Assembly: GCA_964525525.1 (NCBI GenBank) | Contig: CAZGHD010000001.1 | Coordinates: 5,288-69,287, forward strand | Direction: 5' to 3' | Source: an uncultured Lachnospiraceae bacterium | GTDB lineage: Bacteria; Bacillota; Clostridia; Oscillospirales; CAG-272 | DNA length: 64,000 bases | Shown: positions 1 to 64,000 of the stretch, piece after piece | Position numbering within the stretch: the first letter of the stretch is position 1 | How the letters are laid out: each line of letters starts with the position of its first letter | The notes under the pieces: generated by a model | The model's database searches: none | The model's input: only the letters and a program-made list of their open reading frames with translations | What the model was told of the DNA's origin: nothing | Made by a program: the position numbers and the translations under genes

Positions 1-1040
1 AGGACTATTGCGCCGACCTGTCTGACACCGAAATATATAAGCATCTGACCGACAAAAATCTCGCGATCAAAAGCGGTGACGGAGTGTACGGTATCCCTTA
101 CGTTGTGGAAGGCTACGGAATAATATATAACGAGGAGATCACCGACAGATATTTCGCGCTCACCGATCGCGCGACCGACTTTTCGTCAATGGACGAGGTA
201 AACTCGTTTGACCGTCTCAAAGCACTTGTGGAGGATATGACGGCAAGAAAAGGCGAGCTCGGAATTGACGGTGTTTTCGCTTCCACTTCGCTTAAACCCG
301 GTGATGATTGGCGCTGGCAGACTCACCTTGCAAATCTGCCGATATACTATGAGTTTAAGGACAGAAATATAGACCTCACCAAGGACACCGCGTCTGATAT
401 AGAGTTCAGATATTCGCAAAACTATCAGAATATTTTCGATCTTTATATCAACAACTCGGTGACCGAGAAAAACATGCTCGGTACCAAGCAGGTAGCCGAT
501 TCGATGAGTGAATTTGCGCTCGGGCGCTGTGCCATGGTTCAGAACGGAACGTGGGCGTGGAATGAGATAAAGGACGTAAAGGGTAACACCGTATCGTCTG
601 ACAAGATAAAATTCCTGCCCATATATATTGGCGCAGAGGGTGAAGAAAATCAGGGACTTTGCGTAGGTACTGAAAATTATTTTGCGATAAATTCCGAAGT
701 ATCAGAGGAAAAGCAGAAGCTGTCTGCGGACTTCCTTATGTGGCTGTTCTCAAGCGAAACGGGTAAAAAATACGTTACCGAACAGCTTGGATTTAACGCG
801 CCTTTTGACACCTTCGGCGAAAACGAAAAGCCGAGTGATCCGCTCGCGCGTGAGGTAGTCAGATACCTTGAGAACGGTAAGGAAAACGTGGACTGGGTGT
901 TCACCGTATTCCCAAGCGCGACCTTTAAGGAGAATTTCGGTTCGTCTTTGCTCAAATACGCGCAGGGACAGACTGCCTTTGAGGATCTGAAAAATTCAGT
1001 CGTAGCAGACTGGAAAAAAGAAGCATCAACACTGAAATAA
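1..1040 (+). CDS. ABC transporter extracellular solute-binding protein (sugar type), 5-prime end cut by the window edge
   Basis: The frame of ORF 84..1040 stays open back to nt 3 (..GVYGIPYVVEGYGIIYN..). Two MalF/MalG-type permease genes and malQ follow. Confidence 0.8.
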   Translation, partial: DYCADLSDTEIYKHLTDKNLAIKSGDGVYGIPYVVEGYGIIYNEEITDRYFALTDRATDFSSMDEVNSFDRLKALVEDMTARKGELGIDGVFASTSLKPGDDWRWQTHLANLPIYYEFKDRNIDLTKDTASDIEFRYSQNYQNIFDLYINNSVTEKNMLGTKQVADSMSEFALGRCAMVQNGTWAWNEIKDVKGNTVSSDKIKFLPIYIGAEGEENQGLCVGTENYFAINSEVSEEKQKLSADFLMWLFSSETGKKYVTEQLGFNAPFDTFGENEKPSDPLAREVVRYLENGKENVDWVFTVFPSATFKENFGSSLLKYAQGQTAFEDLKNSVVADWKKEASTLK

Positions 1041-1064
1041 GAAAGCGAAAAGGGGGACACCGCG

Positions 1065-1910
1065 ATGGTACGGCATCTCAAAAAATATTTTCCGGTATTT
1101 CTGCTACCGGCGGCACTCGCTTTCGCGGTGTCTTTCCTCGTCCCGTTTTTGCTCGGTATCTATCTTTCGTTTACCGAGTTCAGGACGGTCACGAACGCCG
1201 AGTGGGTAGGTCTTGATAACTATATTGCCGCGTTTAACGATTCTTCCGGCTTTGTATCTGCTTTGTGGTTTACCGTAAAATTTACGGTGGTATCAACCGT
1301 AACCGTAAATCTTATTGCGTTTGCGCTTGCTCTCGCACTGACGAGAGGGCACAGGGGAACTAATATTTTCCGTACTGTGTTTTTTATGCCCAACCTCATC
1401 GGCGGAATAGTGCTCGGATATATCTGGCAGCTTATAATAAACGGAGTTTTGTCTTACTTTGGAGTGGACATAACCTTTTCCGCTTCGTACGGATTTTGGG
1501 GACTTGTGGTACTGACAAACTGGCAGCTTATCGGTTATATGATGATAATATATATCGCAGGTATAAACAATATCCCGACGTCGATAATCGAGGCGGCGAA
1601 AATAGACGGCGCGTCGCCCATCGGTATGCTCAGGTATATAACTCTGCCGTCGGTTATGCAGTCGATAACGATATGCCTGTTTCTCACCATAACCAATTCG
1701 TTTAAGCTGTTTGATCAGAATCTCGCGCTTACGGGGGGTGCTCCCGGCAGGGAAAGCTCTATGCTCGCGCTGGATATTTATAAGACGTTTTACGGCAGGA
1801 TAGGAGAGGAGGGCGTCGGACAGGCGAAGGCGGTTATCTTTTTCGTTATCGTGGCGCTGATAGCACTCGCACAGCTAAAGCTGACAAGCGGAGGTAAAAA
1901 AGGAAAATGA
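1065..1910 (+). CDS. Carbohydrate ABC transporter permease (MalF/UgpA-like)
   Basis: Multi-TM protein with an EAA-type loop (IEAAKIDGASPIGMLRYITLP). It sits 24 nt after the binding-protein gene. Confidence 0.9.
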   Translation: MVRHLKKYFPVFLLPAALAFAVSFLVPFLLGIYLSFTEFRTVTNAEWVGLDNYIAAFNDSSGFVSALWFTVKFTVVSTVTVNLIAFALALALTRGHRGTNIFRTVFFMPNLIGGIVLGYIWQLIINGVLSYFGVDITFSASYGFWGLVVLTNWQLIGYMMIIYIAGINNIPTSIIEAAKIDGASPIGMLRYITLPSVMQSITICLFLTITNSFKLFDQNLALTGGAPGRESSMLALDIYKTFYGRIGEEGVGQAKAVIFFVIVALIALAQLKLTSGGKKGK

Positions 1911-2743
1911 GGATCAAAAAACGTGTGATGCGCGCGGCGTTCTATATTTTTCTCACTTTTGCGGCGCTGGTGTTTATCGCCCCGATAATTATCGTTTTTA
2001 TGAACTCGTTCAAGGGTCAGTTTTTTATAACGGATGCACCGTTCACCTTGCCAAACAGTGAAACCTTTGTCGAACTTGAAAATTACACGAATGGAATCAG
2101 ACGAACGAATTTTATATCCTCGTTCGGGTATTCGCTTTTTATAACTCTTGCGTCGGTTTTGGCAATAGTGCTTTTTTGCTCAATGGCGGCGTGGTTTTTG
2201 GCAAGGGTGAAAAACAGTATAACGCGAACGGTTTACTACGCCTTCGTTTTCAGCATGATAGTGCCGTTTCAGATGGTAATGTTTACTATGTCAAAGGTGG
2301 CGAATATCCTGCGTCTGGATAACCCCCTCGGTATTGTGTTTATCTATCTCGGATTCGGCGCGGGACTGTCGATATTTATGTTTTACGGATTTGCAAGCGG
2401 TATTCCTACCGAGATCGAAGAAGCCGCTACAATAGACGGATGTTCGCCGATAACGATGTTCTTCAGGGTTATCTTTCCGATACTGCGCCCTATCGCAACG
2501 ACGGTTGCTATTCTTAATACCATGTGGATATGGAACGACTATCTGCTCCCTTATCTCGTGATAGGAAACAGCTATAAAACCATTCCGATAGCAGTTCAGT
2601 ACCTTGAGGGCGGATACGGCTCGCGCGATATGGGAGCCTTGATGGCACTGCTAGTGTTATCCGTTATCCCGATAATAATATTCTACCTCGCCGCGCAAAA
2701 GCAGATAGTCAAAGGTGTGGTCGCAGGTGCCGTAAAAGGTTGA
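1907..2743 (+). CDS. Carbohydrate ABC transporter permease (MalG/UgpE-like)
   Basis: EAA loop (IEEAATIDGCSPITMFFRVIFP). Its start overlaps the upstream stop as ATGA. Confidence 0.9.
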   Translation: MRIKKRVMRAAFYIFLTFAALVFIAPIIIVFMNSFKGQFFITDAPFTLPNSETFVELENYTNGIRRTNFISSFGYSLFITLASVLAIVLFCSMAAWFLARVKNSITRTVYYAFVFSMIVPFQMVMFTMSKVANILRLDNPLGIVFIYLGFGAGLSIFMFYGFASGIPTEIEEAATIDGCSPITMFFRVIFPILRPIATTVAILNTMWIWNDYLLPYLVIGNSYKTIPIAVQYLEGGYGSRDMGALMALLVLSVIPIIIFYLAAQKQIVKGVVAGAVKG

Positions 2744-2831
2744 TATGCATTATAGTAATATATAACTTTTTAGTGCGTAATGGCATATCTCGTATAAACA
2801 GGTAAAAATTATTTTTATAAGGAGAAACAAA

Positions 2832-4298
2832 ATGAGAAAAGCCGGGATTTTAATGCATGTCAGCTCACTTCCGTCACCGTACGGGATAGGAACGCTCGGA
2901 AAAACTGCTCACGAGTTTGCGGAGTTTTTACACAGGGCGGGCTTTTCTCTGTGGCAGATATTGCCGATAGGACCGACGGGGTATGGAGATTCGCCGTATC
3001 AGTCCTTTTCTTCGCACGCAGGAAATCCGTATTTTATAGACCCTGACAGACTTGTGGCGGACGGACTTCTCACCCACTCGGAGTGCGCGGGTTTTAATTT
3101 TGGACGCACCTCCGACTCAGTGGATTACGGTGCTCTTTATGAAAACAGATTCAAGCTTTTGAAGCTTGCCGCGCCGAGATTTTTCTCAGCTGAGCCCGAG
3201 TCGTTTTCCGCGTTTTGTGAAAATAACTCAAACTGGCTTGACGATTACGCGCTGTTTTCTGTTATCAAAGAGAAAAACGGTCAAAAGCCTTGGCAGGAAT
3301 GGGAAGAACCGCTCAAAAACCGCGATGACAAGGCACTGACTCGTACGGAGGAGGAGTATGCGGACGACATAAGATTTTATAAAATGCTCCAGTACCTTTT
3401 CTATTCGCAGTGGAAAGACCTGCGTGACCACTGCCGCGCGCTCGGAATATCAATTATAGGCGACCTTCCGATATACGCCGCGGCTGACAGCGCGGACACT
3501 TGGGCGCACCCCGAGTATTTTTCGTTTGACGAGTCGCTGTCTCAGACGCTTGCGGCGGGATGCCCGCCTGACAGCTTTTCAAAGGACGGACAGTACTGGG
3601 GCAACCCTACCTACGATTGGGACGCTATACGTGCGGACGGGTACAGATTTTGGATAGACCGTCTGTCCACCGCGTTGTCTACCTTTGATTACGTTCGAAT
3701 AGATCATTTTCGCGCGTTTGACGAGTATTACGCGATACCCGCAAATTCCCATCCCGCGGACGGTAGCTGGATGCGCGGCCCGGGACGTGAATTTTTCGAT
3801 TTTATGCGCGCGGAGTTTGACGACCTGCCGATAATCGCGGAGGATCTCGGATTTATAACCGATTCGGTGCGGGATCTTCTGAGATACACCGATTTCCCCG
3901 GCATGAGGGTGCTTCAGTTCGGGTTTTACGATGGAGCCGAGGAACATCTGCCGTATAACTACCCGTCAAACAGCGTGGCGTACACCGGTACTCACGATAA
4001 CGCGACGTTAAAAGAGTTTTTTGATACCCTTTCGGACAGGGAGAGGGAGTTTGCGTACTCTTATTTTGATGCAAAAGACCCCGATGCGGCAACTGCGCGC
4101 GCCGTAAGAGATATTATCGCGTCTCCTTCCTGCTTTGCCGTTGTTCCGATGCAGGATATTCTTTCTCTCGGCGGCGAGGCGAGGATGAACACCCCGTCTG
4201 TTGCATCCGGCAACTGGCGGTGGCGGATGACGCATATCCCTGACGCGGTGACGGAAAAGAGGCTGTCAGATATGTGCCGTGTTTACGGCAGGCGGTGA
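2832..4298 (+). CDS. malQ: 4-alpha-glucanotransferase (amylomaltase, GH77)
   Basis: N-terminus AGILMHVSSLPSPYGIGTLG, plus DHFRAF and IAEDLG catalytic-region motifs typical of MalQ. RBS is AGGAGAAACAAAATG. Confidence 0.9.
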   Translation: MRKAGILMHVSSLPSPYGIGTLGKTAHEFAEFLHRAGFSLWQILPIGPTGYGDSPYQSFSSHAGNPYFIDPDRLVADGLLTHSECAGFNFGRTSDSVDYGALYENRFKLLKLAAPRFFSAEPESFSAFCENNSNWLDDYALFSVIKEKNGQKPWQEWEEPLKNRDDKALTRTEEEYADDIRFYKMLQYLFYSQWKDLRDHCRALGISIIGDLPIYAAADSADTWAHPEYFSFDESLSQTLAAGCPPDSFSKDGQYWGNPTYDWDAIRADGYRFWIDRLSTALSTFDYVRIDHFRAFDEYYAIPANSHPADGSWMRGPGREFFDFMRAEFDDLPIIAEDLGFITDSVRDLLRYTDFPGMRVLQFGFYDGAEEHLPYNYPSNSVAYTGTHDNATLKEFFDTLSDREREFAYSYFDAKDPDAATARAVRDIIASPSCFAVVPMQDILSLGGEARMNTPSVASGNWRWRMTHIPDAVTEKRLSDMCRVYGRR

Positions 4299-4388
4299 AC
4301 GTTTTCTCAAAATTTGACAATCCTTTCTTTTTATGATATAATCTGTGGGATAGAAATGAAAGGATAGGCTTTAGCCGACGACCGTTTT

Positions 4389-5894
4389 ATGAAGAATAAA
4401 AGCTTTGTCCGAAGCTTGGCACTTCTCATCATTCTTGCCTCGATTTTGCAATCAGTCAGCTTCGAGATTTTCGCGTCCGCGCCGACTATCGGCTCTGACG
4501 TCTCGGATATATCACAGGACAGTATTACCGAAAGTCTTCGCCCGAGCGAGGGCATTTACCGTATCAGAAACGCAAAAACGTCTGCGTATCTGACCGCATC
4601 TGACAGCGTTTGCACCCTTTCAGAATACTCGGAGGACGGGTATCAGATATTCGTTTTGAAAAAATTGTCTTCCGCTATATTTTCTCTCGTGCAGGAAAGC
4701 GGCGGCGGTGCTCTTGCCGTATCCGAGTCCTATGCCGTAATGTCTGACACTACGGACACAAACTGCAGACTTCTCATTACCCGTCAGGATGACGGAAGTT
4801 ACAGGATCTCTCCCGCCGGCGAGGGACTTACAGACTTGTCGCTTACCGCGGCGGAAAGCCTCGGATTCAGTGAATATACAGGCGACTCAAGTCAGAAGTG
4901 GTATCTTGAGAGCATACCGATCTCGTCAATATCTTTTGACCGAGAGGAGCTTACCCTGACGGTTGGCAGAAGTGCCTCTCTCAAGATCTCTACCTATCCC
5001 GCATCTACCGATGCGGAGATAGCCTTCGTTTCAAGTGACACGGAGGTAGCGGTAGTTAATGAAAACGGTATCGTTACCGCGCAGAAAAACGGTACCGCGG
5101 TTATAACCGCGATATACGGAGAATTGCGCGCCGAGTGTGTTCTTACCGTATCGGAGATCAAAGCGGAGACCTTTTACAGCCAGCACAACATAACTCAAGG
5201 CGGTGGATGGGACGGTTCACAGCTTACTTCACTTAGATTTTCCGGCAAGTATTTTGCAAAAGATTATTTCACGGGCACGTCCGACTGGATGGACGAGGGG
5301 TGCAATACCTGCAGCTTTGCTATGATCCTCAAAAATCTCGGTGCTACTCTTGATGAAGGTTACGATTTCCGCACGGGGAAAACCGACGATCTTGAGCCTG
5401 ACCCGTACACGGTCGCGCTCGCAAATTCGGGCAATCACGGAGCTACCGGGAAATACGACAGACTCTGGGGTAATCCCGTTGCGATAGATATGCCTAAGCT
5501 GCTGTCAAGATTTTCTGTCGGCGGTTCTCCCGTTGCCGCTACCGTAAAGCGCGGTGCTATTACCAGAAAACAGATAAAAGAAGCGCTTGACGAGCATCCC
5601 GAGGGCGTTATCGTAGAGGTTTACTTATCCGAGGAATATCGCCACTTTCTCGTGTTTACCGAGTGCATAAACCCGGACGACGATCCGAGATATTACGACT
5701 TTATCGTGTGCGATCCCTCCGCGTTCGAGCGCGGACTCGGAGACCACGTTCCGTTTACGCAGAGTACGTCCTATCTTACCATAGGATACCGTTACAGTAA
5801 CATAGTAAGCCTGCGCTGGATAAACGTACTGTCCTCTTTTGATTACTCGGGCAGTCTGCGCCAAAATAAAATATCAGACTCGCGTCTTAAATAA
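4389..5894 (+). CDS. Secreted multidomain protein: signal peptide, ricin-type lectin-like region (QKWYLE), Big_2-like Ig domain, C-terminal Cys/His peptidase-like domain
   Basis: Hydrophobic N-terminus. Big_2-like stretch LTLTVGRSASLKIS..NGIVTAQKNGTAVITA. Motif DEGCNTCSFAMIL followed by YRHFLVF resembles C39-like cysteine peptidase folds. Domain calls are from memory of the families. Confidence 0.55.
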   Translation: MKNKSFVRSLALLIILASILQSVSFEIFASAPTIGSDVSDISQDSITESLRPSEGIYRIRNAKTSAYLTASDSVCTLSEYSEDGYQIFVLKKLSSAIFSLVQESGGGALAVSESYAVMSDTTDTNCRLLITRQDDGSYRISPAGEGLTDLSLTAAESLGFSEYTGDSSQKWYLESIPISSISFDREELTLTVGRSASLKISTYPASTDAEIAFVSSDTEVAVVNENGIVTAQKNGTAVITAIYGELRAECVLTVSEIKAETFYSQHNITQGGGWDGSQLTSLRFSGKYFAKDYFTGTSDWMDEGCNTCSFAMILKNLGATLDEGYDFRTGKTDDLEPDPYTVALANSGNHGATGKYDRLWGNPVAIDMPKLLSRFSVGGSPVAATVKRGAITRKQIKEALDEHPEGVIVEVYLSEEYRHFLVFTECINPDDDPRYYDFIVCDPSAFERGLGDHVPFTQSTSYLTIGYRYSNIVSLRWINVLSSFDYSGSLRQNKISDSRLK

Positions 5895-5896
5895 AA

Positions 5897-5920
5897 AATT
5901 CCCTGCCGGAGCAGGGAATT
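5897..5920. terminator. Bidirectional intrinsic terminator between convergent genes
   Basis: 10-bp stem AATTCCCTGC/GCAGGGAATT with a 4-nt loop, flanked by an A-run on one side and a T-run on the other. Confidence 0.7.
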
Positions 5921-5931
5921 TTTTATTTAGA

Positions 5932-6030
5932 TCAGTTTCCGCATACGCAGCAGAAAACTAAAAGCAAAGCGATGATAATGAGCCAAGTAGAATTGTTGTC
6001 ATCGAAAAGATTGCACAGGCAGTTGTTCAT
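5932..6030 (-). CDS. Unlisted 32-aa Cys-rich hydrophobic peptide (MNNCLCNLFDDNNSTWLIIIALLLVFCCVCGN)
   Basis: Hand-translated. It is below the ORF-track size cutoff. The ATG is preceded by GGGAGGACATTTGAGGT, and it is the last gene of a same-strand run of small membrane proteins. Confidence 0.45.
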   Translation of the reverse strand: MNNCLCNLFDDNNSTWLIIIALLLVFCCVCGN

Positions 6031-6121
6031 ACCTCAAATGTCCTCCCTTCATTTCACGCTATGCAGGAGTACTTTCGCCCTCCTGTTATTATAGTATGAA
6101 CGGGTGGATTTTTTGTTACAG

Positions 6122-6628
6122 TTAATTATCGGTATAAAGATTTCCGTCCTCAAAATATTCTTTGTTTACACCGTCAAGCAGGTCAAGATATTCACAGCAT
6201 CTGCGGGAGAGCAGAATATAAAGCATTGTACCGATCTGAATAACGCATACCGAAACGAGCGAAACGAGATAAACCGTGTAAAGTACGCCGCTGCCGATAT
6301 GCGCGCCGCCCTTGAAGTTAAAGTCAAGCCACAGTGCGACAAGGGAATACACGCCGCAAAGCGATCCCAAAATAGCGAAGAATTTCACGCCCTGCGCTAT
6401 CATTACCGCAAACAGCGCGCTGAGGATTACGAGAATGTAGTTCATCAAACAGTCTATACGCATACTCTTAACCGAAGCAACGTAAAAGGTCTGAATCACG
6501 GCGGGAAGGATACGGAGCACTACGAAAGAAATGAGAAGAATGAACATCACTCTTTCGGTGCGCTGCATTTCCGGGCTTTTTTCAAGCTGGGAGTCAATAA
6601 GCGCCGCCTTTTCTTTTCTTGATCTCAT
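6122..6628 (-). CDS. Integral membrane protein, unknown function (about 4 TM)
   Basis: Hydrophobic helices in the translation. The opposite-strand ORF 6104..6622 is Lys/Arg/Asn-rich and looks like a shadow ORF. Confidence 0.6.
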   Translation of the reverse strand: MRSRKEKAALIDSQLEKSPEMQRTERVMFILLISFVVLRILPAVIQTFYVASVKSMRIDCLMNYILVILSALFAVMIAQGVKFFAILGSLCGVYSLVALWLDFNFKGGAHIGSGVLYTVYLVSLVSVCVIQIGTMLYILLSRRCCEYLDLLDGVNKEYFEDGNLYTDN

Positions 6629-6660
6629 ATTCCTCCTCCTTTCTGCCGAGATGAGTAAAA

Positions 6661-6891
6661 TCAGTTAATACGTCCGAAAAAGTAGAGCAATGCGACCGCG
6701 ATACCTGCCACGCTGTAAGTGCAGACTATTACGTCAAGCAATAATACGATCGACGAAACGTAAGGGATAGCGGAAGCGCAGCCGCCGATTATCGCGACGA
6801 AAATAGGTATGAAGAGATACGCCAGTATAATCAAAACAAGGAAAAATACGTTACGAGCTTTATAGCTAACGGGGAAAAGTTCTTCAAGCAT
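6661..6891 (-). CDS. Small membrane protein (2 TM), unknown function
   Basis: 76 aa with two long hydrophobic segments, 32 nt upstream of the next same-strand gene. Confidence 0.5.
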   Translation of the reverse strand: MLEELFPVSYKARNVFFLVLIILAYLFIPIFVAIIGGCASAIPYVSSIVLLLDVIVCTYSVAGIAVALLYFFGRIN

Positions 6892-6982
6892 GACCGCGTC
6901 TCCAATCCTTTTGTTTGTTACAGTATAACACCAATATGTGTCGAATGTGTGTATTTTTTAATAAATCAAAGTGTGCGAAACG

Positions 6983-7573
6983 TTATTTCTTTTTTCGCTC
7001 TGCCGCCGTAAAATCCCAATCGGACAGCTCGTCGTCTGTGACGAGGAAGGCTTTTTTGGATATTTTCGCGAGCGGTGTGTCTGAATACGAGTCTGAATAG
7101 AACTCGTCTATCTCCGCATTGCCAAACTCTTCTCTGAAGCGGGCTACCTTTTCTTCTCCGTAGCAGTTTTCGCCGGTGTATTTGCCGCTTTTTTTGTCAA
7201 CACGGGAAGCGATAAGATGTTTTATTCCGAGCGCATCGCACGCGGGGCGCAGTAAAAATTCGGGCGAGGCGGAGATTACCACGTCATCCTCTCGGTGGAT
7301 GTCTTTATAGAGCTGTTTTACGTCGTCCATATTACCGCGCCAGAATTCGGCAACGTATGCGTCTATATCCTTGATGCCGCGGAAAAATCGGTAAAAACGC
7401 TCCTTAAAAGCGGTCTTTTTTATAAAACCGAGCGTGAATCTCGCAAAGTGAAATCCCTGCGCGGGCAGATACCTTAACAGCAGAGGATTTTTTCTGATAC
7501 AGAAAAAGTAAAATTTAGCTGTGCTGTCGTGATATGAAATGGTTTTGTCAAAATCGTATACGTTCAAAATCAA
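6983..7573 (-). CDS. HAD-superfamily hydrolase, subfamily IB-like
   Basis: N-terminal DFDKT nucleophile motif (MILNVYDFDKTI) and a C-terminal SDSYSD motif. Confidence 0.75.
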   Translation of the reverse strand: MILNVYDFDKTISYHDSTAKFYFFCIRKNPLLLRYLPAQGFHFARFTLGFIKKTAFKERFYRFFRGIKDIDAYVAEFWRGNMDDVKQLYKDIHREDDVVISASPEFLLRPACDALGIKHLIASRVDKKSGKYTGENCYGEEKVARFREEFGNAEIDEFYSDSYSDTPLAKISKKAFLVTDDELSDWDFTAAERKKK

Positions 7574-7590
7574 GCTCCTTGAAAATTAAT

Positions 7591-9594
7591 TTAACTTCCT
7601 TGAGTACTTACCCGGCTGATTATGTGATCCTGCATTTCGGTGCAGAGATCGACGAATCTCGCGCTGTAACCCCAGACACGGACGATCAGATCGGCGTGAG
7701 AGTCGGGATCTTTTTGCGCCGCTTTGAGTTCTTCTACGTCGTAGGCGGCGATGTTGAACATCGAAAGTCCTTTTTCGATTCCGGCATCAACCAGGGTTTC
7801 CATTACAGTCATTTGCTGTTCTCTTGGGAGATTGAGCATTTTCGGAATGGAGATATGTACCGCCGCAACTCCGAATGCGCGGCCGAGATCAGCCTTGCCA
7901 ATGGAGTTAATAAGTGCCGTCGGACCGTTTAACGCGCGGCCGGGAGTAGCGCAGTAATGCTCGGCTATGGGATCCTTCCACTTGCGTCCGTCAGGCGTTG
8001 CCCAGGTGCCGTAAGCCTCCTGCAAAAACAGCCAGCCGACAAGCGACGGCCATATCAGGATACCGTTATCGCGGCTGAATTCTTCAAGCCAGTCGCAGAA
8101 ATTTTTCGCAATATCTGCGGCGATAAGATCGACCTCGTCAATATCGTTTCCGAATTTAGGTGCGGCAAGAAGGGCAGAGCGAATCTCGTCGTGTCCTTCA
8201 AAGTTTGCCGCGAGAGCATCCATAACCTCGGTCATCGTGTATTTTTTGTCGTCGTAAACGACCTTTTTGATAGCCGCTATCCCGTCAGCGACGGTGGGGA
8301 TAGAGCCGGAGAATATCTGATAACACTCAACCGGCATTCCGCGAATCATATCGCGTCCGCTGTCAAGCACGAAATCAAACGTACCGTTTAAGATAAACGA
8401 GCCGTGTTCTTTTACTCTGTATTCGTGGCGTAATTTAAGGCCTTCACAGCATTGGAGCGCCTGATATTTGTATTGCGAGAGAAATACGTTATAGAATTCA
8501 TCAAAGGTTTTGCATTCGGTGACGTCTCCGCTTTCAAATCCGAGAGATGCGTCGGGGCGATGTATTGACGGCTGATTGTCTTTGTGCCAGTATCGAACGC
8601 CTTGATCTTCCGGGCGGTCAAACAATTTACCGTTGTTCATAGTGATCTCAAGAGTGGATACTGCGTCTATATGATCGAAGTTTATCATACTTCCGCCGTC
8701 GATAATTATCTCGGTACATCCGTCGTTTGTGTAACGGCAAGCCCAATTTTCTGGGATTCCCGCTTTAACGAGCGCAGGGATGATTATCTCGTCGTTATAT
8801 ACCGTTGCCTGGCCGTGTCCGAGGAGCTGAACTTCAAACGCTTTTTCTCTCAGTTCGGCAGGCATATTTTTGTGGAAACGCACGTTCATATGAGGCTCGG
8901 GCATTTTTACGCGGCGGGTAGCCTCAAGCATAAGAACAGAAAGGCGGTTTGACGCATCGCTTCCGTCCTCGTTTCTTCCGCCGACCATCACGTTGATAAG
9001 AGTATCTCCTGTACCGCAGGTGTTAAGACGCTCCCAAAGATCGCAAAGAATATCCTGCGCTTCGTCTTCGGTGATAATGCCGTTTTTCACGTCGTTCTCG
9101 TAAAAACCGCCGAGCGCGACGTCAAGACGGCCGATGCACGAGGTACCGAACACGTTACGCAGACGCCACATAAGATAGAAAAGCTGTACCGCTTGTTCAA
9201 AGGTTTCGGGCTTTCCATCGGCTATTGCCGCCATATTTTTACGCATACGCAGAAGTCGCGCGTCGTCACTGTTCGTGATCATTTCGTCTAACTGCGCGAC
9301 CGTCCTTTTGAAAAAATCTGCTATCTCAAGATACACCTCGCCGAGAAGAGTGAGAAATTCCTTTTCTTCTTCGCCCGCGCTTTCCGCGTTTTTGAACGCC
9401 TTTTCGGCGATGCCTTTAACTCCGTATTTATAAAACGCATCGCCCATAGGGAAGTGGAGGTTATCGTTAGGACCGAAATACACGGGATGCCCGTGCATCG
9501 GAATGCCGACGATGCACCCCTTTTCGGGAATTTCAGCGATGATGGCGCGTGTCAGCGCATTACAGTCTCTTGCTATATCTTGGTAAGCTGACAT
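7591..9594 (-). CDS. Glycyl radical enzyme (PFL-like fold), short 667-aa form, eliminase-type Cys loop
   Basis: C-terminal glycyl radical motif RVWGYSARF (Gly codon at 7669-7671). Cys loop NDGCTEI (Cys codon at 8716-8718). Other conserved GRE blocks are IGRLD, ATPDGR and GPTALINS. Confidence 0.85.
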   Translation of the reverse strand: MSAYQDIARDCNALTRAIIAEIPEKGCIVGIPMHGHPVYFGPNDNLHFPMGDAFYKYGVKGIAEKAFKNAESAGEEEKEFLTLLGEVYLEIADFFKRTVAQLDEMITNSDDARLLRMRKNMAAIADGKPETFEQAVQLFYLMWRLRNVFGTSCIGRLDVALGGFYENDVKNGIITEDEAQDILCDLWERLNTCGTGDTLINVMVGGRNEDGSDASNRLSVLMLEATRRVKMPEPHMNVRFHKNMPAELREKAFEVQLLGHGQATVYNDEIIIPALVKAGIPENWACRYTNDGCTEIIIDGGSMINFDHIDAVSTLEITMNNGKLFDRPEDQGVRYWHKDNQPSIHRPDASLGFESGDVTECKTFDEFYNVFLSQYKYQALQCCEGLKLRHEYRVKEHGSFILNGTFDFVLDSGRDMIRGMPVECYQIFSGSIPTVADGIAAIKKVVYDDKKYTMTEVMDALAANFEGHDEIRSALLAAPKFGNDIDEVDLIAADIAKNFCDWLEEFSRDNGILIWPSLVGWLFLQEAYGTWATPDGRKWKDPIAEHYCATPGRALNGPTALINSIGKADLGRAFGVAAVHISIPKMLNLPREQQMTVMETLVDAGIEKGLSMFNIAAYDVEELKAAQKDPDSHADLIVRVWGYSARFVDLCTEMQDHIISRVSTQGS

Positions 9595-9628
9595 AATAGT
9601 CCCTTCCTTTACAAGCGGTTAATGGTGA

Positions 9629-10303
9629 TTACAGCAGTTTTTCAAGCTCGTTAAGCGATTTGATCTCGTAGTCGGGTACCGTGTCTTTGCAGTCAGCACC
9701 GTGCGGATTAAACCACACGGTGACAATTCCCGCGTTCTTTCCGCCTTTAATATCGGACGAAAGACTGTCTCCGATTATCAAAGATTCCTCGCGTTTGAAA
9801 TCTTCTATATTCTCAAAACAGAAATCAAAAAATTCCGCGCTCGGCTTGGTGTGCCCTATTTCCTGCGAGATGAATATGCCGTCAAAATATTTTGCAATAT
9901 CCGCGCATTTTATTCTGCTGCGCTGTACGTGCGAGTGTCCGTTTGATACGACGTACATACGGTACTTGCCGCAAAGTCTGTTTAACAGGTCAATCGCGCC
10001 GTCGATGAAAAAGCACTCAAGAGACAGCTTGCTCTCGTAGTATTCTCCCGCCGCGCGAGGATCTCTGTCCACGCCTATCGCCTCAAAGAAAAGGCTGTAT
10101 CTGCGTAGTCTTACCTCGTCGCGGGTGAGTTTGCCGAGCTCAAGCAGTTTCCACTGCTCGGCGTTGATACGGCTGTACGTAGATATGTTTTCATCGGTAG
10201 GCTCAATGTCCAGGTGAATGAGAGTTTTGGTGAGCGCCGCACGCTCGGATTTTTTGAAATCGAGCAGGGTGTCGTCAAGATCGAAAAGAATGTTTTTTAT
10301 CAT
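9629..10303 (-). CDS. HAD-IA hydrolase (YjjG-like nucleotidase/phosphatase)
   Basis: DLDDTLLDF motif I, VVSNG motif II, GDSLSSD motif IV. Confidence 0.8.
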   Translation of the reverse strand: MIKNILFDLDDTLLDFKKSERAALTKTLIHLDIEPTDENISTYSRINAEQWKLLELGKLTRDEVRLRRYSLFFEAIGVDRDPRAAGEYYESKLSLECFFIDGAIDLLNRLCGKYRMYVVSNGHSHVQRSRIKCADIAKYFDGIFISQEIGHTKPSAEFFDFCFENIEDFKREESLIIGDSLSSDIKGGKNAGIVTVWFNPHGADCKDTVPDYEIKSLNELEKLL

Positions 10304-11049
10304 CAGAGTGCGTTCGCTTCCTTGATTTTAAGATATTCCGCGAAGTATCTGTGTCCGAACTCGCGCAGAGATACCGAGTTGAAATGGATCCCGTCTTCCT
10401 TGAGTGTAAGATCCTCGGCACTTACAACGGCGCAAAGCGGAAGCTCTGCCGCTATCTCTGCAAAAATGCCGTTCATACGGAAAAACTTATTAAGATCGTA
10501 CTTTTCGGGATCGCGGGTAGTAGCGAGCTCGCCGATAAGCACCGGCACGTTCTGCGCGCCGAGCTGTTCTCTCATCTCGGTCATCATACGGATAAAGCGC
10601 TCTTTGTAGGTCGGCCACGATTCGTCACGTCCGCAGTCAGCCTCACCCTGATGCCAGATTATGCATTTGAGTTCGGACGTGCGCTTAGCAAGCTTGGTCA
10701 TAGCTACCGCGTGATCGAAAAGGAGCTCGCCCGGCATCCACTGTTCAAGTCTCGTGCCGCCGTCAGCGCACGGGATAAGTCCGACCGGCGCGTTTATGTG
10801 GTTGGCAAAATCGTCCGCAAAGCTTGCCGCAAGGCTGATACCGCTTTTATACTTGCCTACGAACATTGATCTGTCGGTATTTATCGGCTCGCGCATACGC
10901 TGCCATCTTGCCATACGGAGCATATAGCAGTTTTCGTTTTCTATCGGCTCAACGTCGCCTATATCTCCTCTGCCCGCCATGTTTGACTGGCCTATCATAA
11001 GTACGCTACTGACAAGTTTGTCAACACTGTTAAGTCCGTCGTTTATCAT
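10303..11049 (-). CDS. SASA/DUF303-type SGNH esterase (sialate O-acetylesterase-like)
   Basis: GQSNMAGRG nucleophile block near the N-terminus. Its stop overlaps the downstream HAD start as ATGA. Confidence 0.7.
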   Translation of the reverse strand: MINDGLNSVDKLVSSVLMIGQSNMAGRGDIGDVEPIENENCYMLRMARWQRMREPINTDRSMFVGKYKSGISLAASFADDFANHINAPVGLIPCADGGTRLEQWMPGELLFDHAVAMTKLAKRTSELKCIIWHQGEADCGRDESWPTYKERFIRMMTEMREQLGAQNVPVLIGELATTRDPEKYDLNKFFRMNGIFAEIAAELPLCAVVSAEDLTLKEDGIHFNSVSLREFGHRYFAEYLKIKEANAL

Positions 11050-11054
11050 TTCTG

Positions 11055-11867
11055 TTATTTCCTTTCGGGAATTATAAATTTATCGCTTTCCTTGAGTCCC
11101 AGTTCGTCACGTATCAGCTCAAATCTTGCTTTTGCTATCGCGAGCGTGGCAGGCTTATGCGCGTCACTGCCGAAATAGAATTTTGCGCCGCACTCTTTTG
11201 CTATCCTGTACGGGCGGAGCATACGCTCTCTTTCCTCGGGAGTGTGGGTCTCGTAGCCTCCGATGTTAAGCTCAACGCCTACGCCCTTTTTTGCTATTTT
11301 GCCGAACAGATATTTGTACGTATCGTCCTCTATCATATCGTAAAAGGTTATTTCGTCCATGTCAAGTCCGCGTTTGCCGAGGCTGCAGGTAATATGTGCG
11401 ATACCCATCTTTTCAAAAGGAAGATCCATATCAAGCAGCTTGTCAATACGGTTTACGTAAGTTTCTTTTCTTACCTCTACCGAGTCGTATCCCTCTTCCG
11501 ATATGGTAAACCCTCGCATATGCATATGGGTCGTAGAGATGATTATAAAGTCGAATTTATCCATCGTCTCGGGGCGGATACCCAAGTTCATATCCTTGTC
11601 GAGGTCTGTCTCGCAGCCGAAAAGCAGTTTTACATTTTCACTCTGCGGAAGCGGTAGCCAGGAGGATACGTGCTCGAAATCCTGTCCGGGATAAAATCCC
11701 GATTCGTTATAAAACGGGCCGTCCCACATATGGTCGGTCAGACAGAGAGTGGTGAATCCGTTTTCTTCTCCGTATTTGAGAATGTTTTCAGGGGTCTGAT
11801 CTTTGTTCTTCGAGCAATAGGAGAGCTGCGTGTGAATGTGGAAGTCGTGGTCGATTACGTATTTCAT
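11055..11867 (-). CDS. PHP-domain metal-dependent phosphoesterase
   Basis: DFHIHTQLSYCS motif and a later GSDAH motif. Start moved to the internal ATG at 11867 (RBS AAGGAAAAA), because the longer ORF start at 11945 overlaps the upstream gene. Confidence 0.75.
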   Translation of the reverse strand: MKYVIDHDFHIHTQLSYCSKNKDQTPENILKYGEENGFTTLCLTDHMWDGPFYNESGFYPGQDFEHVSSWLPLPQSENVKLLFGCETDLDKDMNLGIRPETMDKFDFIIISTTHMHMRGFTISEEGYDSVEVRKETYVNRIDKLLDMDLPFEKMGIAHITCSLGKRGLDMDEITFYDMIEDDTYKYLFGKIAKKGVGVELNIGGYETHTPEERERMLRPYRIAKECGAKFYFGSDAHKPATLAIAKARFELIRDELGLKESDKFIIPERK

Positions 11868-11883
11868 ATCTGTTTTTCCTTGA

Positions 11884-12726
11884 TTACGCTTCTTTCGGAT
11901 AAGCCTTGTAAAGATGTACGATGTTGAGGTCTTCGGGCATATCAAGTCCGTGAGAGCCGCAGCCGCCGTCTATTTCGTGGCAGCCGTGATCCATCGCAAA
12001 GCCGACGAGAGTATCGTGGCTCTTCCAGTATCTTTCTATAAGCACGCTGAACTCACCGAATGCGGCTGAATTTGCCTTCAGCTCGGAAAGAGCGTGATGA
12101 TGCTCGGGGCCGACTTTGTGCATTCTTGAGTCGAAATTTCCGTTGTAAACTACGATAAAGTCGTACTTATCTTCTATTATTGTCTGAACGACTTTTGCGT
12201 TTGCTTCTTCGATGGTGTTGTATACGAAGTAGTCCATGTTGCGCTCAAGGAATATTTTTGCAAGGCTGCAACCCACCTCCTGCGCGATGATAACGCATTT
12301 TTTACCTGCGCGGATGAGCGCGTCAAATATAGTGTCTATCGTGATAACGGGCTTGGTGTATTTTCTGATGCCGTGAACTTCCGGCTGAGCTCCGGTGTAC
12401 ATAGTGCCGAAGCAAACGGGAGTTACCGACGGCATAACGGTACGGAAGGGAAGCTCAATATCGGTGCGCTCTATCGCCTCACGCATAAGGTGAGGATAGG
12501 TGCGGTATACCCACTCGCCGATAGCGTCGGGATTGTACATAAAAATTCTGTCTGCTTTTCTGCCCTCGAACATACGGTCAACGTATTCGACCAGCTTCTC
12601 TGAGGGGTCTGCCGCGAACTCAGGGCGGTCAACGCCGATTGCGTAGGCAAGTGCGGCGCACAGAGTATCAAGAGAGTTTTCGTTAAGTGTATCTTTTACA
12701 GTGGTGTTGAATTCTTCGAGATTCAT
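11884..12726 (-). CDS. Alkaline-phosphatase-superfamily protein (nucleotide pyrophosphatase/phosphodiesterase-like)
   Basis: MPSVTPVCFGTMYTGAQPEVHGI resembles the NPP nucleophile block. C-terminal metal-ligand-like DHGCHE..GSHG. Confidence 0.55.
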   Translation of the reverse strand: MNLEEFNTTVKDTLNENSLDTLCAALAYAIGVDRPEFAADPSEKLVEYVDRMFEGRKADRIFMYNPDAIGEWVYRTYPHLMREAIERTDIELPFRTVMPSVTPVCFGTMYTGAQPEVHGIRKYTKPVITIDTIFDALIRAGKKCVIIAQEVGCSLAKIFLERNMDYFVYNTIEEANAKVVQTIIEDKYDFIVVYNGNFDSRMHKVGPEHHHALSELKANSAAFGEFSVLIERYWKSHDTLVGFAMDHGCHEIDGGCGSHGLDMPEDLNIVHLYKAYPKEA

Positions 12727-12744
12727 TTTTTATCTCCTTGTTTG

Positions 12745-13566
12745 CTAAAAATTTATTTTATGAGGTTTTCTTCTTTCGTAGTAATAATATCCGTCAAAAC
12801 CGAGTTCCTTTAGCCTCTCTGATGCGGTTTTGAAATTACGCGCGATGTCTTTTGATGAATGAGCGTCGCTTCCGACGGTTATCTTTTCTCCGCCGAGGGC
12901 TCTGTAACGCGCGAGAATATCGTAGTCGGGAATCGCGTGCATCTCGCCGTCCTCTGCTACAAGTCCGTGAGTATTTACTTCAAGCGAGATTCCGCGTTCT
13001 ATAATACGGCGCAGTATTTTTTCTATCTTGTCGTCAAGACGGGATACGTCAAATCCCATACCGTACTTTCCGTTTATATATCTGAGCGGGCAGGTAAGAT
13101 GTGCGAACGAGTCCATATCGCTTTTGTCGATGTTGTCATAAGCCTGATCAAAATACAGCCCGAGATATTCCTCAATCTCGCCATCCGTCATCTTGTCAAA
13201 CTCCATATGGGCGTATGCGCGGGTGGTACCGTCCCGATAGTCAACGTGATGTATCGCGCCGAGGATGAAGTCAAATTCGGTCAGCGACAGCAGTATCTCC
13301 GCATAATCCAGGCGAAACAAATATTCACCCAGCTCTATTCCGCAGAGAATTTTTATCCTGTCACCGTACTTTTCGCGCGCGGCAGCAACGTCCGAGATAA
13401 GCGAAACTATTCTCGGATGAATTCCGCTTGTTATGTACGTGTGAGTATTTGCGTGGTCGGTTATCGCGACTCCGCGCAGTCCCAGGTCGATGGCGGTCTC
13501 GCATATTTCGCTGACAGTTTGCTTACCGTCAACCGAATTGTTTGAATGTATGTGGCTGTCAAACAT
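12745..13566 (-). CDS. PHP-domain histidinol-phosphatase-family protein
   Basis: MFDSHIHSNNSVDG start, then AITDH and GSDAHS motifs. Confidence 0.8.
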   Translation of the reverse strand: MFDSHIHSNNSVDGKQTVSEICETAIDLGLRGVAITDHANTHTYITSGIHPRIVSLISDVAAAREKYGDRIKILCGIELGEYLFRLDYAEILLSLTEFDFILGAIHHVDYRDGTTRAYAHMEFDKMTDGEIEEYLGLYFDQAYDNIDKSDMDSFAHLTCPLRYINGKYGMGFDVSRLDDKIEKILRRIIERGISLEVNTHGLVAEDGEMHAIPDYDILARYRALGGEKITVGSDAHSSKDIARNFKTASERLKELGFDGYYYYERRKPHKINF

Positions 13567-15189
13567 TTATTTGTTGCGTTCCTTGTGATTTTTTACAGTT
13601 TGTGAGATCAAGTTATAGTCGTTTGTCAGAATGGTATCTATCCCCATGTCAAGGAAATGCTCGGCTTCCTCCGGATCATCGGACCAGAATACGTTGCATA
13701 TGATTCCATGTTCGTGCGCCTTGTCTATCATTGCTTGATTGAAACACGGCTTAAATAATTGGAGCTTTTTGCATTCGTATTTTATTGCGCGTTCAACTAT
13801 ACCCCACTTGTCCTTTCCGCCTCCGCAACAGCGTACAATATCGGGAGCGACCTCGCGCATAAGAGCGAGGAGATTATCGTTTCCGCTCATAAAATAAACG
13901 TATTTTTCACAGTCGTATTTGCGTATCAGTGCGACTATCTTTTGGAGTGTCGTACGATCGTATTCCACATCGTTGTTTACGGTTTTTACGTGAATATTCA
14001 TGATCGTGTGGCAGGCAAATTTCTTTAGTATATCTTCGAAACGGAGTATCTTGAGACCTTTGAATTTTTCTCCGCGCTTTACGCCGAAGTCGTATTGAAA
14101 AAGCTCCTCATAGGTGTATTCGTATACTTTACCCGTACCGTCTGAAACACGGTCAAGAGTTGCATCGTGCAGAGATACAATCTCACCGTCTTTTGTATAC
14201 CAGAGGTCAAATTCTATCTCCTCTGCTCCGAGCGCGATTGCCGCGCCGAATGCGGGCATACTGTTCTCGGGCGCTACGGTGTTGAAACCGCGGTGAGCGC
14301 ACACGCGGGGATATTCCATCAGCCCGTCGTGCTTTACTATTGCGCTTCCGGCGGGACGGTATTTATAGGGACGGCGTCCTTTTTCAATATATTCGTAATG
14401 TGCTGACGGCGGATTACCGAACCCTGCCGGTTTAAAGTATTTATCTTTTATGTTTATTTCTACAGTTTCGATACCGACGCGGCTACCCATGCTCATAAGT
14501 ATCTTTCCGTCAGGAGACGCAACCAGGCTCGCTCCGCCGATGTCTGATGACTCGTCCATTGAGACCGACGAACGGAGAACATATGCATTCGTGTTGTAAG
14601 CAAGGAACGCGCTCATTAGCTCAAGTGCGCGGTGTGTATCACTGCGCTGATGTGAGCATCCGATGATAACGTCCACGTTCATTCTTGCTATATTCGGAAA
14701 CATCTCGTAAAAATAGAAGTCATAGCAGGTGAGAAATGCGAATCTGATTCCTTCCATTTCTACGACATAAGGCTCGGAATGTTCAAACGAGTATCCGCTG
14801 TCAAGCTGAATGTTCGAAACCTCACCCGGTGTAAGGTGCTGTTTGTCGTACCTGCCGACTATCTCGCCGTCTCGGTTTATCGCGTAGGTGGTGTTGCGGC
14901 GCGAGTCTCCGTGATAACTCGATGCATTTATAAACAGCATAGCGTTGCATCTTTTTGCAGTAGCACGAGCCGTATCAAGCAGCTTTTTGTTGTACTTTTC
15001 CGCGCTTGCGTCTGCGTCTTTCTTGGTCTTCGCAAGGCAAGGAACGTCGCATGACTCGGGACAAACTATAATATCTGCGGTTTCGTCACACTGTTCAAAT
15101 AGTTCAAACTCTTTTTCAAAATATTCGTCTGACAGAGAATAATCTGTTGAATATTTAGGCTGAATGATAAACACCTTCAAAGCAATCAC
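13567..15189 (-). CDS. Fusion protein: N-terminal carbon-nitrogen hydrolase (nitrilase superfamily) and C-terminal glycerophosphodiester phosphodiesterase (GDPD)
   Basis: The N-terminal half shows the CN-hydrolase pattern (..ADIIVCPE.., ..FLTCYD..). The C-terminal half has VCAHRGFNTVAPENSMPAF..EIEFDLWYTKDGEIVSLHD, typical of GDPD. The exact start is uncertain: the GTG at 15189 abuts the RBS, and TTG/GTG codons 9-15 nt downstream are more likely. Confidence 0.8.
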   Translation of the reverse strand: MIALKVFIIQPKYSTDYSLSDEYFEKEFELFEQCDETADIIVCPESCDVPCLAKTKKDADASAEKYNKKLLDTARATAKRCNAMLFINASSYHGDSRRNTTYAINRDGEIVGRYDKQHLTPGEVSNIQLDSGYSFEHSEPYVVEMEGIRFAFLTCYDFYFYEMFPNIARMNVDVIIGCSHQRSDTHRALELMSAFLAYNTNAYVLRSSVSMDESSDIGGASLVASPDGKILMSMGSRVGIETVEINIKDKYFKPAGFGNPPSAHYEYIEKGRRPYKYRPAGSAIVKHDGLMEYPRVCAHRGFNTVAPENSMPAFGAAIALGAEEIEFDLWYTKDGEIVSLHDATLDRVSDGTGKVYEYTYEELFQYDFGVKRGEKFKGLKILRFEDILKKFACHTIMNIHVKTVNNDVEYDRTTLQKIVALIRKYDCEKYVYFMSGNDNLLALMREVAPDIVRCCGGGKDKWGIVERAIKYECKKLQLFKPCFNQAMIDKAHEHGIICNVFWSDDPEEAEHFLDMGIDTILTNDYNLISQTVKNHKERNK

Positions 15190-15201
15190 CTCTTACGTTA
15201 A

Positions 15202-15230
15202 ATTATATCACTTTATAAGATTTATTGCAA
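15202..15230 (-). promoter_or_regulatory. Near-consensus sigma-A promoter for the 15.2-to-7.0 kb operon
   Basis: On the minus strand: TTGCAA, a 17-nt spacer, then TATAAT. It lies just downstream of a terminator and about 15 nt upstream of the RBS. Confidence 0.55.
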
Positions 15231-15234
15231 GTAA

Positions 15235-15258
15235 AAAAGGGAGGCTTACCTCCCTTTT
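15235..15258 (-). terminator. Intrinsic terminator after the alpha/beta hydrolase gene
   Basis: 10-bp stem AAAAGGGAGG/CCTCCCTTTT with a 4-nt loop. A T-run follows on the minus strand. Confidence 0.65.
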
Positions 15259-15268
15259 ATAAAGTAAA

Positions 15269-16270
15269 TTATTTAAAAAGCTCGTCAAACACCGGCCACG
15301 AGAGGTCGGCGTAAAATCTGTGTCCCTCGGGACCTACTACCTGACGGCACGCGTCGGGTGCACCTGCGGCGGCGTAGATGGGCTTAACTACCTCCTCAAA
15401 GCCACGGCGTGCGGAATCAATATCCGCAATCGCGTCAGATAGACCCGAAACTATTATAAGCGGTCTCGGTGCGATTGTTATCGCAATATCCGGCAAGTCA
15501 AACCACTTGAGAAAATCCGGAATAAATCCGCATACGCAGTGGTTGTATTTTAAGAAAGAAGTTTTGAACTCTCCGAAAAAGCAGGACGGCATAACCGTAG
15601 TAACTCGTGTGTCCATACACGCAACGTAATATGAGGTAGTACCTCCCGCAGAGTTACCCATAAGTCCGAGTCGGCTGTGGTCAAGGCAGTCAAACTCCGC
15701 GATAGCGTCGATAAGGCGGGATACGTCGAAAACTCTCTCTCCGAGCAGAGTGCGTCCTACCGCAAGAGCCTGCATCGCGGGCATATTACACATACGGTTG
15801 CTCGGTATGTCAGACGTTTGCTCGCCGAATCCGCGCTGTTCCATTATTACCGCCGCGTATCCGCGAGAGACAGCCTGAATCGCAAAATCGCGGTCGCCTT
15901 TTACCTCTGCGGTCTCTTTTGAACCTATTTCGGTGCGTGCAAGGGAAACGTGCATTCCCGCGGTGTGGCCCTGAAGGCAGATGACGGCAGGAGTACGCTC
16001 GCCGCGGTTTTTCGGGAGAATGAGATGCGCGGGAACGAAGAAATCCGGCTCGCTTTCAAATTTGAATCTTATCTCATCGTATCTCGGGTCACTTGAGTCC
16101 TCCCATTCGATAATGGGCGTAGGATTTGTAAGTTTTCGCGGCATTCTGAGCAGTTCGCACAGCTTTTCGCGCACGGCGGTCTGCTGAACGGCAAAATCTT
16201 TTTTCGGATTGTACGCAAGCACAGGCTTCATATTTTCCGCGATTGACATTTTAAGCTCGCTTATGTTCAT
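15269..16270 (-). CDS. Alpha/beta hydrolase (esterase-like)
   Basis: GNSAGG nucleophile elbow, with downstream Asp and His candidates. No signal peptide. Confidence 0.7.
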   Translation of the reverse strand: MNISELKMSIAENMKPVLAYNPKKDFAVQQTAVREKLCELLRMPRKLTNPTPIIEWEDSSDPRYDEIRFKFESEPDFFVPAHLILPKNRGERTPAVICLQGHTAGMHVSLARTEIGSKETAEVKGDRDFAIQAVSRGYAAVIMEQRGFGEQTSDIPSNRMCNMPAMQALAVGRTLLGERVFDVSRLIDAIAEFDCLDHSRLGLMGNSAGGTTSYYVACMDTRVTTVMPSCFFGEFKTSFLKYNHCVCGFIPDFLKWFDLPDIAITIAPRPLIIVSGLSDAIADIDSARRGFEEVVKPIYAAAGAPDACRQVVGPEGHRFYADLSWPVFDELFK

Positions 16271-16291
16271 TTTTTCTCTCCTTTTGGCTTT

Positions 16292-17644
16292 TTATTTACA
16301 GATTATTTCGCCGATGCTTCCGGCGGCGGTGGACGGCATATCGTCAAACAGGTGATCGAAAACGATCTCTCTGACGTACGGGGTAACGTCAGAGACACGC
16401 TCTCCGTTTACCGTAATGCCCTCGAAATACACTTTCTCGGTGTGAGATGAGAAATACGGGTCAAATATCTGCATATCCCCGTCGCGCACAGATTTCGGTC
16501 CTATGCACATAAGGTATGAGTAGGGATATTCGTCACGGTGGAGAATAAGGTCAATGTTCTTAAAATATATGTTCTTTGCGTTAAGTCCCAGCTCAAACGC
16601 GGCAATACTGCCGGCAATAGGATCGCTCTCAAGATACTCTCGCAGGAGATCTACAGGTCTGTTCAGGTCTACCTTTATGTCTTCGAAAATGATGTTGTTT
16701 CCGCTTCCGACCGAGACCTTTTCCGGCTTCTCGCCTACGCGGTATGCGGGGGCCTGGCAGTAGAGCTTGAAGGTGCTGACGTTCTCGATCCTTCTGAATA
16801 TGGCGTCCTCTATATAGCAGTCAACCTCACTGCCGTCGTCGTAAGTATAGATGCCCGGCTGGATTCTGATAGCGGGATAACCTTTGGTGAGGAAAAGATC
16901 CTCGCAGATTACCGTCTTTGCGGGGCCGAAGTTGACAGACGAGTTCTGCCAGTCAAACATATTGAAAGCTACAAGATCGTCCCCGACCTCGCCGCGGATA
17001 TTCTTGACGAACACGTTTTCCACGTTTCCGTTTATGTGCAGACCGTCCGCAAAGCAGGTGTCAAAAATTATGTTTTGCATATTAAGGTCGGTCGCGTCTC
17101 CGCACTGAACGGCAAATCCCGCGCAGTTTTTGAAGGTCATGTTCTTTAAGGTCAGGTGATCCATGTTATCAAAGAAGAACAGGGTGGAAACACCGAAAAA
17201 ACTGCGATCCTCGTCGTACATTCCGCTCTTACCGTAGCCGAGTCGGGTGGTCTGGCAGTCTGCCCAGATACCGCCTTCTATCGTGATGTTAGCATCTCTT
17301 ACGTCCGAGACTATCGGCGCGTGGGTTCCATCGTAGGTGTGCTCGTTACGGAACATAATGACTTTAGTGCTGTCAGCGAGGCGGATAAGTGCATCCTTGT
17401 CCGCAATTATTCGACGGTTTGAGGGAATAACAACCGTTCTGTCAATGAGGTAAGGCGTTTCTTTTGCGGGAATTATTACTACCTCGTGCTCGCGCAGAGC
17501 CGCTTCAAGCGCCTCCGTCCATATATCGCCGTTTGGCGCGTAGTCGGTCAGTTTAACTTCGTGTGAGAGCGTCTGAGCGAGTTTTTCGTTTCTTTTTATC
17601 ATGTCAGAGAGGGTTGATTCGATCTGCTTTTTGATGTTTTCCAT
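16292..17644 (-). CDS. Right-handed beta-helix (pectate-lyase-superfamily / GH28-like) protein, cytoplasmic
   Basis: N-terminal LTDYAPNGDIWTEALEAAL is like the Pectate_lyase_3 start. Repetitive N/G/D-rich coil pattern. No signal peptide. Confidence 0.55.
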   Translation of the reverse strand: MENIKKQIESTLSDMIKRNEKLAQTLSHEVKLTDYAPNGDIWTEALEAALREHEVVIIPAKETPYLIDRTVVIPSNRRIIADKDALIRLADSTKVIMFRNEHTYDGTHAPIVSDVRDANITIEGGIWADCQTTRLGYGKSGMYDEDRSFFGVSTLFFFDNMDHLTLKNMTFKNCAGFAVQCGDATDLNMQNIIFDTCFADGLHINGNVENVFVKNIRGEVGDDLVAFNMFDWQNSSVNFGPAKTVICEDLFLTKGYPAIRIQPGIYTYDDGSEVDCYIEDAIFRRIENVSTFKLYCQAPAYRVGEKPEKVSVGSGNNIIFEDIKVDLNRPVDLLREYLESDPIAGSIAAFELGLNAKNIYFKNIDLILHRDEYPYSYLMCIGPKSVRDGDMQIFDPYFSSHTEKVYFEGITVNGERVSDVTPYVREIVFDHLFDDMPSTAAGSIGEIICK

Positions 17645-17722
17645 AGCAATCTCCGATCGTATATTTTAATAAGCTTCACCGACGATTATAACACAACGCA
17701 CCGTCTCTGTCAAGAATAAGAA

Positions 17723-17749
17723 AAGGCTTTCTTTAGTAAAGAAAACCTT
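17723..17749 (-). terminator. Intrinsic terminator after the serpin gene
   Basis: Imperfect 12-bp hairpin AAGGCTTTCTTTA/TAAAGAAAACCTT, followed on the minus strand by a T-rich tract. Confidence 0.5.
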
Positions 17750-17764
17750 GATTCTATATTTTTG

Positions 17765-19024
17765 TCAGCCTATCTCTGTTACTGCGCCGATAAATATCGG
17801 GAGGGAGGTTGCGTTATCCACTATCGCATAAACGAACGGGCGGTCCAGCACTACTCTTTTTGTCTCTGCCATGGCGCCGTCCCGCATCTCCACTATGGTA
17901 GCCGCGCCTGCGCGGGTGCCGAGCTCATCAACCGAGATAAAAGTTTTGTGACGCACGTCGCCTATAAAGATGTTACCGCGGGAGGAACTGCCGAGCTTTG
18001 TGAAGTCAGCCGCGTTTCCGTCAAATGCGGTGGGCATTCCGAGGTCTTTGAGGATGTCACAGAGCGAAATGTCATAGTCGTATGAAAACTTTGGCAGGGA
18101 GGCGGAAAGATACGAATGTTCGGCGTTTTGAATAAGAGAAATAAACTTGTCGCCGTCAAGATTTTTGATATAGTCGTATATGTCAATTCCTTCGTTTGGT
18201 AAGAACGCTGCAAAGCTGTATTTACCGCCTTCGTAGTTCTTTATAAAACCAGTAGTTTGATCGTCGTGAATGTATGTTGATTCACCTGAGGTCATCATTT
18301 TTACTTTCTGCTTTTCGCCGTTATACGCAGTAAACGTTCCGTTTTGAATATCGTTTTTCTCGTACGTTTTCTGCCACTCGGCGTCAAACGTTACCGCGTT
18401 GATAAGATACATTACCGCGTATTCGTCTATTTCGTCAAGGATCTTATCTATCATTCCGTCGGTGTTGTTTTTTACCCAGTTGTTTATATCCTTTAAGGTC
18501 TGACGGTCAAACGGAGCTTTATACGCGTCGGCAGAGTAGTAGTCCGCATTTTTTTGAAGGAACTCTTTTTCTACCGTGAGTCTGTTCTCGTCATCACGGA
18601 ACCATATCGAGTTTGCTATCTCGAGCTTGTATTTTTCTTCACTGGGTAGATTTTTTACGTAGGAGTGAAGATATTCGTTCAGCTCTCCTATCGTTTTTTC
18701 GCCGCCGAGCAGGGCTTCCATTTCTTGCTTTGTCTGACCGTCTGCTCCGTTTGCCGTCATGGCGAGGGCGAGGATAACCGACAGAGGAGACACGAGCAGA
18801 CTTTCGGTTTCTCCGTTTGCTTTGCTTTCCGCGGCAGACGCTTTGAAAAGTTCTAAATACAGCTTTGCCTGCTGTGAAATGAAGTCACTGTCTGCAGCTT
18901 TTTCGGTGACGTTTTCGGGAGTTATGCCCTCCATCAGGTCAGCTGCTTGAACCTTGGTGCATCCGACGAGGTTAAGCGGCATTACAAGCGCGAGTAAAAG
19001 GCAGATCAACGTGATCGGTTTCAT
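17765..19024 (-). CDS. Serpin (serine protease inhibitor), lipoprotein
   Basis: Lipobox LVGC. Serpin blocks SPLSVILALAMTANGADGQT and NWV..T.G.I. Hinge/RCL region DELGTRAGAATIVEMRDGA..LDRPF. Confidence 0.85.
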   Translation of the reverse strand: MKPITLICLLLALVMPLNLVGCTKVQAADLMEGITPENVTEKAADSDFISQQAKLYLELFKASAAESKANGETESLLVSPLSVILALAMTANGADGQTKQEMEALLGGEKTIGELNEYLHSYVKNLPSEEKYKLEIANSIWFRDDENRLTVEKEFLQKNADYYSADAYKAPFDRQTLKDINNWVKNNTDGMIDKILDEIDEYAVMYLINAVTFDAEWQKTYEKNDIQNGTFTAYNGEKQKVKMMTSGESTYIHDDQTTGFIKNYEGGKYSFAAFLPNEGIDIYDYIKNLDGDKFISLIQNAEHSYLSASLPKFSYDYDISLCDILKDLGMPTAFDGNAADFTKLGSSSRGNIFIGDVRHKTFISVDELGTRAGAATIVEMRDGAMAETKRVVLDRPFVYAIVDNATSLPIFIGAVTEIG

Positions 19025-19040
19025 TGTTTTTCCTCCTTGA

Positions 19041-20063
19041 TTAGAATATTCCGGGGATAAGATGCGAGATCATAAGTCCGCCTGCAAAGGAAACGGTGTT
19101 TGCCACGAGAGCGTACAGCACGGTGATACCGCGATTTATCCTCTTGCGGCTGAATTTTTGCATAAATCTGAAGTACAGCACCGCCTCTACTGCAAAGACT
19201 ATTATTTCAAAAAGAATATAGCTTAGAACAAACGCAAGCTCTCCGCTTTGATAATTTATAACGTTGAGAAGTACGTTGAGCAGTACCTGCGTTACGGCGT
19301 TTACGCATACGATAAAGACGAGCTGTTTTCGCGTGACATATCCGAACATCAGCGCTATAAGTATCTCTATTGCGAGGGTGAGCAGTATGCGCGAGACGAG
19401 CGATATGATCTCAAGGGTGAAGTCGTAGTCCTTTTTCACCGTGAGCTGCTCCGACTCGGTCGGCTGTACGTTCAGAGTGACGTCTGCACTTTCGGATTCA
19501 GGCGGAGCAGTGTCGGGCGTGTCTGTTGTTTCAGACGAGGTAGTTTCGGTAGTGTCTGCGGAGTTTGAAACGCTTGACAGATCGGTCAGGCTGAGGTCAA
19601 CGCTGAAATAACTGTCAAACGCGTATCTCTCGCATACTCCGCTTGAGACAAATTTTCCGCTCTCGGGAAAGTAGAGCAGAATTTTGAATTTCTGCGGAGG
19701 GTAGTAGGTCCAGTTTATCTGCCCGGTTTCGCTTACCTTCCAGCCTTCCTGTAGAAAATAAAATCCGTCGGGATCCTCATACTCTGCGAACGCTTTCCAC
19801 GTCTTGTAGTCGAGAGAGGAATATGAGTAATGCTCATTTTCATTATGTCGGGCGTTTTCTTCTTTGCCGTCCCACACGGTGGCAGGCCCAGTTGATTCTT
19901 TGTACGAGAGCAGGGTGCCCCAGCACTCACCGTCATCGAGGTGCTGAAATTTTACAACGACCGACGGCTTGGGGCCTGTATCGGCACTCGCAGTGACAGA
20001 AAGCGCGGAAATAAAGAGTGATACGATGATTATAAAAGCAAGTGTTTTACGCATATCTACCAC
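19041..20063 (-). CDS. Membrane protein: signal peptide, extracytoplasmic domain, T/S/E-rich linker, C-terminal multi-TM block
   Basis: Read from the translation. The gene lies between the anti-sigma-like gene and the serpin gene, with gaps of 7 and 16 nt. Confidence 0.55.
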   Translation of the reverse strand: MVDMRKTLAFIIIVSLFISALSVTASADTGPKPSVVVKFQHLDDGECWGTLLSYKESTGPATVWDGKEENARHNENEHYSYSSLDYKTWKAFAEYEDPDGFYFLQEGWKVSETGQINWTYYPPQKFKILLYFPESGKFVSSGVCERYAFDSYFSVDLSLTDLSSVSNSADTTETTSSETTDTPDTAPPESESADVTLNVQPTESEQLTVKKDYDFTLEIISLVSRILLTLAIEILIALMFGYVTRKQLVFIVCVNAVTQVLLNVLLNVINYQSGELAFVLSYILFEIIVFAVEAVLYFRFMQKFSRKRINRGITVLYALVANTVSFAGGLMISHLIPGIF

Positions 20064-20070
20064 CTCTGTA

Positions 20071-20763
20071 TCAGTATTTTTTGATTCCGAGCGTTTCTTT
20101 TAGCAGCTCAAACTGTTCCTCGTTTATAGGATATGATTTACCGTTTGCCAGAAATATGATGCTGTTTTTGGTGACCGCGTATCTCCATTCAAGCCCGAAG
20201 TTAGTGGTCAGTACTACCTTGAAGTCGTATTTCGGAATAGTGGTGTGCGGTATTTGAACGACGTTACCGTCAAAACCGTAGATGGTTGCCTCTCCGTTCG
20301 TAAACTCGTCTATCAGGTTTACTGTTTCTGTTATTTCATTTGTGTCACGATGGACGGATACCGTTCCGTTCGGTGCGTACACCTCAAACTGCACATAGCG
20401 TATGCCTGAGCTTGAGGGTACTTCGTCTTTGCCGTCACCGTCAGTGTCTGGAGCTACTGCAGGAGCGCCGGTTTCTCCGGCGGCATCGCTGTCGTTACCG
20501 TCCGTTTTTTCTCCCTCGGGTTGTCTGAGCGTCTCTCCTATCTCCTGGTCAAACGAGCCGTCGTCGCCTCTTATAGCCCCGGGCGGTGCGCTGTCGTGCG
20601 ACGGACGCATCACTACGTTAAAATACGCTCCCGCGAAAAACGTGCACAAAACTATGGGGGTAACTATAACGGCAATATTTGTTTTTATCTTTCTTTTTCT
20701 CTCTTTTATGCGCTCCTCGCTTCGGCGGTATACCTCCGCTCGGCGCTCATCGAAATTTCTCAT
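20071..20763 (-). CDS. Putative anti-sigma factor (single-pass membrane protein)
   Basis: Short basic cytoplasmic N-terminus, one TM (IAVIVTPIVLCTFFAGAYF), then an extracytoplasmic domain. Its start overlaps the sigma gene stop as ATGA. Confidence 0.5.
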   Translation of the reverse strand: MRNFDERRAEVYRRSEERIKERKRKIKTNIAVIVTPIVLCTFFAGAYFNVVMRPSHDSAPPGAIRGDDGSFDQEIGETLRQPEGEKTDGNDSDAAGETGAPAVAPDTDGDGKDEVPSSSGIRYVQFEVYAPNGTVSVHRDTNEITETVNLIDEFTNGEATIYGFDGNVVQIPHTTIPKYDFKVVLTTNFGLEWRYAVTKNSIIFLANGKSYPINEEQFELLKETLGIKKY

Positions 20764-21311
20764 ATAAGCACCTCTCCCCTTTCTTTCAGTGCGGCGCGAA
20801 GGGTGTTTTTGGCTCGATAAAGAAGATTGTCTATCTGTTTTGCGTTCTTTTGCATGACCTTTGCCGCTTCTTCGTAGGAAAGCTCCTCAAAGTAAACGAG
20901 ATGCACTGCAACTCGCATATCCTCGGGCAGGTCTCTGATCGCTGAATTTATCTCGCGCTTTCTCTCGTCGGAAAGTACCGTCTCCTCGGGAGATTTGCCA
21001 TCGTCCGTCAGGTCTTCGCTTTCCGAGAGGTCGGACACCGCCGTTCTTTTGCGGTGCTTTATATAATTCAGTGCTCTGCTTCTGCCTATCATAAACAGAT
21101 AGGTTTTCAGCGACACTTTGAAATTATACCTCGACCTATGTACCAAAAGATCGGAAAACGTGTCTATCGCGATGTCCTCCGACGCATAAATATCTCCGAC
21201 GTATCGGTCAATAAAAAATATAAGCGCGTCAAAATATTCTTCCATTATCGAGTCAAAAGCACTTTCGTCACCGTCAAGAAAACGGCGGTAGCTACTTGCA
21301 CCGTTCTCCAT
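20760..21311 (-). CDS. ECF-type sigma-70 family RNA polymerase sigma factor
   Basis: 183 aa. Region 2 (..DIAIDTFSDLL..YLFMIGRSRALNYIK) and region 4 HTH (LSYEEAAKVMQKNAKQIDNLLYRAKNTLR). Confidence 0.85.
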   Translation of the reverse strand: MENGASSYRRFLDGDESAFDSIMEEYFDALIFFIDRYVGDIYASEDIAIDTFSDLLVHRSRYNFKVSLKTYLFMIGRSRALNYIKHRKRTAVSDLSESEDLTDDGKSPEETVLSDERKREINSAIRDLPEDMRVAVHLVYFEELSYEEAAKVMQKNAKQIDNLLYRAKNTLRAALKERGEVLI

Positions 21312-21511
21312 CTTCAGTCTCCTTTATGTTTTTGAAGGAATTTACCCCTTTCACTTATTTATACAACCGAAAATCTTAAATTCCTTATATTTTTTTGAAT
21401 TTTTTTCAAAAATATCCCGTACGGCTATGATACCACAACAGCTATCCCTTGTCAATATGCAAAGCCGTTACCCGATGTGCCATAATATTACAAATAAAAT
21501 AAGGTATAATA

Positions 21512-21540
21512 TTGACAAGAGGGGCTTCTTGGTGTATAAT
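21512..21540 (+). promoter_or_regulatory. Consensus sigma-A promoter for marR-fakB-fakA
   Basis: TTGACA (21512-21517), a 17-nt spacer ending in TG, then TATAAT (21535-21540). Confidence 0.7.
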
Positions 21541-21549
21541 AATACTCAG

Positions 21550-21567
21550 ATGTTGCATTTGCAACAT
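21550..21567. promoter_or_regulatory. Perfect 8+8 palindrome, candidate MarR operator
   Basis: ATGTTGCA-TT-TGCAACAT, 10 nt downstream of the -10 element and 38 nt upstream of the marR start. Confidence 0.5.
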
Positions 21568-21604
21568 TTATGATTTTACCTTTAACGATTTAAGGAGCGA
21601 TCTG

Positions 21605-22063
21605 ATGGTCAACAGATTCGAGCGGTTTTCGTCAGCCATATCGGAGATACATAAATGCTGGCATAAGCTCGCCGCGGAAGAAATGGAGAAATGCGGTCTC
21701 AAGGGGCCTCACGCATTCTATCTTGCAACGCTGTACCGATTTGAGGACGGTTTGACGGCGACTCAGCTTTCCGACCTTTGCGGAAAAGATAAGTCAGACG
21801 TTTCCCGCACTGTCGCTTCAATGGAGCAGTACGGTCTCGTGATAAAAGAGTGTAACAGTAACAATAATTACCGCGCAAAAATAAAGCTCACCGAATACGG
21901 CATGGAATGCGCGGAACACGTCCGTAAATTAGCAAGCGCGGCGGTGGAAATGGCAGGCGGAGAAATTTCTGACGATAAGCGCGCCATATTCTACGAAACG
22001 CTTGAGCTGATTGCGGATAATCTTAAATTTATAAGCGAACAGGGGCTTCCGCCCGTAAAATAA
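21605..22063 (+). CDS. MarR-family transcriptional regulator
   Basis: Winged-HTH pattern (LTATQLSDLCGKDKSDVSRTVASMEQYGLV). Start set at the ATG at 21605 after RBS AAGGAG. The longer ORF starting at 21512 would cover the promoter. Confidence 0.85.
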   Translation: MVNRFERFSSAISEIHKCWHKLAAEEMEKCGLKGPHAFYLATLYRFEDGLTATQLSDLCGKDKSDVSRTVASMEQYGLVIKECNSNNNYRAKIKLTEYGMECAEHVRKLASAAVEMAGGEISDDKRAIFYETLELIADNLKFISEQGLPPVK

Positions 22064-22086
22064 ATTTTATTTAAGGAGCACGAAAA

Positions 22087-22953
22087 ATGAGTAACTATAT
22101 CATATGCACAGACTCCGGCAGCGACATAAAGCCCGCTAAACTTGCAGAATGGGGCGTAGCTTTTTCTTCACTTACATTCAGATTCAACGACAGCGAAAAA
22201 GAATATACCGACGCCGATATGGAGATCAAAACCTTCTATGACAAGATGCGTGACGGCGGTATCGCAAAGACTGCGGCCATCAATACCGAGACCTTTGCGG
22301 CAGAGTTCGAAAAGCATCTCTCCGCAGGCGTTGACGTTCTTTATCTCGGATTCTCGTCCGGACTCAGCACTACCTATAACTCCGGCCGCCTTGCGGCAGA
22401 GGCTTTGCGTGAAAAATATCCCGAGCGTAAGATAATTACCGTTGATACCCTTGCGGCGTCAGCCGGTGAAGGTCTTCTCGTTGCTCTCGTTCTCGCTAAG
22501 AAGAACGAAGGCGCAACTATTGAGGAAGCGGCGGCGTATGCTGAGGAGATCAAGCTCAACATCTGCCACTGGTTCACCGTTGACGATCTCGTATATCTCA
22601 AGCGCGGCGGCAGAGTAAGCCCCACCGTTGCATTCGTAGGTAACGCGCTTGGTATCAAGCCTATTCTTCACGTTGATAACGAAGGTCACCTTACCAGCAA
22701 AGCTAAGGTAAGAGGCAGAAAGTCTTCTATAACTGCTCTTGCAGATAAATATACCGAGCTTGCAAAAGAGCCCGAGGGCGGTCTTGCTTATATTTCAAAC
22801 GGCGACTGTGAATCTGATGCTGAAGCACTTAAAAAGATACTTGAGGACAGACACAACGCAAAGGTTGAGATAATTACAGACGTCGGTCCCGTAATCGGAT
22901 CTCACGCCGGCCCCGGCGTTCTTGCACTTTTCTTCGCCGGTAAGGAAAGATAA
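22087..22953 (+). CDS. DegV-family fatty-acid-binding protein (FakB-like)
   Basis: YIICTDSGSDI start and overall DegV pattern. A DAK2/FakA-like gene lies directly downstream. Confidence 0.85.
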   Translation: MSNYIICTDSGSDIKPAKLAEWGVAFSSLTFRFNDSEKEYTDADMEIKTFYDKMRDGGIAKTAAINTETFAAEFEKHLSAGVDVLYLGFSSGLSTTYNSGRLAAEALREKYPERKIITVDTLAASAGEGLLVALVLAKKNEGATIEEAAAYAEEIKLNICHWFTVDDLVYLKRGGRVSPTVAFVGNALGIKPILHVDNEGHLTSKAKVRGRKSSITALADKYTELAKEPEGGLAYISNGDCESDAEALKKILEDRHNAKVEIITDVGPVIGSHAGPGVLALFFAGKER

Positions 22954-23011
22954 ACCGCATATAACACGCGGCTCGTTACCGCGAAAATACGAGCAAGGAG
23001 AACGTTTATAA

Positions 23012-24754
23012 ATGTTCAAATTAAAAAAGAAAAGCTCCTCCAAACCCAAGGAAGAGAAAAACGAATTTGATATAAAATATCTGGGCGGTCTGCTTATGGC
23101 TAAAATGGCGTTCGGAGGCGCGGCGCGTCTGCGTTCCAACGCTGAAGAGGTAAATAAGCTCAACGTATTCCCGGTTCCTGACGGAGATACCGGTGACAAT
23201 ATGAGAATGACTATCGAGAGCGGTATCGCCGCGCTTGAAAACCTTGATACCGACGATCTTGCAGAAGTAATGAAGGTGTTTTCACACGGAATGCTTCTCG
23301 GTGCGAGAGGTAACTCGGGCGTTATTCTCTCACAGTTTTTTGCCGGAACCGCAAAAGGCTTTCAGGGCTCGGAGCAGGCTGACCCCGCTACTCTCGGTCA
23401 CGCGCTTGAGCTTGGTGTAAAGCAGGCGTATACCTCCGTTATGACTCCTACCGAAGGAACTCTGCTTACCGTTGCGCGCGAGGCGGTTGAATACGCGGTT
23501 CAAAATATTACTCCGCAGAGTACCATACGCAGCTTCTTTGCCGATCTGGTAAAAGAGATGCACGACTCGGTTAACCGTACTCCCGAGATCCTTCCCGTAC
23601 TTAAAGAAGCTGGCGTGGTTGACAGCGGCGGTGCAGGTCTGTTCTATATAATCGACGGATTTAACCGTGTTCTCAACGGTGAGGAGGTCGCCGACGAAGC
23701 TGACTCCGAACTTGGAAAAACGTCCGCGCCTCCCGCTCACGTGATGGATTTCTCTGCGTTCGGACCTGACAGCGTAATGACCTACGGATACTGTACCGAG
23801 CTTCTCGTTCAGCTTCAGAACTCCAAGACCGACGTTGAGGCGTTTGACGTAGAGCCGCTCAAGCAGTTTCTTGCATCTGTTGGTGACTCGGTCGTGGCTT
23901 TCAAGACCGAAAGTATAGTTAAGATTCACGTTCACACTCTTACTCCCGACAAGGTGCTTTCTCACTGTCGAGAGTTTGGAGAGTTCCTTACTGTAAAAAT
24001 AGAAAATATGTCCCTTCAGCACTCCGAGTCAGAGCTTGAGTCAAAGGCTGACGAGAAGGCAGAAGAGACCGCGCCTCCCGCTCCGCCTAAAAAGTACGGT
24101 GTTGTTGCCGTATCAAACGGCCCCGGTGTTTCGGACTTGTTCCGTGAGCTCGGTACCGACGAGATAGTTGAGGGCGGACAGACGCAGAATCCGTCTACCA
24201 ACGATTTTATTGCCGCGTTTGAAAAGATAAACGCAGAGCATATTTTCGTTTTCCCGAATAACGGAAACATACTTATGGCGGCAAGTCAGGCAGAGAAGCT
24301 GTATGATAAGGCGGTCATCCACGTTATCCCGAGCAAGAATATCGGCACGGGCTACGTTGCATTGTCATCTGCTGATCTTGAAAATCCCGAGCCTGCAGCA
24401 ATAGAGGAAGAGATGAAGGCGGCTATGCAGCGCGTTACCGCAGGCTACGTTTCTCCGTCTATCAGAGACGCGGAGATAAACGGAGTTATCATTAAAAAGG
24501 ACGACACTATCGGTATAATAGAAAAAGCGATAGTTTTGTCCGATCCCGACAAGCTCAGCGCCGCATCCGCGCTTGCGTGCAAGCTGCTTGAAGATCCCGA
24601 GAAATTTATGCTCACCGTTTTCTGCGGTAAGGATTCTTCTGAAGACGAGCAGGAAGCTCTCAAAACAAAGATAGAAGAAAGCTATCCGTCAGCCGAGGTT
24701 TATTTTATCGACGGCGGTCAGGATATTTACCCCTATATTTTCGTGGCGGAATGA
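23012..24754 (+). CDS. DAK2-domain protein (YloV / fatty acid kinase FakA-like)
   Basis: LNVFPVPDGDTGDNM and GARGNSGVILSQ DAK2 motifs. Length of 580 aa with a DegV-like C-terminal half. Confidence 0.8.
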   Translation: MFKLKKKSSSKPKEEKNEFDIKYLGGLLMAKMAFGGAARLRSNAEEVNKLNVFPVPDGDTGDNMRMTIESGIAALENLDTDDLAEVMKVFSHGMLLGARGNSGVILSQFFAGTAKGFQGSEQADPATLGHALELGVKQAYTSVMTPTEGTLLTVAREAVEYAVQNITPQSTIRSFFADLVKEMHDSVNRTPEILPVLKEAGVVDSGGAGLFYIIDGFNRVLNGEEVADEADSELGKTSAPPAHVMDFSAFGPDSVMTYGYCTELLVQLQNSKTDVEAFDVEPLKQFLASVGDSVVAFKTESIVKIHVHTLTPDKVLSHCREFGEFLTVKIENMSLQHSESELESKADEKAEETAPPAPPKKYGVVAVSNGPGVSDLFRELGTDEIVEGGQTQNPSTNDFIAAFEKINAEHIFVFPNNGNILMAASQAEKLYDKAVIHVIPSKNIGTGYVALSSADLENPEPAAIEEEMKAAMQRVTAGYVSPSIRDAEINGVIIKKDDTIGIIEKAIVLSDPDKLSAASALACKLLEDPEKFMLTVFCGKDSSEDEQEALKTKIEESYPSAEVYFIDGGQDIYPYIFVAE

Positions 24755-24780
24755 TAAGTAATAACTGAAAAGTAAAAAAT

Positions 24781-24812
24781 ACGAGAGCATTTCGGTGCTT
24801 CTCGTATTTTTT
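24781..24812 (+). terminator. Intrinsic terminator after the fakA-like gene
   Basis: Stem ACGAGAGCA/TGCTTCTCGT with one bulge, followed by TATTTTTT. Confidence 0.7.
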
Positions 24813-24879
24813 ACGCATTTACGCGTATTTTAATCTAAAATAGAAGCATAATATGGTAAAATAAATATTCAAACTCCTA

Positions 24880-24908
24880 TTGCTTTTTTTGAGGTGTCAT
24901 GATATAAT
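24880..24908 (+). promoter_or_regulatory. Sigma-A promoter of the gpx operon
   Basis: TTGCTT, a 17-nt spacer, then TATAAT (24903-24908). Confidence 0.6.
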
Positions 24909-24929
24909 TTAATTGTACTCAATTAAATT
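24906..24929. promoter_or_regulatory. AT-rich inverted repeat overlapping the -10 element, candidate OhrR operator
   Basis: AATTTAATTG-tact-CAATTAAATT is a perfect 10-bp inverted repeat. OhrR-type operators are AT-rich inverted repeats with AATT cores (from memory). Confidence 0.55.
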
Positions 24930-24957
24930 TACATAAATTGATTTTCGGAGGTATGGT

Positions 24958-25500
24958 ATGAATATTTATGATTTCAAAGTGACAGCGCGTGACGGCAGCG
25001 AAGTATCTCTTTCCGATTATAAGGGAAAGGTTCTTTTAATAGTAAACACGGCAACGGGATGCGGTTTTACCCCTCATTACGATGAGCTTCAGGATCTGTA
25101 TGATGCTCACAAAGCAGACGGACTTGAGATACTCGATTTCCCTTGCAATCAGTTTGGCGAGCAGGCACCGGGCGATGACGAGGAGATCCATTCTTTCTGC
25201 ACGGGACGCTTTGGAATCACCTTTCCGCAGTTTTCAAAAATTGACGTTATAGGTGAGAATGCTATCCCTCTTTATAAATGGATCTCGGAGAATACCGAGT
25301 TTGACGGATTCGGCATGGGACCGATGGCTATGCTTATGAACGGCGTAGTTAAGAAGATGGATAAGGACTACAAGAAAAACGGTGCGATCAAGTGGAATTT
25401 TACCAAGATTCTCGTTGACAGAGAGGGTAATATCGTTGCTCGCTTTGAGCCTACCGTTCCTATGAAAAAGGTTGCAGATGCAGTAAGGGCTACACTTTAA
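24958..25500 (+). CDS. Glutathione peroxidase family protein (Cys type)
   Basis: NTATGCGFTP active-site block, FPCNQFG, and the WNFTKFL-like motif WNFTKIL. Confidence 0.9.
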   Translation: MNIYDFKVTARDGSEVSLSDYKGKVLLIVNTATGCGFTPHYDELQDLYDAHKADGLEILDFPCNQFGEQAPGDDEEIHSFCTGRFGITFPQFSKIDVIGENAIPLYKWISENTEFDGFGMGPMAMLMNGVVKKMDKDYKKNGAIKWNFTKILVDREGNIVARFEPTVPMKKVADAVRATL

Positions 25501-25530
25501 AACGATAATTTTTTTACTGTATAATATCTT

Positions 25531-26475
25531 ATGGAGACTATGATAAAAGAAAAGCTTGAAACAAAGATAGAATTCGCTCACATTACTACCGATGATAAAG
25601 AGCTATACGAAAAATATCTGATGCGTGAAAATGAACGCGGGTGCGAGTTCTCGTTTGCCAATATGTATTTGTGGGGACGTCAGAAATTTACTGTTCTGTA
25701 CGATCATATCGTTATGTTTTCGCAGTTTGATCGCCGCAGTGTGTATCCGTATCCGCTCGGCGCGGGAGACAAGCGTGCAGTGCTTGATGCGGTAATCGCA
25801 GACGCGAAGGAAAGAGGAATTCCTTGCCGCATTACAGGACTTGGTGAGGTCGCAAAACAGACGATTGAGGAGCTTTATCCCGGTATGTTCCGTTTTCACT
25901 GCGACGAGGGTTCGTTTGACTACGTTTACGCGATTGACGACCTGGCAGACCTGAAAGGTAAAAAATATCACGGAAAGCGGAACCACTTAAATAGATTTTA
26001 CGAGGCTTACCCGGACTATTCGGTACAGCCGGTTGGCGAGGATAATATCTGCCGTGTCAGACAGATGCTTGACGACTGGTACAGCGTGCGTATAAGTGAA
26101 AATCCGGATAGTGACTATCACATGGAGAGGGCGGCGCTGGAAAAGGCGCTCCGTGATTACCGTGAGCTTGATATGGAAGGCTTGGTGCTTATGAACGGGG
26201 AGGATGTTCTGGCGTTTACTCTTGCGAGCCGTCTGTCCGAGGACACGATGGACGTGCATTTTGAAAAAGCGAGAGCAGACGTGAACGGTGCGTACACGGC
26301 TATCAACTGCGAGTTTGCGCGGTATATCAGGGACAAATATCCGAATATCCGCTATCTTGACCGCGAGGAGGATATGGGACTTGAGGGCTTGCGTAAGGCG
26401 AAAAAGAGCTATCATCCTCACCATATGGTGAAAAAATGCTGGGCTTGTCTGTTGGAGGAAGGTTATGAATATTGA
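25531..26475 (+). CDS. DUF2156-domain protein (related to the MprF C-terminal aminoacyl-transferase domain, GNAT fold)
   Basis: DLKGKKYHGKRNHLNRF and EEDMGLEGLRKAKKSYHP blocks match my memory of DUF2156. Confidence 0.7.
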   Translation: METMIKEKLETKIEFAHITTDDKELYEKYLMRENERGCEFSFANMYLWGRQKFTVLYDHIVMFSQFDRRSVYPYPLGAGDKRAVLDAVIADAKERGIPCRITGLGEVAKQTIEELYPGMFRFHCDEGSFDYVYAIDDLADLKGKKYHGKRNHLNRFYEAYPDYSVQPVGEDNICRVRQMLDDWYSVRISENPDSDYHMERAALEKALRDYRELDMEGLVLMNGEDVLAFTLASRLSEDTMDVHFEKARADVNGAYTAINCEFARYIRDKYPNIRYLDREEDMGLEGLRKAKKSYHPHHMVKKCWACLLEEGYEY

Positions 26476-27223
26476 CTCACCGAGCCGCGCACAGATTCCC
26501 GCGCTCAGGTCTTTGTGGAAAGAGGCATTTGGGGATACCGATAAATTTCTTGATATTTTTGAACGGACGGCGTTTTCTCCCGATCGCTGTCGCTATGTCA
26601 CACAAAACGGCGAGGTTGCCGCAGCGCTTTATTTCTTTAACTGCTCGTGCGGCGGTGAGCGTATCGCGTATCTGTATGCAGTCGCTACTGCCGAAAAATA
26701 TCGCGGACGTGGAATATGCCGCGCGCTGATGGAGGATACTCACAGACATTTGAAAGCGCTCGGGTATCGCGCCGCCATTCTCGTGCCCGGGAGCCGAGAG
26801 CTTTTTGAGTTTTACAAAAAAATGGGATATGAGGTCTGCAGTTATATAGGTGAGATTCGTTGCCTCGCGTCTGATGACGGAATTGCGCTGAGGCAAATTG
26901 ATGCAAGCGAATATGCAGAACTCAGACGTCGGTTTTTGCCCGAAAACGGAGTAGTGCAGGAAGAAGAAAATCTGAATTTTCTGAAAGAGCAAGCCGCGTT
27001 TTATGCGGGGAACGGATTTTTACTCGCGGCACGGGAAGAGGACGGCAGATTGCGCGGACTTGAACTGCTTGGCGATAAGGAAACTGCGCCGGCTATCCTT
27101 CGTACCTTGGGCTATAACGAGGGCGTTTTTCGCGTTCCCGACGGTGATAAACCGTTTGCGATGTGCTATCCATTGAGTGATGACCGCACTTTACCGTCGT
27201 ATTTCGGATTAGCATTTGACTGA
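26465..27223 (+). CDS. GNAT-family N-acetyltransferase
   Basis: Acetyl-CoA-binding-like motif YRGRGICRALM. Overlaps the upstream gene by 11 nt. Confidence 0.75.
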   Translation: MNIDSPSRAQIPALRSLWKEAFGDTDKFLDIFERTAFSPDRCRYVTQNGEVAAALYFFNCSCGGERIAYLYAVATAEKYRGRGICRALMEDTHRHLKALGYRAAILVPGSRELFEFYKKMGYEVCSYIGEIRCLASDDGIALRQIDASEYAELRRRFLPENGVVQEEENLNFLKEQAAFYAGNGFLLAAREEDGRLRGLELLGDKETAPAILRTLGYNEGVFRVPDGDKPFAMCYPLSDDRTLPSYFGLAFD

Positions 27224-27234
27224 TTTAATGCAGA

Positions 27235-27687
27235 ATGGAGTTTTCTATGGACGATTTGAAATTTGAATCACTGAAGCTTGAGAGACAGATATGCTTTCCG
27301 CTTTACGCCGCGTCCCGCGAGATCATCAAGCAGTATAAACCGTTTCTGGATAAGATAGACCTTACTTACACCCAGTATATCGCGATGATGCTTCTTTGGG
27401 ATAAAAAATCAATGACCGCCAAAGAAATGGGAGACCGTCTTTACCTTGATTCGGGAACGCTTACCCCGCTTCTCAAAAAGATGGAGGAAAAGGGACTTCT
27501 TACCCGTAACCGCGCGGCGGCGGATGAACGCAATCTGCAGGTGTCTATTACGGAAAAGGGCGATGCGTTGAAAATTCAGGCGGCAGAGATCCCTGCAGAG
27601 GTTGTAAAGTGCTCAAAGCTTGACCCCGAGGAGGCTATCTGCCTGTACCGTATTCTCTATAAGATACTTGAAAAAGCTGAAGATTAA
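27235..27687 (+). CDS. ohrR: OhrR-type MarR-family peroxide-sensing repressor
   Basis: Close resemblance to B. subtilis OhrR across the sensing Cys region (RQICFPLYAASREIIKQYKPFLDKIDLTYTQY) and the wing (LYLDSGTLTPLLKKMEEKGLL). Confidence 0.9.
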   Translation: MEFSMDDLKFESLKLERQICFPLYAASREIIKQYKPFLDKIDLTYTQYIAMMLLWDKKSMTAKEMGDRLYLDSGTLTPLLKKMEEKGLLTRNRAAADERNLQVSITEKGDALKIQAAEIPAEVVKCSKLDPEEAICLYRILYKILEKAED

Positions 27688-27698
27688 ATCAAAAAAAC

Positions 27699-27730
27699 AG
27701 CAGGAGTCGACCGTAAAGTCAGCTCCTGCT
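27699..27730. terminator. Bidirectional intrinsic terminator
   Basis: 8-bp stem AGCAGGAG/CTCCTGCT, with an A-run upstream and TTATTTTTAT downstream. It sits between convergent genes. Confidence 0.65.
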
Positions 27731-27743
27731 TATTTTTATCGGA

Positions 27744-28301
27744 TTATTTTATCTTTTTTCCGTCAGAGAACGCCTGACCGACCTTTTCACCGAAATTCCA
27801 GTATGCGTGCGTTGCGCCGTCGTATATGATGGGGTCGAGCTTCTTTGCGTCGATGGCGCCGTTTTCGTCAAGGATGCTCTCGTCGGCAGAGACGTTCACT
27901 ATCTCGCCTATGCATATACCGTCCTCATTGAATTTGATGAGTTTGCACTCTACCGTCATCGGCAGTTCCTTGATTATCGGTGCGTTGACGTGTTCGCTTT
28001 TCGCTGCGTTAAAGCCTGCGCGCGCGAATTTATCGGGAACGTCGTTTGCGGAAACGATACCCACGTAGTCACACTGCTCAACCGTTCCTACCGTAGCGAA
28101 GCTGACCGTAAATGCGCCTGTTTCTTTTATGTTTTCGGTAGTTTTGTGGTCGTCTGACAGGCATATTATTATTTTGTTCGTGTCGTACATTCCGCCCCAC
28201 GCCGCGTTCATCGCGTTAGGTGTACCCGATTTGTCATAGGTGCCTATTATAAGCACGGGCATAGGGTAAAGCCACGATTGTGCTCCAAAATCTTTACGCA
28301 T
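27744..28301 (-). CDS. Flavin reductase-like FMN-binding split-barrel protein
   Basis: The pattern YPMPVLIIGTYD..PNAMNAAWGG is typical of the flavin reductase-like domain. Confidence 0.75.
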   Translation of the reverse strand: MRKDFGAQSWLYPMPVLIIGTYDKSGTPNAMNAAWGGMYDTNKIIICLSDDHKTTENIKETGAFTVSFATVGTVEQCDYVGIVSANDVPDKFARAGFNAAKSEHVNAPIIKELPMTVECKLIKFNEDGICIGEIVNVSADESILDENGAIDAKKLDPIIYDGATHAYWNFGEKVGQAFSDGKKIK

Positions 28302-28412
28302 AATTTTCGTTCTCCTTTGATTTTATATTATAAAATCAGTATATCATGAAACCGCGTAAAATTCAATTGGTTTTTATAAAATATTATTTATGCTTCAAGC
28401 ACCCCTGTGATT

Positions 28413-29711
28413 TCACATATCCTTATCGCCTGTGGCGGGATTGTTTATCAGTTCTCCGCTTTCGGTAAAGCGCGATCCGTGGCAGGGGCAGTCCCACGAA
28501 TGCTCGTCGGGGTTGTACTTCAGGGCACATCCGAGATGCGGACAACGAGGGGTCGTCGGTGTTAAAAGTCCTACCAAAGATTCAAACGTATTTACAGCAA
28601 GCTGAGGTCTTAAAATACTTCGCGACGGTGAGAATACCGAGGCGTATTCGTTGCTTTTACCGCGCACCAAATCAGAAAGTATAATGGCGGATACCATTGA
28701 TGATGTCATTCCCCATTTGTTAAAACCCGTTGCTACGTACAGGTCAGGGGTGCTTTTTGAGTACTGCCCGATGTACGGAACACCGTCCAGCGTCATGCAG
28801 TCCTGCGTTGCCCATCTGCCGGCGATTTTCGCCGCCGGATAATGTGTGCTTGAAAAATCTTCAAGCTCGCGCCAATTGCCACCCGCTTTTCCCGTGCGGT
28901 GCGCCCCTCCGCCGAGCAATAGCAGGTCTCCGTAACCTCGAAAAGACAGACCTTTCTTATCGTCGTCAACGTACATTCCGTTCGGGATCTGAGTGCCGTC
29001 TATGGCGATTACGTACGAACGGTGCTGATACATTTTCAAAAAATATCCGCCGTGCTTGTTCAGCGTTGGGAAGTGTGTGGCGATTATCATCTTTTTGCAG
29101 GTGATTTCACCGTTTTCCGTTATCGCTCGGTTTGGCATCAGCTCTAACACCTTTGTGTTTTCGTATATCGGGAGTTCTTTTGCGAGCGCGTATGCGAATT
29201 TCAACGGATGAAACTGCGCCTGATCTTTTACGCGTACAGCTCCTGCAACCTTGATCGGAATATCGACGGAATCACAAAATTCTGCCCTGAAACCGAGGTG
29301 TTTCAGCGCACAGACCTCTTTTTCTATCTTTGCGCGGTCATCAAGCGAATAAACGTACGAATCTTTTATCTCATAACCGCACCGAATTTCTTGACACAAG
29401 CGTGCGTATTCCTCGCACGCCTTTATTTGTGCGTTCAGATACAGGCGTGCTTTTTCTTGCCCGAACTCTTTTATCAGCTTGTCATATATCAGTCCGTGCT
29501 GAAGCGTGATCTTCGCAGTAGTGTTTTCGGTAACGCCGCTACATATATTTTTTGCCTCAAGCAACACGCAGTCAACTCCGGCTTTTTTCAGCATATACGC
29601 ACACAGAATACCCGCCATGCCTCCGCCGATTATCAGCACGTCGGTGTTGAGGCTTTTGTTAAGTTTATCAAAATTTGTACGGTTTACGTTTTCTGTCCAA
29701 ATAGAATTCAT
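28413..29711 (-). CDS. FAD-dependent oxidoreductase with a C-terminal Rieske 2Fe-2S domain (YhfW-like)
   Basis: N-terminal dinucleotide fold VLIIGGGMAGILCAY. C-terminal CPHLGC..x..CPCHGSRF Rieske motif. Confidence 0.8.
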   Translation of the reverse strand: MNSIWTENVNRTNFDKLNKSLNTDVLIIGGGMAGILCAYMLKKAGVDCVLLEAKNICSGVTENTTAKITLQHGLIYDKLIKEFGQEKARLYLNAQIKACEEYARLCQEIRCGYEIKDSYVYSLDDRAKIEKEVCALKHLGFRAEFCDSVDIPIKVAGAVRVKDQAQFHPLKFAYALAKELPIYENTKVLELMPNRAITENGEITCKKMIIATHFPTLNKHGGYFLKMYQHRSYVIAIDGTQIPNGMYVDDDKKGLSFRGYGDLLLLGGGAHRTGKAGGNWRELEDFSSTHYPAAKIAGRWATQDCMTLDGVPYIGQYSKSTPDLYVATGFNKWGMTSSMVSAIILSDLVRGKSNEYASVFSPSRSILRPQLAVNTFESLVGLLTPTTPRCPHLGCALKYNPDEHSWDCPCHGSRFTESGELINNPATGDKDM

Positions 29712-29837
29712 TTTATCACATCCCCCGAGTGTTATTGTTCCCCAAAAATAAAAAATGATAATTGTTTGCCCGAGTGATATTGATTTTTTTGCCGTTTGAT
29801 GATATACTTTAAAAAAAGTTTGTGTGGGGTGTGGTCA

Positions 29838-30611
29838 ATGAAAATAGGAATTTGCACCGGAATAGAAAATATAAAATACGCAAAAGAATGCGGTTACGAT
29901 TTTTTTGAGGGAGGATTTTGGGGACTTGCGACGATGTCGGATCAAGAGTTTCACGACTACGTCCGCGAGTGCGAGAGGGTAGATCTGCCTGCGTATTCTT
30001 TTAACGGTTATATTTCGGGTGACGTAGATATTTATTCGGACGGTGTGCTGTCATATCTCGAGCCGATTCTCGAGAAAGGATTCGAACGCGCGGCATCTAT
30101 CGGCGGCAGAAACGCCGTTTTCGGAAGCGGCGGGGCAAGACGGATTCCCGATGGCGTTGACCGTGAGTTTGCACGCCGCAGATTTGTTGAGATCTTGGCA
30201 CTTTCCGGCGATATTGCAGCAAAGTACAATATGACCCTGACGGTGGAACCGCTAAACTCAAATGAAACTAATTTTATAAACACCGTCGGTGAGGGCGCGG
30301 AGCTGGCAAGGCTTAGCGGCAGAGATAACGTGGGTGTGCTTGTAGATTTTTACCACTTTACCTGCGAAAATGAGAACGATGATGCGCTGATCCCTGTAGC
30401 AGACGTACTTTATCACGTGCATATCGCAACTCCGAGACCGAGCCGCGGAATTCCCGAGGAGGAGGATATTCCCACAGTCAAAAAGTGGGCAAAGATGCTG
30501 TCTGACATTGGGTATAAAGGTCTTGTCTCGCTTGAGTGCAACCACGACGGAGATAGAGCAGAGAGTTACGGACGCGCAAAGAAAATGCTTGATATATTCA
30601 AAGAAAATTGA
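29838..30611 (+). CDS. Sugar phosphate isomerase/epimerase (xylose-isomerase-like TIM barrel)
   Basis: MKIGICTG start, plus EPLN and the LVDFYH..HVHIA metal-ligand pattern. Start set at the internal ATG at 29838. Confidence 0.7.
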   Translation: MKIGICTGIENIKYAKECGYDFFEGGFWGLATMSDQEFHDYVRECERVDLPAYSFNGYISGDVDIYSDGVLSYLEPILEKGFERAASIGGRNAVFGSGGARRIPDGVDREFARRRFVEILALSGDIAAKYNMTLTVEPLNSNETNFINTVGEGAELARLSGRDNVGVLVDFYHFTCENENDDALIPVADVLYHVHIATPRPSRGIPEEEDIPTVKKWAKMLSDIGYKGLVSLECNHDGDRAESYGRAKKMLDIFKEN

Positions 30612-30616
30612 TAAAG

Positions 30617-30644
30617 GGGCTGTCTCACTAACGTGAGGCAGCCC
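30617..30644. terminator. Bidirectional intrinsic terminator
   Basis: 12-bp stem GGGCTGTCTCAC/GTGAGGCAGCCC (one G-U pair) with a 4-nt loop, followed by a T-rich tract. Confidence 0.7.
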
Positions 30645-30648
30645 ACCT

Positions 30649-31365
30649 TTATTTCTTCTTTATGATTATCAGCGCGTATATCAGCGGTACGATGGTGAGA
30701 AAGACAGACAGCAATATATCTTGAAGCGGCGGGAGCGTGTCCGTGTTTGAGAGGACGCTGAGTGCGTTAAAAACGCCGTGCGTTAATATCTGCGGAATAA
30801 GACTTCCGCTTTTTATGAACATAATAACGAATAGAAATCCAATCGCGGCGGCGTAGCATATCTGGCAGATATTTGACGTAAGGCTCGCACCGCTGCCGTT
30901 GATAAGATTGATTATATGTCCCGCACCGAATGTGAGCGAGGATACGATAACGGCGGCGCGGATACCGTCTTTTTTCATGGCGCAGAAAAGCAATCCTCTG
31001 AAGATGATCTCCTCAAGAAATCCTACGCATAGCATACTGCATACGAAAAATACAGACTCGGGCATAGGGAACCCTATGTTTATTCCAAACCATAGGTTTG
31101 TCGAGATAATTATTATAAGAGGAATATAAAACAAGAAATTAGATGAACGTGTACTTGCCTTGCATATTCCGTAATTTTTAAGAAGATTGTTTCTGCTTAA
31201 CCACATCATAATAACCGCGGTTATTATGATGTGAAAAATAAGAGTTACCAGCTTTTTTACGCCGATCGCATCGGAAATGCTCTCGGCAATGCTCGTGCCG
31301 ACAACGTACACGATTATCCATAGAATGGCAAATGCAAGCTCGCTTTTTTTATATAATTTAGTCAT
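30649..31365 (-). CDS. CPBP-family intramembrane glutamic endopeptidase (CAAX protease / Abi-like)
   Basis: EEIIFRG, FGAGH and HGVFN motifs in a multi-TM protein. Confidence 0.85.
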   Translation of the reverse strand: MTKLYKKSELAFAILWIIVYVVGTSIAESISDAIGVKKLVTLIFHIIITAVIMMWLSRNNLLKNYGICKASTRSSNFLFYIPLIIIISTNLWFGINIGFPMPESVFFVCSMLCVGFLEEIIFRGLLFCAMKKDGIRAAVIVSSLTFGAGHIINLINGSGASLTSNICQICYAAAIGFLFVIMFIKSGSLIPQILTHGVFNALSVLSNTDTLPPLQDILLSVFLTIVPLIYALIIIKKK

Positions 31366-31371
31366 TTTAAG

Positions 31372-32028
31372 TCACAGCTTTCTTCCGATTATTATCGTTG
31401 TTCCGCCTATGCGAAAGAGCTGTTCGATGTTTATGAAACCTGATGTTTCAAACATATTGATCTGATTTTCGATAGAGCATGGGGTGTCGTAATGGTAAAA
31501 CTCATCTGCTCCTATCCCAAGTTCTGCGCGCAGGCGCGCGTTTTCGAAAAAGAAAAAGCTTTCTTCCTCGTTCGTTTCTACCATATAGTCACATTCAACG
31601 TAACAGCCGCCCGCGCGGAGGGAGGAGTATATTTTTTTGTAGAGTGAGACCTTGCGTTCTTTTGAAAAATGGTGCATCGTTTCAAACGATACGACGCAGT
31701 CAAAAGCGTTCTCCCCGAGCGGTACTGAGAAATAATCTCCGCAGATGAGATCAAGACTTTTATCTATATGCTTTGATTTGAGCATCTCAAGCATCTCTTT
31801 TGTGAGGTCTATTCCGGTTACTTTCAGACTCGGAAAACGCTTGAATATCTCGTCAAGCTCAAGTCCCGTTCCGCAACCGAGATCGAGCAGAGTGCGTGTG
31901 TTCTCGGGAATAAGCTCTGCCATTTTGAGATACCCCTCACGGCAACCCTCAACGTTGTTTAACATATGCTCGTCGTACCCGTCAGCACGCGCGGCAAAAA
32001 AATCTGCCATCCGTTCAAGCTCCATCAC
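31372..32028 (-). CDS. Class I SAM-dependent methyltransferase
   Basis: LLDLGCGTG motif I and a downstream acidic loop. Confidence 0.8.
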   Translation of the reverse strand: MMELERMADFFAARADGYDEHMLNNVEGCREGYLKMAELIPENTRTLLDLGCGTGLELDEIFKRFPSLKVTGIDLTKEMLEMLKSKHIDKSLDLICGDYFSVPLGENAFDCVVSFETMHHFSKERKVSLYKKIYSSLRAGGCYVECDYMVETNEEESFFFFENARLRAELGIGADEFYHYDTPCSIENQINMFETSGFINIEQLFRIGGTTIIIGRKL

Positions 32029-32139
32029 ACGTCACCTCACTTTTTTTATAATTATATCACAGTGCGGTGGGAGATTGCAATATGTTTCCGTATGTGTTAT
32101 AATTATAAAAATACGTATAATCCAAAGTTGGAGGTACTT

Positions 32140-33234
32140 ATGAAAAAAGTTAAGATAACCGCGATGAGAAGATCGGTGTATTCCGATCTGATAGAAAAAT
32201 ATGAAAACCCGATAGAGCATGCCTGCGACGTTGAAATAGGTAAGGAATTTGTTTCGGTGAACGGTGAAAAGCCTGACGGACTTTGCTCTGCCGCGTGGGA
32301 ATCTATCAAGAATTTCGTGTCGGTTTTGGCACACGGAGGCGGCAATTTTTATGACGGCTGGATGAAAAACGAAAAGTCCGCTATGGTATCCTGCAACGAC
32401 GGATTCAGACCTGTCAGCTTTCTTGTTGAAGCAATCGAGCCGCCGTGCGAACTCGAGCAAAAGCTCGAGCAAATAAGAGAAAAATCCGCGCGCGGGGAAG
32501 AGATAAAAATCCTTTTTGTCGGCGACAGCCTAACGTATTACAACGATATGCCGATGATATTTGAAGCGCTCGCCCGCTCCGCGCATAAAAACGTACGCGC
32601 GGACTCGATAACCAAAGGCGGGCACGGAATCTATAGGATGCAGACCCTCCCCGACTTCTGGGAAAAGGTTATCGCCAAAATACGCTCACAGGACTGGGAT
32701 ATAGTCGTTTATCAGCCGTCAAGAAATTTCCCTATAATGACCGAATTTTTCCCGGATTATCCGGGCAAAGAGTTAAGAGCGGCGCGGCGTGAGGTCGAGA
32801 TAATAAAAGAGATAGGCGCGCTTCCGCTCCAGTATTCGACGTTTGGGGTAAACAAAGGCTCGGTCACGAGAAAAGAGTGTACAAAGGTCATGACCAGACG
32901 CGAGCATACAGACCTCGTTACCGCATTTAACGCGGCGGTAGCGGAAAAGCTCGGAGAGCGCGCGGTGTACGTGGGCGAGGTGTTTAACCAAGCTATCGAG
33001 AAATATCCGGAGATAAATTTCTATCACACCGACGAAGTGCACCCGTCCTATGCGGGAAGCTACGCTATTGCCTCGGCTTTCTATACCGTTATTTTCGGCG
33101 AGACGGCAAAGGACGTGGAATACACAGGCGAGCTTGACGCGGAAACTGCCGAAAAACTCCGTGACGCAGCATCCGTGCTCCTGTCGTTTGAGCCTGCACA
33201 TAAAGCGGTTATTGATGAAACAATCGAAAAGTAA
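32140..33234 (+). CDS. Fusion protein: N-terminal TIGR04076-like domain and C-terminal SGNH/GDSL hydrolase
   Basis: The N-terminus MKKVKITAMRRSVYSDLIEKYENPIEHACDV..GLCSAAWESI resembles the TIGR04076 family as I recall it. ILFVGDSLTYYND is SGNH block I. Start set at the ATG at 32140 after GGAGGT. Confidence 0.65.
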   Translation: MKKVKITAMRRSVYSDLIEKYENPIEHACDVEIGKEFVSVNGEKPDGLCSAAWESIKNFVSVLAHGGGNFYDGWMKNEKSAMVSCNDGFRPVSFLVEAIEPPCELEQKLEQIREKSARGEEIKILFVGDSLTYYNDMPMIFEALARSAHKNVRADSITKGGHGIYRMQTLPDFWEKVIAKIRSQDWDIVVYQPSRNFPIMTEFFPDYPGKELRAARREVEIIKEIGALPLQYSTFGVNKGSVTRKECTKVMTRREHTDLVTAFNAAVAEKLGERAVYVGEVFNQAIEKYPEINFYHTDEVHPSYAGSYAIASAFYTVIFGETAKDVEYTGELDAETAEKLRDAASVLLSFEPAHKAVIDETIEK

Positions 33235-33239
33235 AATTT

Positions 33240-33295
33240 AATCCCCCGGCGAGACCAAGTTTTTGCTCAAACTTGTTTGACCTCGTCGGGGGATT
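33240..33295. terminator. Long bidirectional hairpin terminator between convergent genes
   Basis: Outer stem AATCCCCCGGCGAG/CTCGTCGGGGGATT plus inner stem CAAGTTT/AAACTTG. Confidence 0.65.
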
Positions 33296-33302
33296 AGATA
33301 TT

Positions 33303-34889
33303 TTATACTTTTGATGCGTTATAGCTGTTATTGATCGAAAGTATTTTTTCGATCGAAAGGCCGTATTTTTCCGAGATGTCGCGGGCGTAGCTTTTACCGT
33401 CGGGCGGACGGCGGCTGACAAGATACGTTCGTTTTCCCTCGTCAATGCCCATTACGAGATTGTCGGCTTTTGACACCGTATTACCGTAAGAATTTATCTC
33501 GGGAACTTTTTGGGAAAGCCCGTGCAGATGCGTTGCTAATACCCCGCGGCAGCCGATAACTGAAAGCGCGGTGAGTATCTCCTGTGCGATCACTTGCGCC
33601 TCGCTGCTGTCTGTGCTTGAGAGAATTTCATCCATGACGATAAGACTGTTTGCGGTTACGTCCTTCATCATTTTTTGAAGACGGGCGCATTCTTCTCCAA
33701 ATCGGCTAAGATCAACGCTGTTTCCCGAATTTGTCGGAAACTGGGTAAATATGCGGTCTGCGGGGCTGATCGAAATACTTTTTGCGGCAATAGGAAGTCC
33801 GAGTCCGAACATAAGCTGGGCTATTCCTATCGCTTTGACAAATATGCTTTTTCCACCTTGATTAGGACCTGTAAGGACGTAAAGCTTTCCGTTTTCGTCA
33901 AAGGTTATGTCATTTAAGACTATCCTGCAGCTTGCGTCAAGACTTCTCAGATCTACCGCATTTACGGGATTGTACAGCCCGTTTGCGTCAAAGCGTTTTT
34001 CTTCTTTTGGGCAGACCTGCGGGGTGCACAGAGGTAATCCCGCCGCGCGTATAGCTCCCAGCATTTTCGCCGCGCGGTTGATGAATTTTACCTCGGGCAG
34101 AAGCTCAACAAAATGCATCGTGCCGATGTTAAAATACGTGTTCAGCATTTTACGCCATGAGCGGAAAGTACCGCCGACTATCTTGGCAATCGTACCGCCG
34201 AATGCTAAGTTCGAGGCTTGACGCTCTTTTTTAGACATAGCTTTTGAAACGGCAGAGAGCGGCGCTAAAGTTGTCATTTCATTTGAGGAGTCCATCCGCA
34301 TAAATCGGGAAAGAATATCGCCCGAACGGAAGTATTCATCATTTATCGAGACGATTCCCGCCTCGTATGGAAACAGGCTTGCATCGAGATTGATTCCCAC
34401 CGTCAGACTGCGGATGTTCTTGACCGAAAACTCAAGCTGACCGATTCCGTCTTTTAAGGCGGTGAATTCTTTGCTTTCGTATATGTCTTTAACGTATCCG
34501 TAAAGGGAGAGCATCGCACGGGAGGATAGAGAACCGTCACACTCCTTTAATCGCGTATATGAATTTATTACGAGCTCGGTATAAAGCTCAACCTCTTTTA
34601 TTGCGTAAAGCTGAGACTCGTTGTCTGATGCGGAATCGGGTATTTTTCGGAGCTCGTCCACGGCTGAAAGCTGTTCGGTAAGATATTCAAACAATTCGGA
34701 CAGTGCAGGGCAGGCGAGAAAGTCGGAAAACAGCTGTTCGCGGTATTCTATCGTTTGTTCGTCATCTGTGAAATACCGTTCCCATTCGAGTCCGAGAGAC
34801 GTGAGAGCGAGCTCGTTTGCCGCATCTCCGAGAGGTAATGCGGAGACCGATTCGCGCCCCGGCGGGTAAAGTAAAGATAAATTTTTCAT
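33303..34889 (-). CDS. MutS-family (domain V) ABC-type ATPase, with no recognisable mismatch-binding or Smr domain
   Basis: Walker A GPNQGGKSIFVKAIG, Walker B LIVMDEILSSTD, then ATHLH. Confidence 0.75.
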   Translation of the reverse strand: MKNLSLLYPPGRESVSALPLGDAANELALTSLGLEWERYFTDDEQTIEYREQLFSDFLACPALSELFEYLTEQLSAVDELRKIPDSASDNESQLYAIKEVELYTELVINSYTRLKECDGSLSSRAMLSLYGYVKDIYESKEFTALKDGIGQLEFSVKNIRSLTVGINLDASLFPYEAGIVSINDEYFRSGDILSRFMRMDSSNEMTTLAPLSAVSKAMSKKERQASNLAFGGTIAKIVGGTFRSWRKMLNTYFNIGTMHFVELLPEVKFINRAAKMLGAIRAAGLPLCTPQVCPKEEKRFDANGLYNPVNAVDLRSLDASCRIVLNDITFDENGKLYVLTGPNQGGKSIFVKAIGIAQLMFGLGLPIAAKSISISPADRIFTQFPTNSGNSVDLSRFGEECARLQKMMKDVTANSLIVMDEILSSTDSSEAQVIAQEILTALSVIGCRGVLATHLHGLSQKVPEINSYGNTVSKADNLVMGIDEGKRTYLVSRRPPDGKSYARDISEKYGLSIEKILSINNSYNASKV

Positions 34890-35194
34890 ATATATATTCC
34901 TAAAGCTTTTAAAATAAATGTCCGCAGAAAAGCGGCGGATATAAAAGATATTACGTTTATAAAGGCGATCATAAAAACTACGGGTATTGCATTGAATCTG
35001 TAATTTTTAACGTATTTCCAAAACAGGAAATACAGATGCCCGACGCGGACGTAAAGCGGAGCGATTACTGCCGCAAGTGCCGCGTGAAAAGATATAAAAT
35101 AAAGCATCGCCGCAAACGAACTGATCGTGATAAATACTTTTAGTATTTTATGCCACGGAACTAAAATATAGTTTATTCTGTCAGGAGTTTCCAT
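34886..35194 (-). CDS. Small 3-TM membrane protein, translationally coupled to the MutS-family gene
   Basis: Hydrophobic 102-aa product. Its stop overlaps the downstream start as ATGA. Confidence 0.5.
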   Translation of the reverse strand: METPDRINYILVPWHKILKVFITISSFAAMLYFISFHAALAAVIAPLYVRVGHLYFLFWKYVKNYRFNAIPVVFMIAFINVISFISAAFLRTFILKALGIYI

Positions 35195-35196
35195 TT

Positions 35197-35316
35197 TTAT
35201 ATTTTGTTTGCCTTTTCAATAAGAGCTTTAAATCTGTCTGTGTCGCGAATGGGCTCAAGGTCGCGGGTGTTCATCTCTTTGCGGAGACGGTATATGGTCT
35301 TTCCTATAGAATGCAT
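35197..35316 (-). CDS. Possible 39-aa ORF (MHSIGKTIYRLRKEMNTRDLEPIRDTDRFKALIEKANKI)
   Basis: Hand-translated. RBS GAGGTGACCGCA precedes the ATG, and the stop lies 2 nt before the next start codon. It resembles the first helix of XRE-type HTH proteins but is too short for a full domain. Confidence 0.3.
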   Translation of the reverse strand: MHSIGKTIYRLRKEMNTRDLEPIRDTDRFKALIEKANKI

Positions 35317-35429
35317 TGCGGTCACCTCGTTTTCTTTATATTATTGCAGTGCTTTAAGAATATTATATCAAACTGAAAATAAAAAGTAAACAGAGAGAAA
35401 GTAGAGAAAAAACCAACGGCGCGTTGAGT

Positions 35430-35815
35430 TAAGTCAAGACCACCAGCCGTGCCGATGGCTTGCACAAGCCCCCTTGGGGTACTTCACATGCTGAGCCTAT
35501 AGGCTCGTCGAATTATCCGTCACTTGCGGTAGTTGCCCTACTACCACAGATGTGGTAACTATATTAAGCCTCCCTTGTGTAAAGGGAGGGGGACCACGAA
35601 GTGGTGGAGGGATTGTAAGGTAAATAATAAATAGAAAACAATCCCTCAGTCAAAAATCAAAGATTTTTGCCAGCTCCCTTTGCACAAGGGCGCCTCCCGC
35701 TGCGGCGGGAACCGTCTAAAGCTAAAGCTTTTTGGCACCACCGGCACTGCCGATGGTTGTGTAGACAATACGATCTCCGCCCAAACGTGCAAAACGTTCG
35801 GGTGGAGAATTTGTT
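35430..35815. ncRNA. Hairpin-dense non-coding region, candidate structured RNA of unknown class
   Basis: About 14 consecutive short perfect or near-perfect hairpins and no credible ORF. The two G-U pairs I found favour the + strand. The last hairpin (35777-35805, GCAAA loop) is followed by AGAATTTGTTT. Confidence 0.3.
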
Positions 35816-35842
35816 TAGTAAAGAGTACCTTAGATTTTGCGA

Positions 35843-38440
35843 TTACTTATTATCCCTTGCGGCGATGTCAGCTTCGTAGTTTGCTCTGTCCTGAGTGCCG
35901 AGGGCGTTGCGGAAGAGAACTATTCCGGACTCGTCTTCGTCAAAGGTGTATTCTACCGAGCCGTGCCAGCCGTTACCGAGCTCTGTCGGTTCGTAACGGC
36001 GGAACAGTGAATCAGCCACGGGGAAGTAGCCCTCGCCCTTGCCGCGGTAATCGGTCAGCTCCCAGATGCAGTCGAGCTTGCCGTCCTTTCCGTACGGGCG
36101 GGAGAATTTAACTATACCTATCTCGGGTGCAAACCAGTACTCCATCTTGCCGCCGCGATAGCCGTAACCTCCTTCGGGACCGGTAAGATCGAATTTTATG
36201 TGTCGGCAGTTTTCAAACGTTCCCGCTTTGGTTATAACGGTTTCCTCGTCAAGCACGTCGAACACAAGGTGATTGGATTTTCCTTTCCACGTGGGCACGT
36301 TGCGCTCATCGTGATACCCGGGTATCCATTCGTCACTCCATATAGTACCTGCCGCGTCATAGAGAATATCGTAAAGGAAGCTATAGAGAACTTTATAGCC
36401 CTCGTCTCCGCAGTTACCCATATCCTTCCACTCAAAGCTGTATTTTCTGTTGTCAGAAATTTTAACCTTTCCGTCATTTGTGTCAACGTCTATAAGCTCA
36501 AAGAAGTTCCAATGTCCCTTTTCGGTATAACTCGGGTTGAAACCGGGGTCGGTTGCCAATATACGCTGCATTACGTCGGTCGCGATAGCGATATGCACCT
36601 TTTCACGCTTGGTTTTTGCAAGCTCTGCGGCGCGGGCAAGCGGCTTGCTTACGTCTACGATAGCTTCACCACCGTCGTTTTCGGTATAATAACCGCGACG
36701 TACGTGGAGCATATTACCTTTCCATGAATCATCGTAACCGAGATGCTGTACGAATGTGTATGCTTTGACAGTTACGCTGTCGTCGGCAGCGGCGGTTACC
36801 TCAAAGGTGTTTTCCGCTTCGACTATAACTGCGTCGGTGGATTTGGGTGTGTAGCTCCATTTGTTGCCCACAGCGAACGGGAGCATTCCGCTGCCGCCGA
36901 GTATGGTGTAGCTGTCAAGCTCCCATTCATTTGTCTCGTCATAGCGGTTTACGATCTGGTGCACGATACCGACGCCGGGACAGAAGGTGGTATCGCAGAA
37001 TTTAACACCGTATTTTTCACCTTTGAAACGGTAAAGTGAGCAGTTTTCAAATTTTCCTGCAGGGGTATCGACAGTTACGTCGTTTGATACGTAAGTCAGG
37101 GTGCTGTCACCGCTTGTCTTAACGTCGCCCGGCTTCATTTCGGGGTCGTATATAAGACTGTTAAGTCTCGAGCACTGCCAGAAAAGTGATGAGTCGTATT
37201 CGTCTGCATAGCCGCGGTGATAACCCGGCTGTGACCAGAAATAGAGCTTACCGTCGATATACTTATATACCTCGCCCTGAACTCCGAAACGGAATTTTTC
37301 ATAGGGGAGATCAAGCTCGTGCGCTTTTTTCTCCGCGTCGATCGCCGCGAGAGCGTTTGCGTAGTAAACGTCGCTCGGCTCGAGAAGCTCGAGTACCTTG
37401 TTGTATGCATTCATACAGTCCTCGTAATTTTTCTCGTCGCGGGAGTAGCATCCGTACCAGAAGTATGTGTATGCCAAGGATTTTACAAATCCGTTTTCTT
37501 CGAGAAACGGCATCTGCGTATTTTTCATAAAATCAAGGCGTTCTTTGCCGGAATATTTTCCGTGCTCATACGCCATTACCGACTGCATTACATCGTCGTT
37601 ATGGCTATTTAACGCTGCGTCCTTCATTTTAGCAAGAACTTCGTCGTTTCTCTCACCCGGCAACCACCAATATCCTCTCATAAGTACCTCTGCGAGAGCG
37701 TACTGCTTTTCATTTGATTCATCAAGCGCTTCGACGTCCCCAAGGACACGGCGATATTCTTCCTCAAAGCCGGTTATGTCGTCTCTGATCTGCCACAGCT
37801 TGAGCTCCTCGACCTGCCGCATAACGCGTTTTACGAGAGCTTCGTTTTCGTCGTATGTCTTTTCCATAATACCGTATTCCTTTCTCAGTTGTTTCCGCCC
37901 CTCGCACAGACGCCACTTTACCGTCCCTGCCGGCAGGGAAAGGCGCGCGGCTATCTCGGCGACCGAAAGACCTTCAAAGTAATGCAGAGTGACCGCCTCG
38001 CGTATCTTTTCACTCAGTGCTTCAACGGCCGTGTGAAGCTCTGACGCCTGCTCGTCCTTTGACAGATTTGCGATACCGAGCATATCGAGTATTTCGCTAT
38101 TCTCATCGTCTGCAAGCTCAATGCCCGAGAGCAGGTCAAGGCTGATGTCGGGAACGGTACTGCGGTAGTGAGCGACCAGAGTGCGAGCCTTGTTTTTGGC
38201 TATGTGACACACCCAGGAACCGAATTTATTGCGGTCTTTGAGCGAGTCGAGATTGATCCACGCAGAAACGAATGCGTCCTGTGACGCATCCTGCGCGGAA
38301 AATTCGTTTTCGGTCACCTTGTAGGCAGTTCCGAGAACCGAACGCTCGTGACGCAGTACCAGCTCTTCAAACGCGAGCTGATTTCCGAGCAGGGTCAGCT
38401 CTACGAGAACGTCGTCATTGTGTTCCGTGTGTTTTGTCAT
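35843..38440 (-). CDS. ECF-type sigma factor fused to a roughly 670-aa soluble C-terminal extension
   Basis: Residues 1-190 hold sigma regions 2 and 4 (..QDAFVSAWINL..FGSWVCHIAKNKA.., ..LSVAEIAARLSLPAGTVKWRLCEGRKQL). The rest has no TM segment. It comprises a helical W/Y-rich part and then two related beta-rich modules (AGKFENC..PGVGIV..WEL / AGTFENC..PEIGIV..WEL). Confidence 0.8.
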   Translation of the reverse strand: MTKHTEHNDDVLVELTLLGNQLAFEELVLRHERSVLGTAYKVTENEFSAQDASQDAFVSAWINLDSLKDRNKFGSWVCHIAKNKARTLVAHYRSTVPDISLDLLSGIELADDENSEILDMLGIANLSKDEQASELHTAVEALSEKIREAVTLHYFEGLSVAEIAARLSLPAGTVKWRLCEGRKQLRKEYGIMEKTYDENEALVKRVMRQVEELKLWQIRDDITGFEEEYRRVLGDVEALDESNEKQYALAEVLMRGYWWLPGERNDEVLAKMKDAALNSHNDDVMQSVMAYEHGKYSGKERLDFMKNTQMPFLEENGFVKSLAYTYFWYGCYSRDEKNYEDCMNAYNKVLELLEPSDVYYANALAAIDAEKKAHELDLPYEKFRFGVQGEVYKYIDGKLYFWSQPGYHRGYADEYDSSLFWQCSRLNSLIYDPEMKPGDVKTSGDSTLTYVSNDVTVDTPAGKFENCSLYRFKGEKYGVKFCDTTFCPGVGIVHQIVNRYDETNEWELDSYTILGGSGMLPFAVGNKWSYTPKSTDAVIVEAENTFEVTAAADDSVTVKAYTFVQHLGYDDSWKGNMLHVRRGYYTENDGGEAIVDVSKPLARAAELAKTKREKVHIAIATDVMQRILATDPGFNPSYTEKGHWNFFELIDVDTNDGKVKISDNRKYSFEWKDMGNCGDEGYKVLYSFLYDILYDAAGTIWSDEWIPGYHDERNVPTWKGKSNHLVFDVLDEETVITKAGTFENCRHIKFDLTGPEGGYGYRGGKMEYWFAPEIGIVKFSRPYGKDGKLDCIWELTDYRGKGEGYFPVADSLFRRYEPTELGNGWHGSVEYTFDEDESGIVLFRNALGTQDRANYEADIAARDNK

Positions 38441-38529
38441 CTTGCATTTCCTTTCTTTTGCTTTTCCGTCCTACGGAGCGGTCTTTTTGGGGCTTTCACT
38501 TATAAGACTCGGAAAATGAGTAAAAGGTT
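38434..38529. repeat. Direct repeat copy 1: promoter, leader and start codon of the sigma-fusion gene
   Basis: Positions 38484-38529 are identical over 46 nt to 42222-42267. Similarity continues to TTGTCAT (38434-40 = 42195-201), which includes the start codon. Copy 1 has a 22-nt extra segment. Confidence 0.9.
38501..38529 (-). promoter_or_regulatory. Candidate promoter inside repeat copy 1
   Basis: Minus strand reads AACC-N15-GAGTCTTATAAG. The repeat begins exactly at AAC. Whether this is an ECF-type (AAC..GTC) or sigma-A-type (TATAAG) promoter cannot be decided by eye. Confidence 0.35.
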
Positions 38530-38573
38530 GGGTAAAGCGAAAAAAATTTTAGGCTTGGCTCAAAAATATTCTT

Positions 38574-40358
38574 TTACACATATTTACTTGCCTGTAAATT
38601 GAATAGATGTGCATACTTTCCATTCTGCTTCAAAAGCTCAAAATGTGATCCTTGTTCGATAATACGTCCATCATCTATAACAAGTATCTTATCGGCAAGC
38701 GTGGTATTGGAAAGTCTGTGTGAAATCGTAACCGAACTTTTACCTTCGCTCAAATGATAGAGCTGTTCGAAAATTCTATCCTCCGAGATAGGGTCAAGCG
38801 CAGCAGACGGCTCGTCAAGAATCATATATTCGCTATCTTTGAAGTATGCACGGGCAAGTCCAACGAGCTGCCATTGGCCGCCCGAAAGATCTTTGCCGTT
38901 GTCTGCATAGTAGCGTCCAAGAACGCTGTCAAAACCGTTCTCCCAATCCTTGATGACTTCACTTGCGCCGCTGATGTCGCAAGCCTTTTTCAGTTTCTCG
39001 TCATTAAAACGGTTGTCGAAATCCGATAGAGCAATGATTTCTCGTAGCGGCAGACAGTAAGTAACATAGTCTTGAAACAGCACACCAAATACTTTTCGTA
39101 CTGCGTAAACATCATATTCCTTCAAATCCACGCCGTCGAGCTTGATGCAGCCTTCCTCGGGATCATAGAAGCGGAACATCAGCTTGATAATCGTGGATTT
39201 TCCTGCACCATTCAAGCCTATCAGACCAATTTTTTCATGCGGTTCTATGGTAAAGGAACAATCCTTCAGTACATATTGCTCCGCATTGGGATAACGGAAG
39301 GATACGTTGCAGAACTCGATTTTTGGATTATTCGACGGCTTCAAGGTTCCGCTTTTTTCTACCTCGGATTTAATATCCATAAATTCCCGAAGTTCTGTCA
39401 AACGATCATTATCATTTAAAAAAACGTCAATACTATTCATCAGTGTCTGGGTTTGATTTCGTAATCTGGATACTATACTTAAATTATACTGTAAATCACC
39501 TATACCAATTATTTTATGAATTACATCCAATGCAGAAATAGTAATCACTAAAAATTCACTGGACAAATTAATAATCATAATTAGTGTATTGATAATGTTG
39601 TGTTTTATATTTTCGTGAAAATTTATACGGAACAGCTTTTCCCACACTTCATTGCGCTTGTTAAGAAAATATGAGCCTATGTTGTTCAACTTAATTTCAA
39701 ACTGCACATTATTGTCGAAGAATAATCCGCTGTAATAGTCTTTTTTTCGATTATCACGAAGCTGTTGTTTCTCCATCTCCATTCTGTGTTCTGTGTGCTT
39801 TTTATTATACAGAAAATACGGTACCAACAGGAGAAGGGTTGCAATTCCAAGCCACCATTTGTATGTACACACGATTACAAAAGTTGTAATAACGTTGATA
39901 AATGCAGAAACAATATCAAAAAACAACCATGTCATTTGAGTCATAGTTCCGAAATTATTTCGTGCGTGACGAACCTTATCACCCATCTCTGCACTATCAA
40001 AAAAGGCAAGATCCATTCGGGATGTTTTGTCCATCATAACGGCTTCAATATAAAACTGTATTTCAAAACCATATCGCGAGTTTACATACAAATTAAATCG
40101 TGCAAGCATATATATAAGAAGCTGCAATATAAGGTAAATAGCGAGGTTAAAGAAAACTGCTTGGAAATTTCTTGGGACATTTGCTATGCCATTCAATATT
40201 TCTCTCCACAGACCTATATTTATCAAAGGGATTACTGTGGTTGAAAGAAGAATCAATAATTTCATAGAAAAATAGAATTTCGATGCAAAAAAACTGGTTT
40301 TAAACCCAAACCACAAATTCCCAATAATTCCTCTGAAAAAATCATTGATTTTCTTCAT
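38574..40358 (-). CDS. ABC exporter, fused permease/ATPase half-transporter (second subunit)
   Basis: Six-TM N-terminal half. Walker A GLNGAGKST, signature LSGGQWQL, Walker B YMILDEPSAALD, H-loop TISHR. AT-rich coding sequence. Confidence 0.9.
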   Translation of the reverse strand: MKKINDFFRGIIGNLWFGFKTSFFASKFYFSMKLLILLSTTVIPLINIGLWREILNGIANVPRNFQAVFFNLAIYLILQLLIYMLARFNLYVNSRYGFEIQFYIEAVMMDKTSRMDLAFFDSAEMGDKVRHARNNFGTMTQMTWLFFDIVSAFINVITTFVIVCTYKWWLGIATLLLLVPYFLYNKKHTEHRMEMEKQQLRDNRKKDYYSGLFFDNNVQFEIKLNNIGSYFLNKRNEVWEKLFRINFHENIKHNIINTLIMIINLSSEFLVITISALDVIHKIIGIGDLQYNLSIVSRLRNQTQTLMNSIDVFLNDNDRLTELREFMDIKSEVEKSGTLKPSNNPKIEFCNVSFRYPNAEQYVLKDCSFTIEPHEKIGLIGLNGAGKSTIIKLMFRFYDPEEGCIKLDGVDLKEYDVYAVRKVFGVLFQDYVTYCLPLREIIALSDFDNRFNDEKLKKACDISGASEVIKDWENGFDSVLGRYYADNGKDLSGGQWQLVGLARAYFKDSEYMILDEPSAALDPISEDRIFEQLYHLSEGKSSVTISHRLSNTTLADKILVIDDGRIIEQGSHFELLKQNGKYAHLFNLQASKYV

Positions 40359-42145
40359 ATTGCTTTATCCTCCTTTAAAGTATACTTTTCACGCTGGAGG
40401 TTATAGAGTTTTGCGTATAGACCGTCAAGTGAAATAAGCTCGTCATGTGTACCTTCTTCCTTGATTTTTCCATCATCCAGTACGATTATTTTATTTGACA
40501 TACGAGTACTTGAAATACGGTGTGAGATCATAACACCTGTTTTTTTATGTGCTATGACTTCATAGTTTTTAAAAATCTGATCCTCAGCCTCTGCATCAAG
40601 TGCGGCTGACGGTTCGTCAAAAATAATGATGGGAGCGTTTTTGAAATAAGCTCGTGATAACGCAATCTTTTGCCATTGACCCTTTGAAAGCTCGGTACCT
40701 TTGTCGTCAAATTGACGTGTCATAAATGAGTCAATCCCATTTTCAAGTTTGGGACGCAAATCATCATATACACCGCTTTGTATCAATACATTCTGAATTT
40801 CATCGTTATTGTCCATACGTTCAGGTGCGGATAGAGCAATATTTTCTCTCAGTGTAAGCGGATATTGCACAAAACTTTGAAATAATACCGAAAATAAGTT
40901 TCTCACATCCCGTATATCGTAATCCGCCATTGGGTAACCGTTTATCAAAATTTGTCCCGATTCAATTTCGTAAAGTCCCAGCATCAGCTTTATAATTGTG
41001 GATTTACCTGAACCGTTGATACCGACTATAGAGAGCTTGTCACCACGGTTCAGCGTGAAAGAGGCACCTGATAAAACATATTTTTCGGTATAAGGATACT
41101 TGAAATAGACATTTTCAAAGCTAAGAGATTCAAATGTTTCCAATTTCCTCGATTTAATATTTATATCAGGACAATCTAAGGCAAAAAAGGCAAATACTCG
41201 GCCCATTCTTTGCGCTGTCCTCGTATATCCAAATACAATAACATCCAACATGGTTTTGAATGTGTTTGTAGCAGAAAGTGCAAATCCTGTGTACAGCGCT
41301 ACATCACCTATACTTATATCTGAAATCATAGCTTTATAAACGACAAATGCTGTGAATACTATTTCACCAATGCGCATAATTAGTTCCACAGGAAGTGACG
41401 CGAACAGTTTTTTCTTATCGAGTTTTTTGTTTTCTTTTGTAAATTCGTTTTTCTCCGTAAGATATCTGTCCTTTATATTATCAGTAAGATCATACATTCG
41501 TACATCTTTTGCGGGCCAAGCATCGGTTAGCATCCAACGATAATAATTGAATTTTCGTGTATCCGGTGCCGTCTTCATACGCAAATTTTCTGATTTTTTA
41601 TCGAATACACTTCTTAAAATAATAGATGGTATAGTTAATATAAGAAATAACATCGCGAACCAAACATGAAAATTCACAAGAGCAGTGAATGTTACAGCAA
41701 AAGTGTAGGCATATGTTATGACCCGCACAATATTATCCGCCAGATGAACTGCGGCAACCGTAGAATAACGTACATCGGTAACTACATTTTTTCCATTGGC
41801 AGAATCAATAAACGACATTGGAAGTTGGTTCATTTTTGCAAGTACATCCCGTTCATACTGTTCCTGTGCTCTTTCAAATATGGAATTATAGAGCAAAGTA
41901 TGTACACTGTTCATTCCACAAGAAAGAAGAAGAATGGCGATATAAAGACCTATTAAAGAAAGAAGAACCGATAAATTGGGTGAGTACAGGGTTAAATTTT
42001 CTAAAATATATTTCATAACCAATGTGCCGGATAATGTTAATGTAGAACATATCAAGGCAACTATCCAGTAAACCACAACCATATATTTACTGGACTTGTA
42101 CAACAAACCAAATGAGTAGAATATTGATTTAAGGTAAAGTTTCAT
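40355..42145 (-). CDS. ABC exporter, fused permease/ATPase half-transporter (first subunit)
   Basis: Walker A GINGSGKST, signature LSKGQWQK, Walker B IIIFDEPSAALD, H-loop MISHR. ATGA overlap with the second subunit. No N-terminal C39 peptidase domain. Confidence 0.9.
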   Translation of the reverse strand: MKLYLKSIFYSFGLLYKSSKYMVVVYWIVALICSTLTLSGTLVMKYILENLTLYSPNLSVLLSLIGLYIAILLLSCGMNSVHTLLYNSIFERAQEQYERDVLAKMNQLPMSFIDSANGKNVVTDVRYSTVAAVHLADNIVRVITYAYTFAVTFTALVNFHVWFAMLFLILTIPSIILRSVFDKKSENLRMKTAPDTRKFNYYRWMLTDAWPAKDVRMYDLTDNIKDRYLTEKNEFTKENKKLDKKKLFASLPVELIMRIGEIVFTAFVVYKAMISDISIGDVALYTGFALSATNTFKTMLDVIVFGYTRTAQRMGRVFAFFALDCPDINIKSRKLETFESLSFENVYFKYPYTEKYVLSGASFTLNRGDKLSIVGINGSGKSTIIKLMLGLYEIESGQILINGYPMADYDIRDVRNLFSVLFQSFVQYPLTLRENIALSAPERMDNNDEIQNVLIQSGVYDDLRPKLENGIDSFMTRQFDDKGTELSKGQWQKIALSRAYFKNAPIIIFDEPSAALDAEAEDQIFKNYEVIAHKKTGVMISHRISSTRMSNKIIVLDDGKIKEEGTHDELISLDGLYAKLYNLQREKYTLKEDKAI

Positions 42146-42201
42146 TATTTCCTCCTCGAATAATAGCCCTGGTGAATTTTAAAACAACTTATACTTGTCA
42201 T
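42145..42201 (-). CDS. 18-codon relic/leader ORF (MTSISCFKIHQGYYSRRK) starting at the duplicated sigma start codon
   Basis: ATGACAA is shared with the sigma gene start. The TAA stop overlaps the ABC gene ATG as TAATG, and AGGAGG lies inside the uORF. Confidence 0.35.
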   Translation of the reverse strand: MTSISCFKIHQGYYSRRK

Positions 42202-42267
42202 CTTACATTTCCTTTTTTGCGTTTTTGGGGCTTTCACTTATAAGACTCGGAAAATGAGTAAAAGGTT
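42195..42267. repeat. Direct repeat copy 2, upstream of the ABC exporter operon
   Basis: See copy 1. Identical 46-mer plus a conserved block containing the start codon. Confidence 0.9.
42240..42267 (-). promoter_or_regulatory. Candidate promoter inside repeat copy 2
   Basis: Same AACC-N15-GAGTCTTATAAG sequence as in copy 1, placed just downstream of the relQ-like gene terminator. Confidence 0.35.
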
Positions 42268-42280
42268 TGCTTTTTTTGAA

Positions 42281-42329
42281 AAAAATATAAAAAAGTGGAT
42301 CAACTGCTTAAAAAACAGCCGATCCACTT
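42281..42329 (-). terminator. Intrinsic terminator after the small alarmone synthetase gene
   Basis: 9-bp stem AAGTGGATC/GATCCACTT with inner pairing, followed on the minus strand by TTTTATATTTTT. Confidence 0.7.
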
Positions 42330-42339
42330 GATTTTTTTG

Positions 42340-43020
42340 TTATTTTTCCGCGTCGATCTGACGGCGGATAGACTGCATTTCAAGGTCTATTGCGGCGATC
42401 TTATCCGAGCACTCACGGAGCTGCGCGGCGATCACTTCGGGATTTTCAACGTCTTTTTTATACTTGAGCTTGTGCTCAAGACTTGCCCAGAAGTCCATCG
42501 CTATCGTGCGGAACTGTACTTCAACTTCCATACGCTCTGTAGATTCGGTGAGGAATATCGGAATGTTTATTATCATATGGTAGCTTCTGTATCCGCTTTC
42601 CTTGGGATTTTTTATGTAGTCCTTTATCTCAATTACGTTTATGTCGTCCTGACGCATAAACATCTCGGACAGCATATAAATATCCTCGGGGAAGGAGCAG
42701 ATTATCCGCGCGCCTGCAACGTCGTGAACGTGCGCGCGGACGTTTTCGAGATTTACCTCGTAATTTTTACGGTTCAGCTTTTCGATTATACTTTGCGGAC
42801 TTTTTATTCGGGTCTTTATTGATTCAACCGGGTTGCGGTTGTATCTTATTGAAAATTCATCGTCAAGCACTTCAAACTTGGTAGCAACCTCTTTCAGCGC
42901 GCAGTTGTATTTCATCATAAGCTCGATAAACGGGCGCTGATTTGCAAGCAGAGGATGCTCGTCAAGATTTGAAATCTGCAGTTTTTTCGGGCGATCGTTA
43001 AGGCTGATCATTTTTATCAC
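42340..43020 (-). CDS. Small alarmone synthetase (RelQ/RelP-type GTP pyrophosphokinase)
   Basis: RelA/SpoT synthetase motifs GYRSYHMII and VEVQFRTIAMDFWASLEH. 226 aa with no hydrolase domain. Confidence 0.9.
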   Translation of the reverse strand: MIKMISLNDRPKKLQISNLDEHPLLANQRPFIELMMKYNCALKEVATKFEVLDDEFSIRYNRNPVESIKTRIKSPQSIIEKLNRKNYEVNLENVRAHVHDVAGARIICSFPEDIYMLSEMFMRQDDINVIEIKDYIKNPKESGYRSYHMIINIPIFLTESTERMEVEVQFRTIAMDFWASLEHKLKYKKDVENPEVIAAQLRECSDKIAAIDLEMQSIRRQIDAEK

Positions 43021-43132
43021 CTCCGGATTTTATAATGGGGAGTGCAACCTTACTAAATATATTATAGCATGGCTTTATTAAGAATAAAGAAACTTAATGT
43101 GACGGATTTCGGTTTTTTTATTCACATAATCA

Positions 43133-43852
43133 TTACTTTCCCGAAAGGGTGCGGATGACGTATCCCGCGAGCACGAGTCCTGCCGCGCTCGGTACGAAAG
43201 CGCAGGATGCGGGTACGGGCTTGCCGCTGTCAGGGTCGGTGACTCCGGATTTTATCGGCGCTTCATCCGAGAAAACCACAGGCAGTTTTTTTATTCCGCG
43301 CTTTTTAAGCTCGATTCGCATTACGCGTGCAAGCGGGCATACCGACGTTTTATAAATATCGGTGACGCAAAAGCGGGACGGATCGAGCTTTCCGCCTGCG
43401 CCCATTGACGATATTATCGGTATTCCGAGCTCTGCCGCGCGCTCGATTATAAGCAGCTTTGACGACACGGTGTCTATCGCGTCGATGATAAAATCGTATT
43501 TTGAAAAATCTATCTCGTCTGCGTTTTCTTTTGAATAGAATATCGGGAGCTCGGTGATATTTATCGCGGGATTTATGTCCAGCGCACGTTCTGCCATTAC
43601 CTCGGTTTTAAGTCTGCCGACGGTGGAGCGGAGCGCGATTATCTGGCGGTTTAGATTACTTTCGCTCACGCGGTCTCCGTCTACCAGAGTTATAGTGCCG
43701 ATACCGCTTCGCACGAGCGCTTCTGCGGCGTATCCGCCGACGCCGCCAACACCGAACAGGAGTACGCTTGAGCGAGCGAGCTTTTCGACGGCATCATGCC
43801 CGAGCAAAAGCTCGGTACGGCTGAAAATATTATCGCTCATCTTTTTCTCCAT
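43133..43852 (-). CDS. tcdA: ThiF/MoeB-family adenylyltransferase, tRNA threonylcarbamoyladenosine dehydratase-like
   Basis: Nucleotide fold LLFGVGGVGGYAAEAL and NLNRQ motif. Size and pattern match TcdA/CsdL. Confidence 0.75.
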   Translation of the reverse strand: MEKKMSDNIFSRTELLLGHDAVEKLARSSVLLFGVGGVGGYAAEALVRSGIGTITLVDGDRVSESNLNRQIIALRSTVGRLKTEVMAERALDINPAINITELPIFYSKENADEIDFSKYDFIIDAIDTVSSKLLIIERAAELGIPIISSMGAGGKLDPSRFCVTDIYKTSVCPLARVMRIELKKRGIKKLPVVFSDEAPIKSGVTDPDSGKPVPASCAFVPSAAGLVLAGYVIRTLSGK

Positions 43853-44915
43853 TTATCTTTTCAAACAGTTTTTTGAAATTCTGTGCAAAGGGAGGACGGA
43901 TAACGCCGTATTCGGTGACGAAAGCGGTTATCAGGTCAGCGTCGGTCACGTCAAACGCGGGGTTGTATACCTTGATGTTTTTCGGCGCCATTCGGGAGGA
44001 GTACCACATCTCGGTGACCTCGTCGCCGTCGCGCTGTTCGATGTTTATGTCATTACCGCTCTGTGTTGCCATATCTATGGTAGACGTCGGAGCGCAGACG
44101 TAAAAGGGCACTCCGTATCTTGCAGCGAGAGTCGCCACCATTGAGGTTCCTATTTTGTTTGCGGTGTCACCGTTTGCGGCAACTCTGTCGCATCCGACGA
44201 ATATCGCGTTTATCGCGCCGGTACGCATCAGCGCGCCGGACATATTGTCGCAGAGCAGGGTCACGTCAAGACCGCTCTCTGACAGCTCAAACGCGGTAAG
44301 GCGCGCGCCCTGGAGAAGCGGGCGGGTCTCGTCGCAGTAGATTTTGAAGTTATATCCGCGCTCGTGACCGAGATACATCGGCGCGGTGGCGGTGCCGTAT
44401 TTTACAGTGGCGAGTCTGCCCGCGTTGCAGTGGGTGAGCAGACCGTCTCCCTCTTTTACGAGGGTGAGTCCGTGCTCTCCTATACTTTTGCACACCTCTA
44501 TATCCTCGCGATGGATAGCCTCTGCTTCTGCGAGCATTATTTCTTTTATCTCGCTTACGCTTGACGGCGCGGCGCTTTTTAATTTCGCGAGCATACGGTC
44601 AAGCGCCCACCTAAGATTTACTGCGGTCGGGCGGGAGGAGGAGAGATAATCTGCGTCGCGCTCAAGCTCTTTTTGGAGCTCGTGTGCGCTTTCCGCGCTT
44701 GAGTACAGCGCGCACAGGTAAAGTCCTATCGCCGCTGACACTCCTATCGCGGGAGCGCCGCGTACGCGGAGCTTTTTGATTGCTTCCCATATTTCCTCTT
44801 TTGTTGTGAGCGAGAGAATTTTACACTCTCCGGGCAAAAGTGTCTGGTCTATTATGAGCATCGCCTTTTTGTCGGGCGATAGCGCGACTGTGTCGTATTT
44901 GTCAAACTCCGGCAT
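43830..44915 (-). CDS. mtnA: S-methyl-5-thioribose-1-phosphate isomerase
   Basis: eIF-2B-like family pattern: RVRGAPAIGV, SSRPTAVNL, GCDRVAANGDTANKIGT. Confidence 0.85.
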   Translation of the reverse strand: MPEFDKYDTVALSPDKKAMLIIDQTLLPGECKILSLTTKEEIWEAIKKLRVRGAPAIGVSAAIGLYLCALYSSAESAHELQKELERDADYLSSSRPTAVNLRWALDRMLAKLKSAAPSSVSEIKEIMLAEAEAIHREDIEVCKSIGEHGLTLVKEGDGLLTHCNAGRLATVKYGTATAPMYLGHERGYNFKIYCDETRPLLQGARLTAFELSESGLDVTLLCDNMSGALMRTGAINAIFVGCDRVAANGDTANKIGTSMVATLAARYGVPFYVCAPTSTIDMATQSGNDINIEQRDGDEVTEMWYSSRMAPKNIKVYNPAFDVTDADLITAFVTEYGVIRPPFAQNFKKLFEKINGEKDER

Positions 44916-44921
44916 TATATT

Positions 44922-47303
44922 TTACCTCCCACAGCCGCAACAACAGCAATTACCGTCCGAAAAAACTCTTTTTGCAATATCTGCCGCACTTTTGGCATCT
45001 TTTGCATAGAAATCTGCACCTATTTTCTCGGAATATTCCTGGGTGAGCACCGCGCCGCCGACCATTATCTTGCACTCGTGACCTGACGTGCGCACAGCTG
45101 CGATAGTTTCCTCCATCGAGGGGAGGGTGGTGGTCATCAGTGCGCTCAGACCTATGAGCTTTACCTTGTTTTCCACAGCGCATTTTACAATGTCCTCGGC
45201 GGGCACGTCACGGCCGAGGTCTATTATCTCGTAGCCGTAGTTTGAAAGCACCATTTTAACGATGTTCTTTCCTATATCGTGAACGTCGCCTTTAACGGTA
45301 GCGAGGATTATTTTCTCTCCCGTCTGCGTGTCACTTTCCTTTTTGCTCTCGCGGATAACGTCAACCGCGGCGGATGCAGCGGCGGCACTGCGCATGAGCT
45401 GAGGCAGGAAAAACTCGCCCTTTTCAAACTTTTCACCTACGCGGTCGAGCGCAGGGATTATCATTTCGTTTATTACTGCGTCTGCGTCAAGAGTTTTGAG
45501 TGCCTCTGCCGCAGATTCGCGGGACTGTACGTCGTTTCCTGCGATTATAGCGTCACCGAGATTTTCGGTCTTTTTCTCGGGTGCGGGGGCAGAGACCGCT
45601 TTTACTCCGCTTTGAGAGTTTACGTATTCGATACATCCCTCGTCAAGTCCCGCTATCGCGCGGTATGAATATATCGCGTCGGTCATTCTGCGTGAACAAG
45701 GATTGATTATCGGCAGGGTAAGACCTTCGTGAAGTGCGAGAGTAAGAAAGGCTGACGAGATTACCTCTCTCTCGGGCAGACCGAAGGAAACGTTTGATAC
45801 TCCGAGCGTTGTTTTTAATTTAAGATTGTCACGTACCAGTCTGAGCGCACGCAGAGTTTCTCTCGGGCCGTCCGGCTCGGCGGATACTGCAAGAGTCAGG
45901 CAGTCTATAAACAGGTCGCACGCAGGTATTCCTGCTCTTGTTACTTCAAACTGAATTTTTTTCGCAATGATTGCACGGCTTAACCCGTCTTTGGGTATAC
46001 CGTCCTCGTTAAGCGTAAGTCCGATTATCGCCGCGCCGTATTTTTTTGCAAGCGGAATGATAGCACCCAGATTTTCTTCCTCGCCGTCTACCGAGTTGAT
46101 TATCGCGCGTCCGGGATATGCGCGCAAGCCGGCCTCTATTGCCGCGGGCGATTTTGAGTCTATCTGAAGCGGTACGTCGGTCGTTTTAACCAGAGTCTCG
46201 ACTACTTTTTTCATCAGCTTGGCTTCGTCAACTCCGGGAACGCCCACGTTTACGTCAAGCACGTCTGCGCCTGCGGCAATCTGCTCGCGCGCGACGGATA
46301 CGACGTGGTCCATGTCTTCTGCGGCGAGCGCGGCGGCAAGCTTCTTTTTGCCGGTGGGGTTAAGTCTTTCACCGACTACCAAAATCTTTTCCGCGTCAAC
46401 TACGTTTTGTGCGCCTCCGAGCAGACAGGTGCGTACGCTGTTGCGGGTCTTTAATTTAAGTCCGTCGTGAGCTTTGCAAAGCTCGGATATATATTCGGGA
46501 GTAGTGCCGCAGCAGCCGCCGAGATATTTTACGCCTATCTCGGTAAACTTTTTCATCTTTTCGGCAAACTGCGCGGGGGTGATGTCGTAGCTTCCGTCGT
46601 CAGCCGAGGGAAGTCCCGCGTTTGCTTTTACTATCAAGGGAAGATCGGATACCGACGCGATCTCTTCTATAAGCGGATATATCTGATCCGGGCCGAGAGA
46701 GCAGTTTATACCTATCGCGTCAGCGCCCATTGCGGACATCAGAGATGCGAATGCGCGCGGCGAACAGCCGGTAAAGCTGCGCCCGTTTGCTTCAAAGGTC
46801 ATGGTTACGAAAACGGGCAGGGAAGTGTTCTCCTTTACCGCGAGCAGAGCCGCTCTGACCTCGGCAAGGTCGCTCATAGTTTCAAGCACTACGAGATCAG
46901 CGCCTGCCTCGGCACCTGCTGTGACGCGGCGGCGGTATATTTCGTACGCCGTGTCAAAATCAAGGTCGCCTGCAGGAACCATAAGTCTGCCGGTGGGACC
47001 GAGATCAAGCGCGACCGCCGCACGTCCGTCTGCCGCTTTGCGTGCGACCGAAACGGATGCCGATATTACCTCTTCAAGCGAGTAACCGCTGCCGCTCAAT
47101 TTATCGTCGGTAACTCCGAAGGTGTTCGTATATATGACGTTACTTCCCGCGTTTACGTATTTTTCGTGTACGGAAAATACTGCGTCGGGATTGGTTATCG
47201 AGAGAATATCGGGTATGCCCGAAAAATCCGGAACTGCGGCGCGGAGCATGGTTCCCATTGCGCCGTCAAGAAAAACGTAACCGGGTTTGTACAAAAAATC
47301 CAT
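44922..47303 (-). CDS. metH: Cobalamin-dependent methionine synthase, short form (Hcy-binding, pterin-binding and B12-binding domains, no AdoMet reactivation domain)
   Basis: GGCCGTTPEYI (Hcy-domain Zn site) and DVHDIGKNIV (B12 His-on motif). 793 aa, ending in GNCCCCGCGR. Confidence 0.9.
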   Translation of the reverse strand: MDFLYKPGYVFLDGAMGTMLRAAVPDFSGIPDILSITNPDAVFSVHEKYVNAGSNVIYTNTFGVTDDKLSGSGYSLEEVISASVSVARKAADGRAAVALDLGPTGRLMVPAGDLDFDTAYEIYRRRVTAGAEAGADLVVLETMSDLAEVRAALLAVKENTSLPVFVTMTFEANGRSFTGCSPRAFASLMSAMGADAIGINCSLGPDQIYPLIEEIASVSDLPLIVKANAGLPSADDGSYDITPAQFAEKMKKFTEIGVKYLGGCCGTTPEYISELCKAHDGLKLKTRNSVRTCLLGGAQNVVDAEKILVVGERLNPTGKKKLAAALAAEDMDHVVSVAREQIAAGADVLDVNVGVPGVDEAKLMKKVVETLVKTTDVPLQIDSKSPAAIEAGLRAYPGRAIINSVDGEEENLGAIIPLAKKYGAAIIGLTLNEDGIPKDGLSRAIIAKKIQFEVTRAGIPACDLFIDCLTLAVSAEPDGPRETLRALRLVRDNLKLKTTLGVSNVSFGLPEREVISSAFLTLALHEGLTLPIINPCSRRMTDAIYSYRAIAGLDEGCIEYVNSQSGVKAVSAPAPEKKTENLGDAIIAGNDVQSRESAAEALKTLDADAVINEMIIPALDRVGEKFEKGEFFLPQLMRSAAAASAAVDVIRESKKESDTQTGEKIILATVKGDVHDIGKNIVKMVLSNYGYEIIDLGRDVPAEDIVKCAVENKVKLIGLSALMTTTLPSMEETIAAVRTSGHECKIMVGGAVLTQEYSEKIGADFYAKDAKSAADIAKRVFSDGNCCCCGCGR

Positions 47304-47355
47304 TTTAATACCATTCCTATATTTTCATAAATTCTGTTGAGTCTTAAAAAGAACA

Positions 47356-47388
47356 GACGCCTGTGCCGCTTCTCGCTGCACAGGCGTC
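47356..47388 (-). terminator. Intrinsic terminator after infB
   Basis: Perfect 11-bp stem GACGCCTGTGC/GCACAGGCGTC, followed on the minus strand by TGTTCTTTTT. Confidence 0.75.
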
Positions 47389-47395
47389 ACTTGTT

Positions 47396-50170
47396 TTACC
47401 GTTCTACTTCTTCCATTATAAATGCTTCGAGAATGTCGCCCTCTTTTATATCGTTGAAACGCTCAAGACCGACACCGCATTCAAAGCCCTGAAGAACTTC
47501 TTTTGCGTCATCCTTGAAACGCTTGAGAGATGAGATCTTATCTTCAAAAATAACGATGCTGTCACGGGTTACGCGGATCTGCGCGTTACGGGCAACCTTA
47601 CCGTCGGTAATGTAGCATCCCGCGATAGTTCCGACGTTGGGAACGTGGATAGTCTGTCTGACGTCAGCATGACCGAGGATAACCTCTTTGAACTGAGGAG
47701 CAAGCAGACCTTTCATCGCTGCGGAGATCTCTTCAATGCACTCGTAGATTATTCTGTAGGTTCGAATGTCTACGTTCTGAAGCGCGGCTCTGTCAAGCGC
47801 GTTCTTGTCAGGACGTACGTTAAAGCCTACGATGATAGCGTTAGACGCGTCTGCGAGCATAACGTCACCCTCGTTGATACCGCCTGCGGCAGAGTGAATG
47901 ACGTTGACCTTGACTTCCTCGTTTGAGAGCTTGAGCAGGGAAGCTTTGACCGCCTCGGCGGAGCCACCCACGTCTGCTTTAACGATGATGTTAAGGTTCT
48001 TAACACCGTCGGAAATCTGTGCGAACAGATCGTCAAGGTTAGCTTTTGCGTTAGCCTTGAACTCGTCTTCCTTCGCTTTGTCGCGGCGCTGCTCTGCAAG
48101 CTCGCGCGCCATGCGCTCGTCTTCTACTGCGTTGAGCTCGTCGCCGGCCGAGGGAACCTCGGAAAGACCGACTATCTCGACGGGAACGGACGGGCCTGCT
48201 TCAGCGAGCTTTCTGCCCTTGTCGTCAAGCATTGCGCGTACACGGCCGACAGAAGTACCTGCGATAACGATATCGCCGGTGTGAAGAGTACCGTTCTGGA
48301 CGAGAATGGAGGCAACGGGACCGCGGCCTTTATCCAGCTTTGCTTCTATAACAATACCTTTTGCGTGACGGCTCGGGTTTGCTTTAAGTTCCTTCATTTC
48401 TGCAACGAGAAGCACGTTCTCGAGAAGATCGTCAATACCCATACGAGTGACGGCTGATACGGGTACGCAGATAACGTCTCCGCCCCATTCCTCGGGAACG
48501 AGGTCGTACTTGGTCAGACTCTGTTTTACGTTATCGGGATTTGCGGTGGGTTTATCCATCTTGTTGATGGCAACGATTATATCAACACCCGCTGCTTTTG
48601 CGTGGTTGATAGCTTCTATCGTTTGGGGCATGATACCGTCGTCGGCTGCGACTACGAGGATGGCAATATCGGTAGCCATCGCACCTCTCGCACGCATAGC
48701 GGTAAACGCCTCGTGACCGGGGGTATCAAGGAAGGTTATATCCTTATCGTTGATGTTAACTCTGTAAGCACCGATGTGCTGGGTAATACCGCCTGCCTCA
48801 CCCGTGGTAACGTTGGTGTGACGGATAGCGTCAAGCAGAGAGGTCTTACCGTGGTCAACGTGACCCATAACTACGACGACGGGAGAACGCTCAACGAGAT
48901 CTTCTTCTGCGTCGGTCTCGTCCTCAAACAGCTTTTCTTCGATAGTTACAACTACCTCGCGGGTGACCTTAACGTTCATCTCGTCCGCGATAAGGAAGGC
49001 AGTGTCGTAGTCGATTATCTGGTTAACGGTTGCCATAACGCCCATGAGCATGAGCTTCTTTATGAGCTCGGCTACGGTTATCTTGAGTCTGGACGCAAGC
49101 TCACCGACAGAAATTTCATCCGGCACGGTGATGTGGAGCTGAGCCTTTCTCGCTTTTTCAAGCTCGAGCTTCTTCATGCGCTCGATAGCGAGCTTCTCTT
49201 TATCCTGTCCGTTTGACTTTTTATAACCGTTGTCGTTATTGTTCTTTTTCTTGAGTTTCTGCTTGTTCGGACGTGCGTCGTGCTCTCCGCCCATATCCTG
49301 AGCGAGATTCTCAAAACGCTCGTCGTACTTGGACAGATCGACGTCGCCTGAACGTGTGTCAATAACTCGTTTGCCGCCGGTTCTGGTAGCCGCGCCGCGT
49401 TCTACGAGTATCTTGGGCTTGGGAGCGACAGTATTCTGAGGACGGTTTTCAGCGCGCTGGGGCTTGGGACCGTTCTGTCTTGCCTGATCGTTCTGACGGT
49501 TCTGACCGTCGCGGTCGGAACGCTGGAAGTCCTGGCCTCTGTTCTGACCCTGCTGGGGAGCGGGACGCTGACCGTTTTGAGCGGGGCGGTCGGAGCGCTG
49601 TCCCTGACCGTCGCGGTTCTGCTGACCCGGGCGGGGCTGATTGTTGTTGGGACGGAACTGCACGGGACCGTTCTGCGCGGGACGGGCAGACTGCTCCCTC
49701 GGCTGTTCCTTCTGCTGAGGTTTTTGTTCCGGCTTTGCTTCCTGCTTCGGCTCCGGCTTTTTCTCGGACTCTTTCTTCTGCGGAGCTGGCTCGGATTTAG
49801 CTGCGGGTGCAGGCTTCTTTTCCGGTTCTGCCGCAGGTGCGGGCTCGGCAGCCTTCGGTTCCGGATTTTTTTTCTCCTTGGGAGTGTTTTCCTTGGCTTC
49901 GGGAGCGGGCTTTTCCTTCGCTTCCTTCGGCTCTTTTTTAGCTTTCTGATCTTCGATAGCTATCTTACCGGACAGATAATCGTCTATATTCTTTATCTGT
50001 TTTTTCTCGGTAAGCTTCATCATGAGAAATTCAAACTCATCCGGCTCAAGCACAGCCATGTGAGTTTTGTCGCCGCCTTTATCCGCAAAAACTTCCAGAA
50101 TGTCTTTGCTTTTGATGTTAAGGTCTTTGGCGATCTGATTAATGCGATAGTTTGTGGGGGTAGATGCCAT
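47396..50170 (-). CDS. infB: Translation initiation factor IF-2
   Basis: G-domain [28 protein letters not shown]. Conserved C-terminal domains. Low-complexity P/Q/K/E-rich N-terminal region. Confidence 0.95.
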
Positions 50171-50251
50171 ACTTTTTTGTACCTTGTCCTCCGCCCCGTC
50201 ACAGGCAGGGGGACTTCCTTTCTTGCAGAGAATGGGAACTTTTATAAAAAA

Positions 50252-50596
50252 TTAATTGTCTTTTAGTTTGTTTTGCTCCGCGTCGGCACCGGTTATCAGA
50301 CGCTCGATAGCGGATGCGAAGTTGGGGTCGTTTACGGCGACAGCCGCAACCGCTCCCGATTTTCCTATTGCGTGACCGAGCTCGCTTGAACTGCAGTCAA
50401 GGCGGAGATATTTACATTCGTAAAAAGCACAACGGTCGCGCATACGCTTTTCCGTGTTTTCGGACGCGTCACTTGCACTCAGTGCAAGGTATGCACCGCG
50501 CGCAACCGCGTCACAGGCAAGAGATGATCCGATTGAGAGCTGTCTCGCTCTTGCCGCGAGTCCGAGCATTCCGAGTAAGCGGTCTGTCTTCATCAT
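50252..50596 (-). CDS. ylxQ: L7Ae/L30e-family RNA-binding protein (YlxQ-like)
   Basis: Position between ylxR and infB, with the L7Ae-like pattern LGLAARARQL. Confidence 0.75.
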   Translation of the reverse strand: MMKTDRLLGMLGLAARARQLSIGSSLACDAVARGAYLALSASDASENTEKRMRDRCAFYECKYLRLDCSSSELGHAIGKSGAVAAVAVNDPNFASAIERLITGADAEQNKLKDN

Positions 50597-50880
50597 TCAC
50601 TCTCCGTGGCTTTAAGCTCTGCTTCAAGTGCGTCGAGTACCTCGTCGGGAATCTCACACTCAAGACTGCGGGCGATTCGGTTTGCTTTTCTTGCCTTTTG
50701 AAGGCATTTTGAGCTTTTACATATATATGCGCCGCGACCCGGCTTTTTGCCGACGAAGTCGAGAGATACGCCGCCGTCCGGGGCGCGGACTATGCGGATA
50801 AGCTCGGACTTGGGCTTGCTTTCGTTACATCCGAGACATTTTCTCTCGGGTATCTTTCTTTTCTTTTGCTGTTCTGCCAT
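50593..50880 (-). CDS. ylxR: YlxR/RnpM-family protein (DUF448)
   Basis: RKCLGCNESKPKSELIRIV..GRGAYIC motif, immediately after nusA. Confidence 0.85.
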   Translation of the reverse strand: MAEQQKKRKIPERKCLGCNESKPKSELIRIVRAPDGGVSLDFVGKKPGRGAYICKSSKCLQKARKANRIARSLECEIPDEVLDALEAELKATESE

Positions 50881-50881
50881 A

Positions 50882-51907
50882 TCAGTTGGTCTTTATGTCT
50901 ATTTTAAAACCGGTAAGTCTTGCCGCAAGACGCGCGTTCTGACCCTCGCGTCCGATAGCGAGAGAAAGCTGGTCGGGATTTACGTAAACCTTGCAGGAGC
51001 GCTCGCCGTCAAGCTCTACCGAGTTGACGGTCGCGGGGGAAAGTGCGGAGCGGACGTATTCCTCAGGCTGTTCGCTGTAAACGACGATGTCTATCTTTTC
51101 GCCGCAAAGCTCTTCAACTATACCGGAAATTCTCATTCCGCGGTTACCGATACAAGAACCGACTGCGTCAACGTTCTCGTCGCGGGAATATACTGCGAGC
51201 TTGCTGCGGGAGCCAGCCTCACGGGAGATACCCTTGATGATTACAACTCCGTCCTGTATCTCGGGAACTTCAAGCTCGAACAGGCGCTTTACAAGACCGG
51301 GATGGGTTCTTGAAAGGGTAACGATAGGACCGCGGGACTCGTGGCGTACTTCGGTAACGAAAACCTTAATACGGTCGCCTACTTTGAGTACCTCGCCGGG
51401 AATCTGCTCGGAGTGGAGAAGCACTGCTTCGCTCGTGCCGGTGTCAACTACTACGTTGCCGTTTGACTCGTCTGTCTTGGTAACGGTAGCGGTGATTATC
51501 TCCTCACGCTTGTTCTCGTATTCGTTTATTATCATAGTACGTTCCGCCTCGCGGATACCCTGAATGATAACCTGCTTTGCTGCCTGTGCGCCGAGACGGC
51601 GGAAGTTTTTGGGCTTTATCTCTATCTCAGCAACGCCGCCGAGCGCGTATCTGGAGCTGAGCTTTTTAGCGTCCTCAAGAGAAATTTCGGTTATCTCGTC
51701 TTCTACTACTTCGACTATGTTCTTTTCCTGATAAACCTTGATGGCTCTCTTTTTCTGATCTATTACTACTTTTACGTTGCTGTTACCGCCCATATCGCGC
51801 TTGTAAGCGCTGACGAGCGCAGCCTCGACACGCTCAAGCATATAATCCTTCGGTATTCCTTTTTCCTTTTCGAGGGTTTCAAGTGCGTTGAAAAATTCGG
51901 AACTCAT
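50882..51907 (-). CDS. nusA: Transcription termination/antitermination factor NusA
   Basis: S1 and KH domain patterns (DPVGACIGNRG-like DAVGSCIGNRGMRI; AIGREGQNARLAARLTG). Confidence 0.95.
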   Translation of the reverse strand: MSSEFFNALETLEKEKGIPKDYMLERVEAALVSAYKRDMGGNSNVKVVIDQKKRAIKVYQEKNIVEVVEDEITEISLEDAKKLSSRYALGGVAEIEIKPKNFRRLGAQAAKQVIIQGIREAERTMIINEYENKREEIITATVTKTDESNGNVVVDTGTSEAVLLHSEQIPGEVLKVGDRIKVFVTEVRHESRGPIVTLSRTHPGLVKRLFELEVPEIQDGVVIIKGISREAGSRSKLAVYSRDENVDAVGSCIGNRGMRISGIVEELCGEKIDIVVYSEQPEEYVRSALSPATVNSVELDGERSCKVYVNPDQLSLAIGREGQNARLAARLTGFKIDIKTN

Positions 51908-51948
51908 TTTTTTCGGTAGTCCTCCTCAAGTTATTTGTTCGTTATATA

Positions 51949-52422
51949 TCATTCAAAATCGTAAACAGTTTGGATTTTTGCAACGGCGGAGCGGGGAAGC
52001 TTGATCTCCTCGCCGCCCTCCTGCGTCAGTGTATAGCTTTCGCCGTCGTACGCCGCGAGCGTGCCGACAAACGATTTGGCGCCGTTTATCGGAGCGTAAA
52101 GTCGCGCCTCAACCGTCATGCCGAGGCAAGCCTCAAGATGGGCATCTGTACGGAGCTCTCTCTCAAGTCCGGGAGAGGATATTTCAAGGTAATACGCATC
52201 CTCGATAGGGTCTGCCTCGTCTATGATGACCTCTACCGCGCGGTGAACCTTTTCGCAGTCGTCTATGTCAATACCGTCCGGTGAGTCGATGGTTATACGC
52301 AAAAACCAATCCGCACCCTCGCGCAGATACTCAACGTCCCACAGCGAGTAGCCGAGCTCCTCGATCTTCGGGGAGACCATGGCAGAAACGCGGGAGGCGA
52401 TATTTTTCGTTTCCTTTTTCAT
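51949..52422 (-). CDS. rimP: Ribosome maturation factor RimP
   Basis: LEISSPGLERELR motif, upstream of nusA. Confidence 0.9.
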   Translation of the reverse strand: MKKETKNIASRVSAMVSPKIEELGYSLWDVEYLREGADWFLRITIDSPDGIDIDDCEKVHRAVEVIIDEADPIEDAYYLEISSPGLERELRTDAHLEACLGMTVEARLYAPINGAKSFVGTLAAYDGESYTLTQEGGEEIKLPRSAVAKIQTVYDFE

Positions 52423-52447
52423 ACGGATAGAACCGTCCTTTCGGTTA

Positions 52448-52478
52448 CATAAAACAGAGAGTGGGGTGACCCACTCTC
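52448..52478 (-). promoter_or_regulatory. Leader hairpin plus U-tract upstream of rimP (candidate attenuator)
   Basis: Perfect 9-bp stem GAGAGTGGG/CCCACTCTC with a 4-nt loop at 52457-52478, followed on the minus strand by TGTTTTATG. It lies about 35 nt upstream of the rimP start. Confidence 0.4.
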
Positions 52479-52582
52479 CTTTGTACTATCATTTTCCACT
52501 AATAGTATATCACATACCGATGCAAAAATCAATCCTTTTATTTAATATTTTTGCTGTTTTTTCACTTTTTTATCAAAAAATA

Positions 52583-52610
52583 TTGACATCAGGACGTTCT
52601 ATGCTATAAT
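52583..52610 (+). promoter_or_regulatory. Sigma-A promoter for the lipoprotein gene
   Basis: TTGACA, a 16-nt spacer, then TATAAT. Confidence 0.6.
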
Positions 52611-52653
52611 AAAAATGTAATTAAGTATAAAAACGGAGGTGTTCTGCTTGAAA

Positions 52654-53178
52654 ATGAAGCGACTTTGCGTGCTATTCGTTATCTCTCTGCTTTTTCTTTG
52701 TTCCTGCGGTGAAAAGGTGGGAGGTCCGTATTTTCCCGCAGTGCCGGATAAGATAGTTATCGGTATCAGCGGGGTGGAGAGTACGCTTGTACCGGGGGAT
52801 GAAGCGTTTGACGAGATAGTGTCACGCTTACGCAAGCTCGTGGAAAATTCAAGCGGAGGCGATACCGTGCGGCTTGGTGCGATTGATCCCGAGACCGGAA
52901 AGCATATGTCGTACGAGATGCGTAAAAGCGAGATATTCGTTGAGCTTATATATAACGAACCCGGTGAACAGACGTTCGTTGTAACCGAGGGATACGGAAA
53001 AACCTCTAACAAGGCCTCTACAGTTTCCCGTGTGTTTATACCTTTCAGTGGTGATTATAAAGACCTTATCTTCATCGGGCATGATGCAGAGTATAAAGAG
53101 TGGTTCACCTTCGGCACGTTTGACGGCGGAGAGTCATTTGCGTCGTACGTAGCGGGACTTTTGGCGCCTGTTGATTAA
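52654..53178 (+). CDS. Putative lipoprotein, unknown function
   Basis: MKRLCVLFVISLLFLCSCGEK signal with a lipobox-like sequence. The GTG at 52639 overlaps the RBS GGAGG, so the TTG at 52648 or the ATG at 52654 is a more likely start. Confidence 0.55.
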   Translation: MKRLCVLFVISLLFLCSCGEKVGGPYFPAVPDKIVIGISGVESTLVPGDEAFDEIVSRLRKLVENSSGGDTVRLGAIDPETGKHMSYEMRKSEIFVELIYNEPGEQTFVVTEGYGKTSNKASTVSRVFIPFSGDYKDLIFIGHDAEYKEWFTFGTFDGGESFASYVAGLLAPVD

Positions 53179-53186
53179 TATGTATA

Positions 53187-53220
53187 AAAGGGAATGTCAA
53201 CATCGTGAGACGTTCCCTTT
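53187..53220 (+). terminator. Intrinsic terminator
   Basis: 12-bp stem AAAGGGAATGTC/GACGTTCCCTTT (one G-U pair), followed by ACTTTTGTTTTT. Confidence 0.7.
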
Positions 53221-53265
53221 ACTTTTGTTTTTGCGGCAGATAAGAACACAATTAACAAATAAACA

Positions 53266-53294
53266 TTGACTAAAAACTCACTCCGTGATATAAT
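53266..53294 (+). promoter_or_regulatory. Sigma-A promoter for the histidine phosphatase gene
   Basis: TTGACT, a 17-nt spacer, then TATAAT. Confidence 0.65.
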
Positions 53295-53327
53295 GTATCA
53301 TATCGACAAACGTCGGAGGCAGATAAA

Positions 53328-54002
53328 TTGGTACTTTATATAATACGTCACGCGTACTCACGTGCGAACACTACTCTCGAACACCCGTGGGATCCGAGAG
53401 TGGATATGTACGAGGACAGCGACTGTTCGCTGACTCACACGGGAATAAAACAGGCGAAGATTCTCGGTGAGAGAATGGCGGACACTCAAGTGGACTGTCT
53501 TCTTTGCAGTCCGTTTCACCGCACTATTGCGACCGCGGCTTACGCTATTTCCAAAATGGAGAAAAAGCCGGTGATTGAGATACTTCCCGACCTGATGGAA
53601 ATAAAAAGCAGTTACGACGACGTGCACGTGCCTGATGACGTTTTGCGCGAGATGTACCCGTGGACGGAATATGAGCATCTTCCGCCCGTATACGAAAAGC
53701 TTGACGGAAGCAAAGAAGCGGCGTACGAGCGCGCCGAGGCGGTACGCGATTACATTCTTGAGAGATTTACTAAACACGACAAGGTTATGATAGTCAGCCA
53801 CCGCAATTTTTTGAAGGTGCTTTGCTACGTGCTTTCCGGTTTTCCTAAAGAAAGATTCGGGGAGATACATCTTGAGATAGACAACGCGAGTACCTCGATA
53901 ATCGAATTCGTCAGCGAGGGTACTCTTGTCAGACGGCTTAACGAGAACGCGTATCTCGGCGAACTTGCCGGATACCGCGAGAAAAAGCCGCAACCAAAAT
54001 AA
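53328..54002 (+). CDS. Histidine phosphatase (phosphoglycerate mutase) family protein
   Basis: LYIIRHAYSRAN (RHG-type motif) and a later SH motif (IVSHRNF). TTG start after GGAGG. Confidence 0.8.
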   Translation: MVLYIIRHAYSRANTTLEHPWDPRVDMYEDSDCSLTHTGIKQAKILGERMADTQVDCLLCSPFHRTIATAAYAISKMEKKPVIEILPDLMEIKSSYDDVHVPDDVLREMYPWTEYEHLPPVYEKLDGSKEAAYERAEAVRDYILERFTKHDKVMIVSHRNFLKVLCYVLSGFPKERFGEIHLEIDNASTSIIEFVSEGTLVRRLNENAYLGELAGYREKKPQPK

Positions 54003-54087
54003 ATATATCCGAGTGACACCGCAGCAGGCAGATTTTGAGGCAGTTCCTTAATTCTCTTTCTGCGGTATCATTTTTCTGGAGGATGTT

Positions 54088-57000
54088 ATGAAAAACAGAA
54101 AGGCGGCAGTGCTTGCCGCAATACTGGCGGTAATATGCGTTTTCACCGCGGCGGTATACGCCGTCGGGGAAAACGAGGATTTGCCGGCTCAGCCTGAGAC
54201 GGAAAATCTCCTTGTGCTTGATTCCTTTGATATAATCGGCGGCGGTGCTTTTGACTATACTCCGTACGAATCGGTCGCGTTTTCGATAGAGCAGTACGAC
54301 GATTTTTCGATTGGCGGCGGCGAGATAACAAGCGGAAAGGGTCTTCTTCTTTCGCTTAAATCTACGGAAGAGACCGGCGAGACCGCTACTATCGGAATTT
54401 CGGGCACGGCTGCAATGGCGGTGAATCTGAAATATTATACCAACCTTTCCTTTGCGTTTGCATCAAGCTACGCGGCGGAGGGTAAGACCTGCAGTATCTC
54501 GCTTGAGCTTTCCGCGGGCGAAGAGAGCGTAAAATACAGCCGTAACTGCGTCTCAGGGCAGTGGACGAGCGTTGTATTCGATATATCCGACATCGTGTTC
54601 AGAGACAGGATAGACGCGATAAAGATAGAGGCGACCGTTCCGTCAGACCCGGATGCCGAGGAGGATTATATAAGACTTGAAACTCTCGCGGGCGGCGGAT
54701 ATATAGAGAAAGATATATACGATCGATTTATGGCGGGAAGCTATCTTAATTCAAAGGGCGAGGCTGCCCCGTTTGAGGACGGAAAGCTGAATTTCAGCGC
54801 GGAGAACGATCAGTTTCTTGATGCTGATCTTCCTGCGTTTTCGCGTCCGAACGTGAACGGAATATATTTTGAGATAGAAAATACGGGCGGCGTTGATACG
54901 CTTGTTTTTGAGTATATGATCGCAGGGGACAGTGGTTATACTGAAGAAAAACGAACCGAGATAAAGCTGTCCGCGTCTGATGAATTAAGGGTATATTATG
55001 CAAAACTGCCCGATATAGCGAGCGCGGTGCGCTGGAGAATATCGTCAAAGAACGGCACGGGCGAATTGGCTCTTCTTTCGGTGATGCCGATCGAGCTCGG
55101 AGCAGAGGCTTTCCCGAGTGTGCTCGGCACTACCTCGGGGGCAGTACTCAGTGACGGCGGAAAGTATCTTCGCGTTTCGGGAAGTATATCTTCCTCTGTC
55201 GTATCAAAGTACAGCGGAAGCAGGCTCGGGCTTTACGTTCTTGCACCGGGGACCGATATAGAAGCGATCGGAAACGGAAGCGTATCTCCGATAGCTACCA
55301 CGCCTATATCCATGGATTTTAATTTCAAAATACCGATAAGCGAGAGTTTTGAGATAGAGCTTTCAAAGAAATTCACCGTCGTGATAACAGACAGATACGG
55401 CGAAAACGGAGAGGTTTTGGTGGTGGGCGCACCGTCTTTCGTATCAAATCCGGGAGCGTTTTCCGGAAACGTGTCTGCCACGGCAAAGGATCTGCCGCAC
55501 GGAATCATAAGCGGAGACCTGTCCGACATCACCGCAACGGCGGCGGGTTTTACCGTTATTGACGTTGACCTTGACCGTCTTTTTGCGGACGGTAATTCCG
55601 GCGAGCTTCATAGCTCGGGCGGTGAGTACCGCTATTATAACAGCGATTACGTAGCAGAGCTCGATCATAAGGTTCGCTCACTTTACGGAGTTGAAGTCTA
55701 TTTTAGACTGATACAACTTGATTACGTTATAACCGAAGATCCGATAGCGCCGTTCGCTTTTCCGAACGTGTCAAGTGAGGCACAGGCATACGACCTTTAT
55801 ATGGTAAGCGAGTTCCTCGCAGGACGGTACAGTGGCGGTGCTTACGGAAGTATTCACGGTATAATAGTCGGACAGTATGCAGATAACGCGGCGCTTTACG
55901 ATAAAGATAACGTTGCTTATTCCGAATACGTCGCGGAATATGCGGACGCTTTGTGCGTTATAAGATCGGGCGCGGTGAGGGCAAATCCGAACGTTAAAGT
56001 TTTCGCGGCGTGCTCCGATTCTCTTGCAGTGTCTGACAGCGGGCACTCGGCACTTACCTTTATAGACGCGCTTTCGTATGAGATGAAGGAGCGCGGCGAC
56101 GGCGATTGGTACGCCGCGGTAGATAGCGAGAGAGCACAGACCGAGTCGAACCCCCGATATTTCACAGCGGCGAGCGCAAAAGCGTTTTCGGAATATCTTA
56201 TGTCAATATCCGCGCACTACTCATCTGGGTGCGACGGGATTATGTATATATGGCATCCCGACAGTACTATGAGTGACCCGACCGACAACTACGTATACGC
56301 TATGCTGACCTTTATGAAAAACACTAACGTTACCCGCTTTGCGGTGGATATCTTCGAGGCGGAGAACAAAAACGCGTTTACCGGCGTGCTTAACACGGGC
56401 TATCTCTCGGGAATCGAGCCGAGCGGCGTTCTCGCGGACGCGCTCGCGCGGGACTCGGCGGATTTTGTGTCTCTTATTTCTGAGTTTGCAAATACGAGGA
56501 TGAAGAAACAGCAGTTTGCGGCGTCTGATAAGGTAGCGGATTTCATCATCGGCGAGCATGCATATTTCGATTTCAACCAGCTTTACAGCAGCGGCGGCTG
56601 GTATCCTGCGGAAAACTGCGGGGCACTCACGAGTATCTTCTCGGGTGTGAGACGCCTTAACGCATCATTTGTTTCAAACGGTGCGGGCGGATATATGGCG
56701 ATGGGATACAGATTTGAATATCCCGAGAATATGAGCCTTGCTCCGTACGTTTCCTTTGACGTTGAGGTTCCCGAGGAGTACGGTGAGATAGACGTTACCG
56801 TTATCTTCGGCTCGTCCGGCGTTCGCGCAGAATATAATGCGACGGTCAGCGGCAGAGAAAAGATCGTTTGCGATCTCTCCGAGTTTGACGGCAGAGAACG
56901 TGTGGAATACATAAAACTTCTCGCGCTTGACAGAGGCGAGGATATAGATATGTCGCTTTACAGCGTCAAGGGGCACAGTGCGTATTATACCGACGAGTCT

Positions 57001-57162
57001 CTTGAGTCGGCAATCCTTGCCGAAAGGGAAAAGGCGAGAAACGAAACGGAGACCGAATATACCGTAAACCGTGCGCTTTTCGGTGTTGCTGTCGCGGTAG
57101 TTGCCGTGTTCTCTGTTTTGGTATTCCTTGCACTGAGCAGAAAAAGAACCGAAGAAGAATAA
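54088..57162 (+). CDS. Large (1024-aa) envelope protein with an N-terminal signal/anchor and a C-terminal TM anchor, unknown function
   Basis: N-terminal hydrophobic segment AAVLAAILAVICVFTAAVYA. C-terminal LFGVAVAVVAVFSVLVFLALSRKRTEEE. No motif I can assign. Confidence 0.55.
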   Translation: MKNRKAAVLAAILAVICVFTAAVYAVGENEDLPAQPETENLLVLDSFDIIGGGAFDYTPYESVAFSIEQYDDFSIGGGEITSGKGLLLSLKSTEETGETATIGISGTAAMAVNLKYYTNLSFAFASSYAAEGKTCSISLELSAGEESVKYSRNCVSGQWTSVVFDISDIVFRDRIDAIKIEATVPSDPDAEEDYIRLETLAGGGYIEKDIYDRFMAGSYLNSKGEAAPFEDGKLNFSAENDQFLDADLPAFSRPNVNGIYFEIENTGGVDTLVFEYMIAGDSGYTEEKRTEIKLSASDELRVYYAKLPDIASAVRWRISSKNGTGELALLSVMPIELGAEAFPSVLGTTSGAVLSDGGKYLRVSGSISSSVVSKYSGSRLGLYVLAPGTDIEAIGNGSVSPIATTPISMDFNFKIPISESFEIELSKKFTVVITDRYGENGEVLVVGAPSFVSNPGAFSGNVSATAKDLPHGIISGDLSDITATAAGFTVIDVDLDRLFADGNSGELHSSGGEYRYYNSDYVAELDHKVRSLYGVEVYFRLIQLDYVITEDPIAPFAFPNVSSEAQAYDLYMVSEFLAGRYSGGAYGSIHGIIVGQYADNAALYDKDNVAYSEYVAEYADALCVIRSGAVRANPNVKVFAACSDSLAVSDSGHSALTFIDALSYEMKERGDGDWYAAVDSERAQTESNPRYFTAASAKAFSEYLMSISAHYSSGCDGIMYIWHPDSTMSDPTDNYVYAMLTFMKNTNVTRFAVDIFEAENKNAFTGVLNTGYLSGIEPSGVLADALARDSADFVSLISEFANTRMKKQQFAASDKVADFIIGEHAYFDFNQLYSSGGWYPAENCGALTSIFSGVRRLNASFVSNGAGGYMAMGYRFEYPENMSLAPYVSFDVEVPEEYGEIDVTVIFGSSGVRAEYNATVSGREKIVCDLSEFDGRERVEYIKLLALDRGEDIDMSLYSVKGHSAYYTDESLESAILAEREKARNETETEYTVNRALFGVAVAVVAVFSVLVFLALSRKRTEEE

Positions 57163-57167
57163 TTTTA

Positions 57168-57199
57168 AAAACGGATACTCATTTTCGAGTATCCGTTTT
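57168..57199. terminator. Bidirectional intrinsic terminator
   Basis: 13-bp stem AAAACGGATACTC/GAGTATCCGTTTT with a 6-nt loop, between convergent genes. Confidence 0.75.
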
Positions 57200-57204
57200 G
57201 CTGT

Positions 57205-57570
57205 TTATTTAGGACGTCCGCGCGATACAAGTGCGGCGAGATAACCAAAGCACAGCGCGGCGGATATACCTGCTGATGCCGCGGAGATTCCGCCGGTCAG
57301 TGCTCCGAGCAGACCCTTTTCGGTTACAGCTTTCTTAACGCCGTCGGCTATAAGATGCCCGAATCCTGTGAGTGGTACTGCCGCGCCCTCGCCTGCAAAT
57401 TCAATAAGAGGCGCGTAAAGTCCGAGTGCGGACAAAAGCACACCGGCGCACACGTATCCAACGAGAATTCGAGCAGGGGTGAGCGAGGTTCTGTCTATCA
57501 ATATCTGTGCGACAACGCAGAACGCGCCGCCTACAAGAAAGGCGTAAACTATTTTTATAAACTGTTCCAT
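57205..57570 (-). CDS. spoVAE: Stage V sporulation protein AE (SpoVAE family)
   Basis: MEQFIKIVYAFLVGGAFCVVAQILID.. membrane protein of about 120 aa, directly after spoVAD. Start set at the ATG at 57570 (RBS AAGGAAGGA). The longer ORF overlaps spoVAD. Confidence 0.85.
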   Translation of the reverse strand: MEQFIKIVYAFLVGGAFCVVAQILIDRTSLTPARILVGYVCAGVLLSALGLYAPLIEFAGEGAAVPLTGFGHLIADGVKKAVTEKGLLGALTGGISAASAGISAALCFGYLAALVSRGRPK

Positions 57571-57572
57571 AT

Positions 57573-58652
57573 TCAGTCCTTCCTTTTGCCTTTTCCCGAG
57601 GAAATGTGAACGAGGTGGGCGATCCCGGGAATACTGCCGCCCTGCTGTACCGAGGCTGGGCTCATCAACGCACCAGTTCCGATTAAAAGAATATCGTGCG
57701 CCTTTCCCGATTCGATCAGCGGAAGAAACTCTGCGGCGAGTACCAGCGCGCTGCAAGCACATCCCGAACCGCCCGAATGCATATCCTGCGCGACGGGGTC
57801 GTATATCCTCAGACCGCAATCGGTGTAGTTTGGTCCGAGCTCAAGACCGTGGCGGCGGGTGAGAGTCAAAAGAAGCTCGCTGCCCTTTGAAGCGAGATCG
57901 CCGGTCGCTATAAAATCAAAATCTTCCGGGCGGTATTCGCTTTCTTCAAAATATCTTATCAGCGTGTCTGCGGCGGCGGGAGCCATCGCCGCGCCCATAT
58001 CGGTCAGGTCGCTGATTCCGCTGTCAAAAGAGCGTCCGGGGAGCGCCTCGGTTATATACGCGCCGGTGCCGTTCGAGCAGATTTTGTAGCTGTCCTCTCC
58101 GACGGTGACCACTCCGAGGCAGGAATCGGACACGATAAACGCGCCCGAGCCGGTTACCGTCCACTGTGCGCTTGGAGCGCGCTGTGCGCCGTACTCAAGC
58201 GGGGTGCGGAACTGTCTTTCTGCCGAGCAGTTGTGAGACGAGCATACCGCCGCGGCTTGTCGGAAAAAGCCTCCCGACACCGAGATAGACGCAAGAATCA
58301 GCCCTTCCGCGATTGTTGAACACGCGCCGTATATTCCGAAAAACGGAACGTCAAAGGACAGAAGACCGTAGCTTGAAGAAGTACACTGATTTATCAGGTC
58401 GCCCGCGAATATCGCGCCGAGCTGATCCTCGGGAATCGCGGCTTTTTTGAGCGCGCGTTCAAGTGCCATGCGCTGCATCTCGCCCTCTGATTTCTCCCAG
58501 CTGTCCTTGCCGAAACGGTCGGTGTTGTCGCTTATATCAAATTTTCCGCCGAGCGGCCCCTCCTCCTCGCGCCTTCCTGCAACCGACGCCGCAGCACGGA
58601 TAAGAGGCGGATTTTCAAATGTTATAAGTGATTTTCCCATTTCAAACTCCAA
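57573..58652 (-). CDS. spoVAD: Stage V sporulation protein AD (thiolase-like fold)
   Basis: Pattern FENPPLIRAAASVAGRREEEGPLG..FDI is typical of SpoVAD. Size about 340-360 aa. Confidence 0.9.
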   Translation of the reverse strand: MEFEMGKSLITFENPPLIRAAASVAGRREEEGPLGGKFDISDNTDRFGKDSWEKSEGEMQRMALERALKKAAIPEDQLGAIFAGDLINQCTSSSYGLLSFDVPFFGIYGACSTIAEGLILASISVSGGFFRQAAAVCSSHNCSAERQFRTPLEYGAQRAPSAQWTVTGSGAFIVSDSCLGVVTVGEDSYKICSNGTGAYITEALPGRSFDSGISDLTDMGAAMAPAAADTLIRYFEESEYRPEDFDFIATGDLASKGSELLLTLTRRHGLELGPNYTDCGLRIYDPVAQDMHSGGSGCACSALVLAAEFLPLIESGKAHDILLIGTGALMSPASVQQGGSIPGIAHLVHISSGKGKRKD

Positions 58653-58774
58653 CGTTTTATTTCTTTACATAATATTCGCAGGAACGTCTCGGAATATACG
58701 CGCAGTATTGAGTATTTACTTTTATTTGGAAGTGTGATAAAATTATATAAATATTAATTGATGTCGGAGAAAGT

Positions 58775-59707
58775 ATGAGCGGGAATATCGGATTTTTCGA
58801 TGAAACAGAAAAAATAAAACGCAGATATGCGGATTCAAAAGATGTTGAGCGTTTAAAAAACGATCTGCGCGGACTTCATAAAGAATACGGTGAATGCTAC
58901 GGTGCGGGTGACTATCTGCTTAACATTGGCGAGTCATATATAGACAGTGGTGACAATACGGCGGGATTTGCTTTTATAGAGGTAGTGGCGGAATGTTTTG
59001 CCCGTGTAAATAATATTACGCTGTTGTGTATGAGAATGGCGGAATACTGTATTGAAAACGGAGAAACGGAAAATGGCAAAGAGTACTTAATAAAACTTTG
59101 TACAAAGATAAGCAACTACGAGGAATCCATCGAATTTAACTGTTTGACTGGTGTTTGGAAAAAATATAACTTTTTGGTTGAAGGACTGATTCCACCGCCT
59201 GTATCTATTTACGGTCCGAGTTCCGATTGTGTTTTGCGTCCGCTTCCTGAAGATTGCAGTGTGCAGATCGAGGATATTTTAGCTTTGCCTGACTCGGATA
59301 TTCTTGACGAACTGTCCGTTCATTTGAACGAGCTGTCAGCAGACGGACAATATATTAAATTTCTTAACAAATGGGAAAAAACAGTTTTCTTTGTAGATGA
59401 ACTTTGTATCAGAATTAATTCCGGCGGGTTTGAAGAATATTTATCATATTCCGGAACACATTTTGAAAAGGCATATCAGGCGTTTGAGGTAACAAAAGAT
59501 GACGTGATGTTATCTATAATGGATAGTGTCAGAGCTAAATTTCCAAAAAATAAAATACCGAAATCATTAAACAGTATACAAAACGCAATAGAAAAAAACG
59601 GTATTGATTTTGATGATGCCGATTCTGCATTTTACAGCTCCGGGGTGAATTCGCTTATGTCTGCACTGACAGCTTTTGTTAAGGAAAACAAAAGAAATTT
59701 CAGATAA
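58775..59707 (+). CDS. Hypothetical protein with a C-terminal DUF4375 (DMP19-like) domain
   Basis: WEKTVFFVDELCIRINSGGFEEYLSYSG resembles the DUF4375 core as I recall it. The N-terminal half is helical. Visibly AT-rich gene. Confidence 0.5.
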   Translation: MSGNIGFFDETEKIKRRYADSKDVERLKNDLRGLHKEYGECYGAGDYLLNIGESYIDSGDNTAGFAFIEVVAECFARVNNITLLCMRMAEYCIENGETENGKEYLIKLCTKISNYEESIEFNCLTGVWKKYNFLVEGLIPPPVSIYGPSSDCVLRPLPEDCSVQIEDILALPDSDILDELSVHLNELSADGQYIKFLNKWEKTVFFVDELCIRINSGGFEEYLSYSGTHFEKAYQAFEVTKDDVMLSIMDSVRAKFPKNKIPKSLNSIQNAIEKNGIDFDDADSAFYSSGVNSLMSALTAFVKENKRNFR

Positions 59708-59772
59708 AAAATATCGGGTTAAGGTGTCTGTGTCATAAAATCTATTGGTAAATTATTCTTTGGAGACAGAAA

Positions 59773-60516
59773 ATGAAAAAGTTTAAGATTATTTTGTCGG
59801 TATTAACTCTTGTTTTTCTGCTTGTAGTCGCTTGTTCGTGCAGTGATACGGATAAATCGGTTGACGTATTAAGTGATATTACTTCCGTAACCGATACTGC
59901 CGTTGATACAACTATCTTTGAAGAGACTACGGAAGAAATTACAGAAAAAGCCACAGAAACAGAAGATAAAGTACCCGAAACTACCGCACATTTTCATCAG
60001 TTTTATGAGGCGACCTGTACCTCTCCTATAACGTGTATTACCTGCGGAGAGACAGACGGCGAAGCACTTGGACATCAGTGGAAGGGTGCGACGTGCGACT
60101 CGCCTGATTTATGTGCCAGATGCGGTGAAACTAACGGAAAAGAGATAGGACATAAATGGGGAGCCGCTTCATGTACCGAACCTAAAAAGTGTTCGGTGTG
60201 CGGAGATACGGACGGAAATGCTCTCGGACATACTTGGAAGAACGCTTCTTGTACCGAGCCTAAAACTTGCTTGGTATGCAGCGAGACGTCAGGGACTGCA
60301 ACGGGGCACAGTTATTCCGGGGAAAAATGTACGTCTTGCGGAGAGAAGAATCCAAGTTATACACCTTCTGCTGATGGAGAAGTTTGGATTCCCACAAGAG
60401 GCGGAAAGAAATATCATAAAACTGCGGACTGCAGCGGTATGATAGATCCTTTGTATGTTACGAAAGCTGAAGCGCTAAGCCAAGGCTTTGATGCGTGTAA
60501 ACGGTGCTACAAATAG
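59773..60516 (+). CDS. Lipoprotein with four tandem Cys-rich repeats and a C-terminal Cys/His motif
   Basis: Lipobox VVAC. Repeats follow the pattern C..P..C..CGET.G...GH.W..A. C-terminal GGKKYHKTADCSG...CKRC. Confidence 0.6.
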   Translation: MKKFKIILSVLTLVFLLVVACSCSDTDKSVDVLSDITSVTDTAVDTTIFEETTEEITEKATETEDKVPETTAHFHQFYEATCTSPITCITCGETDGEALGHQWKGATCDSPDLCARCGETNGKEIGHKWGAASCTEPKKCSVCGDTDGNALGHTWKNASCTEPKTCLVCSETSGTATGHSYSGEKCTSCGEKNPSYTPSADGEVWIPTRGGKKYHKTADCSGMIDPLYVTKAEALSQGFDACKRCYK

Positions 60517-60546
60517 TAGCTGATTCAGAAAAGGGGAATGTAAATT

Positions 60547-61968
60547 ATGAACATTAAAGATATAGGGTTCCACCGCATTTTTTCGAAAACCATGTACAAA
60601 AACTTAAAACTGCCTCTTTGGGAAATGACGTTTACTAAGGACTTCGTCAGCGACAAACGCGGAGATCTATATCCCGTTATAAACAAAAGCGATGATTGCG
60701 AGGAGAGCGTTGAGCATAATCGGTATAACGTAAAATCGGGCAGTGTCTCGCGCTTGGTCGGAAGTTTTTTTTCGTATGCAACGCAGGAGATTACTTTCAA
60801 CGCCAAATGCGGCTTATGCGGATTTGAATTCGTTCTTCCTGAAGGAAAAGCGTCCGTAACGTATAAAAAAGGATGCGTGGCTTTCTCTGACGGAAAAGCG
60901 GAGGAATCGGTTTTATATGAAAATGCAAGCGAACAGGTGACAATGATAGTTTCGTGCAGACCGGAAGCCTTTGACGTTTACTTTTTGTGTAACGGACAGC
61001 CTGAATATTTCCATACCTTCCGCTCGGCTGATTTTGAAAACTCCAATGATCAGAAGGTGTTTTCAAAAGGGTACGTTTCACTGCTTGCGGCAGACGGTGT
61101 GACGGTATGCGCCGTTTCTTCGTATATTGACTGCGGAATTTCACAGGCGGATATGCGTCCTATACGGTACGAAAACGGAGACGTTATATTTGAAAACGGC
61201 AAGGTGTTTTTAAGTCTGTCCGTCCGCATACAGGAAAAAATGTTCCAGGGTATAGTTTCCTGGGTTCCGAGTACGTCTGATTTTGAACTGACAGGAGCGC
61301 TTTTCTATGACAGCGGTGACGGAAAATGGTGCGGAGACGTTGCGGCGTCCATACTTTTTAATCGCAAAACAAACGAGTGGAATTTGTGGGTCTGCTCATT
61401 TTCTCACGGTCACGTTTTAGGTCACGCCGCGTTTGAGGGCGATCCACGTTTCGGCGTTAACGTTGTTGATATTAAACTTATGGACAAAGTGGGCAAAGAG
61501 TACGATGCTACTGAATTTTTGGGCTTTGAGGGTGATGAAGATCCCGATTTTTACTATAACGAGCAAGAAGACAAGTGGTATATGGCAATTTGCCGCATAG
61601 ATCCGTCGATAAACAGTTACAGGTATATGTTTTTTACCTCCGACAACCCGTTTGATAATTATAAATTCATAGGTCAAGGTTGCGACGGCGCGGAAACAGG
61701 CGGCTCGTTTGTTACTATTGACGGCGAAAAAGTATTTGCCTGCGGAAATTCATTTGAAAAAAGATCAGACTACCGCATTTATACCAAAGACGGTATGTAT
61801 AATCCCAAATTCGATTTTGATGACGGCGGTGTTCGCGGCTGGGGAACGATAATTCCGGTTAAAATGGGAAGTCGCACCCGTTATTTTTGGATGACGTTTG
61901 ACCGCCATAACGCAAGCTCGTATAATTGGAGTTACGGTAACGTCTATTGCTTTGAGGCGGAATTATAA
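60547..61968 (+). CDS. Hypothetical cytoplasmic protein, possibly a beta-propeller/glycosidase-like fold
   Basis: Long ORF with good coding character. No motif I can assign confidently. Confidence 0.5.
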   Translation: MNIKDIGFHRIFSKTMYKNLKLPLWEMTFTKDFVSDKRGDLYPVINKSDDCEESVEHNRYNVKSGSVSRLVGSFFSYATQEITFNAKCGLCGFEFVLPEGKASVTYKKGCVAFSDGKAEESVLYENASEQVTMIVSCRPEAFDVYFLCNGQPEYFHTFRSADFENSNDQKVFSKGYVSLLAADGVTVCAVSSYIDCGISQADMRPIRYENGDVIFENGKVFLSLSVRIQEKMFQGIVSWVPSTSDFELTGALFYDSGDGKWCGDVAASILFNRKTNEWNLWVCSFSHGHVLGHAAFEGDPRFGVNVVDIKLMDKVGKEYDATEFLGFEGDEDPDFYYNEQEDKWYMAICRIDPSINSYRYMFFTSDNPFDNYKFIGQGCDGAETGGSFVTIDGEKVFACGNSFEKRSDYRIYTKDGMYNPKFDFDDGGVRGWGTIIPVKMGSRTRYFWMTFDRHNASSYNWSYGNVYCFEAEL

Positions 61969-61988
61969 TAAACAGAGGTATTACGACA

Positions 61989-62657
61989 ATGAAAATTTCA
62001 TTTCTTTTCGATTTTGACGGAACACTGGTAGATTCAATGCCCACTTACGTTTCCGCAATGCTCCGTATTCTTAATGAAAATAATGTTAGTTATGACGACG
62101 ACATCGTCAAGATCATAACCCCGCTCGGTATGGCGGGAACAGCCGATTACTATATCAAAGAACTTGGACTAAAGCTTAGCAAGGAGCAGATCATTTCCTT
62201 GATGAAGGAATATATGCTTGATGCTTATCTGTACACTATTCCCGCTAAATCTAACGTCATTTCGGTACTAAAAAAGCTGAAACAGCAGGGCGCGAGCCTG
62301 AACGTTCTTACCGCAAGTCCGCACGTTACACTGGATGCTTGCCTCAAACGGCTTGGTATGTGGGAGCTTTTTGATAACGTTTGGTCGTGCGAAGATTTTT
62401 CTACAACAAAAGCAGACCCGCAAATATACGTCAAGGCGGCAGAAAAAATGAACACGTCTGTGGATAAGGTTCTGTTTTTAGATGATAATCTGGGGGCAGA
62501 TACTGTTGCCAAATCAGCGGGAATGCCGGTTTGCGGAGTGTATGATGAATCATCAAAGGAATATACCGATCAAATCAAGGCTGTTACCGATTGCTATATT
62601 TACGATTTTGAAGAATTGCCCGAGCTGGAAATCGTCAAAAACGGGTTGTCTGATTAA
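61989..62657 (+). CDS. HAD-IA family hydrolase
   Basis: FLFDFDGTLVDS motif I, LTAS motif II, LDDNLGAD motif IV. Confidence 0.8.
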   Translation: MKISFLFDFDGTLVDSMPTYVSAMLRILNENNVSYDDDIVKIITPLGMAGTADYYIKELGLKLSKEQIISLMKEYMLDAYLYTIPAKSNVISVLKKLKQQGASLNVLTASPHVTLDACLKRLGMWELFDNVWSCEDFSTTKADPQIYVKAAEKMNTSVDKVLFLDDNLGADTVAKSAGMPVCGVYDESSKEYTDQIKAVTDCYIYDFEELPELEIVKNGLSD

Positions 62658-62680
62658 TACTGAAATTATGTAGGTGCTTT

Positions 62681-63310
62681 ATGAAAAACGTATTACTGAT
62701 CGGAGACTCTATCAGAAGGGGATATGATGAAGCGGTTAAGAAGTCGCTTGAACCGTTTGCCTCGGTTTATTTTCCTTCTGAAAATTGCCGTTTTACTTCT
62801 TTTCTTCTGCGGTATCTTCATGAATATATGAAAATCGTCCCTGACGGAAAGATCGACGTTATTCATTGGAATGCCGGACTTTGGGATTGCCTGCGTATGT
62901 TTGGGGAGGAACCGCAGACGCCTGTAGATATATACGCTTACTATATCGACCGTATTTGTGTCCGTATAAAAAATTTAATCCCCGAAGCCACGGTCATATT
63001 CGCTACGTCTACGTCTGTAATCTCTGAAGAAATGGGTAAGGATTTCAAACGGTATAACGAAGATATTGAAGAATATAACAGAGCCGCGATTGCGGTCATA
63101 GAAAAATACGGATTTATCGTAAACGATCTTTACGCCACCTCTGTAAAGCTTCCGAAGGAAGCACATTCCGACCCCGTGCACTATTATACGACTATTGGTA
63201 CTGAAGCCTTTGCAAATCAAGTGATTTCCTATATTGCTCCCGCGCTCGGAATTACGGAAAAGGTTATCTATAAAGAGGAACTGTATAGTGATAAGCCTGT
63301 AGGAATTTAA
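62681..63310 (+). CDS. SGNH/GDSL hydrolase
   Basis: VLLIGDSIRRGY block I, NAGLWD block III, and DPVHY (the DxxH block). Confidence 0.8.
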   Translation: MKNVLLIGDSIRRGYDEAVKKSLEPFASVYFPSENCRFTSFLLRYLHEYMKIVPDGKIDVIHWNAGLWDCLRMFGEEPQTPVDIYAYYIDRICVRIKNLIPEATVIFATSTSVISEEMGKDFKRYNEDIEEYNRAAIAVIEKYGFIVNDLYATSVKLPKEAHSDPVHYYTTIGTEAFANQVISYIAPALGITEKVIYKEELYSDKPVGI

Positions 63311-63530
63311 GGCGGCAATAGGTCAAAACAAAGTCGTTATCCAATAAATAACCTCATAAATTGCGCCGGAGATTACAAATATCTTTGCTCCGACTCCGAG
63401 CACCCGTCCCTCTGCTTGTGTTAACTTAGGAGCAATTCGTTTGAGTAGTTTTGCACTAATAGAAAGTATGCGGCGCGGTAAAATAAAGTTTCGTACAAAT
63501 ACATACAAATACATAAAGGAAGTATAAGCT

Positions 63531-64000
63531 ATGTTGTTTATCAAAAATGGTTATATTCGGACTATGGCGGGCCCCGACGTTGAGAACGGATGTATTCTCA
63601 TTGGAGATGACGGTAAGATCATCTCGGTGGGATGCGACGTCACTCCCCCTTCCGAGGCTCAGATTATTGATGCAGGCGGGCGTTTAGTGACCCCGGGCTG
63701 CGTGGAGGCACATTGCCATCTGGGGTTAGCCAATTCCCAACCCGAGGCAGGAGACCACAATGAAAAAAGCGACCCGATCACACCTCAAATGCGTGTTATT
63801 GACGGTTTTAATCCTTATCACGAGCAGTTGAAGATCGCAACCCAAAGCGGTGTCACAACAGTCTGCACCGGCCCCGGCAGCACTAATATCATTGGCGGAA
63901 CCTTTGGCGCTTTCAAAACCGCAGGTACTCGGGCTGACGATATGGTAATCAAGCACCCGATCGCCATGAAATGCGCCTTTGGTTACAATCCCAAAAATGC
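63531..64000 (+). CDS. Amidohydrolase-family protein, 3-prime end beyond the window
   Basis: Hand-translated: MLFIKNGYIRTMAG..IIDAGGRLVTPGCVEAHCHLG (HxH metal motif). RBS AAAGGAAG. The frame is open to the window end, so it is absent from the ORF track. Confidence 0.75.
   Translation, partial: MLFIKNGYIRTMAGPDVENGCILIGDDGKIISVGCDVTPPSEAQIIDAGGRLVTPGCVEAHCHLGLANSQPEAGDHNEKSDPITPQMRVIDGFNPYHEQLKIATQSGVTTVCTGPGSTNIIGGTFGAFKTAGTRADDMVIKHPIAMKCAFGYNPKN

Follow-up and report, generated by a model that had tools for sequence, protein, structure and literature searches.

REP and BIME elements are short imperfect palindromes that are dispersed and mostly extragenic, form inverted heterodimers and mosaics, and vary between strains (PMC2817692, PMC3733652). 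In REPINs, two inverted units lie a short spacer apart and can pair into a single long hairpin (PMC3337134). TM_ECO, the intrastrand triplex motif of E. coli, is an abundant and conserved intergenic repeat with a triplex register of its three tracts (Holder et al. 2015, PMC4666352); it sometimes occurs as inverted tandem pairs, and the loci that carry it are more rearranged between close strains (PMC4666352). In addition, a survey of cMITEs and vMITEs, which are MITEs conserved between prokaryotes and their viruses, reported that they are enriched in viral sequences of the human large intestine (PMC11602168). Here we describe a hairpin-dense spacer in a 64-kb stretch of DNA (the window), which is probably a BIME/REPIN-like mosaic of palindromic repeats, forming a strain-specific insertion of ~330 nt at 35433-35766.

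The hairpin-dense spacer and its flanks

The spacer is flanked on one side by a MutS_V gene that is preceded by small ORFs, and on the other by an ECF-sigma/DUF3108 fusion gene ending at 35843 (the sigma-fusion gene), as the initial annotation had described, and the flanking genes lie on the - strand throughout. The locus has the following features.

35197-35325, - strand: 42-aa ORF, left over from a 373-aa HTH_3/TPR regulator gene after an in-frame deletion
35362-35390, - strand: promoter-like site from a consensus scan, TTTACT, a 17-nt spacer, TG and TATAAT
35403-35427, - strand: intrinsic terminator, TCAACGCGCCGTTGG then TTTTTTCTCT, conserved in relatives L026 and L028
35433-35766 (+/-5 nt), no strand: strain-specific insertion of ~330 nt, a mosaic of small palindromic modules, absent from close relatives
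35775-35807, - strand: the sigma-fusion gene's own 3' hairpin, outside the insert and present in insert-free L028

Each of the three 400-nt segments starting at 35301-35501 contains nine perfect hairpins of at least 6 bp, forming the hairpin-density maximum of the 64-kb stretch, which has a mean of 1.6 (sd 1.7) per 400 nt. The eleven exact stems reported initially are all perfect reverse complements and lie where they had been placed. The 12-bp terminal stem is present as well, although imperfect on both strands, each of which has a wobble and a mismatch, and the direct repeat, given as ~28 nt, is confirmed over 20 nt (35439-35458 against 35737-35756, 85% identical). Downstream of the last hairpin, the + strand carries a T-rich tail, AATTTGTTT.

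Comparison with relatives revealed that the insert is absent from L026/L027 and L028/L029, in which the sigma-fusion protein is 85% and 83% identical, respectively; both flanks of the missing insert align at 85-92%. The closest relatives share the gene order of sigma-fusion, HTH-TPR, 102-aa and MutS_V, with a spacer of 32-66 nt at the insert site, compared to about 360-445 nt here. The 373-aa HTH_3/TPR regulator gene is intact in relatives, whereas the present locus has been rearranged by deletion. The 24 syntenic genome loci with sigma-fusion homologues of at most 63% identity have short downstream spacers and no counterpart of the insert. Collecting homologues had been suggested as a check on the RNA reading; the whole architecture was found in none of the closest relatives, the 24 syntenic loci, the viral and metagenome scans or 3 Mb of loci, nor is there a second copy of the insert within the window. 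An exact-protein look-up of the 102-aa neighbour retrieved a single short Logan contig that ends inside the repeat, and that of the sigma-fusion protein retrieved no record.

The hairpin at 35775-35807, taken initially for the end of a + strand RNA, turned out to belong to the sigma-fusion gene, as it is conserved in insert-free L028, where two of its pairs have changed on both sides in a compensatory way (A-T to G-C and G.T to T-A). The terminator at 35403-35427 is predicted to close the sigma-fusion transcription unit. By this assignment the insert is placed between the 3' hairpin of the gene and its terminator, upstream of the latter and within the putative 3' UTR. The promoter-like site at 35362-35390 is the predicted promoter of the downstream operon, which consists of the remnant ORF, the 102-aa ORF and the MutS_V gene.

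Modules of the insert and their dispersal

The insert can be divided into the following modules.

35439-35479, - strand: module C copy 1, hairpin CCACCAGC/GCCGATGG followed by the palindrome CCCCTTGGGG (35470-35479), similar to metagenome contig L310
35493-35555, no strand: three small hairpins GAGCC/GGCTC, GGTAGT/ACTACC and CCACA/TGTGG, coordinates confirmed, no family match
35569-35616, - strand: family-A unit of type 1, gene-sense, nhmmer E 3e-7
35607-35647, no strand: 10-bp stem GAGGGATTGT/ACAATCCCTC around an AT-rich spacer of 21 nt, where the inverted type-1 and type-2 units meet X1-to-X1
35638-35693, + strand: family-A unit of type 2, antisense to genes and partly decayed, nhmmer E 3.3e-8
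35696-35731, no strand: two small hairpins CCCGC/GCGGG and AAAGC/GCTTT, coordinates confirmed
35737-35757, - strand: module C copy 2, 9-bp hairpin ACCACCGGC/GCCGATGGT, a direct repeat of copy 1

Each family-A unit of ~46 nt consists of a pyrimidine tract X1, a variable hairpin H1, and then a hairpin H2 (CTCCCTT/AAGGGAG). An nhmmer profile built from 128 distinct units detected exactly two units in the 64-kb window, both within the insert, the core of which (35569-35691) is identified by these matches as an inverted family-A heterodimer. On the - strand, the type-1 unit has X1 ATCCCTCC at 35614-35607, H1 ACCAC/GTGGT at 35605-35593 and H2 CCTCCCTT/AAGGGAGG at 35589-35569, a subtype also present in 19 viral stretches and Vescimonas. 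The type-2 unit has X1 ATCCCTCA at 35640-35647, H1 CAAAAATC/GATTTTTG at 35651-35669 and H2 GCTCCCTT/AAGGGCGC at 35673-35693; one pair of this H2 is broken, and the H1 variant GTCAAAAATCAAAGATTTTTG also occurs in L087 and L080.

Judging from the matches retrieved, family A is very abundant, dispersed among gut Clostridia of the Oscillospiraceae and among the phages of these bacteria. The pattern ATCCCYCAGTC..CAGCYCCCTTT occurs in more than 120 viral stretches, which, like the 19 with the type-1 subtype, each have different flanks, and family A occupies four places in a Vescimonas chromid. The density reaches 5 copies per 10-14 kb, on the same strand throughout. Copies lie mostly between genes and in gene-sense orientation (23:1), a rough ORF-context statistic owing to a greedy long-ORF caller and to GC-rich repeats that make spurious ORFs. 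Of 31 inverted pairs of neighbouring units, 30 are arranged X1-to-X1, with 0-76 nt between the two units, and 19 of the 25 distinct X1-to-X1 pairs are type-1/type-2 heterodimers, with not one homodimer among them; many other units are single or in tandem. The short-spacer pair pattern GGAGGGATTGT..ACAATCCCTC has zero viral matches. A comparable multi-module mosaic fills a 600-nt spacer of a Vescimonas locus (L030, 1070-1683). Besides the pair in the insert, no further copy was detected in the window or in 270 kb of relatives' loci; on these sequences, family A does not appear abundant in the present lineage, whereas classic REPs are defined by a high copy number in the host genome.

Some family-A units lie in frame inside ORFs, in three different frames. 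In the SSB of L049, which has a Pfam SSB domain at 2-106, the unit covers about 115-131 in the linker and leaves the acidic tail intact, and in the polyvalent phage proteins of L039 and L040 it sits in interdomain linkers.

BLAST of the insert against plasmids and phages matched the 49-nt core alone, in Vescimonas, whereas the consensus unit had no plasmid match and hit only five unannotated faecal phage contigs. Canonical copies from 13 loci have no match in Rfam, and a search of the literature with DNA words and peptide translations of the unit returned nothing relevant. A crude motif screen of ORFs over 2.2 Mb found no IS200-like Y1 transposase or RAYT adjoining the units. Rolling-circle HUH Rep proteins are encoded in 9 of ~240 unit-bearing viral loci, and all three that were scanned with Pfam match REP_ORF2-G2P.

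On sequence similarity, each end of the insert is assigned to a second family of small hairpins, module C, of which the two copies are in direct orientation. A 42-nt module C is common to the metagenome contigs L310 and L343, which are 93% identical over it and have unrelated flanks; copy 1 is 80% identical to L310 over 41 nt. The minimum free energy (MFE) fold joins the two copies (35439-35479 and 35737-35757) as a closing helix; as L310 and L343 each contain only one homologous copy, what is conserved is the local hairpin. Two further probes were discarded. The outer 20-mer ACCACCRGCNNTGCCGATGG gave 10 viral matches, all of them chance coding sequence, and 88 metagenome stretches, of which ~70 represent one unrelated human-gut element and the rest are chance except L310 and L343; all seven viral matches of the pattern TGCCGATGGYTTGNNNRAGCCCC come from one phage coding sequence.

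The small hairpins between these modules are less distinctive. Those at 35493-35555 have no homologue among the 3.0 Mb of loci searched. By eye, the hairpins at 35519-35556 had been suspected to belong to the abundant GTCATTGCGA..GTGGCRATCCGT family, the profile of which has no match there. On the other side of the core, 35714-35742 is 72% identical to 35649-35677, and the hairpins at 35696-35731 may be a decayed tandem copy of the H1 of the type-2 unit. In total, ~200 of the 330 nt of the insert match no repeat family.

Mirror-register covariation in family A

Across 232 distinct unit copies, both hairpins show Watson-Crick covariation: columns 14-20 of H1 form GC in 110 copies, CG in 72, AT in 17 and TA in 8, and columns 28-44 of H2 form TA in 138 and CG in 39. 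Over the same 232 copies, the pyrimidine tract X1 covaries with H2 in an exact mirror register, changing from T.A-T to C.G-C. Columns 3-8 of X1 (TCCCTC) lie over columns 27-32/40-45 of H2, and units of type 1 reach seven triads. Columns 3/32/40 read TTA in 154 copies versus CCG in 20, and columns 7/28/44 read TTA in 129 versus CCG in 31. By plain counts and mutual information (MI), computed without a tree, MI is high for the mirror mapping only (0.50, 0.32 and 0.88, compared to at most 0.16 elsewhere), and the X1 columns vary independently of each other. Direct reading of the - strand unit in the window showed that all triads are kept.

Such covariation is the signature expected of an intramolecular triple helix, in which X1 would lie in the major groove of H2, with H1 as the connecting loop. 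The predicted triads are U.A-U and C+.G-C on the gene-sense strand, and G.G-C and A.A-T on the complement. We tentatively suggest that the members of this seemingly undescribed and very abundant family might fold into an intramolecular triple helix, either as an mRNA module or as a structure for single-strand DNA mobilisation. Single units nearly always lie gene-sense between phage genes and could therefore act at the RNA level, their triple helix providing an exonuclease block or a processing mark in polycistronic mRNAs. Alternatively, the triple helix would be the structure recognised for single-strand DNA mobilisation. The folding energy of the unit is ~2 kcal/mol more stable in antisense than in sense; this is uninformative, since mirror repeats are expected to allow alternative G.U pairings. 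The wobbles of H1, 38 in sense versus 13 in antisense, speak for the sense strand. With so clean a mirror register, bacteria and phages offer a system in which the natural formation of triple helices can be tested directly.

Rival readings and comparison with known systems

As the insert is built from units scattered by the hundred in gut Clostridia and their phages, we read it as repeat DNA and not as a gene for a dedicated structured RNA. Two alternatives had been named initially, REP-like palindromes in a cluster and a recombination or replication site; dispersed repeats, the inverted pair and the mosaic build favour the former. We propose that the units spread as selfish DNA via a single-stranded hairpin intermediate, like REP/REPIN and IS200-type elements, and that the copy in the insert would do nothing specific. 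If transcription continues beyond the 3' hairpin as far as the terminator (35427-35413), the insert would ride in the 3' UTR of the sigma-fusion mRNA, where its gene-sense unit and hairpins would form at most a barrier to 3' exonucleases.

This location raises the question of an exapted - strand 3' UTR element, that is, an mRNA stabiliser, a processing site or a 3' UTR-derived sRNA ending at 35427-35413, which we consider unlikely. The insert does lie between the 3' hairpin of the gene and a canonical - strand terminator, and its intact family-A unit is gene-sense, following the family-wide preference of 23:1. Moreover, the - strand of a 401-nt stretch over the region folds slightly better than the + strand (MFE -171.0 kcal/mol, z -8.49, compared to -163.9 kcal/mol, z -7.21), with 0 of 100 shuffles equally stable on either strand. 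The wobbles of the end modules also form on the - strand only: the hairpin of copy 1 contains two, and a C.A mismatch on the + strand of copy 2 becomes G.U. This corrects the initial claim that the G-U pairs are valid only on the + strand, as both end hairpins (35439-35459 and 35737-35757) have C.A on the + strand and G.U on the - strand. However, the insert is absent from the nearest relatives and is accordingly not needed by the sigma-fusion gene. Its whole architecture is conserved nowhere in the sequences searched, no promoter of its own was found, and one of the two family units is antisense and decayed.

The insert is quite improbable as a MITE of the classical type, in which all 330 nt would form one non-autonomous transposon with TIRs and a target-site duplication, moved as a whole by a DDE transposase. 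Its presence here and absence from L028 are clean, and MITEs shared by gut phages and their hosts are documented (PMC11602168). By direct reading, the insert ends GTCAAGACCACCAGCCG (35433-35449) and CGATGGTTGTGTAGAC (35751-35766) match at 12 of 17 positions as inverted repeats. Nevertheless, the conspicuous end modules are direct, not inverted, repeats, and the junctions show no clear target-site duplication against L028. In addition, no second full-length copy exists in the viral and metagenome scans or the 3 Mb of loci, and the core and end modules are found independently elsewhere.

The main reading of the initial annotation, an ornate structured RNA gene of the + strand (~35430-35815, ending at the 35777-35805 hairpin), is very improbable, because its central palindromes are dispersed in hundreds of unrelated intergenic places, an outcome that the initial annotation had itself set as a refutation. 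The strong predicted fold of the + strand, the T-rich tail past the last hairpin and one + strand G.U pair in the long-range helix 35567-35588/35674-35695 would suit it. By contrast, the majority of wobbles favours the - strand, the stems are copies of dispersed repeats, the insert is conserved in no relative, and the terminal hairpin is kept in relatives without the insert. A scan against Rfam 15, including the proposed classes ROOL, GOLLD, OLE, raiA and HEARO, gave no gathering-score match in the whole window, and a permissive scan of 35250-35950 gave chance-level matches alone (E at least 1.3). A consensus scan of the sequence found no + strand promoter-like site in 35000-36100.

The insert can hardly be a site at which a hairpin-binding enzyme acts on the DNA in recombination, replication or transfer, such as att, dif, oriT or a rolling-circle origin: the dense cruciform-capable palindromes, the HUH Rep genes in 9 of ~240 unit-bearing viral loci and the rearranged neighbourhood with its deleted HTH-TPR gene would fit, but no recombinase, relaxase or Rep gene was found among the examined genes adjoining the insert, and a unique site would not be present in many copies on one phage contig, nor within ORFs, as the units are.

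For the window, the preferred reading of a repeat mosaic is deflationary, turning a striking candidate for an ornate RNA into a strain-specific, selfish palindromic mosaic. Genome scans should expect such mosaics in intergenic regions of Oscillospiraceae and avoid annotating these as RNA genes. Family A, which is absent from Rfam, gives rise to spurious or lengthened ORFs, is inserted in frame into real proteins and probably breaks metagenome assemblies.

Compared to REP and BIME, family A likewise has conserved pairing, many dispersed and mostly extragenic copies, and inverted heterodimers, and the insert is likewise variable among strains and has a similar mosaic build, running from module C through small hairpins, the inverted family-A pair and further small hairpins to module C again. 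However, the family-A unit is longer (~46 nt), with two hairpins and a conserved pyrimidine tract, its single copies have a strong gene-sense bias, and its copy number appears low here (as judged from the 64-kb window and 270 kb of loci from relatives). The hosts also differ: family A is found in gut Clostridia and in phages of these bacteria, and Firmicutes, Clostridia, Faecalibacterium and Ruminococcus all go unmentioned in the main text of the GTAG/CGTC survey. The junction at 35607-35647, an inverted unit pair with a 21-nt spacer, resembles a REPIN. In contrast to the REPIN-RAYT system, two different types of unit combine in the family-A pairs, many units are single or in tandem, and the crude motif screen found no RAYT or Y1 gene next to any unit.

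Similar to cMITEs and vMITEs, family A represents short non-coding repeats common to gut phage contigs and bacterial genomes, but it seems to have neither a classical TIR nor a TSD. Rickettsia palindromic elements (RPEs) are intragenic REPs that lie in frame within genes. They are mentioned in one of the REP studies (PMC3733652), and the family-A units in frame inside real genes (the SSB linker and the interdomain linkers of two polyvalent proteins) resemble them, whereas the copy in the window is extragenic, and the sequence family and host are unrelated.

Like TM_ECO, family A is an abundant, mostly intergenic repeat that in part occurs as inverted pairs; its three tracts in mirror register are predicted to allow at least six canonical triads, with isosteric covariation, and the locus in the window is rearranged too. 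TM_ECO has a Y-R-R order, loops of 3-6 nt, no strand bias and no phage link (PMC4666352). By contrast, family A has a hairpin of 13-30 nt as one of its "loops", and it is orientation-biased, phage-associated and sometimes intragenic.

Hairpin-rich insertion downstream of the sigma-fusion gene

The region 35430-35815 represents the peak of hairpin density in the window, with nine perfect hairpins (at least 6 bp) per 400 nt versus a mean of 1.6 (sd 1.7). All eleven exact stems of the initial annotation are present where it placed them, and the direct repeat it noticed is real, spanning 20 nt at 35439-35458 and 35737-35756 with an identity of 85%. The neighbours are also as it described, with the MutS_V gene and small upstream ORFs on one side and the sigma-fusion gene on the other. 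Both strands fold much more stably than dinucleotide shuffles, with -163.9 kcal/mol (z -7.21) for the + strand and -171.0 kcal/mol (z -8.49) for the - strand. The surrounding features are as follows.

End at 35843, - strand: ECF-sigma/DUF3108 fusion gene, 865 aa
35427-35413, - strand: intrinsic terminator, T6 directly after
35390-35362, - strand: promoter-like site TTTACT-17-TGnTATAAT, just downstream of the terminator, for the MutS-like operon
35197-35325, - strand: 42-aa ORF, an in-frame deletion remnant of an HTH/TPR gene
MutS_V gene and the small ORFs upstream of it, - strand

The favoured reading had been an ornate structured RNA on the + strand, which is not supported. Rfam 15 (cmscan, gathering scores) gave no match anywhere in the window and only chance-level matches (E >= 1.3) at a permissive threshold over 35250-35950, and a tRNA/tmRNA search found none. 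Canonical transcription signals in the region are confined to the - strand, no promoter-like site being found on the + strand, and the element is absent from relatives. Homologues of the sigma-fusion protein are numerous in Clostridia, uncultured Oscillospiraceae included; in 24 species-level genome loci (sigma-fusion identity <=63%), the gene is followed by a short spacer, and nhmmer found no homologue of the element. The closest relatives by sigma-fusion identity, the loci L026/L027 (85%) and L028/L029 (83%), share the gene order sigma-fusion, 373-aa HTH_3/TPR gene, 102-aa gene and MutS_V. Alignment to them showed that the two flanks of the element are conserved (85-92%) and that ~330 nt (35433-35766) are missing, by which the element is to be read as an insertion relative to these relatives. 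The hairpin at 35775-35807, formerly taken as the terminator of the RNA, is kept in the insert-free L028 with two compensatory double changes, and thus belongs to the sigma-fusion gene rather than to the insert. Within the sigma-fusion 3' UTR, the insert separates this hairpin from the intrinsic terminator.

The nearest relatives have an intact 373-aa HTH_3/TPR (XRE-type) regulator gene (L026 8745-9866, L028 2880-4001). Its 42-aa remnant in the window retains ~16 codons from the start and ~23 from the end, with ~330 codons lost at a junction of only ~3 nt microhomology, and precedes the 102-aa and MutS_V genes. The regulator of the MutS_V operon was probably lost in the window strain, judging from this comparison. 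The insert and the in-frame deletion together indicate that the locus has been rearranged in more than one way. Just past the sigma-fusion stop, three close strains all differ (L026 8586-8640, L028 2695-2776, window 35766-35843), L026 having a terminator hairpin that is unrelated to the others, AAAGCGTTCATCGACC-GAAA-GGTCGGTGAACGCTTT. The spacer is short and hypervariable among the three.

The core repeat unit and the rest of the insert

In a BLAST search of plasmids, the only part of the element to match was 35566-35614, which hit four places in one Vescimonas fastidiosa chromid; the locus there has a hairpin series as in the window with different stem sequences. Two patterns from the parts common to both were scanned against viral contigs, and were found in 19 (AAGGGAGGGGGACC..GGTGGAGGGAT) and >120 (ATCCCYCAGTC..CAGCYCCCTTT) viral stretches. 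They are versions of one ~46-nt unit with the consensus AATCCCTCAGTC-[H1]-GACAGCTCCCTTTACACAAGGGAGC, in which a pyrimidine tract, X1, is followed by two hairpins, the sequence-variable H1 and then H2. The unit types and the copies in the window are listed below.

Type-1 unit: H2 arms CCTCCCTT/AAGGGAGG
Type-2 unit: H2 arms GCTCCCTT/AAGGGAGC
35616-35569, - strand: unit copy, profile match
35638-35691, + strand: unit copy, profile match

Searched with a profile of 128 distinct units, the window yielded exactly these two copies; 270 kb of relatives' loci and 624 kb of unrelated metagenome loci yielded none, and 2.1 Mb of loci that were chosen for carrying repeats yielded 288. The 10-bp stem with an AT-rich loop in the initial annotation is the X1-to-X1 junction of the inverted unit pair. 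The core consists of dispersed repeat units, in support of the fallback reading as a cluster of REP-like palindromes. No Rfam family covers the unit, and the repeat family appears to be undescribed in Rfam and the searchable literature. The only other contig with the MutS-like operon of this strain (L001, Logan SRR14307658) has its position 1 inside a type-1 unit, at ~35586 of the window, as would be expected if the assembly had broken at a repeat.

A small hairpin, ACCACCGGC-N3-GCCGATGGT, occurs in direct orientation in both end modules (35439-35479 and 35737-35757), and its + strand mismatches become G.U wobbles on the - strand; the palindrome CCCCTTGGGG directly follows copy 1. The same 42-nt module is found in the metagenome contigs L310 and L343 (93% mutual identity; L310 80% identical to window copy 1 over 41 nt) within unrelated flanks, making the end module a second, low-copy repeat family. 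A long MFE "closing helix" between the end modules is more plausibly a pair of local hairpins. The small hairpins at 35493-35555 and 35696-35731 gave no match, and the profile of the abundant GTCATTGCGA..GTGGCRATCCGT family (103 viral stretches) gives no support for 35519-35556 as a member.

That family, GTCATTGCGA-[hairpin]-GTGGCRATCCGT (loci L176-L270), is another very abundant hairpin repeat, with copies frequently on one strand per contig (17 in 13 kb of L180, all +; 14/14 + in L224). It occurs together with the ~46-nt unit in 28 loci, and in L030 and L130 a copy directly precedes a type-1 unit. Chance matches to the 20-mer pattern brought up AAGACCACCGGCGATGCCGATGGGTTGAAATAACACATACATTTTATAG, an unrelated and highly conserved sequence in ~70 human-gut metagenome contigs (L271-L358), joined on its left to two or more alternative flanks, which resembles one end of a mobile element widespread in the gut.

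Covariation, candidate triple helix and orientation

Across unit copies, H1 and H2 show strong Watson-Crick covariation (H1 columns 14-20: GC 110, CG 72, AT 17, TA 8; H2 columns 28-44: TA 138, CG 39). A tree-blind, unbiased mutual-information (MI) scan of 232 distinct copies (loci L030-L175) further revealed that the three X1 columns that vary do so together with H2, in exact mirror register, column 3 with 32/40, 7 with 28/44 and 9 with 26/46, such that i+j=35 every time. The combinations seen are T with T-A or C with C-G (columns 3/32/40: TTA 154, CCG 20; columns 7/28/44: TTA 129, CCG 31), and the positions between are invariantly C with C-G. MI is high for the mirror mapping only (0.50, 0.32 and 0.88 versus <=0.16 elsewhere), the X1 columns are mutually independent (MI <=0.11), and the swaps are found in type-1 as well as type-2 backgrounds. 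Mirror repeats with T.A-T to C.G-C swaps, here at two positions, are characteristic of an intramolecular triple helix, which suggests that the unit may form one. The sense strand is predicted to adopt a class IV pyrimidine-motif triplex and the complement a class II purine-motif triplex, with H1 as one of the connecting loops. The - strand unit of the window retains all triads; the + strand unit has one H2 pair broken.

Adjacent units are arranged in 32 tandem and 30 inverted X1-to-X1 pairs, with only one H2-to-H2. Among 25 distinct inverted pairs, 19 are type-1/type-2 heterodimers, six are untypable and none is a homodimer. Single units between two co-directional ORFs (>=150 aa each) lie in gene-sense orientation in 23 cases and antisense in one; where a locus has 4-5 copies, they are often all on the same strand. 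In H1, the pairs that are not Watson-Crick read G.T (38) and A.C (13) on the sense strand, which favours that strand as the functional one. The orientation bias possibly reflects RNA-level selection; single-strand DNA mobilisation on the lagging-strand template, as established for IS200/IS605 elements, is also possible. For genes that run with replication, that template is their sense strand.

Three real genes carry in-frame copies, in three different reading frames, each contributing 15-17 residues (e.g. IPPPSFDGPPPFRAREA); two of them encode polyvalent phage proteins, of 2323 and 2821 aa.

L049 2231-2280: SSB linker, with the Pfam SSB domain (residues 2-106) and acidic tail intact
L040 3952-4002 and L039 8019-8065: interdomain linkers of the two polyvalent phage proteins

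At the 3' end of the type-2 unit, the H2 3' arm shows micro-expansions (GCACAAGGGAGCCTTT in tandem at least four times in L083, twice in L148), which would point to slippage at the unit.

Comparison with known repeat systems

A second copy of the whole composite, as of a classical MITE, was not found in the viral and metagenome scans or the retrieved loci. As to the TIR and TSD of such an element, the end modules are direct repeats, the outermost ends agree as inverted repeats at 12 of 17 positions, and the junctions compared with L028 show no clear duplication. A crude HUH/Y1 motif screen for an IS200-like/RAYT transposase gave rolling-circle Rep proteins only; such Rep-like proteins occur in 9 of ~240 unit-bearing viral loci (e.g. 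L075 12065-12976, L082 10065-10925, L108 6809-7879), and the three scanned against Pfam all match REP_ORF2-G2P. The feature in the window is itself ordinary, being probably selfish repeat DNA in a 3' UTR; of note are the traits of the family, namely its abundance in phage and host, sense-orientation bias, in-frame intragenic copies and triplex signature.

Compared to the described features of REP, BIME and REPIN (PMC2817692, PMC3337134, PMC3733652), the region would work like a BIME or REPIN, as a mosaic of short palindromes around an inverted heterodimer core. It is a BIME/REPIN-like mosaic in a 3' UTR or intergenic spacer, variable between close strains. For the candidate triplex of the unit, proposed from covariation, the closest precedent is the intrastrand triplex repeat TM_ECO of E. 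coli, whose triplex has been formed in vitro and whose loci are unusually rearranged from strain to strain (PMC4666352).

Follow-up and report, generated by a model that had tools for sequence, protein, structure and literature searches.

A soluble ECF sigma factor of uncultured gut Clostridia with a fused 670-residue extension of TPR-like and DUF3108-like domains, and an ABC exporter inserted beside its gene in one lineage

The window considered here, a stretch of 64,000 nucleotides from an uncultured member of the Clostridia, contains one uninterrupted open reading frame (ORF) for an extracytoplasmic function (ECF) sigma factor of 865 amino acids (aa) with a fused C-terminal extension (35843..38440, including the stop codon). 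The parts given below with their coordinates lie on the minus strand. The N-terminal part comprises sigma region 2 (aa 27–89, 38174..38362; Pfam Sigma70_r2, E 1.2e-11) and sigma region 4 (aa 134–190, 37871..38041; Pfam Sigma70_r4_2 at aa 134–185, E 1e-13). Pfam matches for regions 1.1 and 3 are missing in the 865-aa protein, which is the domain composition of an ECF (group 4) sigma-70 factor. In addition, the protein reaches 81.4 bits with the NCBIfam model of the ECF superfamily, TIGR02937 (cutoff 42.9), and the nearest relatives of its core in the PDB are AlgU, sigmaE and SigW. Region 2 is marked by the residues D51/A52/Q54/D55/A56/F57/A60/W61 and F73/W76/A81/N83, which are invariant in 82 homologues, and region 4 is conserved to at least 90 % in 49 % of its columns. 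The proposal of an earlier note that residues 1–190 form a complete ECF core, with no transmembrane (TM) segment behind it, thus holds; the Kyte-Doolittle mean over 19 residues peaks at 1.33 and no TM segment is found anywhere in the 865-aa protein, which is soluble and therefore cytoplasmic.

The extension of 670 aa is composed of a helical domain resembling tetratricopeptide repeats (TPR), followed by two homologous beta modules. The TPR-like domain (aa 197–377, 37310..37852) makes up just a quarter of it and agrees with the helical, TPR-like segment expected from the letters alone at residues of about 190–380. An AlphaFold2 (AF2) model contains nine helices across aa 202–376 at a pLDDT above 90, and Foldseek relates them to the TPR proteins PilF (2ho1) and MamA (3vty) with a probability of 0.99–1.0, and also to Rap. 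The Pfam match to TPR_2 is weak (aa 323–352); matches to TPR_1, TPR_2 and TPR_8 are recorded in homologues. The best-conserved part of the whole extension is the stretch of aa 192–260, which equals sigma2 and sigma4 in conservation (49 % of the columns conserved to at least 90 %, against 21 % for aa 261–377).

For sigma4 and its junction with the tail the AF2 model has a pLDDT of 40–67, so that neither a docking nor an autoinhibitory interface can be claimed from it. A seemingly disordered junction of low pLDDT would suit a mechanism in which the tail is a fused soluble inhibitor, similar to an anti-sigma factor, and cleavage at aa 183–196 frees an active sigma factor of 190 aa; proteolytic activation has been proposed for ECF48/52/53, ECF115 and IutY (PMC8999054). 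However, these cases are mostly membrane-anchored, no conserved protease gene lies nearby, and neither a recognisable anti-sigma domain nor a zinc-binding HxxxCxxC motif was detected with Pfam and NCBIfam. Furthermore, M192, E193 and Y196 are conserved to more than 90 %, and the C-terminal end of the junction is thus not a free linker. Activation by cleavage therefore has a low probability.

Beta module 1 (aa 378–575, 36716..37309) and beta module 2 (aa 632–865, 35846..36547), the latter ending in a C-terminal helix, are connected by a helical linker (aa 576–631, 36548..36715; AF2 helices at 573–583, 598–607 and 611–629). The two are related to each other: an hhalign comparison of their family profiles results in a probability of 98.8 % and E 1.1e-16 over 161 columns, and BLASTP within the protein in E 4e-5. 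As judged by these sequence comparisons, the module duplication within the sigma protein far exceeds chance. The earlier note had already recognised a pair of related beta-rich modules at 36905–37078 and 36044–36244, corresponding to aa 455–512 and 733–799, and the motifs it listed are present, namely PAGKFENC/KAGTFENC, GVGIV/EIGIV, WEL and GN.W. Across the sigma family the number of beta modules varies from one to three.

Compared with the PDB, the profile of module 1 (A2) matches 3fzx_A with E 5e-4 and 4fvs_A with E 0.011, and that of module 2 (A3) matches 4fvs_A with E 8e-8 and 3fzx_A with E 1e-5. Module 2 shares with both structures the signature TPAGtF.C ... W[FY]AP.[VI]G[IL]V. With the Pfam model DUF3108_like (PF21347) the protein of the window reaches 25.4 bits, which is under the cutoff of 27, whereas the homologues P0138, P0169 and P0214 reach 36–44 bits. 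By profile comparison with solved members, both beta modules significantly match DUF3108/DUF3108_like; they are DUF3108-like at the level of sequence profiles and not anonymous. A SnoaL family is not among the Pfam matches of the 865-aa protein at E ≤0.1. Module 2 alone is modelled well by AF2 (pLDDT 94.4, pTM 0.91), but a Foldseek search of this model against the PDB returned nothing at E ≤0.001, and 4fvs and 3fzx were outside the top 50, so that the search gave no superposition on 3FZX or 4FVS. The best structural neighbours of module 2 reach a TM-score of ≤0.33, and neither full-length nor single-module queries gave a significant neighbour for the beta modules. Nearly all weak neighbours are SRPBCC/START/Bet v 1 proteins, including the di-domain ARO/CYC, which is a hint from the models that the beta modules might bind a hydrophobic ligand.

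The only feature that could make the long ORF appear to be an artefact, i.e. two genes joined by a sequencing error or a misassembly, is its unusual length. Full-length homologues of 840–900 aa show an identity of 48–84 %, and the ORF is collinear and of full length in hundreds of assemblies that are independent of each other, with identities as low as 36 %. A search of 1.84 billion representatives resulted in 314 clusters at 50 % identity, the extension beginning at about residue 185 in the full-length cluster matches, and the fusion occurs in more than 80 species-level genomes of uncultured gut Clostridia; some metagenome-assembled genomes (MAGs) of the family are labelled Ruminococcus. Among the best 120 homologues of the tail, all possess sigma regions 2 and 4 except the N-terminally truncated P0033 and P0093. 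Stand-alone tails as a split ancestor were considered and rejected, since P0033 begins where its contig does and P0222 represents a full-length gene with a frameshift; the split versions observed are frameshifts themselves. The dN/dS ratio of the sigma gene in comparison to its relative at locus L001 is 0.18 overall and 0.12–0.27 in each domain, and purifying selection spans the junction of sigma factor and tail. An artefact is therefore extremely improbable. The frameshift or stop that the earlier note had named as the possible undoing of its proposal, by splitting the fusion into two genes, is excluded because hundreds of assemblies retain the ORF at full length, and the fusion of sigma factor and extension is genuine and conserved.

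An anti-sigma gene adjoining the sigma gene is missing in the window. Upstream lie two genes for ABC half-transporters, and downstream about 650 nt without a credible gene are followed by an ORF for a 102-aa membrane protein, which is coupled to an ATPase gene with MutS domain V. Neither of the latter two is kept beside other members of the family. When 895 ORFs neighbouring the gene at 83 loci were clustered, no neighbour family was conserved in more than six loci, and with no conserved neighbouring gene there is no linked anti-sigma factor, as the earlier note had read from the window alone; the sigma factor may have an unlinked one. Of the top neighbour clusters, those with an annotation are MutS_V and HTH_3-TPR; the sequences of the others point to an ABC ATPase and a further sigma fusion. 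Rfam revealed no RNA family in the whole window at the gathering threshold, or in 35150–35950 at the E-value threshold. The sigma factor, the MutS-V ATPase and the 102-aa ORF had no defence-system match in PADLOC, where the ABC proteins gave only generic ATPase matches. With a fused extension that is conserved and exceeds 50 aa, and without a linked anti-sigma gene, the protein fits the known class of ECF sigma factors with a regulatory C-terminal extension, as a variant whose tail would control the activity.

How the tail would do so could be imagined after the mode of ECF42: instead of an inhibitor that a small ligand relieves, the tail would be an obligatory activating platform. One or more partner proteins would bind to its TPR-like domain and beta modules, and activity would need the tail. 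As in ECF42, a TPR-like fold stands straight after sigma4, and no part of the tail is better conserved than its proximal segment. A candidate partner exists in a subclade of the family, where a 2-TM protein of about 230 aa is encoded directly after the sigma gene; a distant homologue of this protein has its own family-type promoter. However, a family-wide partner gene is lacking, a YCII/DGPF neighbour typical of ECF42 was not identified among the top neighbour clusters of the 83 loci, most of the tail is made up of beta modules of the cavity type and not of repeats, and the sigma core shows no specific similarity to an ECF42 model of NCBIfam. We consider this mode unlikely, although less so than activation by cleavage.

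In 73 of 82 loci a predicted ECF-type promoter, CCCAACCTTTT (−35)-N13-GTCTTATA (−10), is located about 70 nt (median 71) upstream of the gene. The spacing is fixed, and elsewhere in 2 Mb just 10 weak matches were found. In silico its −35 element is of the AAC type and its −10 element of the GTC/CGT type, as in ECF promoters. The position of the motif upstream of the family genes predicts positive autoregulation, and we infer that the family promoter is recognised by this sigma factor. In the window an exact match, CCAACCTTTT-N13-GTCTTATA, lies next to the sigma gene (38501..38531), and a second copy with one mismatch to the motif precedes the ABC exporter pair (42239..42269). No sigma70-type promoter was found in either intergenic region. 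An intrinsic terminator of the upstream RelA_SpoT gene (42293..42329; a stem of 17 bp, then a T-run) shields the upstream copy from read-through, and no terminator was found between the second ABC gene and the sigma gene.

The second copy results from a duplication found in the window only. An exact direct repeat of 46 nt (38484–38529 and 42222–42267) is accompanied by a 32-nt copy of the ribosome binding site (RBS) and the start codon that is 84 % identical, so the duplicated promoter proposed in the earlier note is real. On the basis of the repeat families D2 and D7 and of an alignment to orthologous upstream regions, the upstream copy (42195..42267) contains the promoter, the leader, the RBS and the ATGACAA of the sigma gene, i.e. 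the duplication takes in the first three sigma codons. The sigma-proximal copy (38434..38529), defined by the same repeats and alignment, has an extra hairpin-forming insert of 23 nt in its leader. An 18-codon leader ORF (42145..42201; translation MTSISCFKIHQGYYSRRK*) uses the start of the sigma gene (MT..) in the upstream copy and ends in a stop that overlaps the start codon of the first ABC gene (TAATG).

The inserted genes encode half-transporter 1 (596 aa, 40355..42145) and half-transporter 2 (594 aa, 38574..40358), which overlap by 4 nt. The pair is recognised by Pfam and NCBIfam. Each protein has an N-terminal ABC_membrane and a C-terminal ABC_tran domain, and the pair therefore represents a heterodimeric exporter of the ABCB type; the NCBIfam matches are models of MsbA, HlyB and bacteriocin exporters, all under their equivalog cutoffs. 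The GC content of the insert is 36 %, compared to 46–50 % in the flanks. Homologues of half-transporter 1 with an identity of 64–75 % occur in radical-SAM/peptide clusters, and the homologues of the pair in radical-SAM clusters do not carry the ECF motif. Neither L001, a syntenic relative with 84 % identity, nor any of the 82 other loci contains the pair. Taking gene content and composition together, the pair is a lineage-specific insertion, seen on one assembled contig, and not a property of the system. A conserved ABC association was rejected, as the ABC pairs next to the family gene in L012 and L072 belong to a different subfamily behind a MarR-like coding sequence (24–34 % identity). L018 and L161, whose contigs have the same length of 41,294, were considered as one contig with sigma gene and ABC pair, but they share no sequence in BLASTN.

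Due to the promoter duplication before the inserted pair, both the exporter and the sigma gene are predicted to be sigma-driven, and sigma-dependent expression of the two would be the simplest reading of the arrangement. From the earlier proposal that the sigma factor drives itself and the neighbouring exporter, the promoter copies upstream of both remain, while the link to the exporter applies to this lineage and is absent in L001 and the 82 other loci. An exact-motif scan of metagenome contigs gave 74 matches, mostly in unrelated organisms (Bacteroidota-type secreted proteins and other short ECF genes). Eight sigma genes of the family type were among the matches, together with three short ECF genes unrelated to them. 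An additional regulon member beyond the sigma gene was not found in the other loci, and none that is convincing appeared in the metagenome scan. Short ECF genes unrelated to the family are likewise preceded by the −35/−10 consensus, so another ECF factor could read the promoter.

The failure of the regulon searches to find members, the unknown function of DUF3108 and the lack of a demonstrable contact between sigma factor and tail in AF2 are all compatible with a tail that serves localisation, scaffolding or an enzymatic or carrier role, the sigma factor being set by transcription or an unlinked anti-sigma factor alone. However, a positively autoregulated sigma factor without a brake would be unstable. 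Tail and core are strictly inherited together, and the search of 1.84 billion representatives revealed no tail on its own; this and the conserved junction-proximal helices favour a functional coupling. A tail with a function unrelated to sigma activity is thus about as improbable as one removed by proteolysis.

In the reading that we prefer and hold to be probable, the family is a soluble ECF family which does not need an anti-sigma factor: the core reads its own promoter, the fused tail regulates it in cis, and the exporter has been captured. The N-terminal 190 residues, a normal sigma2–sigma4 core, would direct RNA polymerase to the family promoter before their own gene and in this way bring about positive autoregulation. 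The fused tail of 670 residues would be the most likely regulator in cis. The conserved TPR-like segment right after sigma4 may couple it to the core, and the two DUF3108-like modules may serve as the input by binding a cytoplasmic ligand, probably a hydrophobic one, or a partner protein; we infer both that the tail gates the sigma factor and that the signal is of this kind. A foreign ABC pair, whose counterparts elsewhere work for radical-SAM peptide gene clusters, was inserted just upstream of the sigma gene, and the insertion was accompanied by the duplication of promoter, RBS and first three codons.

A bolder version of the preferred reading can be put forward only tentatively. In this version the proteins form a class of cytoplasmic one-component sigma factors whose tandem DUF3108-like barrels sense a hydrophobic small molecule or a modified peptide, the TPR-like segment switches the core, and the window captures the evolution of a regulon under way. 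If so, duplication of the sigma gene's own promoter, RBS and start codon would have recruited an orphan exporter of the radical-SAM-peptide type, the cell would possess a self-contained resistance unit for sensing and export, and a first function would be assigned to the DUF3108 fold.

To our knowledge, no branch of bacterial signal transduction is understood less well than ECF sigma factors with fused regulatory domains, experimental support exists for just three or four types of ECF extension, and the transcriptional regulators of uncultured gut Clostridia are essentially unstudied. The family, which is widespread in uncultured gut Clostridia, adds a far larger extension that is modular, soluble and based on a domain to which no function has been assigned. 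Because the putative sensor, the output domain and the predicted target promoter are identified and compact, the system lends itself to direct tests in a heterologous host and could become an orthogonal switch. The promoter duplication together with the insertion would be a clean natural case of wiring a new gene into an ECF regulon.

Fused C-terminal domains are known to regulate ECF41, ECF42 and ECF238, where anti-sigma factors are absent (PMC7826278, PMC8999054). The earlier statement that known extensions are much shorter is right for ECF41 and ECF42 with about 100–200 aa but too general, as ECF48/52/53 have membrane-spanning extensions of up to 400 residues and ECF57 has extensions of WD40-like repeats (PMC8999054). 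In ECF42 the TPR extension is essential for activity, and its proximal part is predicted to contact sigma4 (PMC8999054). ECF42 factors (such as Sven_0747 of Streptomyces venezuelae and ECF-10 of Pseudomonas putida) resemble this family in the soluble core without an anti-sigma factor, in a helical domain, TPR-like in this family, fused right after sigma4 and in the proximal extension as the part proposed to contact the core (PMC8999054). However, the ECF42 tail has about 200 aa and consists of TPR only, in contrast to 670 aa with TPR-like and DUF3108-like modules; ECF42 is accompanied by a YCII/DGPF neighbour gene, which was not recognised among the top neighbour clusters of this family, and it occurs in Actinobacteria and Proteobacteria, whereas this family is found in uncultured gut Clostridia. 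ECF41 (SigJ of M. tuberculosis and Ecf41 of B. licheniformis) is similar in that one polypeptide carries a fused binding fold of the small-molecule type in place of an anti-sigma factor, and in the autoregulated ECF-type promoter, which in this family is predicted. Instead of the tandem DUF3108-like domains and the intervening helical domain described here, ECF41 has one SnoaL-like domain with a length of about 100 aa as its tail.

Two further groups touch on this family. ECF258, an example of ECF factors controlling ABC exporters for antimicrobial resistance, is described as associated with ABC transporters in Firmicutes (PMC7826278, Table 2) and recalls the ECF promoter before an ABC exporter operon adjoining the sigma gene; however, in ECF258 the association with ABC genes is conserved and the anti-sigma factor is a DUF4179 protein, whereas the ABC pair here is a one-off insertion in a single lineage. 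ECF262 (Casas-Pastor 2021) is listed with a regulatory extension of uncharacterised mechanism and is represented by SFB89493.1 of Ruminococcus albus (PMC8999054, Table 2), a likeness to this family through its MAGs labelled Ruminococcus. The DUF3108/YmcC fold (3FZX, 4FVS; PF11306, PF21347) is homologous to both modules at the profile level, including the signature, with a structural match unconfirmed by Foldseek. This fold has no known function or ligand and is found in Gram-negatives within exported or outer-membrane proteins (PMC4364669). Its known members are single-domain proteins of the exported or lipoprotein type from Bacteroidota and Proteobacteria (PMC4364669), whereas those of this family are cytoplasmic, arranged in tandem and fused to a sigma factor.

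A single unbroken ORF (35843..38440, minus strand) encodes the 865-aa protein. Its N-terminus is the complete ECF core described in the earlier note: Pfam recognises Sigma70_r2 (aa 27-89) and Sigma70_r4_2 (aa 134-185), and the NCBIfam model of the ECF superfamily (TIGR02937) scores 81 bits (cutoff 42.9). No NCBIfam equivalog model reached its cutoff with this protein. Among solved structures, AlgU, E. coli sigmaE and B. subtilis SigW come nearest to aa 1-195 (E 1e-18 to 1e-21). The supposed lack of a transmembrane (TM) segment was likewise borne out, the highest 19-residue Kyte-Doolittle mean being 1.33 and thus below TM level throughout. At the position of the region 2.2 'DAED' motif (38291-38302, minus strand; aa 47-50) the protein reads SAQD; the family consensus is SAED with S48 more than 90 % conserved, and SigW has EAED in a manual alignment. 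In ECF43 the loss of this acidic motif underlies phosphorylation control (PMC8999054).

Structure prediction, proposed in the earlier note, succeeded for the fused C-terminal extension (tail) but only partly for the core. The AlphaFold2 model of the full-length protein, built from 82 homologues, has a mean pLDDT of 86.8 and a pTM of 0.69; nearly all ten-residue blocks of aa 200-865 exceed a mean pLDDT of 90. Confidence is also good for sigma2, whereas pLDDT is only 40-67 in sigma4 and the junction (aa 134-196). The tail comprises nine helices (aa 202-376), a first beta module (aa 383-569), three helices (aa 573-629), a second beta module (aa 640-851) and a terminal helix (aa 852-864). In a Foldseek search with the full model the N-terminus matched ECF sigma structures and the helical domain the TPR proteins PilF, MamA and phage Rap (probability 0.98-1.0), in line with the TPR resemblance proposed for the W/Y-rich helical stretch at about aa 190-380. 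The suspected module duplication is also real: the nucleotide ranges singled out at first correspond to aa 455-512 and 733-799 and both contain the quoted motifs, aa 381-620 and aa 621-865 align with each other in BLASTP at E 4e-5, and hhalign of the module profiles (36 and 32 family sequences) aligns 161 columns with a probability of 98.8 % (E 1.1e-16).

Against the PDB, the sequence profile of module 2 matched 4fvs_A (E 8e-8) and 3fzx_A (E 1e-5), and that of module 1 matched 3fzx_A (E 5e-4). Both are DUF3108-family proteins, and 3FZX has been cited for the YmcC fold (PMC4364669). They share with the modules the signature TPAGtF.C ... W[FY]AP.[VI]G[IL]V, whose cysteine is invariant in both modules. 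Pfam DUF3108_like scores 25.4 bits in the window protein (cutoff 27) and 36-44 bits in homologues. When module 2 was modelled on its own (pLDDT 94.4, pTM 0.91), Foldseek found no significant neighbour in the PDB, with 4fvs and 3fzx both outside the top 50. A DUF3108-like nature of the modules is therefore supported by sequence profiles but unconfirmed by structure. Hydrophobic-ligand binders of the SRPBCC/START/Bet v 1 type make up nearly all of the weak top structural matches of module 2 (TM-score at most 0.33), and the full-length search gave di-domain ARO/CYC proteins with a probability of 0.8-0.9; that the modules may bind hydrophobic ligands is only a lead. DUF3108 genes have been described as encoding outer-membrane beta-barrel proteins (PMC4364669), and none of the five papers found to mention DUF3108 links it to a sigma factor.

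A search with the tail only returned 376 proteins. Among the best 120, nearly all have 840-900 aa and all contain sigma regions 2 and 4 except the N-terminally truncated P0033 and P0093. Exhaustive phmmer of 1.84 billion cluster representatives revealed only 314 clusters with the tail, which starts at residue 177-200 of the full-length matches and so comes after a sigma core. Two seemingly free-standing tails were examined and both are artefacts, one a contig-edge start and the other a frameshifted full-length gene. The case of two genes split by a frameshift, considered at the outset, thus did not materialise, as the fusion is kept across the family; an assembly artefact as the source of the long ORF is excluded. 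The best 80 loci kept from a scan of GTDB species genomes are nearly all full-length matches with 36-64 % identity. Their hosts are all uncultured gut or rumen Clostridia, with labels including Oscillospiraceae, Acutalibacteraceae, 'Eubacteriales' and Ruminococcus sp. CAG:382, and some genomes possess two paralogues. Compared with the orthologue in L001, the closest relative locus (84-86 % identical), dN/dS is 0.18 overall and 0.12-0.27 per tail domain. The common form of about 850 aa has two modules; one module is found in proteins of 577-585 aa (L082, L084) and, directly behind the core, in P0206, and proteins of 1050-1130 aa have three modules or additional C-terminal TPR repeats. Among 82 sequences, aa 192-260 just behind sigma4 are as conserved as sigma2 and sigma4, with 49 % of columns at least 90 % conserved versus 19-26 % in the modules. 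Release of the core from this fusion by proteolysis appears improbable.

The motif CCAACCTTTT-N13-GTCTTATA is located upstream of the sigma gene at 38501-38531. It occurs with fixed spacing at a median of 71 nt upstream of the sigma gene in 73 of 82 related loci, and the others mostly lack upstream sequence or carry one-base variants. Elsewhere, a relaxed motif gave only 10 weak matches in about 2 Mb (both strands), and a small number of unrelated short ECF genes are preceded by the same consensus. Its form is that of an ECF promoter, with a T-rich -35 containing AAC and a -10 containing GTC; no sigma70-type promoter was predicted in the intergenic regions. A promoter motif kept together with the sigma gene is the classic signature of ECF autoregulation. 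This co-conservation, which extends down to 36 % protein identity, points to autoregulation, and we infer that the motif is recognised by this sigma factor. Many family promoters show a subclade-specific short palindrome (GAAGCTTC or CAGCAGCTGC) directly behind the -10 (L020, L045, L051, L065, L068, L069, L073, L082, L084 and others), which may serve as an operator or 5'-leader element; the clade of the window has GTGAAAGCCCCAAAA in its place.

A second promoter copy (42239-42269) is part of an exact 46-nt direct repeat (42222-42267 = 38484-38529), behind which the leader, RBS and ATGACAA are repeated at 84 % identity. The copied start codon opens an 18-codon ORF (42145-42201, minus strand), a product of the duplication which uses the RBS and first three codons of the sigma gene. 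Its stop overlaps the ATG of ABC1 (TAATG), and this overlap together with the borrowed RBS suggests translational coupling. Then follow two overlapping ABC half-transporter genes on the minus strand, ABC1 (40355..42145) and ABC2 (38574..40358), the sigma-proximal promoter copy and the sigma gene. No terminator lies between the ABC pair and the sigma gene; the ABC-proximal copy comes after the RelA_SpoT gene and its strong terminator. L001 is syntenic upstream (IF2, MetH, MtnA-like, ThiF, RelA_SpoT) and downstream (HTH_3-TPR, 102-aa ORF, MutS_V ATPase) but has a single promoter and no ABC genes, and no other family locus examined has a second copy. The GC content of the insert is 36-41 % versus 46-50 % around it. 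Homologues of the ABC pair (64-75 % identity; L161-L164) are found at the end of clusters encoding two AMP-binding enzymes, a PP-binding carrier, a radical-SAM enzyme and a Cys-rich peptide of 40-52 aa; these look like an uncharacterised type of peptide natural-product cluster, and they contain no ECF motif. The window has the exporter without the remaining cluster genes. From this single assembled contig, the pair is read as a horizontally acquired orphan exporter of the peptide-natural-product type, wired to the sigma promoter by duplication-insertion. The leader of the sigma-proximal copy contains a 23-nt insert (GACCGCTCCGTAGGACGGAAAAG; 38464-38486, minus strand), absent from the ABC-proximal copy and L001, part of which can form a small hairpin.

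ORFs were called in 83 loci and clustered (895 ORFs). Apart from the sigma gene, six loci is the most that any family reaches, the commonest neighbours being a MutS-domain-V ATPase, an HTH_3-TPR regulator, another sigma fusion (about 530 aa) and ABC ATPases. The gene directly downstream varies in strand, size and TM content. Hence the family has neither a linked anti-sigma factor nor a conserved target or partner, in agreement with the initial observation that no anti-sigma gene is adjacent. A tail unrelated to regulation, combined with an unlinked anti-sigma factor, appears improbable. In a five-locus subclade a 2-TM protein of about 230 aa is conserved 18-117 nt downstream of the sigma gene (L007 8743-9444; L029 8713-9447; L033 8641-9339; L035 6085-6783; L038 8632-9327); this protein could be a partner or belong to the regulon. 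On the metagenome contig L090 a family-type promoter precedes the gene of a distant homologue, and the window encodes no homologue. In six loci (L017 8750-10384; L018 3069-4616; L026 6393-7967; L029 9593-11263; L041 9363-10967; L056 262-1845) a protein of 515-556 aa with ECF-sigma-like N-terminal sequence is encoded no more than a few kb away from the family gene. In at least four of them the motif AACC-N17-ACTAT/GTCTAT, related to the family motif, lies upstream, and at three the palindrome GAAAGCTTTC or GAAGCTTC is also present.

About 415 GC-rich, hairpin-dense nucleotides (35428-35842, minus strand) separate the sigma stop codon from the terminator at 35413-35427; the corresponding terminator of L001 follows about 50 nt past the stop codon. 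Folded as RNA, this stretch has a z-score of -9.1 (MFE -179.7 vs -129.7 kcal/mol for shuffles). Rfam gave no match, none of the loci examined contains a copy, and only a 49-nt hairpin piece matches, on a Vescimonas fastidiosa replicon. REP-like palindromic elements clustered in the 3' UTR of the sigma gene are the probable explanation, and a structured RNA is the less favoured one. Further downstream, a 42-aa ORF (35197-35325, minus strand; MTAMHSIGKTIYRLRKEMN...) is left over from the N-terminus of a 373-aa regulator (HTH_3, faint TPR matches) which is intact at the same position in L001 (10745-11866) and lost in the window lineage. At 33303-35194 (minus strand) lie a 102-aa ORF with three TM segments and, overlapping it at its start, the gene of a 528-aa protein with MutS domain V (ATPase) only, which is weakly similar in NCBIfam to MutS2 and the KamC reactivase ATPase. 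This ATPase recurs close to the sigma gene in 6 of 83 loci; PADLOC matched neither protein.

The protein is probably an autoregulated cytoplasmic ECF sigma factor, independent of an anti-sigma factor, with the fused tail as its regulator. The conserved proximal helices of the tail would couple to the sigma core, and the DUF3108-like modules, variable in number, would form the input. The tail may gate transcription, as the earlier note proposed, which is a reasonable extrapolation from the precedent of ECF41, ECF42 and ECF238 (PMC7826278, PMC8999054). A tail of the ECF42 kind, obligatory and activating or partner-binding, seems rather unlikely. Nineteen ECF groups with C-terminal extensions have been described (Casas-Pastor et al.; PMC7826278, PMC8999054). 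According to the 2022 review, the SnoaL-like extensions of ECF56, ECF205, ECF294 and ECF295 comprise 120-150 aa, that of ECF42 about 200 aa and those of ECF48/52/53 up to 400 aa with TM helices, and ECF57 carries WD40-like repeats (PMC7826278, PMC8999054). A soluble 670-aa tail with TPR-like and tandem DUF3108-like modules is mentioned in neither paper. Among the extension-bearing, uncharacterised groups the 2022 review also names ECF262, with a Ruminococcus albus representative (PMC8999054), to which the present family may belong.

Follow-up and report, generated by a model that had tools for sequence, protein, structure and literature searches.

The window (the whole 64,000-nt stretch of DNA that was analysed) contains, on its minus strand, a relQ-like gene, two ABC half-transporter genes (ABC1 and ABC2) and a gene for a sigma fusion protein. 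Two copies of a direct repeat bracket the transporter genes (Table 1).

Table 1 Features of the sigma-exporter locus, in window coordinates
Feature	Position	Strand	Evidence or remark
Sigma fusion gene, 865 aa	35843..38440	-	Pfam, NCBIfam, AlphaFold
Copy 1 leader	38434..38460	-	Ribosome-binding site (RBS) and sigma start ATGACAA
23-nt insert GACCGCTCCGTAGGACGGAAAAG	38461..38483	-	Copy 1 only; small hairpin TCCGT-AGG-ACGGA in sigma leader
Repeat copy 1, 46-nt core	38484..38529	-	The sigma gene's own promoter-like element
Spacer from ABC2 stop to copy 1, 44 nt	38530..38573	-	No convincing terminator
ABC2 half-transporter, 594 aa	38574..40358	-	Pfam ABC_membrane and ABC_tran
ABC1 half-transporter, TMD-NBD, 596 aa	40355..42145	-	Pfam ABC_membrane and ABC_tran
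18-codon upstream ORF MTSISCFKIHQGYYSRRK	42145..42201	-	Predicted by translation; begins at duplicated sigma start codon
Copy 2 leader	42195..42221	-	Duplicated sigma RBS (AAGGAAA) and ATGACAA (alignments)
Repeat copy 2, 46-nt core	42222..42267	-	Identical to 38484-38529; holds ECF-type promoter-like element
relQ-like intrinsic terminator	42293..42329	-	17-bp stem, then T run
relQ-like small alarmone synthetase gene, 226 aa	42340..43020	-	Native upstream neighbour

The N-terminus of the sigma fusion (aa 1-190) is an ECF sigma factor. Pfam placed Sigma70_r2 at aa 27-89 and Sigma70_r4_2 at aa 134-185 and found no sigma3 or sigma1.1, which is the sigma2-plus-sigma4 composition of group 4 (ECF) factors. 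The score against TIGR02937 (sigma70-ECF) was 81.4 bits (cutoff 42.9). The AlphaFold model had a pLDDT of 88, and the top Foldseek matches (SigW, AlgU and sigmaE) covered the N-terminus only. The remaining extension of about 670 aa, far above the 50 aa taken as the lower limit for a regulatory extension, consists of a TPR-like helical region (aa ~200-376) followed by two beta-rich DUF3108-like domains. No transmembrane segment was evident in the fusion, SnoaL gave no hit in the extension, and a PDB sequence search with the C-terminus returned marginal TPR matches only. Weak TPR hits were obtained in some orthologs only, together with the two DUF3108-like beta domains; by domain content, the extension is neither of the SnoaL-like ECF41/56 type nor of the purely TPR ECF42 type. 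Foldseek matches of the beta domains were limited to weak, low-TM hits to di-domain helix-grip cyclases, which is too little for naming a ligand. The neighbours of the sigma gene include no anti-sigma-like gene, either in the window or in L002, one of the loci with the closest sigma orthologs (85% identity in L002/L003; 83% in L036/L037). The family, of about 860 aa, is large, conserved over its full length and common in gut Oscillospiraceae.

ABC1 and ABC2 overlap by 4 nt and lie between the repeat copies, in line with the two overlapping half-transporter genes described in the earlier note. Such an adjacent TMD-NBD gene pair is characteristic of ABCB-type (type IV) exporters, and the PDB matches were to ABCB1, Sav1866, BmrCD and MsbA. 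Both ORFs are intact and have canonical Walker A, Walker B and H-loop motifs. The signature motif is LSGGQ in ABC2 (Walker B ending in LDE) and a deviant LSKGQ in ABC1 (Walker B ending in FDE). The Walker B glutamate is thus kept in both subunits, and the only sign of a degenerate site is the ABC1 signature. No C39 peptidase domain, as expected of a PCAT, was found in either protein; both start with the TMD, and their matches to NHLM/bacteriocin models begin at about model position 145-190.

The 46-nt core is an exact direct repeat (2 matches found vs 0 expected in 100 shuffles), as had been reported. The copies remain similar beyond the core, as far as TTGTCAT at 38434-38440 and 42195-42201. 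Read on the coding (minus) strand, this end is a ribosome-binding site followed by ATGACAA, which agrees with the earlier reading that the similarity runs to the sigma start codon plus 4 nt. There are no differences between the cores; the adjacent leader has one substitution and two indels, namely a 2-nt indel and the extra segment of copy 1. That segment had been given as 22 nt, and the alignment yields a net 23 nt instead. It is missing from copy 2, L002 and L036. The spacer ACTCATTTTCCGA is common to both copies and varies among orthologs. No further copy was found in the window when 3 mismatches were allowed. On its upstream side, the duplication may end at 38529 or at about 38548, and the flanking duplication is 73-96 nt long. 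The two copies are evidently a true and fairly recent duplication of the sigma promoter, leader, RBS and start codon, since they share a non-conserved spacer as well as the RBS and ATGACAA. The claim that this block was duplicated on both sides of the exporter therefore stands.

The core coincides with a promoter-like motif that is conserved upstream of the sigma genes throughout the family. Among orthologs that were identified solely by protein similarity, the motif (AACCTT, a variable 13-14 nt, then CTTATA.G.GAA..CCC) sits 61-76 nt before the start codon; it can also be written AACCTT-N-(G/C)(T/A)CTTATA with a variable spacer. In copy 2, the -35 element is AACCTTTT at 42267-42260 and the -10/start region is GTCTTATAAGTGAA at 42246-42233; the corresponding positions in copy 1 are 38529-38522 and 38508-38495. 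The -10 part depends on the clade (GTCTTATAAGTGAA vs CACTTATAGGCGAA). The AAC ... GTC layout is ECF-like. TATAAG occurs inside the conserved block, without a -35 element or TG extension, and a sigma-70 reading of the core was rejected. Rfam gave 0 hits, both for the whole window at the gathering threshold and for 35100-43100 at E <= 1; the repeat and leaders are thus not a known riboswitch or leader RNA. ECF sigma factors are usually autoregulated via their own promoter. A group-specific promoter with an AAC-containing -35 and a short GC/T-rich -10 upstream of an ECF factor's own gene would imply autoregulation, and the core is putatively such a promoter, read by the sigma fusion.

The core motif is widespread (23 genome loci), so that the two elements could be alike merely through use of the same sigma factor, with no duplication involved. 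We consider this extremely improbable. All other loci have only the -35 and -10 blocks in common and differ in their spacers, whereas here the spacer, downstream leader, RBS and start codon plus 4 nt are also common and the window holds no third copy. The possibility that the repeat is a generic dispersed element was thus confirmed for the core, which is the promoter motif of the whole sigma family, but not for the block as such, whose identical spacer, leader and start codon show duplication.

The relQ-like product matched Pfam RelA_SpoT (1.5e-32) and the YjbM-type NCBIfam model (2.8e-52, below the equivalog cutoff), and its gene is syntenic with that of L002 (86% aa identity). The relQ terminator is strong (MFE -23.3 kcal/mol, z = -7.6), and copy 2 begins 25 nt after it. 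A scan from this terminator to ABC1 found no sigma-70-like promoter. No other promoter-like element was seen there, which upholds the proposal that copy 2 is the only obvious promoter of the exporter. The 44-nt spacer between ABC2 and copy 1 showed no significant structure (z about -0.4) and no terminator-like site in the scan, consistent with the suggested lack of a strong terminator at this position. Its last ~20 nt (a T run and CGCTTTACCC) are similar to the ancestral flank that precedes the promoter in L002. Neither leader was significantly structured on folding. The TAA stop of the upstream ORF overlaps the ABC1 start codon (TAATG). An attenuator role of this ORF was rejected because there is no terminator between it and ABC1.

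Comparison of the relQ-sigma interval with relatives revealed an empty site in both of the closest orthologous loci. The gene order in L002/L003 (IF2, MetH, MtnA-like, ThiF, RelA_SpoT, 274-nt spacer, sigma, HTH-TPR gene, 102-aa ORF, MutS_V) is that of the window but without the exporter: downstream of the relQ-like gene and its terminator come one promoter copy and then the sigma gene. By blastn, window 50006-42333 corresponded to L002 1-7733 and window 38545-35873 to L002 7914-10571, and both window copies mapped onto one L002 site (7909-8007). L036/L037 have an L002-type upstream flank, and L036 has a single promoter copy. Of about 50 loci with sigma orthologs, some of them more distant and in another syntenic context, none had a same-strand ABC pair upstream of the sigma gene. 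The HTH-TPR gene next to sigma in relatives is deleted in this genome (blastn vs L002). A search of metagenomes for closer sigma relatives yielded nothing beyond clades at about 55% identity, and the insertion could thus not be dated more finely.

An alternative is that the layout with the exporter flanked by two promoter copies came first and that recombination across the direct repeats removed the exporter from the relatives with an empty site. Repeats of at least 46 nt are good substrates for deletion, and the product would have a single promoter copy, the state seen in L002 and L036. This reading is nevertheless quite improbable: the exporter is absent from all the other orthologous loci, its GC3 is far below that of the host with no sign of amelioration, and the common spacer of the window copies differs from L002 at most positions. 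The last point indicates that the duplication is later than the split from L002, unless gene conversion occurred.

The arrangement is known from one MAG of an uncultured gut Oscillospiraceae and one short contig, possibly from the same sample. Exact-protein look-ups found no record of the sigma fusion or ABC2; ABC1 alone gave this contig (Logan contig L001), which is 100% identical to 42251-39353. It runs from copy 2 through the upstream ORF into ABC1 with no mismatch to the window. A MAG contig with a region of foreign composition might have been mis-joined through the shared 46-mer, with the exporter coming from another low-GC organism, and the independent short-read contig does break inside the repeat. 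A start 30 nt inside the repeat is, however, what is expected of a k=31 assembler at a true repeat. A foreign organism would also need two exact copies of the host's 46-mer with its host-specific spacer, along with the host RBS and ATGACAA, and the flanks of the copies are distinct, as in true paralogous copies. Together with the continuity of L001, these points make a mis-assembly very improbable.

The composition of the exporter genes contrasts sharply with that of their surroundings, as had been noted. G+C was 0.361 for ABC1 and 0.372 for ABC2 vs 0.505 for the sigma gene; GC3 was 0.318 and 0.390, respectively, vs a mean of 0.532 (sd 0.057) for the 41 other ORFs, and ABC1 had the lowest value among the 43 ORFs. 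The locus that carries the closest homologs (74-75% aa identity) has a G+C content of 35%; there, the homologs close a cluster of AMP-binding, PP-binding and radical-SAM genes that also includes a 52-aa peptide gene. An integrative element is another location of the nearest homologs, and further homologs adjoin serine recombinases. Nucleotide homology to these loci is limited to 42156-38590, that is, to the two genes. The ABC2 gene is GC-richer at its 3' end; a mosaic origin was rejected because its L008 homolog has the same gradient. The insert (38530-42194) holds ABC1 and ABC2 only. It contains no transposase or integrase gene, no terminal inverted repeats were found, and a plasmid search with it gave no match. 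The insert does not look like a transposon, IS or integrative element, which would carry a mobility gene and terminal inverted repeats and leave a short target duplication; the flanking duplication here is 73-96 nt. The GC3 deviation, the absence from orthologous loci and the low-GC biosynthetic or mobile contexts of homologs support a foreign origin of the exporter pair, and the earlier proposal of horizontal acquisition is to that extent sustained.

We consider horizontal acquisition followed by promoter capture through duplication, which would place the pump under the sigma's presumed autoregulatory promoter, the probable explanation (roughly 70%). The ancestral locus would have consisted of the relQ-like gene, its terminator, intergenic DNA, one ECF-type promoter, a leader and the sigma fusion gene. 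A low-GC two-gene ABC cassette, an ABCB-type exporter pair with its own RBS but no mobility genes, would have been acquired in the lineage of this genome and placed downstream of a second copy of the sigma promoter, leader, RBS and first 7 coding bases. This may have happened in a single insertion with a 73-96-nt target duplication. Alternatively, a silent cassette may have inserted into the intergenic region, after which a tandem duplication would have joined ATGACAA to the cassette and the silent upstream copy would have been lost; the latter route would match experimentally documented promoter capture. The resulting locus has two identical promoter-like cores, one before the exporter and one before the sigma gene. 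The exporter transcript would start with the 18-codon ORF that runs from the sigma start codon to the ABC1 start. Active sigma would be expected to switch on the pump and itself together, and transcripts from the upstream copy may continue into the sigma gene, which would strengthen the positive feedback. By analogy with ECF41, ECF42 and ECF56, sigma activity is presumably under cis control of the large cytoplasmic C-terminal extension.

The insertion and duplication may also be real but without consequence for regulation, copy 2 being a scar or read by another sigma factor and the exporter being silent or expressed independently of the sigma fusion. The motif also precedes small operons for an ECF sigma and an anti-sigma factor in other Clostridia, so a different sigma factor could read the copies. 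The exporter-sigma pairing occurs in one genome only, and the deletion of the neighbouring HTH-TPR gene hints at a decaying locus. We regard such a neutral outcome as unlikely, given the intact ORFs and motifs of both transporters, the perfect conservation of the core next to a leader that has diverged, and the position of copy 2, which directly follows a strong terminator and is the only promoter-like site there.

A more elaborate version of promoter capture seems rather unlikely. In it, the sigma fusion would act as a single-protein sensor in the cytoplasm, and the pump with its captured promoter would form a self-contained 'sense-and-efflux' resistance circuit. Binding of a small hydrophobic molecule or peptide to the TPR region and the two DUF3108-like domains would set the sigma domain free, with feed-forward via read-through. 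The circuit might serve, for example, as orphan immunity against a peptide natural product of neighbours, since the closest relatives of the pump are exporters of peptide natural-product clusters. The upstream ORF would couple pump translation to the same signal, and loss of the conserved HTH-TPR regulator would be part of the same rewiring. The earlier note had described a sigma-sensor-plus-exporter module. An acquired exporter with a duplicated promoter fits our results, but a module in the sense of a system does not: the pairing is unique to this genome and is thus not a conserved system.

No new kind of system is revealed by the locus. It is a natural snapshot, at the level of sequence, of how an acquired pump putatively gains regulated expression in a new host, with an empty site for comparison, an exactly defined junction and a duplication that can be dated. 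Regulated expression would have come from the copying of a stress-type sigma promoter, with no new promoter evolved. The locus also points to a large, uncharacterised family of ~860-aa ECF sigma fusions whose promoter motif can now be written. If co-regulation is true, it would be a compact model of how transferred resistance genes are brought under regulation in gut anaerobes.

SigmaW and sigmaM of B. subtilis are autoregulated ECF sigma factors with ABC transporters in their regulons. The locus resembles such systems in its sigma2 and sigma4 domains, the conserved AAC-type -35 motif upstream of the sigma's own gene and the exporter operon behind the same motif. Group ECF258 has been described as 'associated to ABC transporters' (Casas-Pastor et al. 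2021, PMC7826278). Unlike these regulons, the association here is absent from all of the about 50 orthologous loci and would stem from duplication of the sigma's own promoter, not from long-standing membership. Like BmrCD/YheIH of B. subtilis (PDB 7m33), the exporter is encoded by two adjacent, overlapping TMD-NBD genes with a short ORF immediately upstream. The bmrCD genes are controlled by the BmrB leader peptide. Unlike BmrCD, both subunits here keep the Walker B glutamate and the deviant signature is confined to ABC1; there is no attenuator terminator, and the upstream ORF appears to be a by-product of the duplication.

The sigma factors of ECF41 and ECF56 (SnoaL-like) and ECF42 (TPR) are regulated by fused C-terminal extensions (PMC7826278; see also PMC3426412). 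The sigma fusion resembles them in lacking an adjacent anti-sigma gene and having a long cytoplasmic C-terminal extension, and its TPR-like helices after sigma4 recall ECF42. Compared by domain content, it differs from all three in its about 670-aa extension with two beta-rich DUF3108-like domains. Its hosts are Clostridia (Oscillospiraceae). 'DUF3108' and 'TPR' gave no text hits in the main text of the ECF classification paper (PMC7826278).

Promoter capture by duplication is an established evolutionary process, and this locus is, as far as sequence can tell, a clean natural example of it. In experimental evolution of E. coli and B. subtilis, transferred or silent genes were activated in this way (PMC11111574); that paper also cites the Cit+ rnk-citT case as promoter capture. 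The present locus shows the hallmarks of such an event: a second copy of the putative promoter on formerly unlinked genes, with the original unit kept and unduplicated relatives in L002 and L036. As in the experimental cases, a foreign or silent coding region is fused to a copy of a resident promoter while the original unit remains intact, and the new junction is located shortly after the start of the resident gene (after ATGACAA in this case). Unlike them, the event would be a natural one in an uncultured gut bacterium, with only one cassette copy left, and the captured promoter would be that of an alternative (ECF-type) sigma factor, not a constitutive one. The captured block here also includes the RBS and start codon, which created the upstream ORF.

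A repeat search of the window revealed an exact direct repeat of 46 nt, with one copy (copy 1) before the sigma-fusion gene and the other (copy 2) before two half-transporter genes, ABC1 and ABC2; the genes of this region all lie on the minus strand. A second similar block, with 84% ungapped identity, begins with TTGTCAT at 38434 and 42195. The 46-nt identity and its extension to the sigma start codon were both as the earlier note had read them; the extra segment of copy 1, counted there as 22 nt, came to a net 23 nt and forms a 5-bp hairpin. With up to 3 mismatches permitted, a search of the 64-kb window still gave just the two copies of the 46-mer; none of 100 shuffles contained it. On the coding strand, each copy consists of AACCTTTT, a 13-nt spacer, GTCTTATAAGTGAAAGCCCCAAAAA, a short A-rich leader, the ribosome-binding site AAGGAAA, and ATGACAA. 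Outside the 23-nt insert, the aligned leaders differ by one substitution and one 2-nt indel. The spacer ACTCATTTTCCGA is common to both copies; the corresponding spacers at L036 and L002, loci of the closest sigma orthologs, are ACTCATTTTCAGT and CTCCTTTTTGTTT. Because the similarity also extends to the leader, to the ribosome-binding site, and to the first 7 coding bases of the sigma gene, the copies evidently represent a duplication rather than regulon-type similarity; the shared spacer places this duplication later than the divergence from the L002 lineage.

Features of the exporter-sigma region and of other segments described in the text
Feature	Coordinates	Strand	Description
XRE-HTH/TPR remnant	35197-35316	-	39 codons in frame
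Structured segment	35430-35840	-	just past the sigma stop codon
Sigma-fusion gene	35843..38440	-	865 aa
Copy 1 surplus	38461-38483		23 nt net
Copy 1	38484-38529		46-nt repeat
ABC2	40358..38574	-	half-transporter, ABC_membrane + ABC_tran, overlaps ABC1
ABC1	42145..40355	-	half-transporter, ABC_membrane + ABC_tran
Copy 2	42222-42267		46-nt repeat
relQ-like gene terminator	42329-42293		-23.3 kcal/mol, z = -7.6
relQ-like gene	42340..43020	-	small alarmone synthetase gene
Low-GC3 gene run	58775-63310	+	GC3 0.35-0.47

The composition of the exporter genes is clearly foreign. Their G+C content is 0.36 (ABC1) and 0.37 (ABC2), relative to 0.505 for the sigma gene; GC3 is 0.318 and 0.390, respectively, relative to 0.532 +/- 0.057 for the 41 other long ORFs of the window, and the ABC1 value is the minimum among all 43. 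A second gene run with low GC3 (window mean 0.53) may be another acquired island. Copy 2 starts 25 nt past the strong terminator of the relQ-like gene and is the sole promoter-like element preceding the exporter operon. Folding of the 44 nt between the ABC2 stop codon and copy 1 gave no significant structure; no strong terminator lies before copy 1. These results bear out the earlier description of an exporter unlike its flanks, with copy 2 directly behind the relQ-like terminator as its only obvious promoter and no strong terminator separating it from copy 1. An 18-codon ORF (translation MTSISCFKIHQGYYSRRK) is predicted at the start of the exporter transcript; its ATG and ribosome-binding site are the duplicated ones of the sigma gene, and it ends in TAATG, overlapping the ABC1 start. 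ABC1 also has its own ribosome-binding site, GAGGAGG. The signature motifs are LSKGQ in ABC1 and LSGGQ in ABC2, with Walker B D-E in both, and the predicted pump is an ABCB-type heterodimer.

L002 and L003, whose sigma ortholog has 85% identity, show synteny with the window both upstream and downstream (IF2, MetH, MtnA-like, ThiF, RelA_SpoT, sigma, HTH-TPR gene, 102-aa ORF, MutS_V). In both, a 274-nt interval with a single promoter copy and no exporter separates the relQ-like gene from the sigma gene; this is the empty site that the earlier note had proposed to look for in the relQ-sigma interval of relatives. By blastn, L002 1-7733 corresponded to window 50006-42333 (82.5%) and L002 7914-10571 to window 38545-35873 (86%); copy 2 (42289-42195) mapped to the same L002 site (7909-8007), and window 38546-42194 had no blastn counterpart in L002. 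The upstream flank of L036/L037 (ortholog 83% identity) is of the L002 type, and blastx revealed no same-strand ABC pair upstream of the sigma ortholog at any of about 50 loci fetched. The main alternative, that relatives lost the exporter through recombination between the repeats, is opposed by this wide absence and by the unameliorated composition of the exporter. The ~140-nt piece of extra intergenic DNA in L002 (7776-7925), which contains small hairpins and lies between 10-nt direct repeats TTTTCACGCT (7776-7785 and 7916-7925), was either inserted in L002 or lost from the window lineage by deletion between the repeats.

An assembly chimera as the source of the exporter-repeat arrangement is unlikely, judging from the sequences: it would require a foreign low-GC organism carrying the host-specific spacer and start codon twice, and an independent Logan contig (L001), with 100% identity to 42251-39353, reproduces the join of repeat, upstream ORF, and ABC1. 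L001 begins exactly 30 nt inside the repeat, as explained by k=31 graph behaviour at a genuine repeat. The repeat-exporter observation is confirmed.

The element of the repeat core lies 61-76 nt before the start codon in all upstream regions of orthologs picked by protein similarity alone (L002, L004, L005, L036, and about 30 metagenome loci). It comprises a conserved AACCTT(T), a variable 13-14-nt spacer, and CTTATA.G.GAA..CCC; the -10 part is GTCTTATAAGTGAA at 63-85% identity and CACTTATAGGCGAA in the ~55% clade. An AAC ... GTC layout and a site upstream of the sigma gene itself are as expected of an autoregulated ECF promoter, which, from general knowledge of ECF sigma factors, the repeat core probably is. 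Scanning 185,579 species genomes for the exact pattern revealed the motif at 23 loci, one per locus: 10 of the 23 matches were upstream of sigma-fusion orthologs, and others preceded small ECF sigma/anti-sigma operons or secreted proteins. This distribution indicates that the core is a promoter class and not a mobile repeat. The earlier note had allowed for a generic dispersed element; the core is indeed widespread as a promoter class, but here the full block from spacer to start codon is duplicated. In other genomes (L013, L018, L020, L026, L028), TGTAACCTTTT-N13-GTCTTATAAGTGAA was observed before operons of a small (~160 aa) ECF sigma factor and a single-pass protein (~175 aa) starting MDFE(K/N)AYQKF, and in other Clostridia before secreted or lipoprotein genes; the promoter class is thus common to at least two sigma families.

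The nearest homologs of ABC1 (74-75% aa identity; L008-L010) lie in loci of ~35% G+C, and exporter homologs close a cluster there. This cluster (L008 2497-11571) encodes an AMP-binding enzyme, a carrier protein, a second AMP-binding enzyme, a radical-SAM enzyme (Fer4_12), a 296-aa protein, and a 52-aa cysteine-containing peptide, and looks like an uncharacterised peptide natural-product locus. The biosynthetic context of these relatives suggests that the pump substrate is a peptide or natural product. Exporter homologs of 65% identity (L011/L012) adjoin serine recombinases. Nucleotide homology to the homolog loci is confined to 42156-38590, i.e., the two ABC genes; the insert had neither a mobility gene nor terminal inverted repeats, and a plasmid search gave no match.

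The evolutionary inference of the earlier note, an acquired exporter with a duplicated promoter block, is well supported. The junction right after ATGACAA, together with retention of the original promoter-gene unit, is characteristic of promoter capture by duplication, an experimentally established route by which transferred genes are activated (PMC11111574). A single insertion with a 73-96-nt duplication would give this arrangement; so would a series of events in which a silent cassette first entered the intergenic region, tandem duplication then fused ATGACAA to it, and the silent upstream copy was finally lost. Both routes are compatible with the data, and the second would also explain why copy 2 lacks ~150 nt of the L002-type intergenic DNA on its upstream side. 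After the duplication, copy 1 gained the 23-nt hairpin, which is absent from copy 2, L002, and L036, and copy 2 lost 2 nt and underwent a C-to-T change close to the ribosome-binding site.

The sigma-fusion product contains sigma2 and sigma4 domains (TIGR02937 above cutoff) and is evidently an ECF-type sigma factor, continuing into a fused cytoplasmic extension of about 670 aa. Its AlphaFold model (pLDDT 88) shows TPR-like helices at ~aa 200-376, then two beta-rich domains that match DUF3108 models weakly; PDB structural matches were convincing for the sigma part only. The full-length architecture, spanned by all of the at least 120 matches listed (51-100% identity), is that of a large family, found in Oscillospiraceae as well as other Clostridia. 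This family seems under-described, since the 2021 ECF reclassification (PMC7826278) gave no text match in its main text for an extension of TPR plus two DUF3108-like domains, and DUF3108 literature is minimal. A metagenome contig (L058) carries two tandem sigma-fusion paralogs (38-1720 and 1997-4531; 44% and 46% identity to the query), so the locus evidently does undergo tandem duplication within the family. In L002, L036, and many more distant orthologous loci, the sigma fusion is immediately followed by an XRE-HTH/TPR regulator gene (373 aa in L002); the window retains a remnant in which residues 1-16 are joined to about 345-373 by a ~990-nt internal deletion (about 10 nt overlap at the join by blastn). 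About 400 nt just past the sigma stop codon are absent from L002, contain many G+C hairpins with recurring CTTGTGCAAG-like loops, and fold with an MFE of -152.6 (shuffles -112.9 +/- 5.6; z = -7.1). This segment, single-copy in the window and without an Rfam match, could represent either a structured RNA outside the known classes or an inserted miniature element.

A regulatory link between exporter and sigma factor is plausible from the sequence. The sigma fusion would recognise the repeat motif and autoregulate, with its activity controlled in cis by the C-terminal extension, by analogy with ECF41/42/56 (PMC7826278). If so, sigma activation would switch on pump and sigma gene in concert, with read-through from copy 2 strengthening the positive loop. 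The sigma-exporter pairing itself is evidently not a conserved module, and points to a single, recent rearrangement in one genome. Each part belongs to a known kind: the sigma fusion to ECF sigma factors with a fused regulatory extension, the exporter to ABCB-type heterodimeric exporters, and the arrangement to promoter capture of transferred genes, a known process of which this locus is an unusually clean case.
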